IMG/VR virus record: IMGVR_UViG_3300030392_000962
Span: 1-40,134 of that record
Length of the DNA stretch: 40,134 nt
Source: a virus
Lineage: Duplodnaviria > Caudoviricetes
Strand: one strand, 5' to 3'
Within the stretch, counting starts at the first letter, position 1, and each line of letters starts with the position of its first letter. The notes under the pieces were generated by a model. It worked only from the letters and a program-made list of their open reading frames with translations, had not been told where the DNA came from and searched no databases. Positions 1 to 40,134 of the stretch are shown here, piece by piece. The position numbers were made by a program, and so were the translations under genes.

Positions 1-300
1 TACAGTGTACATGACTGTATACAGCCGTCCATGACTGTACAACCATGTACGTGTATACACTGTAACCGCCTGATACATGCAAAATTCTGGCACGGGTATC
101 TACACATATATAATAGCTTCGCCAAGCCCTGCCCCCCTCGTGCGCGTGTGCGTGGGATCGGGATCCGGATCGGGATCCCCACCCCCCAAGACAGTGTACT
201 CCGGGAGAAGACTTCTAAAGATTCTCTGTTTCATGTAATCGATGTACATGTATACACAATTGTACATACGTGCCATGTCGTGCCAGGCCATATCAGCTGA
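1..300. repeat. Low-complexity non-coding region rich in TGTAC/GTAC, with 4x 6-bp (G/C)GGATC tandem repeat at 154-177
   Basis: CATGACTGTA at 10-19 and 30-39; many TGTAC/TGTATAC; gggatc-gggatc-cggatc-gggatc at 154-177; no ORF with an RBS. Confidence 0.7.
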
Positions 301-407
301 TTTGGCATTGGTCTGTCAGTCGAGGCTATATGGATCGCCTGACTGCGCCCACCATGTCTGTCTGTGCCTCAGTCACGTGGCTACATAGCCAGATCATAGC
401 TAAAGAC

Positions 408-436
408 TTGACAGACCATTGAAAGTGTGGTTCCAT
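408..436 (+). promoter_or_regulatory. Putative sigma70-type promoter for early module A
   Basis: TTGACA-17 bp-TTCCAT with TG upstream of the -10; the -10 is weak; lies ahead of the first early gene. Confidence 0.4.
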
Positions 437-491
437 GATCCCCGTAGCTGACAGGCGTCTAGGTTGGCTACCAATCTACATAGGGAGATGC

Positions 492-710
492 ATGATGGAA
501 GTTAATATCGAACGAGTCACCATTGATGGGAAATCCCATACGGTTTGTCGGAGCTGTGCTGATGCGGTTTACGATCATGGGGAATTCTGGGAACAGAGTG
601 AGGGTGAACTGGCTAGGAATGTTTTGACTACAGCGGTGATGGATGGAGACAAGTATCCAGTTCACGCTTGTTTGGCACAAGACGGATGTAAATGCCGATG
701 CCAAAAGTAG
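492..710 (+). CDS. Small Cys-rich hypothetical early protein
   Basis: RBS AGGGAG before ATG 492; CxxC and C-terminal CxCxC. Confidence 0.7.
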   Translation: MMEVNIERVTIDGKSHTVCRSCADAVYDHGEFWEQSEGELARNVLTTAVMDGDKYPVHACLAQDGCKCRCQK

Positions 711-765
711 GTTAAGTGTTGCTAGAGCAATCAACCAAGGTTGATTGCTCTGACGGTTACTTAAC
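711..765 (+). other. Intergenic long hairpin
   Basis: Arms AGAGCAATCAACC (724-736)/GGTTGATTGCTCT (739-751) plus outer GTTAAGT/ACTTAAC; no U-tract. Confidence 0.75.
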
Positions 766-781
766 TAGCAGGGAGTGAGTG

Positions 782-1114
782 ATGGGACATAGACCAACAC
801 ATCGTGGACATAGGGCACCAACGCCATATGTGCCATACGGTACCAGGCCTGATAGCGACATACCTGCTATCAAGCGAGTCCACAACTCGACGATTAGAGT
901 CAATAAAATTCGCAATAGGGAGCAGTGGGCCTGGGCAAGTGGGAAACGGCTTGCCAGTATCAAGCCCAAACCAGTGCAACCGTGTGCTGAATTCAGGGGA
1001 AGATTCCATAGGCGCAACGGCGCATTGTGTTGTGGGTATGTCCATTATAAGAATGTTTGTTATCGGGTTGTGGGTGGGATTAAATCCCTCCTTCCCTGTA
1101 AACATCAAGAATAG
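782..1114 (+). CDS. Hypothetical basic early protein
   Basis: AGGGAG RBS before ATG 782; fills the gap between two hairpins; no recognisable family. Confidence 0.45.
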   Translation: MGHRPTHRGHRAPTPYVPYGTRPDSDIPAIKRVHNSTIRVNKIRNREQWAWASGKRLASIKPKPVQPCAEFRGRFHRRNGALCCGYVHYKNVCYRVVGGIKSLLPCKHQE

Positions 1115-1282
1115 TTTCACTCGCTCTGATTATTAAATCAGATCGCCCGTGAGTGGAACCGAATTGGTAAGCGTGCGCAGCCTTGGTATACCTATGCCAT
1201 TTTGATTATCGATGCCATGATTCCAATGGGATTATGACATGGGCAATCAAAGCCCAAATCTCAATGGAAGGGGGAAACACAA

Positions 1283-1501
1283 ATGGCAACACGACACACA
1301 TGCGGCGGTCCTGTATTTGGACGGTTGACCGCTGGCTGTATCCGTTGTGATGAATTGATAGGTGGTGCGGATCCTGTACGCTGGAATGGGCCCACACAAC
1401 GTGAAAAGGATGAGGCATACAGACTATGGTTAGCACGATTGAAGGCACATAACTGTCAGCTTGAGAATTGCGGTCCAGTTTGTACAGCATTTGATTATTA
1501 A
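1283..1501 (+). CDS. Small Cys/His-rich hypothetical protein
   Basis: GGAAGGGGG RBS; HxC..CxxC..HxC..CxxxC pattern. Confidence 0.7.
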   Translation: MATRHTCGGPVFGRLTAGCIRCDELIGGADPVRWNGPTQREKDEAYRLWLARLKAHNCQLENCGPVCTAFDY

Positions 1502-1563
1502 CCACACACAGTTGAACGTGATGACCAACATCACACTAAATCTTGACGGTAGGAGTGTATCAA

Positions 1564-1797
1564 ATGGGCACTAACGAAACATATATAGATCGGGTTGACC
1601 TATTGGAGTACTGGCGTATGAGTAGCGCCTATATGCATACACGGTATGGTCGTATGCTATGGACGGCCGACCACTACACAAAGCGCTACTTCCTAAGCTC
1701 TAGAGATACCGGATACCGCGTGTATGAATCTGAGCTTAATCTCCATAGAACAAGAGTCTACAAGAGCTTAGATAGAATAATTAATACATATTCATAG
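1564..1797 (+). CDS. Hypothetical protein, paralog/allele of 35132-35383
   Basis: AGGAG RBS; YIDRVDLLEYW...RMLWTADHY aligns with YIDRVQLTAFW...RMYWATDRY. Confidence 0.75.
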   Translation: MGTNETYIDRVDLLEYWRMSSAYMHTRYGRMLWTADHYTKRYFLSSRDTGYRVYESELNLHRTRVYKSLDRIINTYS

Positions 1798-1833
1798 TTA
1801 AGACCTTTAGATACTGATCTCAGCTATTAATAC
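1796..1833 (+). repeat. 38-bp sequence identical to 35378-35415
   Basis: AGTTAAGACCTTTAGATACTGATCTCAGCTATTAATAC in both places, each directly after the homologous small gene. Confidence 0.95.
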
Positions 1834-1853
1834 ACTAGGGAGTAAATGACAAC

Positions 1854-2534
1854 ATGACATTAACAGAGAAACCACAAAAATACTGGTGTTTAGCGTCTAC
1901 GCCTAAACTTATGACATTAGCAGAAGCGCACAAAATTGCACACAGTCTGGGCAATGCTTCCAAAATGCCTGGCAAAACCTATGGCCTACCAGCTAAGGAA
2001 TGCAGTGTTGGTGGACGATTACGCAATGTTGAGAATAGCGTGTGTTTCGGATGCTATGCACTCAAGGGCAGATACATAATGGAGAACGTCCAGACGGCGG
2101 AATATATACGCCTGGACAGTATCACGCATCCATTATGGGTAAATGCTATGTCCGTCCAGATCAACCACTATTGTAAACGTGTTCCCTTCTTTCGGTGGCA
2201 CGATAGCGGCGATCTGCAAAGCTTAGAACATCTACAAAGGATAGTTGAAGTAGTAAAGCTTACGCCTAGTGTCAAGCATTGGTTGCCAACAAGAGAATAC
2301 AAGATCGTCAAACTATACAGGGATTTATACGGTGCATTCCCTAGCAATTTAGTAGTGCGGTTATCTGGTCACATGATAGATGAGCCGCCGCCTAGTGGCT
2401 ATGGATTGCCAACGTCCACTGTTGTTTCTGATCACTCAGAAACGTGCCCGAGCCGCCAACAAGGTAATGAGTGTGGCGATTGTAGGGACTGTTGGGACCT
2501 TGACGTTATCAACGTATCCTACGCCAAACATTAG
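1854..2534 (+). CDS. Phage GP88-like protein (Cys-cluster, radical-SAM-like)
   Basis: SKMPG..LPA..C..C..CYA, FRWHDSGD, HWLPTRE, NLVVRLS, C-terminal CP..CGDCRDCW. Confidence 0.8.
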   Translation: MTLTEKPQKYWCLASTPKLMTLAEAHKIAHSLGNASKMPGKTYGLPAKECSVGGRLRNVENSVCFGCYALKGRYIMENVQTAEYIRLDSITHPLWVNAMSVQINHYCKRVPFFRWHDSGDLQSLEHLQRIVEVVKLTPSVKHWLPTREYKIVKLYRDLYGAFPSNLVVRLSGHMIDEPPPSGYGLPTSTVVSDHSETCPSRQQGNECGDCRDCWDLDVINVSYAKH

Positions 2535-2565
2535 ATCAACCACATAGCAGTTAGGAGTTTGAATT

Positions 2566-2775
2566 ATGTACACAGTTACTAATTATAAAACCAAGAAATC
2601 ACTCAAGGTTGCGGTAGCAGCCGGAGAACGTGTCACCTACTACCAGCCTGGGCCATTCGCCGGAAACGAACCTGATAATGGTACGATTTTCTTAGAGGGG
2701 CCACACTATCCCGAAGCTCACAAGTGGTACGCACAGGCTACCGTTAAGGACGGCGCAATCACAAAAGTTAAATAG
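2566..2775 (+). CDS. Conserved small phage protein
   Basis: AGGAG RBS; NYKTKKxLK..YQPGPF..EGPHYPxxHKWYA motif recalled from phage hypothetical proteins. Confidence 0.85.
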   Translation: MYTVTNYKTKKSLKVAVAAGERVTYYQPGPFAGNEPDNGTIFLEGPHYPEAHKWYAQATVKDGAITKVK

Positions 2776-2776
2776 T

Positions 2777-2838
2777 TTTGGCTACCGTGACAGTACTCGA
2801 CACTTGATCTAGGTCGAGTACTGTCCTGGGCAGCTAAA
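2777..2838 (+). other. Intergenic long hairpin
   Basis: Perfect 13-bp arms GACAGTACTCGAC (2789-2801)/GTCGAGTACTGTC (2813-2825) plus an imperfect outer stem. Confidence 0.75.
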
Positions 2839-2869
2839 TCCTTACAGTTCAGTTGAGGAGCAATGACAA

Positions 2870-3214
2870 ATGAATGATCTAGATACCAGTAAATTTAGGA
2901 CCAGGAACCTAATGTTGCTAGAAGATAGACGTGATCACGCCGAGGATCTCAAGAATCGTGGATACGTAGGTACTAAGTGGGAACCACCTGGCTCCCTCGA
3001 TATGTCCACCTGGGACATTGCCACGACCACTGTGATGACAGGCTGTGAGTTACTAAAATTTATGAGGCTACGATCTGAAAAAACGAGTGCCTCTGAACAA
3101 GTTCTTTTAGAGAAAATCCAGGGGTTAATATCGAATGCGCGTGTAGGCTACGTGGTGCGATGGCGTGTAGACATATTCACTGATCAATATTTTGAAATCG
3201 AACGTGTTAGCTAA
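2870..3214 (+). CDS. Hypothetical early protein
   Basis: GAGGAG RBS within the repeat leader; 114-aa ORF. Confidence 0.75.
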   Translation: MNDLDTSKFRTRNLMLLEDRRDHAEDLKNRGYVGTKWEPPGSLDMSTWDIATTTVMTGCELLKFMRLRSEKTSASEQVLLEKIQGLISNARVGYVVRWRVDIFTDQYFEIERVS

Positions 3215-3246
3215 AAATTACAGTTCAAGTAAAGGAGCAATGGCAA

Positions 3247-3510
3247 ATGAGTAACTTAGCTGGTTGTAAACTCAGTTCGGAATGTAGCTGTACTAAGTGT
3301 GTTGAGATCGATTGGGACGCACCATGTGTGAATTGCAATTTGCCTCAGCGTGAGTGTTGCGGTTGCCATGAGGACGAACACTATGACTATTGTGAAACAG
3401 GCATTGCGGAAGCACGATTCTTCAATGAGCGAGATAAATTTCTCCAACGCCGCAAGCAATTCCGGGAGTTCGATGCGGGACTCTGGCGCAACTGGGCCTC
3501 GGAAAGCTAA
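3247..3510 (+). CDS. Cys-rich hypothetical early protein
   Basis: AAGGAG RBS; multiple Cys clusters. Confidence 0.7.
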   Translation: MSNLAGCKLSSECSCTKCVEIDWDAPCVNCNLPQRECCGCHEDEHYDYCETGIAEARFFNERDKFLQRRKQFREFDAGLWRNWASES

Positions 3511-3588
3511 TCAAATGATGGCATCGAGAGTGATGATGATCCAGTATCTATCAGCGATTAATCCTTGGAGTTCAGTTAAGGAGATGGC

Positions 3589-3879
3589 ATGACAAAAATA
3601 ACAGGTGGCAACTCACTGGCGAGGATAGCTCGTAGATTTATTGCAGGGTTGCGGGATGAATTAACGTGTGCGGAATTTGATGCCATGCGTATATCAAATT
3701 CCGCAAGAACCAGTAATCGATTCTGTTACTCGCACGATTATTGCGATGCAGACATGGTAATGATGGAATCAATCCAAGCGGTTGTGGGTAAAGGCGACAT
3801 AGATATCCTAGGTGACAACTACGTAAATATGAGAAATAGTGCATGGCTGCTTGCTAATCAAATGATGGAAGCGAGGTGA
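3589..3879 (+). CDS. Hypothetical early protein
   Basis: AAGGAG RBS; CxSHDYCDAxMxM motif recalled from phage hypothetical proteins. Confidence 0.8.
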   Translation: MTKITGGNSLARIARRFIAGLRDELTCAEFDAMRISNSARTSNRFCYSHDYCDADMVMMESIQAVVGKGDIDILGDNYVNMRNSAWLLANQMMEAR

Positions 3880-3933
3880 TAACGACACACATTCCGGTAG
3901 TTAAGACTTTACAGTTCAAGTTAAGGAGATGAC

Positions 3934-4287
3934 ATGGTATACGAGATTCAAATGATAGTTGAGGGCCAGTGGACTAACGAAATTGGAGAATCTATCGAGT
4001 TCGATACTGAGGATGCCGCATGGGTTGCAGTAGCTGGACTCAAAACACTGGGCGAGGATTGGCAGGCGGCTGAATATCGTGTCTACGAGATTCAAAATCC
4101 CTCGCCAGGCAAAAAAGAAAATTTAAAAAAATGTGAGTCCTGCGAGGCGACAGATCCACACACTTCTGCGACTGCCGTACGATATCCAATTAACTCAGAT
4201 TACCGTGGGTATGAAATGTGCGAGGAGTGCGCTACAGAATACGACGGGGCGGTACTAGATATTCCATCAGAAGAGGTGCAAGCGTGA
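3934..4287 (+). CDS. Hypothetical protein with C-terminal CxxC..CxxC; allele of 39885-end
   Basis: AAGGAG RBS; aligns with the translated 39885-40134. Confidence 0.8.
   Translation: MVYEIQMIVEGQWTNEIGESIEFDTEDAAWVAVAGLKTLGEDWQAAEYRVYEIQNPSPGKKENLKKCESCEATDPHTSATAVRYPINSDYRGYEMCEECATEYDGAVLDIPSEEVQA
4042..4165 (+). repeat. Repeat matching the window end (4042-4073=40011-40042; 4087-4165=40056-40134)
   Basis: Direct comparison; constant offset of 35,969 bp. Confidence 0.97.
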
Positions 4288-4347
4288 GAATAATTACAGT
4301 ACGCGGGAACATAACGCCCGGCAAGATCCGGGTGCGTGGCAAAATTG

Positions 4348-4809
4348 TTACAGTGCCTCGGCAACGCCCCTCGCCAAAAGTTTAGCCGCCTCAGAATCTA
4401 TCTCAGAGCCCCGATCATCGGGGCTCTGGTGGTTCTGGGCCACTTCGCCAAGATCGTCGCTCTCTGGGGCATCTGGAGCCTCTGGGAGCATATCAAACGG
4501 CCCCGGCTCACCCGCCTCCGGCAGTGTATCGGGCATGGTTAGATATTCAGCCGACTCTGCTAGAACCGGGATGCCGAGAGCATCCCAATGCGATTCCTGT
4601 TCAAAGACGTCCATATCTGGCCACGAATCACCACGACTGAGCATACCTGAAATATGCAGATTCATATTCCGAGTCGAGATGCCGTCCAGGCAAAATTTGC
4701 ACTCTGAATTAATCATCACGCCGGGATAGCCGGGATCAGGGAATTTTGCCGTCCCTTTGCCTCGACAGTACAGACATGGTTCTTTTTTATCTGCGTCAGG
4801 GACTGACAT
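4348..4809 (-). CDS. Hypothetical protein, N-terminal CxxCxGxG..CxxCxxG zinc finger, acidic tail
   Basis: GGAGG RBS before ATG 4809, overlapping the terS end; CLYCRGKG...CKFCLDG. Confidence 0.7.
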   Translation of the reverse strand: MSVPDADKKEPCLYCRGKGTAKFPDPGYPGVMINSECKFCLDGISTRNMNLHISGMLSRGDSWPDMDVFEQESHWDALGIPVLAESAEYLTMPDTLPEAGEPGPFDMLPEAPDAPESDDLGEVAQNHQSPDDRGSEIDSEAAKLLARGVAEAL

Positions 4810-5305
4810 TTTCACCCTCCGGTAATTCTGGCTGTTTGGCTCGCTGAACAAGCACCTCGAGGTCGGCCGCGTCCATATTTTCGAGATGAACGTGAAGGTG
4901 GTTCTGGGTCCCGCCGGGATCATCGTCCCACAGCCGCGTATGCTGTCCTAGAAGTTTCAGACTCTGAGTAGCGGCATCGGGTTTGAAGTAGCGGCGGCCG
5001 TCGGGGGCCTCCTCGATTCCCATAGCGGTATCGACATTTTGCTGAAGCCTCGCAATTACGTAGGTACGGGTCACTGCGGCGGCCCGCTCCTGCTCTGCCT
5101 GAAGCTCCGAAATACGGGCGGCAATTTTGGAATCCTTCAGCAGAAGGTGCGCTCGTGTATCGTAGCGCGGTATCCGCCGTCCATCAGCGTCGGTAGCCTC
5201 ACGGCCGTAAGCCGTAACATATGCGCGATAGCCGTTACCGCCGTTGACTGCATACTCCTGAGCGAATTTTGCTTGCTTCAGCGTGAGCTTCTTATGGGTT
5301 GACAT
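4796..5305 (-). CDS. terS: Terminase small subunit
   Basis: LTxKQxxFxxEY..NGxxAYxxAY..AxxLL..IxxRIxEL..V+xxL..LxLLGxH pattern typical of phage TerS. Confidence 0.85.
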   Translation of the reverse strand: MSTHKKLTLKQAKFAQEYAVNGGNGYRAYVTAYGREATDADGRRIPRYDTRAHLLLKDSKIAARISELQAEQERAAAVTRTYVIARLQQNVDTAMGIEEAPDGRRYFKPDAATQSLKLLGQHTRLWDDDPGGTQNHLHVHLENMDAADLEVLVQRAKQPELPEGENVSP

Positions 5306-5313
5306 AGTCACGC

Positions 5314-5342
5314 ATAATAGCACACGTACAATCACCCTGCAA
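5314..5342 (-). promoter_or_regulatory. Putative promoter for terS (near-leaderless transcript)
   Basis: TTGCAG-17 bp-TATTAT with extended TG; ATG 8 nt downstream and no SD. Confidence 0.55.
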
Positions 5343-5380
5343 TTGAGGCTTTCTGTGTGTCTGCAATACGGTGACAAGAT

Positions 5381-5410
5381 TTGACACCACCTGACGCACT
5401 GTGATATCAT
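5381..5410 (+). promoter_or_regulatory. Putative sigma70 promoter, divergent from terS
   Basis: TTGACA-18 bp-TATCAT with extended TGn. Confidence 0.65.
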
Positions 5411-5470
5411 CTCTTTGTATCGGAATGGCTGCCGGTGCAGAATAAATTTTAGCCGCAGCGGGAGAACTGA

Positions 5471-6034
5471 ATGGAAAATTTAAGCAGGGCGGAGCAGGAG
5501 CAGAGGGCAGGGCGGTTCACTGATCACGCTAGGTGGCGTGATTTACGAAACTGCTCTAAAAAATATCGACTACGGCTGGTAGCGCGAGAGGTGCGGATAG
5601 AGCGGTATCGCGCCGAGGGGCTGCTAGCGAAACTCGTCAGGGAAATCTACGAGGCATCGAAACTGCACGACATAATGCCTATCCCTGCCGATGAGATCGG
5701 CGAACTGCTCGTGGCATACCTCGACAGCGCAGACGGCATTCAGGATCGACAGTTGCTGATGGATCACGGCCAGCCGACCGAGTTGAGCCGGGTGGAAATC
5801 GACAACATAATTTATGCGCTGGTATCGCACCGGGCCGAGGCCGAGGAAACATCCGGCGAGGAGGAAATGCATCTCGACAATTGCTCGTGCGAGATGCGGC
5901 ATGTGCCGTCGATTACATCCAGCGGCAAAAGAAATTTAACAATTCTTCAGATCGACGGCACATGCTACACCAACGGCGTGAGGGCCGGAGAAGGTACGCG
6001 ATGGTCGAGAAAATCTAAGGAGGAGGAGAACTAA
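5471..6034 (+). CDS. Hypothetical protein
   Basis: GGGAG RBS; 187-aa ORF heading a coupled operon. Confidence 0.65.
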   Translation: MENLSRAEQEQRAGRFTDHARWRDLRNCSKKYRLRLVAREVRIERYRAEGLLAKLVREIYEASKLHDIMPIPADEIGELLVAYLDSADGIQDRQLLMDHGQPTELSRVEIDNIIYALVSHRAEAEETSGEEEMHLDNCSCEMRHVPSITSSGKRNLTILQIDGTCYTNGVRAGEGTRWSRKSKEEEN

Positions 6035-6211
6035 GTGGAACAGACACTACCCGCGAAACGAATCAGGATAAACGTGAGCACCTCGACGAAGGGTGTACAT
6101 ACTTATGAGGTGACCGTGGACTATGCCGATGCGACTGCCGAGGAGGTACTCGCAGAATCTGATCGGCTAGTCGCAGAGCTAGACCGCCGCTACCCGGCGG
6201 TGCTGTCGTGA
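6035..6211 (+). CDS. Small hypothetical protein, 58 aa (not in ORF track)
   Basis: AGGAGGAG RBS, GTG start; MEQTLPAKRIRINVSTSTKGVHTYEVTV...ESDRLVAELDRRYP; GTGA overlap with the next gene. Confidence 0.8.
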   Translation: MEQTLPAKRIRINVSTSTKGVHTYEVTVDYADATAEEVLAESDRLVAELDRRYPAVLS

Positions 6212-6387
6212 AAATCGTCGAGATCGGCTACAGCCGTACGATAAATCTTGGCAATTACGAGAGCGCCAGGATCGAGGCACGGGCATCAATAGATTCAGAC
6301 GAAGATCCTGCTGAGGCGCTTCTGGAACTTACTCGGTGGGTCCGAGACGAAATCGAAAAACGACCATCTGGAAGGAACGGTGAATGA
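6208..6387 (+). CDS. Small conserved phage protein, 59 aa (not in ORF track)
   Basis: RTINLGNYESARIE motif; GTGA and ATGA overlaps with neighbours. Confidence 0.8.
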   Translation: MKIVEIGYSRTINLGNYESARIEARASIDSDEDPAEALLELTRWVRDEIEKRPSGRNGE

Positions 6388-6578
6388 AACTTTATACGAT
6401 TCCCGAGGTAGCCGAGTACGCCGGCTTGAGCGTTGCGACCGTGTACAGGGCGATGCGATCCGGCGCACTGGAGTATGTCCAGTTGACCGCCGATAAGCGG
6501 CGCATTAGGTCGGATATGCTAAAAAACTGGATCGAAACAGGCAGAGTAGGGCGGGAGGTCAAGAACGATGACAATTAA
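6384..6578 (+). CDS. Excisionase-like helix-turn-helix DNA-binding protein
   Basis: LYTIPEVAEYAGLSVATVYRAMRSGAL..RRI..LKNWI, an HTH_17-type pattern. Confidence 0.85.
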   Translation: MKLYTIPEVAEYAGLSVATVYRAMRSGALEYVQLTADKRRIRSDMLKNWIETGRVGREVKNDDN

Positions 6579-6852
6579 ACACGATGCAACATCCGAGAAA
6601 CTAAACGACGTTTGGAGCAAGGGACTCGCAGAGGACGAGTACGAATTCATGCAGAATGGCGGGTTCGCAGCCGCGCTGATCATCACAGACGGCCTGTACG
6701 GCATCATCGAAGAGACGGTGCAGGGATTTGTGGACTACGAGGTCTTCGCTACAGAGACGGCGGCGCGAGATCGCTGGGAGGACCGGGTCTCGATCTGGCA
6801 TGGAGAATTTTATCCCGAGGCGGCGGCTATAGACTCGGCGGCGGAGGACTGA
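6568..6852 (+). CDS. Acidic hypothetical protein
   Basis: GGAGG RBS; last gene of the plus-strand operon. Confidence 0.7.
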   Translation: MTIKHDATSEKLNDVWSKGLAEDEYEFMQNGGFAAALIITDGLYGIIEETVQGFVDYEVFATETAARDRWEDRVSIWHGEFYPEAAAIDSAAED

Positions 6853-7135
6853 ATCTCTGAATGATCAAGGGGGTGCCTTCTCCCACCCAGGCACCCTCTG
6901 TATTGAATTGGAAGAATTCTTCTGCTGTTTCATGGGGATCTTCACCGGGCTCGCAACCCTCTTTGAACTCTTCTGTGAGTATTTCGATACAGGTATCTCT
7001 ATCGTATATTGCTACCGGGCCTTTGTACTGCTGGTATCCGATACCGATAAATGCGTCGTCGAGATTGTCGAACAGCAATATCTCCTCGTCGGGATAATGT
7101 TCGTCTATCCAGTTGTTTATTCGATCTCTGGTCAT
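6827..7135 (-). CDS. Conserved phage hypothetical protein
   Basis: DxLDDAxIG..AxYD..EIL..AEEFFxFNxEGAWVGExTP motif; ATGA overlap with the MTase stop. Confidence 0.85.
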   Translation of the reverse strand: MTRDRINNWIDEHYPDEEILLFDNLDDAFIGIGYQQYKGPVAIYDRDTCIEILTEEFKEGCEPGEDPHETAEEFFQFNTEGAWVGEGTPLIIQRFSPPPPSL

Positions 7136-7154
7136 TGCCACACAGCCTCAAATT
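7132..7154. repeat. 23-bp direct repeat, copy 1, flanking the methyltransferase
   Basis: TCATTGCCACACAGCCTCAAATT identical to 8094-8116. Confidence 0.95.
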
Positions 7155-8097
7155 GGTGCCCGGCTAATGTGGGCACCCTCTTCATTAATTCCCTGAGCGC
7201 ATAAGCGGCCTGTGCGGGCACGACGGCATTGCCCAACATCATCAGCGCAGCCACCCTATCCTCGATTTTCCAAGCATCATCCACGTTACGAACCGAACAT
7301 TCAGGCGCATACATCCCACTCCGCACTGGTGTTCCGTGCTTACAGGTTGCGGGGGCGAGCTCTGGGTAGTGTTCGACAATCCATTCCCAGCTTGGATCTC
7401 CCGGTCCTGGGGGGAATTCAGGGAGTTCGGGTCTGTTGATATTCCCTTCTCTCCCCCTCGTGACTTGCTCATCTTCTTCCGATTCGGTTTCCCCACAATC
7501 GCAGGGTGATTGCTCAGTCCCTGTTGTCCAAAGTTCGGCCTGTTGGAGATTTTCTCTGCTTCCGCCACCGTTGGCGTGGGCCAGGATGAAGAGCCGTTCT
7601 CGACGGTGACTTGCGCCGATGTCCGAGGCCTTGAAACAGTCCCACTCCGCATCGTACCCGCTTTCGGCCAGTTCTCCGAGAATGGTACCAAAGTACTCGT
7701 GAGCAACGAGGCCTGGGACGTTTTCCAGGAAGACGTAGCGTGGTCGTAGTTCGCGTATGATCCTGATGGTATCGGGGAAGAGATTTCTATCGTCTGAGGC
7801 ACCGGATTGTTTGCCGGCGACCGAAAAGGGCTGGCAGGGGAAACCGGCGATAACGAGGTCCACCTTTCCAGCAAAGAGTTCTGTTGGGAAGGTTTTAACA
7901 TCAGACCAGATCGGAGCCTCGTCAAGTAGTCCTTCTGAAGCTCTCTCTGCCAGGATTCTCGCGGCCTTGATTTCCCGTTCAACGTAACAGATCGTTCTAG
8001 TCGGGAGAACATCTCGGACTCCGAGGTCGAGTCCACCGATTCCGCTGAACAAGCTGACGACGGTATATATAGCCACATTTGGGTCTCCTTTATTCAT
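7132..8097 (-). CDS. DNA (cytosine-5)-methyltransferase, large (alpha) polypeptide
   Basis: Motif I LFSGIGG, IV GFPCQPFS, VI ENV, VIII HRRERLF, X LGNAVVP; motif IX not evident. Confidence 0.95.
   Translation of the reverse strand: MNKGDPNVAIYTVVSLFSGIGGLDLGVRDVLPTRTICYVEREIKAARILAERASEGLLDEAPIWSDVKTFPTELFAGKVDLVIAGFPCQPFSVAGKQSGASDDRNLFPDTIRIIRELRPRYVFLENVPGLVAHEYFGTILGELAESGYDAEWDCFKASDIGASHRRERLFILAHANGGGSRENLQQAELWTTGTEQSPCDCGETESEEDEQVTRGREGNINRPELPEFPPGPGDPSWEWIVEHYPELAPATCKHGTPVRSGMYAPECSVRNVDDAWKIEDRVAALMMLGNAVVPAQAAYALRELMKRVPTLAGHQFEAVWQ
7242..8078 (-). CDS. Nested alternative-frame ORF, probable MTase beta polypeptide (M.EcoHK31I-like)
   Basis: 278 aa open in another frame inside the MTase gene; WPTP segment and C-terminal RLNVRFVTWMM..IGW resembling motif IX. 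Confidence 0.7.
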   Translation of the reverse strand: MWLYIPSSACSAESVDSTSESEMFSRLERSVTLNGKSRPRESWQRELQKDYLTRLRSGLMLKPSQQNSLLERWTSLSPVSPASPFRSPANNPVPQTIEISSPIPSGSYANYDHATSSWKTSQASLLTSTLVPFSENWPKAGTMRSGTVSRPRTSAQVTVENGSSSWPTPTVAEAEKISNRPNFGQQGLSNHPAIVGKPNRKKMSKSRGGEKGISTDPNSLNSPQDREIQAGNGLSNTTQSSPPQPVSTEHQCGVGCMRLNVRFVTWMMLGKSRIGWLR

Positions 8098-8116
8098 TGC
8101 CACACAGCCTCAAATT
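8094..8116. repeat. 23-bp direct repeat, copy 2
   Basis: Identical to 7132-7154; contains a GAGG RBS and the stop/start overlap on the minus strand. Confidence 0.95.
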
Positions 8117-8495
8117 TGCGCCGTTGAATTCTCAGTATATGATTCTCGGCGCACTTATATGAATTCCAGTAGCCGTGACTCTGAAACGTCGCCGGCGTAC
8201 CGCAGTAGGGACATCGGATTCGTTCGCCGCCATTTCTACCCAGACCGCCCCGGCCCATCAGGATCACGCAGTATCTGCCCCGCAGGGCGTCGTTGTCGCC
8301 CTCGTAGCGAGCATAGTCCAGCAGCCCCTTGAACAGCGCCTTGTCGGCATTCTCGGCGACGTATGCATAGTCTGCCCACCCACATGTAAAGCAGGCCGGC
8401 TCGTCACGGGAACTGTCTACCCGGCCTGAACACCTGGGACACCGGGCAGGAACCGTGCTGTGACTGACATCGGTTAGCTCGTCGATAGTTTCCAT
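8094..8495 (-). CDS. Zinc-ribbon hypothetical protein
   Basis: CPRC..CFTCG and CPYCG..CxxxH. Confidence 0.75.
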   Translation of the reverse strand: METIDELTDVSHSTVPARCPRCSGRVDSSRDEPACFTCGWADYAYVAENADKALFKGLLDYARYEGDNDALRGRYCVILMGRGGLGRNGGERIRCPYCGTPATFQSHGYWNSYKCAENHILRIQRRKFEAVWQ

Positions 8496-8824
8496 TGACT
8501 GTCATATTCTCCATTCCCGCCGCCATATGATAGGATCGCGGCAATTTCATCGAGGTGGGCCGGCCTCCAGAGGTAGACCTCCTGCCCCGCCACTACCAGT
8601 GCGTCCAGCCATTCGACCTGTGGAGGCTTGATCACCCCCTTTGCAGATTTAAGCTCCGCAAAGACAAGCCGGTTGTCTCGTACCAGGGTTTCGTCAGGGA
8701 ACCCTGCGGGAGACCTCTGGGAGCGATACGTGTGATACCGTAACCAGTGGGTCAAGCGGCACAGGTCCCTTACCGCCCGCTCAAGTTCCTTCTCGGTCAT
8801 CTCTCCACCAATTTCAGTGGTCAT
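8474..8824 (-). CDS. VRR-NUC family PD-(D/E)xK nuclease (Holliday junction resolvase-like)
   Basis: YHT..SxxGFPD..LVFAELK..G...Q..WL..L..WRP; start may instead be 8800. Confidence 0.85.
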   Translation of the reverse strand: MTTEIGGEMTEKELERAVRDLCRLTHWLRYHTYRSQRSPAGFPDETLVRDNRLVFAELKSAKGVIKPPQVEWLDALVVAGQEVYLWRPAHLDEIAAILSYGGGNGEYDSQWKLSTS

Positions 8825-8836
8825 TCCGTTCCCCTC

Positions 8837-9042
8837 ATGTGACGAGGGCCTCGTCACGTTATTTTTTAAACCTGTCATGTGCCGACACTATCGTCACGTC
8901 CTGACACATAATCCTCGGAACGGCTGTATACTGCGGTTCCTGATGTGACGAATGCACGTCACGTCCCGTCGCATCACCTTAATTATAAGAGTCAAAATCA
9001 TAACGTGACGAGATTTATCTCTTATAAGGGCGTCAGTCACGT
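8837..9042. repeat. Iteron-like TCGTCACGT repeats in both orientations; putative replication origin
   Basis: Copies at 8837(inv), 8851, 8891, 8943(inv), 8956, 9003(inv), 9035; AT-rich inverted TTATAAGAG/CTCTTATAA; directly downstream of the helicase-like gene. Confidence 0.65.
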
Positions 9043-10353
9043 TGTTTTAACTGAGTAAAAGACTTCTTTTCCGCGCTTGATCTTGTTAAATTTCGAGGTA
9101 TCAGAAAAAACCGTCGTGACGGTCGAGCGTGCTATACCCAGTTTTGCAGCGATGTTAGTAGCAGTATCCTCCCCGGCCTCGTGTAACAAATGATCTGTGA
9201 TCTGCTCGGTAACTGATCGCTGTTCAGTGGCCTTCAGTTCTGGGTAGTCCTCGGCCTTCGCCACGCGCATAGACTGAAGACCGTACTCGTCAAAGGTTAG
9301 GCCGTAGTAGGACGGCCTCGCGAGTTCAGTATCGTTGGCCTTGGCCATGCTCAGTTGGATGCCGCGCTCGTTGTCCCGCTGCACCAGCGTCTGCCGCACG
9401 ACGATGTCGGCTGCATTTTCAAACATGGTTGATCCAAATACGTTATCGCTGTTACGCGGCGGGTGAGCGATTGCAAGCCATGAGGTGCCAAATCCATTCA
9501 GCGCATCGGTGATGCTGTTGCCGACCTCGTTATCGTTAAGGTTGCCCATGCCGGCGCGGCTGATAGAGTCGAGCACAACAAATTCAACACCGAGCTTTTC
9601 GATAGCCTGCCGGATACCGGAGCGCACGTCTGCGAGGCCCTTGCCCCGTGCGTTGAGGGTAAGAAGGGGACGATCAGGAGGCAGCCCGAGTGCGCCGTTA
9701 ACCGCACCAATACGGCGCTGTATGCTCGACGCACTTCGCTCAAGATTAACAAATAAAGATTTTTTTTGGCTGACTTTCCAGTAATGGTTGGTGTTGGAAT
9801 CTGTTGCGACACACATAGCCATAGCAATGTAGCTCTTGCCCGAGCCGCGTTGCCCTACGAGGATCGTACCGCCCTGCTCGATGACGAGAGGGTGGATCAG
9901 AAACTGTGGAGGATCACCCAGCGGATCACCGGCGAGTTCGGTAGGCTGATACTGTCCGATCCAAACATCCCAGACAAGTCGGCAGAAATTATCGAAATCA
10001 TATTTAAGTAACATCTGCGTGTACGTTGTACCGTCCGCTGTTTTGGGCGGTTCGTCACCGAGCAGTTTATGAGCGGCGTTCGACAGGCGGCCGCGTTCCG
10101 CATGGCGCTCGATGTTGAACGTGTCATAGCCGAGAGACACACGGTTACTCTTACATGATAGATACTCATGCGAAGCTTCGCTGCATAAAAACATTTCCAC
10201 ATACGAATGAACACCCGTTGAGCTTGGCCTGACGTTCAAAGCCTCAAACTCGATGCGGTCTGGACTTTCCAGTTCCTTGTGGGTAGTGACGATTTTACCG
10301 TCGCCGCGCTCGCCGTCAATGAGCGTTGGCGGAGGAAGATTAATGATTGCCAT
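9037..10353 (-). CDS. RecA-family (AAA_25/RepA-like) helicase-type ATPase with C-terminal HTH
   Basis: Walker A GQRGSGKS, Walker B VVLDSIS, AH..FGS motif, C-terminal TATNIAAKLGIARSTV HTH. Confidence 0.85.
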   Translation of the reverse strand: MAIINLPPPTLIDGERGDGKIVTTHKELESPDRIEFEALNVRPSSTGVHSYVEMFLCSEASHEYLSCKSNRVSLGYDTFNIERHAERGRLSNAAHKLLGDEPPKTADGTTYTQMLLKYDFDNFCRLVWDVWIGQYQPTELAGDPLGDPPQFLIHPLVIEQGGTILVGQRGSGKSYIAMAMCVATDSNTNHYWKVSQKKSLFVNLERSASSIQRRIGAVNGALGLPPDRPLLTLNARGKGLADVRSGIRQAIEKLGVEFVVLDSISRAGMGNLNDNEVGNSITDALNGFGTSWLAIAHPPRNSDNVFGSTMFENAADIVVRQTLVQRDNERGIQLSMAKANDTELARPSYYGLTFDEYGLQSMRVAKAEDYPELKATEQRSVTEQITDHLLHEAGEDTATNIAAKLGIARSTVTTVFSDTSKFNKIKRGKEVFYSVKTT

Positions 10354-10660
10354 GAAGTTGCTCCTTTAGTCCAGCCACTTTTTGAGAGACAACATACTGA
10401 TCAGCGCGTGGGCGATAACGTGTGAACCGAGCGGGGAGGCGTGTGACAGGAGTCCAGTCGGGATTAATCAAAGTCTCGATGAGATTGTATGCAAAGAGGG
10501 CCTCGCCCTCAGTTTTAAACTGGCTGTTATAGGCGTAGAGGCCCCGGAGAGAGTCCAGTGCGCCCTCCAGACGCTGGACCCTCTCGGAAAGCTCTGTATG
10601 GCGACGTGAGTGGTTTAAAAGGATGGTCGAAAAGGTGCGTAGGACACTCGCTAACTGCAT
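10340..10660 (-). CDS. Hypothetical protein
   Basis: TAATG coupling to the upstream gene; carries the AAGGAG RBS of the helicase gene at its end. Confidence 0.65.
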   Translation of the reverse strand: MQLASVLRTFSTILLNHSRRHTELSERVQRLEGALDSLRGLYAYNSQFKTEGEALFAYNLIETLINPDWTPVTRLPARFTRYRPRADQYVVSQKVAGLKEQLHGNH

Positions 10661-11751
10661 TAGCTGCCCCCTGCGTTAGTTTCCTTCCCGCCGTCGGCAG
10701 ATAATTTCTGTGACACAAGGGCGTTAATAGCTTCCATCGCGCTTATGTGATCATTCGACGTCAGCTTTGGCCACTCTTTCTTGTAGTTGTCCAACACCCA
10801 CTTTTTAACCTGGTCTGGTGTCCACTCCAGAACTTTAGACGCCTCGTCTATTGAATCCCTGGCTGCACTGGCAATCGCCGATGGCTGATTGCACCATGCA
10901 GACCCAGACTTATGTGCCCACACGGGCATTTTCCCTTTTTTAAAAAATTCTTCACTGTGAATCGGGCAGATGTCAAACCAACTGTGACTACCGTCTTTCA
11001 CCTCTGCTTCAACTGTTGCGGTAGCCACTGGCTGCGGGTCAACGTCGGCGTGATCTACCTGTGCCCGTTTAAAGATGGCACTGGAGCCGGTAACATTTTT
11101 TATTAAATTAACGAATGCCCGTTTGATTGCCCTGTCTTGGACATTGTTCGGGAGGTCGGCCCGGTCCATGCCGTTAAACTTTTTTTCTTTTGACCATGCC
11201 ATTGCGACCCATGCGGCATAGGAATTGCCGTTGGCATCGAGAGCCTCGGCGCGGTATTTGTACCTAAACTCGAAGTTGTCCCAGTCCTCGAACTCCTCGA
11301 TGGCAACCGGCCGCCATGAGATATTAAACATCGCCCTCAGATTCTCTGCGCCGGCCTCGTACAGGGCTAGTTGGCCTTTACCAGCCGGATCGCCGTAGTC
11401 GATATTTTTTTCCATCTCCTGTACTGCTGCTGTAACTAGATTTCTACGCCTTTTTACCTCTGCAAGCGACATAACCTCCTCAACCTGGTTGGCCATCTGT
11501 ATCTCAGGATCCTGTTTGACTAGCTCGTGGCTTTGCATTTTTCCTCTCCTTCGCGCAATAGTTTTTTTATAATTGTCTACAGTGCCTAGTGACGGTGGCT
11601 CGGGATAACACTCGCAGCGGAGGCCGTACTTTTTCTCCCCGGTCACACCGCCGAGCCAAATGATCTGAACCTGGGCTTCGCAGACTGTGCAGGAACGATT
11701 TTTTACAAGGGGCTCGAGCTCGTCATAGGTAGTTGGGAGTTCAGTTGCCAT
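10660..11751 (-). CDS. Putative phage recombination/ssDNA-annealing-type protein with N-terminal zinc finger
   Basis: GGAGG RBS; DYG..L..GAExL..F and N...AxKRAxV..TGxS.IF motifs; position at the head of the replication operon. Function is inferred. Confidence 0.55.
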   Translation of the reverse strand: MATELPTTYDELEPLVKNRSCTVCEAQVQIIWLGGVTGEKKYGLRCECYPEPPSLGTVDNYKKTIARRRGKMQSHELVKQDPEIQMANQVEEVMSLAEVKRRRNLVTAAVQEMEKNIDYGDPAGKGQLALYEAGAENLRAMFNISWRPVAIEEFEDWDNFEFRYKYRAEALDANGNSYAAWVAMAWSKEKKFNGMDRADLPNNVQDRAIKRAFVNLIKNVTGSSAIFKRAQVDHADVDPQPVATATVEAEVKDGSHSWFDICPIHSEEFFKKGKMPVWAHKSGSAWCNQPSAIASAARDSIDEASKVLEWTPDQVKKWVLDNYKKEWPKLTSNDHISAMEAINALVSQKLSADGGKETNAGGS

Positions 11752-11770
11752 CGCAGCCTCCATGTTTAGT

Positions 11771-11866
11771 GTGGCTGCCGGGCAAAGAGCTTTGGGAGAG
11801 CCCGTTTGTAGGAGTGTGTGTTAGCGCGAACTACTGGCTGGATAGCTGCGCCAGCCCGACAGCCAC
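11771..11866 (-). ncRNA. Candidate 96-nt structured RNA (three-way junction with anti-SD single strands)
   Basis: 13-bp closing stem GTGGCTGTCGGGC/GCCCGGCAGCCAC, two internal hairpins; begins 6 nt after a -10 box. Confidence 0.55.
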
Positions 11867-11871
11867 GAGCC

Positions 11872-11900
11872 ATCCTATATCGATTCAGTAGCTATGTCAA
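11872..11900 (-). promoter_or_regulatory. Sigma70 promoter for the structured RNA and replication operon
   Basis: TTGACA-17 bp-TAGGAT on the minus strand. Confidence 0.7.
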
Positions 11901-11916
11901 CCCCTATCTAGGGGGA

Positions 11917-12165
11917 TTAGTTGCTGTTATCCACTGCGTTGTCATTGTGGTAGTAGTCCCGCACGTCGCCGAGCATTGTCTCGGCCTCGGCGGGATGACG
12001 GTAGACATGGCGGGCGAGAATCTGGCGGACGCGCTGAAAAGAAACATCCTGTTCTGCCGCAATCTCTCGGAGTGTTTTCTGCTGCCTGCGAGCCTCTATG
12101 ATAGCTGCGTTTCGGTCATGTTTTTCAGGCGAGCCGCCCCTGCGGCCGCTCTTGGTACTAACCAT
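11917..12165 (-). CDS. HTH DNA-binding protein (sigma region 4-like)
   Basis: RNAAIIEAR..KTLREIA..VSFQRVRQIL. Confidence 0.8.
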   Translation of the reverse strand: MVSTKSGRRGGSPEKHDRNAAIIEARRQQKTLREIAAEQDVSFQRVRQILARHVYRHPAEAETMLGDVRDYYHNDNAVDNSN

Positions 12166-12344
12166 TATTCGTTTTCCAGAACTTTAAGGGAGACTCCGCC
12201 GAGGAAGCCGAATATCCCCCCAATAACGGCTGTCACGATTTCAGTCGCACTCATCTCCATTCCTACATAGAGTGCCGCGCAGCTAAATATAGTCGCGCAA
12301 ATTACAGCAAGGGCAATTTGTGGGCGAAATTTTCCCCAGTTCAT
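12165..12344 (-). CDS. Small two-TM membrane protein, holin candidate, 59 aa (not in ORF track)
   Basis: GGAGG RBS; MNWGKFRPQIALAVICATIFSCAALYVG..IVTAVIGGIFGFLGGVSLKVLENE; TAATG coupling; TGGTATAAT extended -10 at 12369-12377. Confidence 0.75.
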   Translation of the reverse strand: MNWGKFRPQIALAVICATIFSCAALYVGMEMSATEIVTAVIGGIFGFLGGVSLKVLENE

Positions 12345-12444
12345 ACATATCCTCCGTTCAGCCTAGACATTATACCACTATGGAGGAATATCTCTTCCAA
12401 GCCTCTTACTATACTGCCGGTACAGCCATTGAAACTTCCACGTC

Positions 12445-13632
12445 CTAATCGTTGGTTAATGTCTCAGTGGGCGTCCCTATCGTCACTTCCACGTTGTCAG
12501 TCACATTCCAGTTAGCCGCGGTTACGCTCTGGTGAATTTTGAACTCCTTAGTTGCGAAACCATCGGAAATCCCTATCTCGTTCAGCTCAATCGTTAATGT
12601 TCCGATTTTCATCCTATCGAAGACACAGGCACCGCCTTCGGAATATATGTTGGATAGAATCAGGTTGCCTATTTTGCCGTTCACCGCTGTTGTAGGGGCA
12701 TCTATATGTATGCGGTCATACGAACCTCCAGACGTGACCATTGCCTCTGCCTGATGATGCCCGCCACCTATCGCTCTCATCCGAGAAGTGCCTGGAGTTT
12801 GATTGATCGACTGACCGTCTGAGGCATTTCCGATGATGTTTATCGTATGTGCCGTGGTGTTATCGAAATACAGATATGAACAACGAGACTTTTCAAGGAG
12901 CATTTCCCCTATCTCTAAATACGTAGAAGTGCCGCCACCGATCACAGTACCGCCAATCAGCACAGCCGTGGAGGTAGCCGCAGTACCACTAGCGGAGGTA
13001 TGGGCAGACGATGGTATTGCCCCGCCTGTATACACTGAGCCAACACTGACATTTTCAATTTTTATTTCTCGTACTGGCACAACGCCCAGCACAATTCTCA
13101 ACGTGTTATCATTTTTGTTTTCTTTGCGGAATGCAAGCATTTCTTCAAGAGCAGCCGAGGGAGTATCTACAGGCGCTGCATACACACCGGCATCTCCAGC
13201 TCTGAATGACCTATCCTGAAGTACCGTTTCATTCACAATTACCCCTGTCCCTGCCGTACTGCCCGCCACCAGTAGGGCCGCCGCCGCTTGAGGATTCAGG
13301 CCACAGGCCCGAAGCAAGCTGTATGGGCTTCGTGCCACTTGGAACACCCGCTTCCACTTAGTGGATTCTGACTGTAGATACTCGACTTTCTCAAGGAGCC
13401 AGTTCCTGTAGACTACGGACTTCCTATATGCCTTGAGAGGGCTGCGCCATATGGCCCCAGGCGTCGCTACAATGCCCCTCCAGATAGCCCGGAAGAAACG
13501 CCCTACCGAACAGACTACAGCACAGAACCCCCGTCCCACAGCACAGAACCCCCGCCATATGTTGTGGGGAATCGCCGCGATCCAGTGCCACGCCGCAATT
13601 AGCCACCCCAGTATAGCCAGGTCGATTCTCAT
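12445..13632 (-). CDS. Hypothetical membrane-associated protein with amphipathic N-terminal repeats and a beta-rich C-terminal domain
   Basis: 395 aa; W/F-periodic N-terminus, hydrophobic segment around aa 110-135, beta-strand-rich remainder. Confidence 0.75.
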   Translation of the reverse strand: MRIDLAILGWLIAAWHWIAAIPHNIWRGFCAVGRGFCAVVCSVGRFFRAIWRGIVATPGAIWRSPLKAYRKSVVYRNWLLEKVEYLQSESTKWKRVFQVARSPYSLLRACGLNPQAAAALLVAGSTAGTGVIVNETVLQDRSFRAGDAGVYAAPVDTPSAALEEMLAFRKENKNDNTLRIVLGVVPVREIKIENVSVGSVYTGGAIPSSAHTSASGTAATSTAVLIGGTVIGGGTSTYLEIGEMLLEKSRCSYLYFDNTTAHTINIIGNASDGQSINQTPGTSRMRAIGGGHHQAEAMVTSGGSYDRIHIDAPTTAVNGKIGNLILSNIYSEGGACVFDRMKIGTLTIELNEIGISDGFATKEFKIHQSVTAANWNVTDNVEVTIGTPTETLTND

Positions 13633-13796
13633 ATCAGCCTCGATAAAACAGTCACTATGATCAATAAAATTAAAAGAAAAAATCCAACGCCTTGCATCAT
13701 CAGTATCAGGTTGATGCGACGCTGCTGGGCTCTTAACTCCATAAGAGACATACTCATATTCTGCTTCAACGTCTCGAAGCGCTCCTTTTCATTCAC
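13629..13796 (-). CDS. Small coiled-coil + C-terminal TM protein, 55 aa (not in ORF track)
   Basis: GTG start; MNEKERFETLKQ..RRINLILMMQGVGFFLLILLIIVTVLSRLI; GTGA/ATGA overlaps on both sides. Confidence 0.7.
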   Translation of the reverse strand: MNEKERFETLKQNMSMSLMELRAQQRRINLILMMQGVGFFLLILLIIVTVLSRLI

Positions 13797-15814
13797 GCGA
13801 CGAGTTCTTCACACACGACGCTGACAAACCCGGCTCTCTGTGCCAGCCTGTCCGAGGCCGTATGGCCCTGTGCGGAACCGGCACGCAGCGTGGGATACCA
13901 CTGTAACGACTTGATCTTGACATAGCTGGCCGTAGTCAGCGGTCCCCATAGAAACGCCGGCAGCGTGGCCAGGTCTCTCGCCGTCTTCAGGTCGGATATC
14001 ACTACTTCAGGAGTTGTATGTCTCAGCTTGGCGGTAGCCGCGATATCAATATCGAACGCGAACCGTTCAGGCATGGCAGGGTTCTTGAGATACACAAGCT
14101 CGATACTCTGTACCCTCGGCGTTTGCGTGTTGTCACCGCCGTCACGGTTCAGGGTGAATCTCAATCCTATGTTGTTCCCGGTTGCGCCTGCACCGCTGGC
14201 CAGTTGGAACCTCTTGGTGCCGCTGACAAAATTCCCGACTGTGCTTGTTGAACGTGCTGCGTCATCCTCGCCGTAGGTTCCTGCCACGTACTCTCCGCTT
14301 GTGGACGAACTGAGATCAGCCGCAGACATCCTCACGTCCAGCCAGTGGCTGGGGTGAGTGGGCATACCGCCGTCTACATAAGGAAGGTCGATCAGCCCTG
14401 CCGCCTCACGCTTGATAGACACACCTGACAGGGGGTTGGTATTCGGGTATGCGAGGAACCGCGCCGCGACGCTGCTGCTGGATGCCCTGACAGCGAAATG
14501 GAGGCGTTCGACATAGTCGTCTCTTGACGATACATCGATCCACTCAACTGCCACATTGGCCGTGCCGTGCCGGTACATATGGTGCCAGCCCGTGCCGTTG
14601 TGGCACAGTATCCGGGCGTTCCGGCTGGAGGCGTGGCCGCCGAGAGACATATAAAGCATCTGGCCAGATGAGACCAGCGTCTTGGCTGCCCCCAGTAGGT
14701 CGGCCGGTACGCCGTCATTCTGATCAAGACCGAGATTGGTCTCGATAGTGCGGACGCCGCCTGACGTATCCATCGTATATATAGACTGCGGTTCTGAGTT
14801 TCCGACATGGGGAGCGATCCACAGTTTACCCTTGTGTACGGCGAGCCTGTTAACGAAATTAGTTGTGCCTGCCGCAAACGTAGTAAGTACCTTCTGGAAC
14901 GTCCACGTACTGGGAGAGGTGTCCACCTCCCACAGTGCATCGCTGCCAAGGACATATAGCTTGTCGGCATCATCGATACCGGGATAAACAGCAACGCCGT
15001 GTACGCCCACGTCAGGGATGTTTATAGACTCATCAGCCCAGTTGGCAGCCTCGTCTGAACTGCTGAAAAACGTGATAGCGTCAGCGGCATAGTCGTGTAT
15101 GGCGGCAACTATCTCGTTGCCTACAGTAGCCAGCCTGCCCACAGAATAATCAAGGTTGGCGGATATGGTGGTAGAGAGATTGGCGGTGATCTCGGTGGAC
15201 GGCGCATTCCATGTGGTGCCGTCCGGCGTTCGCCGCGTCATGTAGTCATTGCCGTTCCAGAACAGGCAGACGAGCTGCGTCTTATGGGTCTCAAGGTCGA
15301 GTGCTACTGTCTCTCCGCCCGAGGCGTAGACATTCTGCACGTTCTGTACCCATGTGTCACCCGAGCCGTCATACTGGGCAGAGATGACTCCCTTGTTCCC
15401 TGCGCCGTCGTCCTTGTCCCAGACCGAATATAAATGAGTCACGCCGCTGCCGGAGAAGTGGGCTGACGCCCTCAGTACCTCGCCAGCGGTAGCCTCGGTC
15501 GTGTCCTCTGCAAGAATCGGCAGATACCAGCCACTCGTCCAGCGAGTGTCTATTCGAGAGTCATAAAACCCCTGGTATGCAGTGGGTTCTTCCGACTGTG
15601 CAGGCGGTACGTGGTCATGGGTAAACCCCGCACGTAATTCATTAAACAGTATGGTAAGGCCCGGCTGGACACGTTCGGGCCTGTGAATGCCCTCTGTGAT
15701 CAATTGTGGGGCATTCGGCTCGACAGGGAGTTCCTGAACAGGAACCACCCGCCCGTCGATGTTTCGGGGTATTACTGCATAATCCTTCGAGTTGATCCTG
15801 ACACTGTAGGACAT
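13793..15814 (-). CDS. Virion tail protein, probable beta-propeller nozzle/stabilisation protein
   Basis: 673 aa, beta-rich, Asp-box-like RRTPDGTTW and SSDEAANW; follows the adaptor-like gene. Confidence 0.65.
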   Translation of the reverse strand: MSYSVRINSKDYAVIPRNIDGRVVPVQELPVEPNAPQLITEGIHRPERVQPGLTILFNELRAGFTHDHVPPAQSEEPTAYQGFYDSRIDTRWTSGWYLPILAEDTTEATAGEVLRASAHFSGSGVTHLYSVWDKDDGAGNKGVISAQYDGSGDTWVQNVQNVYASGGETVALDLETHKTQLVCLFWNGNDYMTRRTPDGTTWNAPSTEITANLSTTISANLDYSVGRLATVGNEIVAAIHDYAADAITFFSSSDEAANWADESINIPDVGVHGVAVYPGIDDADKLYVLGSDALWEVDTSPSTWTFQKVLTTFAAGTTNFVNRLAVHKGKLWIAPHVGNSEPQSIYTMDTSGGVRTIETNLGLDQNDGVPADLLGAAKTLVSSGQMLYMSLGGHASSRNARILCHNGTGWHHMYRHGTANVAVEWIDVSSRDDYVERLHFAVRASSSSVAARFLAYPNTNPLSGVSIKREAAGLIDLPYVDGGMPTHPSHWLDVRMSAADLSSSTSGEYVAGTYGEDDAARSTSTVGNFVSGTKRFQLASGAGATGNNIGLRFTLNRDGGDNTQTPRVQSIELVYLKNPAMPERFAFDIDIAATAKLRHTTPEVVISDLKTARDLATLPAFLWGPLTTASYVKIKSLQWYPTLRAGSAQGHTASDRLAQRAGFVSVVCEELVA

Positions 15815-15817
15815 ATA

Positions 15818-17128
15818 TCAGAACGTCAGGGCCGGGGACCTTGCGTAATCAAGGATGATATACCGGCCGTCTGAGTCCTCCTCCAAATGCCAGCCTTGGG
15901 GCATCTGCGCTGCCATAGGGGCCATGCGTATACCCGGCTGGTTTATGAGATTATCTGCCCTGCGAGCCCAGAATGCCGGGTTGCCACGTATATCGCCATC
16001 CTCGATACTCACCAGTGATGTCATGCTCGTCAGGATTTCGAGGGCCTTGGCCACGATCAGCCTTATCCGGGGCTCGGTCACCTGCGTGGTGCCGGTGTCG
16101 GATGTCGGTGTGTTCAAAAGTCCCATGCCCTCGACCATCAGTATACGGCCAGATGTAGGCCGGCCGTTTATGGGTATATAAGGCCCGTTGGGCTTGTCCT
16201 CGTCATACTGCATGGTAACGTAATGGGGGCCATGAGTGATCGTGGTCGGAACATCGTACTTGTGGATAGGGTCTATCACGAGCCCGCCGGGGCCGTCGAA
16301 GAAGCCTGTCTTGCCGGCAGGGGCCTCGCAGATGACCTTAACCTGTGTCGCTGACGATGGTATGGCTGTCTTGGCCTCAAGGAGCTGCCATTCGCTCACG
16401 CCGGTATGGTATTCCGAGTTCTCGAACACGCTGCCGCCGAAGTCGATCCGCACACGGGCAGAGCTTGCGGCTGCCGCATAGACCCACCGCTTGAAACTTA
16501 CGGTCTTACCTATGGCTTCTGCACAGTTGATTGTCGGGGTCTGTGTAAGCTGTCCTGCCGCACCACCGCCGGAGGCTATCTTGGCAGATTGCGAGCCCTG
16601 AAAGTTCGGCCCGCCGCCACCGGCACTGGGGCCTTCAGCCGTGAGTGTGGGCGATCCCACCGTGGTCCAGCCCGTAAAGGCGCCTGAAGAAAATGTTTCA
16701 AAATCCGAGTTGCTTAACAGGTCGTCTATAAATATAGATTGGCTTCGTATAGGCAGATACAGCACGTAAGCGAGTTCCTCGATAGCTGCATCTATAGCCT
16801 GGTGCTTGAGAGACGGGTCTACACGGTGAAGCTCGAATGCGTCTGCGGAATCAACCCTGTTCGAGAACGCGAAATTAACCGTGATCGTAGTCGAGGAGGC
16901 CGTGTACCCGCTGGAACCCTTGATACGGCGAATCTCGCCGTTGTTATCACCACTGGTACACATAGCCCAACCCTGGATACCGTCATTATCCTCGGTCAGG
17001 TTGGCAAGTTCTGTATCAATGATAGTCGTCCCGTCACTCGCACCGTTGGACGATGCGGACAGTTCCTGAAAATCACCGATAGCCTTGGAAAGCTGTTGTC
17101 TTAGCTCTTTGCGGGTTGTTGTACCGAT
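15818..17128 (-). CDS. Probable head-tail adaptor/tail protein with inserted carbohydrate-binding-like domain; start probably ATC at 17128
   Basis: The frame stays open upstream of the ATG at 16963 and reads (I)GTTTRKELRQQLSKAIGD; AAGGA lies 9 nt before the ATC; LLSNSDFE..GW is CBM-like. Confidence 0.6.
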   Translation of the reverse strand: MGTTTRKELRQQLSKAIGDFQELSASSNGASDGTTIIDTELANLTEDNDGIQGWAMCTSGDNNGEIRRIKGSSGYTASSTTITVNFAFSNRVDSADAFELHRVDPSLKHQAIDAAIEELAYVLYLPIRSQSIFIDDLLSNSDFETFSSGAFTGWTTVGSPTLTAEGPSAGGGGPNFQGSQSAKIASGGGAAGQLTQTPTINCAEAIGKTVSFKRWVYAAAASSARVRIDFGGSVFENSEYHTGVSEWQLLEAKTAIPSSATQVKVICEAPAGKTGFFDGPGGLVIDPIHKYDVPTTITHGPHYVTMQYDEDKPNGPYIPINGRPTSGRILMVEGMGLLNTPTSDTGTTQVTEPRIRLIVAKALEILTSMTSLVSIEDGDIRGNPAFWARRADNLINQPGIRMAPMAAQMPQGWHLEEDSDGRYIILDYARSPALTF

Positions 17129-17301
17129 GGCAGCACGTCCTTGATCTTGCCGTTGGTCTGGGTTTGCCCGGCCAGTGCTTCTGCCAGCATTCGCTTCAGG
17201 GCGATGTTCTCGACCTGTAGACGGGCTAACTCATTGGTCGCGAGCATGGCGTTAACGTCATCAATCGTAGGAGACGGGATGACGGGATCAGTTGCTGCCA
17301 T
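17101..17301 (-). CDS. Small coiled-coil hypothetical protein
   Basis: TAATG coupling to the upstream gene. Confidence 0.7.
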   Translation of the reverse strand: MAATDPVIPSPTIDDVNAMLATNELARLQVENIALKRMLAEALAGQTQTNGKIKDVLPSVQQPAKS

Positions 17302-17531
17302 TATGTTGCCGCCGTGAACGATACAGGAGTCCATGATGCCTCGTCACGGAGCTGCTGGTTAGCATCGGTAGCAACCAGTGATGCCAGGGCGTTGACCGTG
17401 GCTGCGGCCCAAGTTGCATCATTAGAGTGCTCACTGACTAACTTAGCCTTCACACGGGTAGCAGATGTCAGGGTTACGGTTTTCGTAACACCACCTTCAA
17501 TTGCTAAGGATACTGTAACGTCACCAGTCAT
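17301..17531 (-). CDS. Small hypothetical virion-associated protein
   Basis: GGAGG RBS; TAATG coupling to the tail fibre gene. Confidence 0.7.
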   Translation of the reverse strand: MTGDVTVSLAIEGGVTKTVTLTSATRVKAKLVSEHSNDATWAAATVNALASLVATDANQQLRDEASWTPVSFTAAT

Positions 17532-18799
17532 TATGCGGCCTCCCGTAATTTCTTGATTTCATTGAGCAGTAACACCGATAGCATTGAATATTTGACCGAG
17601 TACGGCTTACCGTCCTTCAGGTTCACAAGCGAGGGCAGAACCTCGTAGACCTCTTCGGCAGTCAGGCCCCAGTCATCGGCTTCGCCGTCTGCCATAGGCC
17701 AGTCCGCAGGGGCATCGGCCTTTTTTGCGCCGAACCGATAGGATCGGGGCTGTAGCTGATAGATCAAGCTGCTATCGACTTCCAGCGTTCGCTTGTCATA
17801 TTTATAGTACTCGCTGGACGTGACTGAATGCAGTTCATCGCTACCGTTGATATTGACGTCGGTTGAGGCCGAGGCCGCTAAGAGATTATAGGCAAATACC
17901 CCGCCGTCAGCCGCTATCCTCACCCGCTCTGTTGCAGCCGCTCCCCCAGTCCCAACACTGGTCCAAAACCCAAGCCTACTAGGCATTTGACCACCATCTG
18001 CGGCAGAGGGAGTCCCGTCAACTGCTGCCTGTATCTTAGCTCCAACGGTACGCAGATCAACCCCATCATCTCCTGCGAATATAATGTCTCCGAGAATATC
18101 GTTATTGATAAGAATAGTGCCGCTACTGCCTACAATGCTGCCGTGTTTAGACTTAACAAATCGCAGGGATGGCCCAGAGCTCTCAGAGTCGAACCTACCG
18201 ATACTGATACCAGAATCAGCAAACGCCGTACCGAGCACCTGTAGTGCAGTTGTCGCGCCTGCACCGATGTTCAATGATGTCGTATGGCCTATGATCACAT
18301 CGCCGGAAGAGTTGATCCGCATACGCTCTGTAGCTCCCCCTGAGCCGTCAGCAGTCGTTGCGAATTCCAGCCTTCCCGGACTGTCATTATTTCCCGGCGT
18401 ACCGTCTACGGCGGCACGGAAATACGCCGCCTGTGGCCCCAGATCGTTATCCGTGGCATCTGCAATACACCAGTAAATTCCACCGATTAGATCATTGTTT
18501 GCTGGAGCCGTATTTGTTCCTATGGATGCGCCCCTGCTCTTACCCATAAAAAACTGGTTGCCGCCAGCATCGTTAGAATACCTGACCATTCCGACGGCAG
18601 TGTCACCCTGTGCAGTGCCTATTATTTGCACCTCTGGCACGGCCCCTTCAGGTGCAACCTGTGCGGTATGACCTACTATCAGCCCTGCGCCGTTTTCGAC
18701 GCGGACATCCTGTGCCTCACGGGTACGGTACTGGCTCCCAGTGTTGTACCAGGGAGAAACCGCCTGTGAACTTATGGCGTATTGCCCTGTTGTGACCAT
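17531..18799 (-). CDS. Tail fibre/spike with C-terminal intramolecular chaperone (peptidase S74-like)
   Basis: TSS..YKYD..L.P..Y..GLxAEEV..V.P.LV..V.Y..L..LL coiled-coil end; two ~125-aa internal repeats ending TER(M/V)RI. Confidence 0.85.
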   Translation of the reverse strand: MVTTGQYAISSQAVSPWYNTGSQYRTREAQDVRVENGAGLIVGHTAQVAPEGAVPEVQIIGTAQGDTAVGMVRYSNDAGGNQFFMGKSRGASIGTNTAPANNDLIGGIYWCIADATDNDLGPQAAYFRAAVDGTPGNNDSPGRLEFATTADGSGGATERMRINSSGDVIIGHTTSLNIGAGATTALQVLGTAFADSGISIGRFDSESSGPSLRFVKSKHGSIVGSSGTILINNDILGDIIFAGDDGVDLRTVGAKIQAAVDGTPSAADGGQMPSRLGFWTSVGTGGAAATERVRIAADGGVFAYNLLAASASTDVNINGSDELHSVTSSEYYKYDKRTLEVDSSLIYQLQPRSYRFGAKKADAPADWPMADGEADDWGLTAEEVYEVLPSLVNLKDGKPYSVKYSMLSVLLLNEIKKLREAA

Positions 18800-18801
18800 G
18801 C

Positions 18802-19569
18802 TTATGTCCTCACCCAGTTGATCTGTAAGGTATCAGTGCCGCTGGCCAGTATGCACTCGATAGAGCCGAGTACCCGCCGGTCGAAACTGACACCGTACTC
18901 CTGCCCTGCCCTGAAGTACCCCCGGGCGGTATCATTGTTCAGTGCCCAAAGGTCATCGATCTCGGTATCAGAGTCCATTGCGCCGTTCCATGAGAGGCGC
19001 AGCCACATTCCGACTGTCGAGGGTGCGTCTGCATTGCTGGTGTCAAACGGATTGTTCGGCCCACCAAGGCTTCCCCGCTTCCAGTCGGTAACGGCCGACC
19101 ATGTAATACTGCCTGTAACAGCAAAATTCTTGCTGCTGGATGACGTGCCGTCGGTAGGGGACAGGCTGGTCCAACTGTCGTCGTTCTGACGGTATTCCGC
19201 AGCGAGTGCAGAGGTGTTACCGTTCGCAGCGCCGATGACCACCCTGATACCGGCTACAGGCTCCTCAAGGCATATATAGAGATAGTCCGAGGTCGTAGCC
19301 GAGTCCATAGCAGTCCCGGTGCCTGTTGACGTGCTGCGGTCGAGCAGATTAGATGTCTGGATCTTGTACCTCGATCCCGCATCCGCAGAGGCGTCATAGA
19401 AATAGACGTCTTTAATCGCGGGGTTCAGGTTCATACGAAAGTCCGAAGACGGCCCGTAGAACTGGGCCTGATAGACATTCGGAGGAATCCCTAGCGAGGC
19501 GAGGGTAGTGGACAGGGAGAGCGTTTCTCCCTCAACATTGGTAGCCCCAACGGGGTACGAGGCAGGCAT
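18802..19569 (-). CDS. Hypothetical structural protein
   Basis: AAGGAG RBS; beta-rich; lies in the virion operon. Confidence 0.7.
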   Translation of the reverse strand: MPASYPVGATNVEGETLSLSTTLASLGIPPNVYQAQFYGPSSDFRMNLNPAIKDVYFYDASADAGSRYKIQTSNLLDRSTSTGTGTAMDSATTSDYLYICLEEPVAGIRVVIGAANGNTSALAAEYRQNDDSWTSLSPTDGTSSSSKNFAVTGSITWSAVTDWKRGSLGGPNNPFDTSNADAPSTVGMWLRLSWNGAMDSDTEIDDLWALNNDTARGYFRAGQEYGVSFDRRVLGSIECILASGTDTLQINWVRT

Positions 19570-19641
19570 AACCTAACTCCTTCTTTCTCGTTCGTTCTCT
19601 TAGAAGCCGGCTTGTTTAGATTGTGAAGCAACGGGTGCCGG

Positions 19642-20379
19642 CTAATATGCTGGTTGTTGTACCCGCCACTTGTGGAGCTGCATCGTTCGCGACGCAGACC
19701 CGGCTCTCGCCTGACAAAACGTCCAGGGAGTGAGCTTGCTGCCGCCTTCGATTCCGCTGCCGTGGGTCGCAACAACCGTGCCGTTAATATATCCGACGAC
19801 GTCATTGTTGGTAACCCGTACTGCGAATCGATAGGTGGTGTTTGCAGCTACTGCCATTATGTCCTGTGTCGTGCTTACTGTGCCGCCGTTGGCAGAGACA
19901 AAAGCGATATTAGCATCATCATCTGTGTCAACCACAAATACCCCGAAATCAGCCGCCGTGGCCGTTGTGGTGGCAGCTTTCTGGTTAACCGCTCCTGCAT
20001 CGTCGTCTGCATCTGACAGCCCACACTCAAACTTGAGCGTGGTGACAGCGGCGGGAGTACGCATAATGAACTCAGCCAGCACGCCACGGTCGCCGGTGAA
20101 CTGAAGTCCCATGCCCTGCCCGGCATAGCCGTTATCAGCCGTACCACTTACCAAGTCAAGATATGCATTCTGGTTGTGCTCGGTGAAGGTAACTGCCGCT
20201 GACGTGCCGTTTGTCTTGGCCGCAGGGTACTGGCCCAAAATCGCATCACCCCAGAACTTATCCTCGAACATATCTATGTCAAAAGAAGACACTGAATGGA
20301 ATGCGACTTCACGCTTACCGATGCCGAGCCTGTCCAGAAGACCGTCAGTCGGATAGGGAGTCAAATCAACTGTTGCCAT
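19642..20379 (-). CDS. Hypothetical structural protein (beta-sandwich, possible capsid decoration)
   Basis: GGAG RBS; close downstream of the MCP; beta-rich. Confidence 0.7.
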   Translation of the reverse strand: MATVDLTPYPTDGLLDRLGIGKREVAFHSVSSFDIDMFEDKFWGDAILGQYPAAKTNGTSAAVTFTEHNQNAYLDLVSGTADNGYAGQGMGLQFTGDRGVLAEFIMRTPAAVTTLKFECGLSDADDDAGAVNQKAATTTATAADFGVFVVDTDDDANIAFVSANGGTVSTTQDIMAVAANTTYRFAVRVTNNDVVGYINGTVVATHGSGIEGGSKLTPWTFCQARAGSASRTMQLHKWRVQQPAY

Positions 20380-20402
20380 TTTTCTTGTTCTCCGTTCTCA
20401 GT

Positions 20403-20759
20403 TTAGTCAGCCAGTACCATGCCCATTGACCGTAATCTGCCTACGGCATCGTCTGGCACATCAAGTGTATGAACTACCGGCCTGCGCCGTACCCAGCCCC
20501 AGATGACGTACTTACGCCGTCCGGGCTCTACAGGACCGTCCGCGTTATATACCCGGGGTCTTTCTACTCTAAGTACCGTAAAGTCCTTAGATTCCCAGTA
20601 TTCCCCGGCCTTCTGCATATAGCTGTCAAACCGCTCTTCTTCAACACGTTCTTCAGGTATATCGTCAGGAACCGTGAAGACAACGTGTTCCCAGAGCCCG
20701 TTTTGCTCAAGGCTCTTATCAACAGGCGGTTCAGCCGGCGGCGCACTGGAATCAATCAT
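20403..20759 (-). CDS. Hypothetical protein
   Basis: 118-aa ORF directly downstream of the MCP. Confidence 0.7.
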   Translation of the reverse strand: MIDSSAPPAEPPVDKSLEQNGLWEHVVFTVPDDIPEERVEEERFDSYMQKAGEYWESKDFTVLRVERPRVYNADGPVEPGRRKYVIWGWVRRRPVVHTLDVPDDAVGRLRSMGMVLAD

Positions 20760-20818
20760 TGTTTATACCAACCTACCACGGGTGCCGGTAATAACAACCG
20801 GCACCCAAAGGCAAGCGA

Positions 20819-21694
20819 TTATTTACCGGCTACTTCTCGTCCGAATATAGTCTTGACCAACTTGATACCGTATACCGCGTAACCGGCTACCTGGTTGAAG
20901 ATGCCGTCCTCGATATTGACGTCTGACACCATCGTGATATTTTTCTGCATGGCACCTGCAATGGCCTCCATGTGGAACAGGGCGTTCTTCTTGCCCGAGG
21001 TGCCGCCTTCAAGGTTGTTGGATACCCAGACATCGTAGCTGTAAACACTTCCGATAAGACCGTAGGGCCTGTCACCCGGAAGGTTTCCTACAGCCCCTCC
21101 GTAGAGGGAGTTTCGGAAAGCTTCTATCTTCATCAAGGAAGCCTTGCTCGCAGGACTCACTACGAGATGCCTGTTCTCAGCCGGGGCATTGTTGTCGTCA
21201 AGGTTCGTCTCGGCGGTGAACAGGGTGTCCTCGGTAATGTCTACGTTGTCAGTCCCGATTGGGGTAAACGCATCGAGTCCATTGCTGTTGTCGGATGCTA
21301 CATCGTTGTCTGCCTGAAGGGCCACAGCCTGTCCGATACCATTTGTCAAAAGGTCTACATACTTCGGCATGGTCTGTACAGCCATCTCAGCAGGCATCTT
21401 GTAGGCTTTATAGGCCATCGTGTCAACTACGAGCTGTATCTGTGATTCCGTGACGGCATCGAAACTGATCGCTGCCCCCGTACCGAATGTGCTTCTCTTG
21501 GTCGCCCCAGTGTTCTGCGCGAATGTCGGGATGTTAACCGTGTCACCACGGCCGACACCTATCTCCGGCTCCCAGCGCCTGTCGATCAGGTTCCACAGAA
21601 CGGTGTTTGATTGATATGTGATCGTTGCAAGCTCGCTCCACTGTTCAGGGAGCCAACTTGCCATTGTAGTGCCTGTCATCGGTACAACTGCCAT
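20819..21694 (-). CDS. Major capsid protein (HK97 fold, P22/T7-like)
   Basis: PExWS..GDTVxIP..L.+D..A..LD.NNAP.E.R.+VVSP..G.+G..Y.+.VSNNL..FH..A+..YG.K; GAGGTG RBS. Confidence 0.9.
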   Translation of the reverse strand: MAVVPMTGTTMASWLPEQWSELATITYQSNTVLWNLIDRRWEPEIGVGRGDTVNIPTFAQNTGATKRSTFGTGAAISFDAVTESQIQLVVDTMAYKAYKMPAEMAVQTMPKYVDLLTNGIGQAVALQADNDVASDNSNGLDAFTPIGTDNVDITEDTLFTAETNLDDNNAPAENRHLVVSPASKASLMKIEAFRNSLYGGAVGNLPGDRPYGLIGSVYSYDVWVSNNLEGGTSGKKNALFHMEAIAGAMQKNITMVSDVNIEDGIFNQVAGYAVYGIKLVKTIFGREVAGK

Positions 21695-21722
21695 TACATC
21701 ACCTCATTTATTACGAGAGAGC

Positions 21723-22490
21723 CTACTGCTGGCCGACCTTGCCCAGTAGGGCCTGCCGGCGAGCCTGAAGCGCATCCCGCGTTTTAAGTTCGTTTAGATT
21801 TCTATCTCCGAAATTAACCGTCCCGGTGCCCGCCCCTGAAGTAGCAGGGCTTGCTATATCATTCACCCCTGCATCTTCGAGGGCCTTTGTGCGGGCCTCC
21901 TGTGCTTCTTTTCTGGCGTTGGCCACGGCAGTCTTATTCTTTTCTCTCTCTTTAGACCTTGCGATCTTATGTACCTCTTGTACTGCGGCTGTGACCTTCG
22001 TCAAATCTTTTTGCTCGTACCCCTCGTTTATGAGTTGTACTGCGCCGTCAAGCTCAGTCGCCTTCCAGTCCATGAGTGGCTCACCACCCTCGTCCCGGAG
22101 AGCATCATCCGCACTGGCTACCTGGCTCTGGTAAGCCTTGTCGAACAGTCCCGAAGCCCGTGTCTGCGCGGACTCTGCGTTGATCTCATTGAGCGTGCCG
22201 GCGAGGTTAGCGGTATCGTTATTGACCAGGGCGTTTATAAGCGCATCGTTGGATTTTCGGAAAGCCGACATCTCGTCACCGAGATGATCCATCCGTGCGT
22301 CCTGTTCTGCCCTGCTCCTTGATACACCGTCCCTCGACTTGACATCGTTCTTGAGTTTCGCGTTCTCCGCTGCCAGCGACTCAAGCTGGGTCTGTAAATC
22401 GACCGGGGCTTGCTCTACTGCCGCCTCCGGCGCCGGAATGTCCTCTGACGGGACTTCCGCACCCTCGGTGACCTGTCCTTCTGTAACCAT
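21723..22490 (-). CDS. Capsid scaffolding protein
   Basis: Acidic N-terminus, coiled-coil, immediately upstream of the MCP; AGGAGG RBS. Confidence 0.75.
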   Translation of the reverse strand: MVTEGQVTEGAEVPSEDIPAPEAAVEQAPVDLQTQLESLAAENAKLKNDVKSRDGVSRSRAEQDARMDHLGDEMSAFRKSNDALINALVNNDTANLAGTLNEINAESAQTRASGLFDKAYQSQVASADDALRDEGGEPLMDWKATELDGAVQLINEGYEQKDLTKVTAAVQEVHKIARSKEREKNKTAVANARKEAQEARTKALEDAGVNDIASPATSGAGTGTVNFGDRNLNELKTRDALQARRQALLGKVGQQ

Positions 22491-22533
22491 TCTGTACCTC
22501 CTGCTGAATCGCCCTCAAGGGGTCGTTCAGAGT

Positions 22534-22567
22534 AAAATAAAAGGCCCACGGACAGAGCCCTGGGCCT
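22534..22567 (-). terminator. Hairpin + U-tract upstream of the scaffold gene (terminator/regulatory)
   Basis: AGGCCCA..TGGGCCT stem followed by TTTATTTT on the minus strand. Confidence 0.55.
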
Positions 22568-22764
22568 CAAACACCTTGGCTGAACTATTCAATTGCTGAC
22601 TACTCTAGCATGGACATCAGGGCGTTGTCTATCCGGCTGCACACATCCGCCCTTCTCGGCAATAATCTTCCGCATCTCGCGGTTGGTCATCCGGCGAGTG
22701 TGGCGTTCCTTGAAAATCGCGTCGCGGCATTCAGAGTATATCGAGTTATTTCGTTCGTCACACA

Positions 22765-25700
22765 TCAGGGAGCACCTCTTGCAGAGCGCTCTAACGCTGG
22801 GTCTCCAAAGTAAGCCTCTACCCCCGGTACATCCGGCACTGACTGGAGTCTTCTCTGCGGGGCGGTATCCATTCGTTTAGTATGTATTTTTCTGTATTCC
22901 AGTTTCAAGTCTTTAAACTCGTTCGGAACCTGGTCGTGTGTTATGTAGCCCCATTTCAACAGTACCCTTGTTATCTCTTTCTTATGGGCAATCTCCTCGG
23001 CCGTATCGTCTTCAAAGGGCATTCTGAATTTATTTATTCGGCCTATCTCAGAACTACTGCGGAAAAGCTCCCAGTCGGCTAGATAATTTATAGGATTGCC
23101 ACCCTCTCGTTTGGCTCTATCGGCCAATGTTTTATTTATATAATTCTCTTTAAAAGCCCTATCATCACCGATTTTCTTGTATTCTCTCCATACCTCGGGC
23201 AACCACGGCACTACTTCGGCATTTACATCTGCAAAGACGTCGTAGTATTCAAAGTATTCCCTCAGAAACTCCCGGTCCTCACGTAATTCCATGAGTACGG
23301 GGTGATCATTGCGATGAATATAATTCAGTATCTCAGGAACTATCTCGTACGACACCTGTTTGCCGTATTCCTCCTCAATATCTGCCAGAATCCGATCATG
23401 CTTCTCAAAGTCATAATTCATGGCAGAGTCGAGCATGGAAGCATATGGCTGTGCTCCCGTTTGTCCTGCCGCTTCCTTCTCTGCCTGTGTACTCGGCGGA
23501 TACATCCGATCATAATATTCCTGAATGGCAGCATTAAATACAGATTGACGATCCCCGATAGTTTCTGCATCACCGAAGTCGAGTATGCCGTCTTCCTGCG
23601 CCCTGATGCGCTCCTGTCCCCTGCGGGCCGCCCTGTCTTGTAATGCCGAACTGATATGGTTACGGAGAGTTTTGCTATACCAATTGACCTCAAAGCTGTT
23701 ACTTATTCTATCGTTGGTATTATCATCGATTCTATCTTGCCGATCTTCATGTTTCTGCCATTCCGAACCCTGTGCCAACCTTTCTTCATTATATTTAGCT
23801 ATCGCTCCCCGAGCACTGCCACCAAGGTCGAGCCGGGCGACGACATTGCTCGGCAACAGGCTGGTGTCTGGGTTACCGAATTTATCTTGAAACGTCTTTT
23901 GCAGCTCCTCTGGATTATTGATAAGGTCTCTAAGCCAATCCTCTATCTCGATGGCTGGCTTCCCAAGCCTCTTGCCTTCCATTAACTCATAAAAAGTTTC
24001 TGGAATGAGCATGGTGTTAACCCGTGCCCGTTCCACATCACGGATGCCGGGAGCATATGCGGCGGTGCCAATGCCGAATACACCAGCTACTGAAAAGGTA
24101 ATGGCCTCTTCAGTAGTTTTTGCTTCCCCGGCTATCTCTTTCAGTTCCTGTGGCCATATTGGTATAAAATGCTTGCCTACATAGGCGAGAACACCTTCGG
24201 CAGTTTTTGGTATATGTTCCCCAACAAAGGTCTGCCCCAGTTCTTCAGTTAGTATAGGCCACCAAATATCAACAACAGTTCCTGCGGATGGATGCAATTT
24301 ACCTTGTAAGAAACGCTGTAATATATCTATCTCTTCCGATGTGAATGCGGTGACACTCGGAGCGTCACTGCTAATCGTTCTCGCAATAACCCTTGCTATC
24401 TGTTGCTCGCCGCCCCAGAAATCAACCCTGATGTTCCCGACCCGCCCCTTGCCGAAATCCGCAGACTCCGGGTCGAGGCTTACCTGTGCGTCATGTCGAA
24501 AATTGAGCAACTGCAAGGCACCCAGTGATAACGAGACAGACCCTACAAGGTCTCTGAAAACTTCCTTGCGAACCGCAGAGTGCTTGGACAATAACATCGC
24601 CGGGGCTTGAATTTTCGATAATAAGAGACGGGGAGCCCAGAATACAAACGTGAGAGTATTTAATAGTCCTTCACCCCATCCTTTTAAAGACCCTCTGCCG
24701 GTAGCATAGTTTACATACTTGACAAAAGCCTCCATCCGTTCTTCATGGTTAGCCAAATATGAAAAGAGGTTTGTATCTTCAGAGAAGTGACCGCGTACCC
24801 CTTTGGCTATCTTTGAAAACAGGCCGGTCTGGACAACATCTTTGTCGGCAAGTTGTAAATAACCCTCCTGGCTTCTGCCTTCCGTTGCCCGGCGTACCCA
24901 TTCATCAAACTCGTCCATATTGCGGGCACCGGCATTCCTCATCATTTGATTCTCGAAGTTCTTCGCCATGGTCAGGCGAAGATCATTCAAAAACGTGGTG
25001 TGGGAACGAGCAGACCACTTAACAAATGGTATCTTTTGAGCGAAATTGCTTCGCCAGATTTCTTCACTCTGCTGCAATCCCTTTTCGGTCCCAATCTCAC
25101 CAAAAAAAAGGCCGCGCTTTCTCATACGGGGAAGAGCTGGGTCTTTGAGCATATCGCTGGCTTTCCTTGCAGCGTAATCTTCATCGGCAAATGCACGTAT
25201 GCTCTTGAGAGCCGCGCCGTAAAACTCCTTCCTTCTGGGGAGTAACCATGCCTGTCTGAGAAGTGCAGAAAAGTCTGTAGAACCCAATACCGCTCTTGGC
25301 AAATCCCATAGCTCTCGTCCAACATTCATCATATTAGCCACAAGGCGTTCTTGTTTATTTAATTGCTTGAGCCCCGTGCCAAAGAATTTCTCCAGTAATT
25401 CTGTTTGATATTCGGCTGGCACCATGCCGTCTCTTATTATGTTATCAAGGGCCTTTTTTGCTTCTCCGGGTTCATATCCGCCGAAATGCTTGGGATATCT
25501 TCTAGCTATATCGTCGATCTCTCCTTTCCACATATTTAACTGCTGATCTGTAACCCGGCTTCTCAACTCCTCAAAGCTAGGCTTTAGCTTACCACTTTTT
25601 ATGGCCGCGGCCGCCGCGTCAATTTCTGGTTGCGCCGCGGCCCAAGCTGCGTTCTGTTCGTTTTGAGGTAAAGCGTCAATTCTTTTTCCGTGAGATTCAA

Positions 25701-26682
25701 GAAGTGCCTTCAACCGCTCAGATGCCGATTTCCGGCCGGCAGATACAACCCTTGCGCTCTCCGGCCCAAGATCGGCAGCCTCTTTAAAGATATCTCTTAA
25801 TAGCCAAGCTTTACTCACAACCTTGCGGCCTTCCTCCAACGCCAATGATGCGACCCTTGCAAGTGTTTTTGATTTACCTGTCCAGTTAAGCCACCCTATC
25901 GGCAAAAATTCGAGAGGCAACTCCACTGCGAGTTGCTCAAGCTCGGGCCTATCGCGATGACGGTCAAGAATCTGACCCCATAATTTCTTCTTTTCCTCCG
26001 CTGAACCGGCACTCCAAAAGGTGCGGCCACCATACTCTTTGAATGATAGTCTGAAAAGCTCTTTAAGATCGTCGCGAGTCTCCTCAGAGAGTTGCTGGAA
26101 ATGTTCGCTCGTATAGATTTCTTTAGAAATATACGGTGCCCCAATAGCAGTAAGCACCTCGGCCCCAAGGGCTACAGGCGCATTCCCAAGAAAAGCTTTC
26201 GTTTTTCCTGTTATATGTTCGTCAGCCCTCTGAATATAGCCTCTTGCAGATTCGGGTATAACGCTAGTTTCGTAGGGTGCTGCTGCCGCCGCAGCGTGTC
26301 TCACAGCACCTTCCTCTTCATATCCCGCCCTTGCTTCTATTCTCCTCTGTTCAGGCGGTGCCTGCTCCTGCTGTATCGTTCTTATTCCAAATATGCGCTG
26401 AAGTGCCTCTGCCGGCAACCCCATCAATCCCCGCGGTATACCCGGGTCATATCCATAAGCCCGCTGTACTGCGCCTCCCAGTTTCCCGGCACCACTACTT
26501 ACCCCTTTTATTATGTTTTCAACATAGGTGGGAGGTACGGGAGGGCCTCGGTATAGGTCCTCATCGGATATTGGTGCCGGATCGCCGGCTGCCAGATACT
26601 CAATATCAGGGGGTTTGCCGATTGCGCTTAGTTCAGTACTCCGAGGCAGTATTCGTTTAATGTCTTCTATGGGTCTAACCAT
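22765..26682 (-). CDS. Large internal virion/DNA-ejection-type protein
   Basis: 1305 aa, mostly helical, between portal and scaffold; function inferred from size and position. Confidence 0.6.
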   Translation of the reverse strand: MVRPIEDIKRILPRSTELSAIGKPPDIEYLAAGDPAPISDEDLYRGPPVPPTYVENIIKGVSSGAGKLGGAVQRAYGYDPGIPRGLMGLPAEALQRIFGIRTIQQEQAPPEQRRIEARAGYEEEGAVRHAAAAAAPYETSVIPESARGYIQRADEHITGKTKAFLGNAPVALGAEVLTAIGAPYISKEIYTSEHFQQLSEETRDDLKELFRLSFKEYGGRTFWSAGSAEEKKKLWGQILDRHRDRPELEQLAVELPLEFLPIGWLNWTGKSKTLARVASLALEEGRKVVSKAWLLRDIFKEAADLGPESARVVSAGRKSASERLKALLESHGKRIDALPQNEQNAAWAAAQPEIDAAAAAIKSGKLKPSFEELRSRVTDQQLNMWKGEIDDIARRYPKHFGGYEPGEAKKALDNIIRDGMVPAEYQTELLEKFFGTGLKQLNKQERLVANMMNVGRELWDLPRAVLGSTDFSALLRQAWLLPRRKEFYGAALKSIRAFADEDYAARKASDMLKDPALPRMRKRGLFFGEIGTEKGLQQSEEIWRSNFAQKIPFVKWSARSHTTFLNDLRLTMAKNFENQMMRNAGARNMDEFDEWVRRATEGRSQEGYLQLADKDVVQTGLFSKIAKGVRGHFSEDTNLFSYLANHEERMEAFVKYVNYATGRGSLKGWGEGLLNTLTFVFWAPRLLLSKIQAPAMLLSKHSAVRKEVFRDLVGSVSLSLGALQLLNFRHDAQVSLDPESADFGKGRVGNIRVDFWGGEQQIARVIARTISSDAPSVTAFTSEEIDILQRFLQGKLHPSAGTVVDIWWPILTEELGQTFVGEHIPKTAEGVLAYVGKHFIPIWPQELKEIAGEAKTTEEAITFSVAGVFGIGTAAYAPGIRDVERARVNTMLIPETFYELMEGKRLGKPAIEIEDWLRDLINNPEELQKTFQDKFGNPDTSLLPSNVVARLDLGGSARGAIAKYNEERLAQGSEWQKHEDRQDRIDDNTNDRISNSFEVNWYSKTLRNHISSALQDRAARRGQERIRAQEDGILDFGDAETIGDRQSVFNAAIQEYYDRMYPPSTQAEKEAAGQTGAQPYASMLDSAMNYDFEKHDRILADIEEEYGKQVSYEIVPEILNYIHRNDHPVLMELREDREFLREYFEYYDVFADVNAEVVPWLPEVWREYKKIGDDRAFKENYINKTLADRAKREGGNPINYLADWELFRSSSEIGRINKFRMPFEDDTAEEIAHKKEITRVLLKWGYITHDQVPNEFKDLKLEYRKIHTKRMDTAPQRRLQSVPDVPGVEAYFGDPALERSARGAP

Positions 26683-26690
26683 CTGCTACC

Positions 26691-29315
26691 TCACCGTATA
26701 CGAGTCCGGCCCCTGCGTAGTGACCGCTGCTGCACTTGTTCTTTTTCCAACTCTTTTTCCAACTCTGCTTGGCGTTCAATTTCCAGTTGATCTGCCAACT
26801 GTTGTTGTTGCTCTTCCTGCTGTTCGGCAAGGTATCCCGGGCTCGTCTCATACTCGCGGCGTATGCCGGGTATTCTGGACTCCAAAAATGGAAGAAAGTC
26901 AAACTTGGTAGGCAGGGCAGCAGTTTTCTGCCTCGCGAAGCCCCTGATGCCTCCGATACCCATTGCGGCAGGAGTTCTCCATCTGCCCAGCTTGTCTACC
27001 TCGACACCGGGGGGAGGCTCGGGTTCTGGCTTGCCTTCTTCAACCTCGGGCTTTTCCATAATTCCCCTAGTGCCCAGTCCCATTAAACGCTCCTCCAGAT
27101 CACGTCTCTGCTGTCTTCTCTGTTCCTCTGCGTACTCAGGAAACTCCTCGTATAGTCCCGGCAGGGCCTTAATAATACTGCCCTGAAAGCCGGTGTCACC
27201 ACCTGAGAAGCCGGCTATAGCTTCTGCAAGCTCCGGCCGTTCAGCAAATCCAAGCTCTGTGGGTGGAGGACGATATATCTGCCCCCCTGTGGGGAATCCA
27301 GGGAAGGGTGCCCCTGTTTCTCCGATAGCACGTTGTACCAGCCCCGGAGGAGCCGGCGGGGCGCTGGGGTCCATCTGCATCCGAAACTGTTCCGGGGTGA
27401 CGGGCCCTGTCACCCGCTTGTCAGGCAGCCACTGCCCGGCTCGTTCTGCTTCAATGGCTCTCTTGATCACCGCACCGGGACTCAGATACTCCTCTTCTAA
27501 GTCTTTTTGACGACTCAGATAGTCCTCTGACACTGTAGGTGTCTGGCCCATCAGGAATTGAGCCTGGTCAACGGGACGGCCCATCTCATCTACGGCCGGC
27601 TGTTCTTCATATAAAGCATCGAGGCCCATATCTGCCTTATCGGGTTCCCGGTATATGTGCCTTCCTTCCTCGTCTACTTCGGGTGAACCAAGAAGTTGAT
27701 TCGTATATTCAACAAAATTAAAAGTCTCTGGATTGGCAAGTGCCGCAGAGCGTATCAGGGGGCCTATCTGGGGAGCTATATTGGACTGGAAGTACTCCTG
27801 AAATGCTGCATCACCGTAAGCGCCTATATCACCTGTCGGGCTCAATTGTTGGAGTTGCTGCTGAACCTGGTTACTGATCTCTTCATCAGTGGCCCCTGCG
27901 ATGGAGTCGTTAATCTTTTTCATTTTAGCACTGGCGAGGAAGTCTCTTTCGCCGGCTTCGACCTGTCGATCATACTCATCTGTTACGGAGTTGATACCGT
28001 CTAGTGAAATATTAAGATCAAGTTCTGTTATAAATTCGGAATCGAAATCACTCTTTGTGTAACCGGCATCCCTCAAGAATGCGTTTCTTTTTAAGTTACT
28101 GGGGTCCTTTTTTTGTTCAGCGAGCAGTAGGGCATCACGTTTCTCCAGCACGTCAAAAAGAAACGTTTCGCCCAATGTATCTAATTCTTCTAAATAAGCA
28201 CGGGCTGCCGCACCCGGCTCAAGGCCCGGATTGTTGTTGTTGACATCCAGTATTTTCTGCTCAAATCTACCTTTCAGCAACATATATCGATCATTAACTG
28301 CCGCGCCCATAAATTCATCGGGCCACTCACCTTTACCAAACCTACCGATACCCGATTTTGAAGCAAGGTGTGCGGCTATTGCGCTCTTTATATTGTCATC
28401 TGAGATAGTACCGCCAATCTCGTCGGGCGTGAGAAGGCTCACTATGTTGTTTTCACCAATCTGGGCACGTACCTCTTCTTCGGTGAGTCCGAAGGTAGGA
28501 AGAAGCATACTGAATTCTGGACTGTCTCTCCTGATCTCATTAGCGAGCTGGGTGGCGAAGTTACGCCTTATTCTCCCTGAAGACGGTCTTATTTGACGCA
28601 TGATGGCAGGAAGATTACTCTCTAATTGCTCAAGCAGCCTTGTAGAATCCTCCTCCATCTCTGGAGATGCTTCTATATAAAGAATGGCTTCGAGTTGCGG
28701 TATCGTGAGCATCCCTTCATCAGCCATCGTGGTAACAATCTTCCTGATTTGCTGACCCTTGGTCGGCGCATCCGGCATCGCCTTGATCTCTCTCGCCTTG
28801 TTTTCTACTAACATAATGGACATCTGTTGCCATTTTTCAAAACTTGCTGCGCCTATTCCTGTTAACTCACTTATAGGCTCTGTAACAAAACCCTGCTCAT
28901 CTATTTGCAGAGGATCAATTGTAAGCCGGCTTGCAAGCCTCTCAGTTACGAAATCCTTTATCGTCTCTAGATATAGCTCTTTCCCCATCAATGAGCCCTC
29001 TTGTTGGATAAACGCTCGCAGCTCGCCTCGTTTATCCAGCGCGTCCCTGATATCAAAGACCACCTCTGCAATGAGACTTTTGGCCGTTGATTCATTATGC
29101 TTGGGGCGGGTGTCTTCTCTTTCCTCCACTGTAATCGTTACTGGTGTCCCTTCGGGCACATTTATTGCAGGACCAGTCGACCAAGACTTTGATTCCGTAT
29201 CCTTTGGAACGTACTCTCTTGTCGGCGGCGAAAGGATAAGATTCAGTGCATCAAGTACACTTTTAATATCCGATTCCTCAATATTTAGATCATCTCTGTT
29301 ACGCGGTAGTGGCAT
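26691..29315 (-). CDS. Large acidic internal virion-type protein
   Basis: 874 aa; GAGGT RBS; Q/E-rich C-terminal coil. Confidence 0.6.
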   Translation of the reverse strand: MPLPRNRDDLNIEESDIKSVLDALNLILSPPTREYVPKDTESKSWSTGPAINVPEGTPVTITVEEREDTRPKHNESTAKSLIAEVVFDIRDALDKRGELRAFIQQEGSLMGKELYLETIKDFVTERLASRLTIDPLQIDEQGFVTEPISELTGIGAASFEKWQQMSIMLVENKAREIKAMPDAPTKGQQIRKIVTTMADEGMLTIPQLEAILYIEASPEMEEDSTRLLEQLESNLPAIMRQIRPSSGRIRRNFATQLANEIRRDSPEFSMLLPTFGLTEEEVRAQIGENNIVSLLTPDEIGGTISDDNIKSAIAAHLASKSGIGRFGKGEWPDEFMGAAVNDRYMLLKGRFEQKILDVNNNNPGLEPGAAARAYLEELDTLGETFLFDVLEKRDALLLAEQKKDPSNLKRNAFLRDAGYTKSDFDSEFITELDLNISLDGINSVTDEYDRQVEAGERDFLASAKMKKINDSIAGATDEEISNQVQQQLQQLSPTGDIGAYGDAAFQEYFQSNIAPQIGPLIRSAALANPETFNFVEYTNQLLGSPEVDEEGRHIYREPDKADMGLDALYEEQPAVDEMGRPVDQAQFLMGQTPTVSEDYLSRQKDLEEEYLSPGAVIKRAIEAERAGQWLPDKRVTGPVTPEQFRMQMDPSAPPAPPGLVQRAIGETGAPFPGFPTGGQIYRPPPTELGFAERPELAEAIAGFSGGDTGFQGSIIKALPGLYEEFPEYAEEQRRQQRRDLEERLMGLGTRGIMEKPEVEEGKPEPEPPPGVEVDKLGRWRTPAAMGIGGIRGFARQKTAALPTKFDFLPFLESRIPGIRREYETSPGYLAEQQEEQQQQLADQLEIERQAELEKELEKEQVQQRSLRRGRTRIR

Positions 29316-29317
29316 TT

Positions 29318-29515
29318 TTACCTCAAGTCTTCCATTCGGATATCGCGGTCTTTATACCATTTCTTGACCAATGACGGGCCGCCCAGTGCGCGGGGACTCA
29401 GCCCCTTCATCACCTTGGGAGGGGCTTTTGTCTTCTCGGCCTCTTTTTTCAGGGCACGGTACTCCTCAAGGACATCCACCAGTACCCTTGTGTGTTCGTT
29501 CAGTTGTTTCGCCAC
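29318..29515 (-). CDS. Small basic hypothetical protein
   Basis: GAGGTG RBS, GTG start coupled to the portal stop. Confidence 0.65.
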   Translation of the reverse strand: MAKQLNEHTRVLVDVLEEYRALKKEAEKTKAPPKVMKGLSPRALGGPSLVKKWYKDRDIRMEDLR

Positions 29516-31317
29516 TATATCACCTCTATGCGCTTGGGCTTGGCAACGTCGCCGGCAAGAGGTTCCCGGAGTTCACGCTCTGCTGCGCTAGGAGTGTTGG
29601 CCATAGTTGCGACGTCGGGCATCCCCATCGGCATCTCGGTCATGCGGCCGTCCATACCGGCCGCCTCCTGCTCCTGTCCGAGGGCTGCTGCGACCTCATC
29701 CTCTATCCCCATCATCTCGGCTTCCTTCATGGCAAACTTAGCCGCCACATCGGGATTAGCCTCGATACGCTCCCTGCGTATCCTGCGTTTCTCCGCAGCC
29801 ACGTCCTCGCGGCGCACATCCTCGATCTGGTATGACTCCCATGACTTGAGTCCCATCTGTACCTCGCGCATACCGAGTTCGCGTCTCTGTAAGTCCATGA
29901 CAGGATCCATGACCTCAAAGCTGACATCAACGTCATATATATGGTGGATATCGGAGGCTTTCAGGGTCTTTCCACGTACCCCTATGGAGCCTCTGAGGTC
30001 TTTGATGGTATCTACTATGCGGAGAATGCGGCCGGCGGTGATAGATGCGAGATGTTCTATCTGTACGGCCACGCCGATGAACTTCTGGCCGGACTTACTC
30101 TGTAACAGTGCCTGCTGCCCGACCGTGCTCACACCGGGTTCCCGGTATCCTCCGAGCATCCGCGGGAATGATCCCTGCTCGATATCCTGATCGGCTTCCC
30201 GGCCTTCCTCGAACATCCATGCCGGAACCTGTTTTGTCTTCATGGTCCAGAAGTCTTCCTGATCGCCCTGTAATATATCTCCCCTGGCCTTGCGCTGCGC
30301 GGTCTCCTGCGGGTCCTGCGTTGTGCCCTCGGGGGCATATGCCGCTTCCATCAGGAGTTCATGCCGGGCAGACCGGCCCTGTGCCTGTACCCTGAGACTG
30401 TCCATGATGGGATCGAGCAGACCTACGGCCAGATGCGACGGGTCGAAATCATCCTGGCTTGCCGGTTCCATTCCGAATCCTGAAAGCGCCTGTGCGACCG
30501 GGACAAATCCCCATGTGTTTTTCTCAGTCCATAGCACCGGGCCGCCCACGACCTTGAACGTATGGGCTGAAAGTGTCCAGTGATCTGTAACGGAAACCAT
30601 ATCGTACAGGCTTTTCTCATCAGGTTTGTACTCCTGTGCATTGGAAAGCTTTTTCATCTTTTCCGCAGAGATGCGGGCCAGTTCAAAAGCCGGCATACGT
30701 CCCTTGATAATCGCCATATCGGGCTGTTTCTTGAAAGGGTCGCACAGTACCCGCGCCGGGTGTATGGCCTTGTAACAGATCGGGTTCCAGTTCTTTTTAG
30801 CGGCCCTGTACATAGCCATCCGGGCATCGAACTCGTCCTCGTCCTCGTTGCGGCCCCTTTTAGGCTCTACGGGCTTTAAGCTGTAATCAAGGTTGGGGCC
30901 GTCTATGCACATACGGCCGTACTGCAAAGCGTACCGCCCCATCTGTTTAAACGGGATAACAACCTCGCGGAGAGCAGAATCGTTCAGTATTGCGGACAGT
31001 GCTATCTCTATCCTGTCCGCCGACTCCTTGTGGGCATCGCCCTCACCCATAGGCTCACGGTGGAGCTTGGGCTGGAATGCAAGCTGCGTATCGGCTGCGT
31101 GGTCAATGATATTGGTCGGGGTGCTGGGACGGTACACGCCCCGCTTTGCAGCCTTCTGGGGCGTCACGCCGGGCCACAGGGGGTATTTACGGTGATAGAA
31201 GTTATCGACGTTGTCCCAGTTACTGAACGTCGATGCCCACATATCAGTGTAATACTTGAAGTCCTGCTCTACGACACGTTCTAAGTCTCTAGCCGGGGTC
31301 TCTTTTATTTCAGGCAT
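29515..31317 (-). CDS. Portal protein
   Basis: 600 aa directly after terL; N-terminal NIID..QL..P, helical core, acidic tail. Confidence 0.8.
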   Translation of the reverse strand: MPEIKETPARDLERVVEQDFKYYTDMWASTFSNWDNVDNFYHRKYPLWPGVTPQKAAKRGVYRPSTPTNIIDHAADTQLAFQPKLHREPMGEGDAHKESADRIEIALSAILNDSALREVVIPFKQMGRYALQYGRMCIDGPNLDYSLKPVEPKRGRNEDEDEFDARMAMYRAAKKNWNPICYKAIHPARVLCDPFKKQPDMAIIKGRMPAFELARISAEKMKKLSNAQEYKPDEKSLYDMVSVTDHWTLSAHTFKVVGGPVLWTEKNTWGFVPVAQALSGFGMEPASQDDFDPSHLAVGLLDPIMDSLRVQAQGRSARHELLMEAAYAPEGTTQDPQETAQRKARGDILQGDQEDFWTMKTKQVPAWMFEEGREADQDIEQGSFPRMLGGYREPGVSTVGQQALLQSKSGQKFIGVAVQIEHLASITAGRILRIVDTIKDLRGSIGVRGKTLKASDIHHIYDVDVSFEVMDPVMDLQRRELGMREVQMGLKSWESYQIEDVRREDVAAEKRRIRRERIEANPDVAAKFAMKEAEMMGIEDEVAAALGQEQEAAGMDGRMTEMPMGMPDVATMANTPSAAERELREPLAGDVAKPKRIEVI

Positions 31318-31328
31318 CCGATTACCAC

Positions 31329-32876
31329 CTACCAGTTTGGAGCGAGTGTTGGGCTGTTGTCACCAAAAAGTCCGTTGAACTCCTGGGCGGGTGACTGCCC
31401 GAGCGGCTCGTTCAGCATCTGATAAGCGATGCCGACTGCCATCGGGTAGTCATCGTGTCCGTTTTGTACTGCCTCGACACGTCCGTCCTTTTGGGGATTC
31501 TTTATAACATCATAGAACTGGTTCAGTCCCATCCTGTTATGCAGTATGAGCCCGCGTGAGTCCACCAAGGAACCGAGATCGTTCCAGAGAATCCAGCGGT
31601 GCTTTTCATCTGTGTTCCATCCGATATCAGTACGGCCGCCCCGGGTGCGTCTTTTATAGAGACGCGGATACATGGACATCTTCGCGGTGGTGACAGCCGC
31701 GAGACCCAGTCCCGTGTTCTCTATCGCCCAGAGGGGCTTACGGTACATCTCAAGCATCTTAACGCTCTGTTCGACGAAATTGTCTACCTCAAGGCTGTCA
31801 GAGACGATATCGGCAACGATATCAGTTGTACCCACATCCATGATAACCGTAACGCTGTAATCGGCCCCAACGCCCTTGGATATGTCTGACGCGGCCACGT
31901 ACCGCCTGTTGGGCCTCGGTGCGACATAAAGATTGATGTCGTTCACAATACGGTAGGGCTTGCGTATATCGTTTTCCATATCTTTCAGGGCGTCATGGTT
32001 GAACTTGGCCGAGACGGCAGAGGGGGCCAGTGCCTGTTCTGCCGTTTGCGGGTATTCCTGTTCCATGTAAAGGTCAATACCGAGACGCTGCGCTTCAGGT
32101 GAGTCACTTGCCTCTTTTCTGCGTGACTCGTACCACTCCTGGTCGCGGCCCGGCCGCACGTCCCATCCGAAGAACACGGGATGCCAGCCGTTGGCGGGCG
32201 CTCCCTTGAAGATGTTCTTGAATATCGTGGTGCCGCGAGCCTTGTTTGCGCTGGAGAGCATAACGTACTGCCCGCCGGCGTCGATAGTCGGCTTGACCGC
32301 GTTGTAGTTTGCTTCAAGGTACTCGTGGAAGTCTGCCTCGTCCTGTATCACAAGTGTCGCGGTTTCAGACCGACCGGCATCCTCCGTGGACGGGAATGCC
32401 ACGATGCTGCTGTTCTGTTGCGGTATGGAGAACTCCGAGTTGGAATCAGAACCTATCGGCAACTGCATATATTCAGGAAGGTTCTTATATATATACTTGG
32501 CCTTCTTGAGAAGGTTCTTTGCCTCGACCTCACCCCGGGAGAACTCCAGTATCTGGGCACTCTCGAAGAATCTCAGGAGCCACGCCGCATAGGCTGAAAC
32601 GGTCCATGAAGCCCCTATCTGCCTTGCCTTCAACAGGTCTATCAGGCGGTGCTCGGTAAGCGAGTCCACTAGATTCATCAGGTGCGGCCACCGCTCGAAC
32701 TTCTTCTTCCCGCCCTGTATACCCATGAGCGGGTTCGGCTTTTCATCTATATAAACGAACTCAAGGAAGTGCTCTTTGAAGTAACGGCGACACAGCTCGG
32801 TCTGAGCCGCCTGCGCCACGGCAATGTCCCGTGCCTGCTGCCTGTTCCCGGCAGGACTTTCGGCTGTTGTTGTCAC
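31329..32876 (-). CDS. terL: Terminase large subunit
   Basis: Walker A LKARQIGASW, Walker B VIQDEAD, nuclease motifs DISKGVGADYS and HDDYPMA. Confidence 0.95.
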   Translation of the reverse strand: MTTTAESPAGNRQQARDIAVAQAAQTELCRRYFKEHFLEFVYIDEKPNPLMGIQGGKKKFERWPHLMNLVDSLTEHRLIDLLKARQIGASWTVSAYAAWLLRFFESAQILEFSRGEVEAKNLLKKAKYIYKNLPEYMQLPIGSDSNSEFSIPQQNSSIVAFPSTEDAGRSETATLVIQDEADFHEYLEANYNAVKPTIDAGGQYVMLSSANKARGTTIFKNIFKGAPANGWHPVFFGWDVRPGRDQEWYESRRKEASDSPEAQRLGIDLYMEQEYPQTAEQALAPSAVSAKFNHDALKDMENDIRKPYRIVNDINLYVAPRPNRRYVAASDISKGVGADYSVTVIMDVGTTDIVADIVSDSLEVDNFVEQSVKMLEMYRKPLWAIENTGLGLAAVTTAKMSMYPRLYKRRTRGGRTDIGWNTDEKHRWILWNDLGSLVDSRGLILHNRMGLNQFYDVIKNPQKDGRVEAVQNGHDDYPMAVGIAYQMLNEPLGQSPAQEFNGLFGDNSPTLAPNW

Positions 32877-33043
32877 TTGCGCCTCTTTTTCCCAGCAGCA
32901 GCCATCCTGGCCATTTTCCCGGGCCCGTACTTCTTCCGGCCTATATACGCAGCAAGGGCCTTGGGGTCTTTTGCCCCACCCTGCTTCAGCTTGCCAGACA
33001 GTGCCTTGAACCGCTTACCGCTGCCCAGTTTCGGTTTCGGCAT
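32873..33043 (-). CDS. Small basic protein, 56 aa (not in ORF track)
   Basis: MPKPKLGSGKRFKALSGKL..PKALAAYIGRKKYG..AAAGKKRRK; TAATG and GTGA overlaps. Confidence 0.85.
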   Translation of the reverse strand: MPKPKLGSGKRFKALSGKLKQGGAKDPKALAAYIGRKKYGPGKMARMAAAGKKRRK

Positions 33044-33714
33044 TACCGTCTCCTTCGAGGCACACCTCTTTTAGGAACGGTTCTGCCAAACACCCCTAGG
33101 TTAGGTGTAGGAGCAACTTGGGCAGGAGGCTCCAGATGCTGTGGCCTGTCGAGCATTCGAGTCCCCCCTCTTGGGGGCACACCTCTGTCGATACGCTTGG
33201 GTCTTGCCACACCTCTTGGGGCCACACCTCTTTCAGGAACGGCCCTAGCGGCGGCTTTTTTCTTAACTGCTTTCGGCGGCGGCCGCTTCAAACCGCCTTT
33301 TAGCAGGGCTTTTCGGAGTTCAGGGTCTTCCTCCTGTAGGCGCCGCAGTTCTCCTGTCTTAGCAGCAGCATAGATATGCCGCATTTCCGGGGTGTGCTGC
33401 CGTTTTTCCGCCTCTCTTTCAATTGCCGTTTCCCTTCTTCTGAATCTTGGAAACAGTTTTGAAATCTTTCCCGAACGCGATGTCTGCCCGCCCTCGTTCA
33501 GGGTCTTCGTCATTCTCTTTTGCACCGCCTCTTGGCGCTTCATTGCCACCTTCGCCTTCGAGGGCGTTGGCTTATTAGCTCGCCGCTCGATTTCCGCGAC
33601 CGTTTTAGCCGGCTTTCTCTTCGGCTTGGGCGCGGGGCTTTTAGCCCGCGTTGGCTTATTGGCAAGTGCCTCGATTTCCGCAACAGACCTTCGCCGTCTT
33701 CTCGGTGTTGCCAT
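33043..33714 (-). CDS. Highly basic R/K/P-rich protein
   Basis: AAGGTG RBS; repeated VAEIE..ANKPT and RGVxP motifs. Confidence 0.75.
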   Translation of the reverse strand: MATPRRRRRSVAEIEALANKPTRAKSPAPKPKRKPAKTVAEIERRANKPTPSKAKVAMKRQEAVQKRMTKTLNEGGQTSRSGKISKLFPRFRRRETAIEREAEKRQHTPEMRHIYAAAKTGELRRLQEEDPELRKALLKGGLKRPPPKAVKKKAAARAVPERGVAPRGVARPKRIDRGVPPRGGTRMLDRPQHLEPPAQVAPTPNLGVFGRTVPKRGVPRRRR

Positions 33715-33728
33715 AACGTCACCTTCCC

Positions 33729-33830
33729 TTATTTCTTTGTCTTTTTCCTTGTCCCGGCCTTAACCGCCTTCTTGTGCGCCGCCTTACCCGTCTTAGTATA
33801 AGGATACGTCTTCCCGCCATACTTCGGCAT
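33729..33830 (-). CDS. Tiny basic protein, 33 aa (not in ORF track)
   Basis: GGAGGTG RBS; MPKYGGKTYPYTKTGKAAHKKAVKAGTRKKTKK. Confidence 0.75.
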   Translation of the reverse strand: MPKYGGKTYPYTKTGKAAHKKAVKAGTRKKTKK

Positions 33831-33844
33831 ATAAACCACCTCCC

Positions 33845-34024
33845 TTACTTCTTACCATAAACCCCAAGCCTCTTTCCCATCAATACCCAGTCCACGGGTT
33901 TTATCCTGCCGCCCCCGGTTCGCAACTCACTCTCAACCTCCGCCGCAATACGCCCCACACGCCGGGCTTTCGCCCTTCCCGAGACCGCCCCCGCAAGATC
34001 ACTTATATAATTAATTATACCCAT
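33845..34024 (-). CDS. Small basic hypothetical protein
   Basis: Starts MGIINY overlapping the nuclease end; ends just before the next RBS. Confidence 0.55.
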   Translation of the reverse strand: MGIINYISDLAGAVSGRAKARRVGRIAAEVESELRTGGGRIKPVDWVLMGKRLGVYGKK

Positions 34025-34524
34025 GACATATACCCGCCGGGAGTCCACCTGTACCAGTCACCGTCACACTTCCGTACCTTTCCCCTGCTCCTTCTCAACA
34101 CACGACCGCCGCACAGGTACGTACACCCCTCTTCCCTCGTCCACGGCCCCAGCTCGTCCTTAGACCCCCCGTAATACGGCCTCGCATGATTCTCATCCAC
34201 CAACAAGCCGTTTACATCAACCCCGTTTACATATAACCGCCCCAGTATCCTCCCATACTTCCCCGTACCCTGCTTCGTCGTCTCCAGCGTCACCCACTTC
34301 GCACCATTCTTCCCGGGCCTCGCCTTACTTAATATCCCCTTCAACCTGTCCTTAGACGCCAGCCCGAGAACCTTCTCCCTCTTATTCGCTGTCCTCGACT
34401 CCGGCGTATCTATCCCCAACAACCGGATCCTCTCCGCATACATTATCTTAAACCCAAGGTCAATAACAGCGTCAACCGTGTCTCCGTCAACAACCCTCGC
34501 TATCTTACACCTATACTCACGCAT
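34015..34524 (-). CDS. Thermonuclease (SNase-like) family nuclease
   Basis: RVVDGDT, RIRLLGIDTPES, GKYGRILG; GGAGG RBS. Confidence 0.92.
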   Translation of the reverse strand: MREYRCKIARVVDGDTVDAVIDLGFKIMYAERIRLLGIDTPESRTANKREKVLGLASKDRLKGILSKARPGKNGAKWVTLETTKQGTGKYGRILGRLYVNGVDVNGLLVDENHARPYYGGSKDELGPWTREEGCTYLCGGRVLRRSRGKVRKCDGDWYRWTPGGYMSWV

Positions 34525-34740
34525 GTCTCTTTCCCTCCGAACATATTGTCCTTACGAATCCCGCAACGTACTAGGCGACGAATACCGCCACCCACTAAGG
34601 GCGACGAATCCCATACACTCAACCCCAACATTTTACCTTTTTCCTTCACAGCGGTCGGGGAAAGGTGAAGCCTTCTAATAATAAGGAGCGGGTGCGTTCC
34701 TTGTTCTACTTTTTGCATCTCCAAATCTCAGTCTACGATA

Positions 34741-34960
34741 AGCGCCCCGGCCCTCATTCCTAGCTAAGACCAGCGCCATGCCGGGGCCCCTATCCATAGC
34801 TACACCGGATGTTTTTTTAAAAAAAACCTAGCTACAGCAAGGCCGGCCGTCAAACCTACCAGACTGTCTTCCGGCCGGACGGCTGCATTAGCTAGGAATC
34901 AACCTTTTTGCAGATGGTTATTGCAAAAATGTCTTTCGGCCGGAAGATCTTCCGGTCGCA
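34741..34960. repeat. Palindrome-rich non-coding region between divergent late and early operons; possible terminus/packaging site
   Basis: ATTCCTAGCTAA (34756-34767)/TTAGCTAGGAAT (34888-34899) around a T7A8 tract; TTTTTGCA/TGCAAAAA; many CCGG. Confidence 0.5.
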
Positions 34961-35069
34961 TTGTCTACTCCACACATAAAGACAGTCAAACCTCGGCCAC
35001 AATCTAGACCTTTAGATGGCCAATTCGTACGTGATATGGGGAATAATAAAAAATAATCCAATCTAAGGG

Positions 35070-35099
35070 TTGACACCATATGATTAGTGATGATAGGCT
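35070..35099 (+). promoter_or_regulatory. Sigma70 promoter for early module B
   Basis: TTGACA-18 bp-TAGGCT, extended TGn, A-rich UP-like element upstream. Confidence 0.7.
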
Positions 35100-35131
35100 T
35101 TGACGCAATCTGAACCTAGGGAGTGTACCAA

Positions 35132-35383
35132 ATGGACGTCAATGGACGGTATATAGACAGAGTTCAACTAACAGCGTTTTGGAATGCATCAAAGACCTCG
35201 GGCCGGACTCCACATGGCCGGGATATGGCCGATTGTCTATGTGACCACTGCCGGATGTCCCGCATGTATTGGGCCACTGATCGCTATATGGTTGCGCGAG
35301 GATGGCCAGGACTTAGGTATACCAATCATAAAATATGTGTCTTATTGGCCGTTGCCGAAATCGAGAATGATCTACGCAGTTAA
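35132..35383 (+). CDS. Hypothetical protein, homolog of 1564-1797
   Basis: AGGGAG RBS; shared YIDRV.L..W and RM.W..D.Y. Confidence 0.75.
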   Translation: MDVNGRYIDRVQLTAFWNASKTSGRTPHGRDMADCLCDHCRMSRMYWATDRYMVARGWPGLRYTNHKICVLLAVAEIENDLRS

Positions 35384-35443
35384 GACCTTTAGATACTGAT
35401 CTCAGCTATTAATACGCATTGATAGCTGATGCGTGTACCTAAA
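35378..35443 (+). repeat. 38-bp repeat (=1796-1833) forming the left arm of an intergenic hairpin
   Basis: TCAGCTATTAAT-acgc-ATTGATAGCTGA plus outer TTTAG/CTAAA. Confidence 0.85.
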
Positions 35444-35466
35444 CTAATTCAATAGGAGTGTGTGAC

Positions 35467-35559
35467 ATGGCTAGTCTAGAACTCTACATAGCAGACCCGG
35501 AAGCCGGAAGTGGTCCGGCGGACGTCGAATTGGAAATATTACAGGAGGCCGGATACTAA
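35467..35559 (+). CDS. Tiny acidic peptide, 30 aa
   Basis: TAGGAG RBS; MASLELYIADPEAGSGPADVELEILQEAGY; TAATG coupling. Confidence 0.5.
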   Translation: MASLELYIADPEAGSGPADVELEILQEAGY

Positions 35560-35813
35560 TGAAAACATACCTAGTGATAAGCAAAAACAGTAGTACAACA
35601 GTACACATTGAGGATAGTTATTATGTTAACCAATTGGACCCAAAGATGGACCCGGCCGGACCACAGACAACCCTTTGTGGTCGGCCGTACTGGCAACGCC
35701 TCAAGTTGATCAACCTCAGGCGTAACAATGGTAGGTCACTTCCGGACCAGGAGTACTGGGACGCCATCAACCCACTATTTCAGCTTTGCAAAAGCTGCAA
35801 GAGGAAAGTCTGA
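35559..35813 (+). CDS. Small zinc-binding hypothetical protein
   Basis: AGGAGG RBS; VH..TLCG..CKSC. Confidence 0.75.
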   Translation: MKTYLVISKNSSTTVHIEDSYYVNQLDPKMDPAGPQTTLCGRPYWQRLKLINLRRNNGRSLPDQEYWDAINPLFQLCKSCKRKV

Positions 35814-35815
35814 CA

Positions 35816-36721
35816 ATGGGATACTACACAAACAAAACAGAATCATTGGCACTGGTAAAGGCGTCTATAGCCTACGTAGACGGCGAAGGTCTGTTTCCGA
35901 TGCCGTCAATGCCGGAGGGATATCTTAAACCAAAACCACTAACAGCTAAGCGGAACCCGGGTGGGCCCTCTGATTGGTTGATTGCGTGGAGTAGGTTTGA
36001 AAAGTTCCTTGATACCGGAATCCCGCAATTTGAAATCATTGGAGAAGATGGGAATGGGAAACTTCCATTTATGTTTTTCTCAGCTTGTCCGGACGTCACT
36101 TGTCCGGGCGCAGGAGATTGTCTTTCCTGGTGCTATTCGTTCAAGGCCTGGCGGTATCCCTTCGCGCTGTTCAAACAATTGCAGAACACGCTATTGCTGC
36201 GCACTGAGAGCGGCCGGGAGCACATTAAAAACTCTTTCAACGAAATACCTTACGGTTTAGACTTCCGGCTGTATGTGGACGGCGATATAGACAGTATTGA
36301 AACAATGGGATTCTGGTTTGGATTACTGGAGCGGCGGCCGGATATCAGAGTATACGGCTACTCCAAATCGTGGAAACTGTTTTTGCTCTGGGACAAGCTG
36401 GGCAAAAAGTTTCCGGCTAACTATCAACTAAATGCGAGTAGTGGCAGTAAGTATGGACCGGAGGTACTCGAAAAAATTAAAAAATTATCTTGCTACCGTG
36501 GGACCTTCGACGCGTTGCCTGTATCGCACCAGATGCCGGACAAGGCAACGAAGCCTAAAAGCTGGCAGGCGTGGGCCCAGGAGCTACGCAATACAGCGAG
36601 CGGTATGGGATACGGCAAGGTCTTTGTATGTCCCGGCAAATGCGGTTCCTGTACGCCTCGAGGCCATGCCTGCGGGAGTGCGAGGTTCAAAAATATTCCG
36701 ATAGTGATTGGGACCCACTAG
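35816..36721 (+). CDS. Second GP88-like Cys-cluster protein
   Basis: GNxKL..TCPGAGDC..WCY, FRLYVDGD, YGYSKS, C-terminal CPGKCGSC..HACG. Confidence 0.75.
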   Translation: MGYYTNKTESLALVKASIAYVDGEGLFPMPSMPEGYLKPKPLTAKRNPGGPSDWLIAWSRFEKFLDTGIPQFEIIGEDGNGKLPFMFFSACPDVTCPGAGDCLSWCYSFKAWRYPFALFKQLQNTLLLRTESGREHIKNSFNEIPYGLDFRLYVDGDIDSIETMGFWFGLLERRPDIRVYGYSKSWKLFLLWDKLGKKFPANYQLNASSGSKYGPEVLEKIKKLSCYRGTFDALPVSHQMPDKATKPKSWQAWAQELRNTASGMGYGKVFVCPGKCGSCTPRGHACGSARFKNIPIVIGTH

Positions 36722-36752
36722 ATCAACCATAGTGGCCGGAGGTAAATAGATA

Positions 36753-36965
36753 ATGCTTAAATTCACATACAACGCGGCCGAAAAGTTAGCATTCTCACTA
36801 TCTGTTGATGAGTCAATGCATCCACGTAATGCTGAGTCCTCCACAACCTACATAGTGCAGCAAGCGCCGATTTTTAATGAGGATGGTTTGATTACCGGGT
36901 ATCACGACGATCTGTATGTTGTTGCTGCTACAGGCGAATTTAGCACAGAGTCCCACATTTTATAG
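36753..36965 (+). CDS. Hypothetical early protein
   Basis: GGAGG RBS. Confidence 0.65.
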   Translation: MLKFTYNAAEKLAFSLSVDESMHPRNAESSTTYIVQQAPIFNEDGLITGYHDDLYVVAATGEFSTESHIL

Positions 36966-37016
36966 TCAACCATAGCGGCCGGGCGCGTGCCAGAATCGCG
37001 CCAGGGAGTGTGAATT

Positions 37017-37208
37017 ATGGACCAGCCAACAGGCAACCCAAAAGATATTTTCGATGCGATAGTAATAGACCTTGAGGTGCGGAAAGCAGTACGCGAGTTC
37101 GACAATACAGACCATAGCGGCGTTAACCTACCCACCGCTAAACAAATATCAGACGCCAAAGCAGTAATAGCTAAAGCGCGTGAGCTTAGGCGTCTGTTAT
37201 CAAGCTAA
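37017..37208 (+). CDS. Hypothetical early protein
   Basis: AGGGAG RBS. Confidence 0.65.
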   Translation: MDQPTGNPKDIFDAIVIDLEVRKAVREFDNTDHSGVNLPTAKQISDAKAVIAKARELRRLLSS

Positions 37209-37251
37209 CCCATATAGTGCCGCCTAGGGCTACTAGGCTAGGAGTTTGGCT

Positions 37252-37560
37252 ATGACAACATTGGCTAAGTGGAGTCGAAAACAGAATTGGCGGCAATGGT
37301 TAACTATGCACAAGCTTTATTGTCAAATTTGTTACAACTTTGGGGATGCACTTGGAAATCCCCGGTCTGCTGTTCTTGTTGTGAAAGGCAGAGAAATGCA
37401 CCCACACCTATACTCCAAGGTAGGTAGCCTCCGCAATAGTGCAAAGGGCTACCGATTACATCTTAAACTTGCAAGGGATGCCTTCAAGAGCCACGTCAAG
37501 GCGCACCATGAGCCAGAATGGCTAACTGATAGGCTGGATTGGGCAATAAGTACCCGGTAA
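37252..37560 (+). CDS. Hypothetical early protein
   Basis: TAGGAG RBS within the repeat; HxxxCxxC. Confidence 0.65.
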   Translation: MTTLAKWSRKQNWRQWLTMHKLYCQICYNFGDALGNPRSAVLVVKGREMHPHLYSKVGSLRNSAKGYRLHLKLARDAFKSHVKAHHEPEWLTDRLDWAISTR

Positions 37561-37605
37561 CTAACCCATAGTGCCGCCTAGGGCAACTAGGCTAGGAGTG
37601 TATCA

Positions 37606-38667
37606 ATGGCTAGTCGAATTGAATTGGAAAATATGGGGATAGGAGAATTGCGGAAGATGGCCGCCAGGGCCGGACTCAAAACAAGTCTTAAATCACCCAT
37701 CATAGCGGCCCTGGCGGACGATTACCGCAACGGTACGGCCGGAAACGGTAAGACGGCCGCGCCAGTGCCAAAAGTGGCCGCGCCACTTCCGGAAGTGGCC
37801 GACGTGGGCGGCATTAACTGGCCGGACGTGATCCCGGCAACATCTGAGATCAACGGCGACTATGTGCCGCCGCCTTGGCTGGATGAACTGAAAGCCGCCG
37901 CCCGGATAGGTCATGTTGAGCTCTCAGGCCCGGCCGGGAGCGGCAAAACCCTGGCCGTACACCATATGGCGGCGGCGCTTGGTAAACGCCTTGCCGTAGT
38001 GACGGCGGACGGCGGACTTCGTAAAAGAGACCTCGTCGGACAACGCGAGCTCGCATCGGGTTCGACCGTTCACCAGGCGGCCGAATTTGCCGCCGCCGCG
38101 CGCAATGGTGATTGGGCGCTCATAGACGAGGCCAACATGGCCGAACCGGACGCGCTCTCTTTTCTCAACGGTATGACCGACCGCCCCGGCACCGTTGGGA
38201 GCACGTTTCAGATAGCCGGCGAAACCATAGACGTGAACCCTGATTTCAGGTGTTTTTTGACTAGGAATCCGGGCTATGCCGGGGCCAAAAGACAAAACGA
38301 AGCGTTGCGGGATAGGTTCTGGACTATCGAAGTGCCGCCGCTGCTGGGGGCGTCGTTGTTGGAGATGCTTGAGGCCCACGGCGTCACCGGGGCCATTGCG
38401 AAATCATCCGCCTACATGGTCGAGATCCTGTACGGCAAATGGGTTGATAACCGCATCACATACCAGGTATCACCGCGCCGGGCACTGGCGGCGGCGGCCA
38501 TGTACGGCGAAATGGGCCGCCCCGGCAAGGCTTCCGGGTACCAGGAATTACTAACGCGGTCGATTCTCACAAAAATAGACGCGAAACATGACCGGGACGC
38601 CGTCGAGGTCATCATCAGGGACGCCTGGGATGGGTACACCTACACCACGAAAGCGAGAGCAAAATAA
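37606..38667 (+). CDS. MoxR/CbbQ/NorQ-type AAA+ ATPase with N-terminal Rho_N/HeH-like helices
   Basis: Walker A GPAGSGKT, Walker B LIDEAN, TRNPGYAG..NEALRDRF, SPRR. Confidence 0.9.
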   Translation: MASRIELENMGIGELRKMAARAGLKTSLKSPIIAALADDYRNGTAGNGKTAAPVPKVAAPLPEVADVGGINWPDVIPATSEINGDYVPPPWLDELKAAARIGHVELSGPAGSGKTLAVHHMAAALGKRLAVVTADGGLRKRDLVGQRELASGSTVHQAAEFAAAARNGDWALIDEANMAEPDALSFLNGMTDRPGTVGSTFQIAGETIDVNPDFRCFLTRNPGYAGAKRQNEALRDRFWTIEVPPLLGASLLEMLEAHGVTGAIAKSSAYMVEILYGKWVDNRITYQVSPRRALAAAAMYGEMGRPGKASGYQELLTRSILTKIDAKHDRDAVEVIIRDAWDGYTYTTKARAK

Positions 38668-39776
38668 TGGCAGCAAACGATCACGGCTATACAAAATCGG
38701 GCACGAGCACCAAGGGCGGCGGGGGCCGCTCAAGGGGCGTTGCGCTCAGTACATGGCTGGGCCAGCGCACCAAGGGCCAGGCTACTGACTACTGGGTGCG
38801 GAGCCGGACGCGGGGCATCCTCGACGCTATGGGCCTTGAGGATGAAAATATGTGGAGTGACGAGGCACTGGCCATACAGCGGGGCCTGAAAGATCGCGCC
38901 AGCGCGGACCGCTCCACAAAGCGGGACCTGGGAGAAGACCTAGTTTCGGCCGCCCAGGATGGCAGGCAGGCCCAGAAAGCTGAGGACGCACGCGAACGGC
39001 TGGACAGTGCGGCCGTAATACTCGACGCGCTCCACTCCGCCACTCGCCGCCGGGAGCGGGTCGGACTCGACGAGGGTGACGATCTGGATGACCCGGCCGA
39101 AACGGCTATTGACGGCGGCGGATGGAGTGACGAGGTGACCAGGGGCCGCTCGTACCGCAAACACGTCAATATCTGCATCGATAATTCAGGATCAACACAC
39201 ATGCCTGAGAATGGCTTCTGCTCCGGGCCGATGCTGAGAGCGGCAAATAGCCTTGCCGGGGCGCTACTGGCAGCGGCGGAAGAACACGAGGGCGTGACCG
39301 TGGACATATTTAGCTTTAACCGCATCACGATGCAGCATACAGGCAAGCGCGGTATCGGGTATCGCGCAATGCTGGTTGATAACTTTTTCAAGGGCGTCGA
39401 GGTCGAGGACCCGATCAGCCGGGACGCCGTCGAAACAAATCTAGCCCCGCTCGTAGAGGCCCTCTACATCAGCGAGGATGAGCGCGACCTGATCGGGGAG
39501 CCGCGCATAGATATCATCCTGACTGATGGTGAGTTCGAGTCGGACGAGGACGCAACCGGGGCGGCTGAGTGGCAACGGCGGCGCGGCGGCGGAGTGCAGA
39601 GCTACGTCCTGAACCTTTGCCCGGACCGGGCCGCATCGGTGGCACTTCCGGCGGAATTCAGGGTAATCCCGCTCCGCTGCATGACCGATCAGGCCGGCGT
39701 TATGAGCGTTGACGAGGACGGCCTCCGGCAAGCACTGATGCAGATCGTAGCGTCCGAACTCGACCGAGAGGAATAA
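38667..39776 (+). CDS. von Willebrand factor A (MIDAS) domain protein, AAA+ partner
   Basis: DNSGS (DxSxS), T in ETNL, ILTDGE; TAATG-coupled to the AAA+ gene. Confidence 0.88.
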   Translation: MAANDHGYTKSGTSTKGGGGRSRGVALSTWLGQRTKGQATDYWVRSRTRGILDAMGLEDENMWSDEALAIQRGLKDRASADRSTKRDLGEDLVSAAQDGRQAQKAEDARERLDSAAVILDALHSATRRRERVGLDEGDDLDDPAETAIDGGGWSDEVTRGRSYRKHVNICIDNSGSTHMPENGFCSGPMLRAANSLAGALLAAAEEHEGVTVDIFSFNRITMQHTGKRGIGYRAMLVDNFFKGVEVEDPISRDAVETNLAPLVEALYISEDERDLIGEPRIDIILTDGEFESDEDATGAAEWQRRRGGGVQSYVLNLCPDRAASVALPAEFRVIPLRCMTDQAGVMSVDEDGLRQALMQIVASELDREE

Positions 39777-39789
39777 AAAAAAATAAAAA

Positions 39790-39848
39790 GTTTAACCACT
39801 AGTAGAATCGGTAAACTGTGCTTTACCGATTCTGATGGGCGGTTAAAT
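39790..39848 (+). other. Intergenic 59-bp hairpin
   Basis: Perfect 12-bp arms AGAATCGGTAAA/TTTACCGATTCT, outer TTTAACC/GGTTAAA. Confidence 0.75.
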
Positions 39849-39884
39849 AATAGTGCAACCTAGGGCTGACTAGGCATAGGAGAA

Positions 39885-40134
39885 ATGGCTATGACAAAAA
39901 TAACGAGGTACGAGGTACAAACGAAACAAGCCGGCCAGTGGAGCGACGAGGTGGGCGAGCCTAACATATTTGGCTCCGAGGCCGAGGCGGAACAGGCGAT
40001 AGCGGAGCTAAAAACACTGGGCGAGGATTGGCAGGCGGCTGAGTATCAAGTCGTGGAGATTCAAAATCCCTCGCCAGGCAAAAAAGAAAATTTAAAAAAA
40101 TGTGAGTCCTGCGAGGCGACAGATCCACACACTT
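39885..40134 (+). CDS. Partial ORF, allele of 3934-4287 (runs off the window, continues at 4166 on the circle)
   Basis: MAMTKITRYEVQTKQAGQWSDEVGE..LKTLGEDWQAAEY..EIQNPSPGKKENLKKCESC. Confidence 0.85.
   Translation, partial: MAMTKITRYEVQTKQAGQWSDEVGEPNIFGSEAEAEQAIAELKTLGEDWQAAEYQVVEIQNPSPGKKENLKKCESCEATDPHT

Follow-up and report, generated by a model that had tools for sequence, protein, structure and literature searches.

C4 of phages P1 and P7 (RF01695) is a small, stem-closed RNA of three stems whose unpaired parts pair with a ribosome-binding site (RBS) and occlude it in part (PMC5320573, PMC12197685, PMC2864571). CI of phage P4 heads the replication operon and pairs with an upstream partner, seqA, and a downstream one, seqC (PMC4825925). 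In phage T4, early mRNAs are shut off by the endoribonuclease RegB, which acts via GGAG and the bases downstream of it, with an A-rich extension (PMC1702504). Known cases of early-translation shut-off at the RBS, such as RegB, involve proteins, and the known phage antisense RNAs, C4 and CI, serve one operon each. Among bacterial small RNAs, RsaE is C-rich and carries an anti-Shine-Dalgarno (anti-SD) sequence. LhrC of Listeria is an RNA of the same kind (PMC4132741).

The window, that is, the whole 40,134-nt stretch of DNA analyzed, is a 40-kb marine phage record. Where its replication operon starts, at the 5′ end, lies a 96-nt element (11771..11866, minus strand) whose RNA is predicted to form a three-way junction. 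Like C4, the element has three stems, exposes an anti-RBS strand and belongs to a longer transcript, a likeness that concerns predicted topology only. C4 is about 77 nt long and is cut by RNase P at GGW, whereas the element has 96 nt and begins with GUG at the predicted transcription start. While C4 acts on the antirepressor ant mRNA of its own immunity region or operon, the predicted targets of the element are many unlinked, tagged early genes, the best of which lie 10-26 kb away on the other strand.

The element also resembles P4 CI and IsrK of Gifsy-1 (PMC4825925), in that it leads a replication-type operon, follows a host promoter and has a complement just downstream. In contrast to both, it has no room for an upstream seqA-like partner, and its downstream 11-bp partner nets about −1 kcal/mol. 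Its strongest complement is directed at other transcripts, and the sequence gives no sign of termination control. T4 RegB shares the likely purpose, early mRNA shut-off at the RBS, but it is a protein nuclease that uses an A-rich extension, whereas the RNA proposed here would recognize a GUGU extension through base pairing. As in LhrC and RsaE, unpaired C-rich strands are able to pair with the SD sequences of several mRNAs. However, those RNAs are host regulators with terminators of their own, whereas the element heads a phage operon and matches a tag that is private to the phage.

The first-pass annotation had pointed to C4 and CI as precedents. An Rfam search returned no C4-type match at E up to 5 in the window, and no relevant match in the window, in three closed-leader loci of unrelated phages or in four loci with analogues. 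The element is not a member of the C4 or CI family, though it resembles both. Measured against the general class of trans-acting anti-RBS RNAs, its unpaired seed matches unlinked RBSs above chance, with composition-preserving controls borderline. The RNA-like element is real and had not been described before. In the mostly open-access literature searched, no publication was found that describes a phage RNA mirroring an RBS tag common to early genes.

Gene context, promoter and predicted fold

The minus strand of the window carries structural genes (terminase, capsid and tail) and, downstream of them, the replication-type operon, which encodes a 363-aa protein, an AAA_25 helicase-like protein, a VRR-NUC-like nuclease and a C5 methylase. 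At both ends of the window the plus strand carries short genes presumed to be early, along with two homologues of GP88 and a gene for an AAA ATPase. Position and annotation served to assign early, middle and late sets of 26, 7 and 26 genes, whose start codons were selected manually. No family match to an integrase or an antirepressor was found among the 49 proteins scanned, and no tRNA or tmRNA was found. Related tail genes sit in one Dehalococcoidia MAG and one Alphaproteobacteria MAG.

The first operon gene (10660..11751, minus strand; phrog_10048) encodes the 363-aa protein, likely a ssDNA-annealing protein as judged by its position. A related locus, L081, carries a RecT-like gene at the equivalent position, and an atlas entry, SSAP_Sak at 0.84, serves as a lead only. 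For this protein, a sequence-based structure search returned matches to ribonuclease A alone, all of them spurious.

A helix-turn-helix gene of 82 aa (11917..12165, minus strand; Sigma70_r4 at E 5.9e-5, under the curated cut-off) ends just upstream of the promoter. Its relatives comprise a single 96%-identical cluster. This gene is a candidate regulator of the promoter, and a palindrome with 6-bp arms that abuts the −35 box (11901..11914) is a candidate operator. In L081, which has the same gene order, an inverted repeat also adjoins the −35 box (L081:11192-11214).

Several other features of the window were observed. Two long overlapping minus-strand frames (7132-8103 and 7242-8078) both match DNA methyltransferase families and are flanked by 29-nt direct repeats at 7132 and 8094; this methyltransferase gene is apparently absent from a 5,951-nt and a 6,116-nt contig of other runs. 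The small terminase gene (4796-5410, minus strand) lies among plus-strand genes, separate from the large terminase gene (31329-32876).

The promoter-like site ahead of the element is of the sigma-70 type, TTGACA-17-TAGGAT (11872..11900, minus strand), and agrees with 10 of 12 consensus positions. Taken alone this match is weak, because six such sites were found in 5 kb as against 4.1 in shuffled sequence. Five sites of 10/12 or better occur in the window, this one included. The closing stem starts 5 nt past the −10 box, with GUG, and the element is the sole case in the window of a promoter followed immediately by a closing stem of at least 10 bp.

In the predicted fold, the closing stem P1 joins a 5′ arm (11854..11866) to a 3′ arm (11771..11783, read from 11783 to 11771) over 13 nt, with 92% Watson-Crick pairs and one G.U pair. 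It encloses the P2 hairpin (11822..11853), whose loop CCAGCCA lies at 11841-11835, then an unpaired 18-nt linker (11804..11821) bearing the anti-tag ACACUCCUA, and the P3 hairpin (11787..11803), with the 7-nt loop CUCCCAA. As minus-strand RNA the 96 nt fold at −44.1 kcal/mol (z −5.93), and 0 of 200 shuffles folded equally well. The linker is open in this fold, with an unpaired probability of about 0.9 for nt 46-58. The same 96 nt give z −2.1 as plus-strand RNA and z −1.7 as minus-strand DNA, and the G.U pairs favor minus-strand RNA; the fold is specific to RNA and to the minus strand. It is not the strongest fold in the window, as a GC-corrected scan of 96-nt windows gives the element a residual of −2.7 and places 16 windows at −2.9 or lower. 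The promoter and the stem-closed architecture with two inner hairpins, a linker and a loop, as described by the first-pass annotation, were thus both recovered.

No intrinsic terminator was found past the closing stem, and the first operon RBS starts 10 nt beyond it. Because no terminator follows the stem, the RNA would be the 5′ leader of the replication operon, probably freed by trimming.

Complementarity of the linker to early RBSs

An accessibility-corrected scan of the presumed transcriptome, which counts opening costs on both sides, places early RBSs at ranks 1-3, all on the plus strand. The first is a 12-nt target at the RBS of a 30-aa ORF, 35467 (35453..35464), the second a 9-nt target at that of an AAA (MoxR-like) ATPase gene, 37606 (37593..37601), and the third a 10-nt target at that of ORF 1564 (1549..1558). 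These are the complements that the first-pass annotation had named, and all three are present. The start of ORF 35467 resembles that of the AAA ATPase gene, and this ORF may be a remnant.

Five further plus-strand targets had been overlooked. They comprise 7 nt plus a G.U pair at the RBS of ORF 35132 (35119..35126; rank 9), the first gene behind a TTGACA box at 35070, and 8 nt plus a G.U pair at that of ORF 37017 (37004..37012; rank 10). Weaker targets are found at the RBSs of ORF 37252 (7 nt, 37239..37245; rank 14), ORF 2566 (7 nt, 2552..2558) and ORF 782 (6 nt plus a G.U pair, 771..777), the latter two from a count of perfect runs together with the accessibility scan. Five early RBSs and one other start region are among the top 10 of the accessibility-corrected scan. 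A 9-nt linker match at 29589-29597 lies at no RBS and is antisense to the portal gene.

The sequence that these targets share is distributed unevenly in the genome. With both strands searched, the tag GGAGTGT has eight copies, none on the minus strand: five at early RBSs, two antisense to minus-strand genes and one that is the complement of the element itself. On the presumed transcribed strands this leaves five copies, 5/5 at early RBSs. The shorter GGAGT occurs in 10/26 early vs 1/33 other start regions (Fisher p 0.0007), and perfect linker runs of at least 7 nt in 7/26 vs 1/33; late-gene leaders are mostly of the GGAGG or GAGGT type. The anti-SD sequence of the ribosome is ACCUCCU, and the linker fits GGAGU leaders because it carries ACUCCU instead.

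Against early start regions, the linker ranks first among the 25,816 C-rich 18-mers tested, which were drawn from 55,300 in 7250-34900. The second rank is held by a coding 18-mer in the portal gene with a score of 52 to the linker's 53, and therefore chance can come near in 55 kb. The portal coding sequence (29589-29604, minus strand) contains an 11-nt complement of the ATPase RBS that is predicted to be partly unpaired and was treated as a chance control. With genes called automatically, the longest runs matching the element measure 12, 10, 9, 8 and 8 nt in its own genome, vs at most 8 nt in seven other phage gene sets.

Controls that hold CUCCU fixed give a more graded picture. The observed linker score is reached at p 0.001-0.018 with random flanks (0.0012 in the 18-mer ranking), at p 0.03-0.10 with A/C-rich flanks and at p 0.017-0.165 with shuffled flanks (0.017-0.10 and 0.095-0.165 in two tests). 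Energy-only tests with flank controls were mostly non-significant (p 0.048-0.45 and above), and a ranking by free energy only, which GC content dominates, did not single out the linker. The target leaders are not all independent, since several are copies of one another. The selectivity of the linker is thus real in this genome, but only moderately, and not overwhelmingly, improbable. The first-pass annotation had made its reading depend on a preference for early over other RBSs. That preference is found in the perfect-run counts and in ranks 1-3.

The same annotation had placed targets in both early modules. Targets do lie at both ends of the window, but this point is weakened by the possibility that the modules are alternative alleles and by the duplication of several leaders. 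Region 40000-40134 repeats 4031-4165 (125/135 identical), and contigs of runs X3, X5 and X8 extend the right-hand version from 40134 into 4166. Since other runs make this join, a single variable early region may exist in alternative alleles, 1-4030 and 35060-40134, that were joined in assembly; 1-4030 may represent another allele or the module of another phage. Run X8 connects the leader at 1550 with the promoter region of 35070. Accordingly, the early region varies and undergoes recombination at these leaders. Intergenic leaders repeated between early genes (1796-1833/35378-35415, 37214-37254/37568-37608 and 2851-2898/3228-3275), in some of which a small hairpin immediately precedes the SD, look like gene-swapping sites, because contigs of other runs skip between them. 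The right-hand module alone holds 5/8 predicted targets. Strong hairpins between early genes at 2774-2841, about 715-760 and 39796-39845 are candidate terminators or processing sites.

A second exposed strand, the P3 loop, had been matched to GGGAGA leaders in the first-pass annotation. GGGAGA is present at 483 and 5460, as stated, but there are 20 copies on the two strands and the pairing is near chance. With the P3 loop as seed, the accessibility-corrected scan showed no early RBS among its best 45 sites. GGGAG is found in 7/26 early vs 1/33 other start regions, and it is possible, if weakly indicated, that the loop is a second anti-SD sequence for GGGAG leaders.

Related phages and closed leaders elsewhere

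The relatives came from loci that carry the tail gene (77), a distant relative of the first operon gene (66), the terminase gene (80) or the ATPase gene (8), and homologue searches also used five proteins by sequence. A divergent homologue of the element was found in 0/38 related records and, by blastn, in none of 50,697 phage records. No promoter-anchored copy appeared in 225 family loci, and the first operon protein had no homologue in viral contigs. A metagenome scan yielded three loci, one near-identical and two without the element. Pattern searches returned 39 loci with the linker and 3′ arm, none with the 5′ arm, and at least 119 loci with the promoter and anti-tag (from 29 of 64 parts scanned), none with a stem above 10 bp; the early-leader hairpin pattern had 0 matches. 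The element is unchanged in a 96%-identical contig and in contigs of four runs, copies too close to be informative; the contigs of the four runs differ at only 4 of 1,586 bases that flank it. None of the sequencing runs listed as carrying the sequence is an RNA run, which has no bearing on expression.

Where a helicase is detectable in relatives, the replication genes mostly point toward the tail gene, whereas in the window they follow it, an inverted orientation that is confirmed by the 5,951-nt and 6,116-nt contigs. One other lineage (L078 and L081) has the order of the window, and there a promoter, an inverted repeat and a small repressor gene replace the RNA. Between the replication genes of another locus lies a non-coding array of short repeats (L048:12427-12739), with two alternating motifs and a period of about 37 nt.

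Mirrors of a genome's own tag were sought in 33 gene sets, namely the window and 32 relatives, several of them incomplete or partly fetched. A non-coding, closed anti-SD candidate is present in 25/33 of these sets, and the own gene set ranks first in 4/33: the window, G030, G032 and G040. In G040 (L206:285, minus strand) the loop mirrors GAGGUGCA, a sequence carried by six RBSs, of which five lie on the early strand. The hairpin of G032 (L215:17675, plus strand) comes after a block of genes tagged AGGAGCG, and the element of G030 (L219:13362, plus strand) is promoter-anchored and closed, like that of the window. Own-tag mirrors also lie behind the tail gene, on the late strand, in G018 (L228:11084, minus strand) and G037 (L230:9942, minus strand); G018 has a CACUCCU core and a preceding small membrane gene as in the window, with tagged RBSs on both strands.

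Own-tag mirrors of differing sequence are thus found in 5/32 relatives, and 27/32 present no clear case. Two early RBSs of G046 (97% complete) bear the tag of the window, but a search of that genome revealed no mirror element. The position test behind the tail gene gives 4/25 vs 2/25 on the control strand (p 0.06), and own-genome comparisons are biased, with a mean rank of 0.34 on the control strand too.

Some 110-120 nt past the tail gene, four loci (L090, L096, L098 and L114) have a conserved stem in common whose loop, built around an anti-GAGG core, comes in three variants. One orthologous gene has an RBS that tracks the loop in 3/4 genomes, G031 being the one in which it does not. This stem is not counted as support because G031 deviates and because the best 13-nt match of G032 goes to the loop of G027.

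Phages unrelated to this one have leaders of 55-118 nt immediately behind strong sigma-70 promoters. These leaders are closed by 9-14-bp stems, and most start with TG and end with CA. Such closed leaders occur at L193:12271, 10497 and 8978 (minus strand), L195:6151 (minus strand), L197:12784 (plus strand) and L175:12796 (plus strand), and further ones at L188:8434 and at L191:15375 and 19474 (all plus strand). Promoter-anchored closed leaders gave 10 matches in 66 loci vs 3 in shuffles. In six of these leaders, from four unrelated phages, the interior pairs just downstream, beside the RBS, in a CI/seqC-like manner (z −5.5 to −7.8).

Alternative explanations and a proposed model for early-gene damping

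The closed leaders that pair just downstream bear directly on how the element might act. One alternative, which we regard as unlikely, is a leader that acts in cis or targets itself, along the lines of P4 CI/seqC or IsrK: nt 17-28 would pair with the first operon RBS, the P2 loop might pair with the leader of the helicase gene, and the match between linker and early RBSs would be incidental. The element heads the replication operon as CI does (PMC4825925), and the six downstream-pairing leaders show no trans RBS excess. Nt 17-28 (11850-11839, in P2) complement the RBS of the first operon gene (11752..11762, minus strand), which is of the GGAGG type and not an early tag, over 11 bp with one bulge (duplex −16.9 kcal/mol), a pairing that the first-pass annotation had overlooked. 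The best 12-mer of the interior reaches −19.5 kcal/mol against the 30 nt downstream, as did 1/300 shuffles. An 8-mer located 24-17 nt ahead of the helicase start (10370..10377, minus strand; rank 5) is complementary to the P2 loop, possibly by chance, and one more exact copy of that 8-mer occurs on the minus strand inside a coding region (8611). GGCTG is found in 4/7 operon vs 2/52 other start regions, a post hoc count. However, pairing of the whole interior with the downstream sequence has z −0.3, about −1 kcal/mol is left to nt 17-28 after opening costs, and the first operon RBS remains outside the element when a long transcript is folded. A cis leader would also leave the early-RBS selectivity of the linker unexplained.

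That selectivity could be fortuitous if the element were a 5′ stabilizer only, with a stem that protects the replication mRNA and an A/C-rich linker that serves as a spacer. This explanation is quite unlikely. Unpaired linkers are typically A/C-rich, 3-17% of trials attain the observed count when the flanks of CUCCU are A/C-rich or shuffled, and both the portal-gene 18-mer and G046, with its tag and no detected mirror, are in keeping with a chance match. Yet the search space was one element, fixed beforehand by promoter and fold; protection does not need three further helices; the anti-SD core of the linker is in the right register; and every one of the five sense copies of the tag is an early RBS.

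A broader anti-SD decoy, in which the linker and P3 loop as two C-rich strands would occupy host mRNAs or a GGAG-binding protein, is very improbable. Two exposed anti-SD-like motifs and the 554 AGGAG..ATG sites in the Dehalococcoidia MAG that holds a related phage contig would suit it, but AGGAGTG occurs in 34 of those sites and AGGAGTGT in 4, vs 3/12 AGGAG-bearing early leaders here. Moreover, the host need not be this one, as a second related contig belongs to the Alphaproteobacteria MAG. Least probable of all is that no RNA element exists and that the locus is a fossil plus-strand RBS or a DNA hairpin at the edge of an inverted replication module: the plus strand does read an early-type SD and then an open frame (11818-12270), and the module is inverted relative to most relatives, but there is no start codon at a usable distance and no plus-strand promoter-like site in 9000-14000, neither plus-strand RNA nor DNA folds comparably (z −2.1 and −1.7 vs −5.9), and the stem begins at the predicted transcription start.

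The reading that we favor, a trans-acting RNA that damps early translation, is on balance probable, and as far as the sequence can indicate, the element is likely an early-gene brake of the phage antisense RNA type. The trans-acting early-gene silencer proposed in the first-pass annotation is consistent with the early-RBS selectivity and with the analogues in relatives. It is tempered by the missing terminator, by the near-identical copies that alone were found and by a P3 loop that pairs near chance.

In this model of a trans-acting brake, host sigma-70 polymerase would start at about 11866, as the consensus suggests, and P1 is predicted to close the RNA and keep the 18-nt linker open. Without a terminator, the RNA would act as an mRNA leader or, by analogy with P4 CI, would survive 3′-to-5′ trimming down to the 13-bp stem. 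The ACUCCU linker would fit GGAGU leaders and spare the GGAGG and GAGGU leaders of late genes and of its own operon, as can be read directly from these leaders. As the RNA accumulates, it may block ribosome loading on about 5-8 early genes, including the AAA ATPase gene. Because a host promoter would fire from the start, a stable RNA would accumulate as a timer, and the block on early genes may time the switch from early functions to replication. The P2 arm may also pair, if weakly, with the first RBS of the operon, as feedback or as a folding switch, and the palindrome at the −35 box together with the helix-turn-helix gene may later shut the promoter.

More tentatively, and with somewhat less than even confidence, the model may extend to a marine family whose phages carry private early RBS tags, each silenced by one matching RNA. 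In such a family, the operon leader would brake early translation and a second arm would read the operon's own RBS, with relatives using other places and other tags. If the model is true, starting replication would itself make the brake on early translation, an RNA-only switch from early to middle expression. One RNA that reads a shared tag on many early genes would imply a different timing of infection and provide a compact, programmable repressor. It would also explain the oddly extended RBS motifs that are common to the early genes of these phages.
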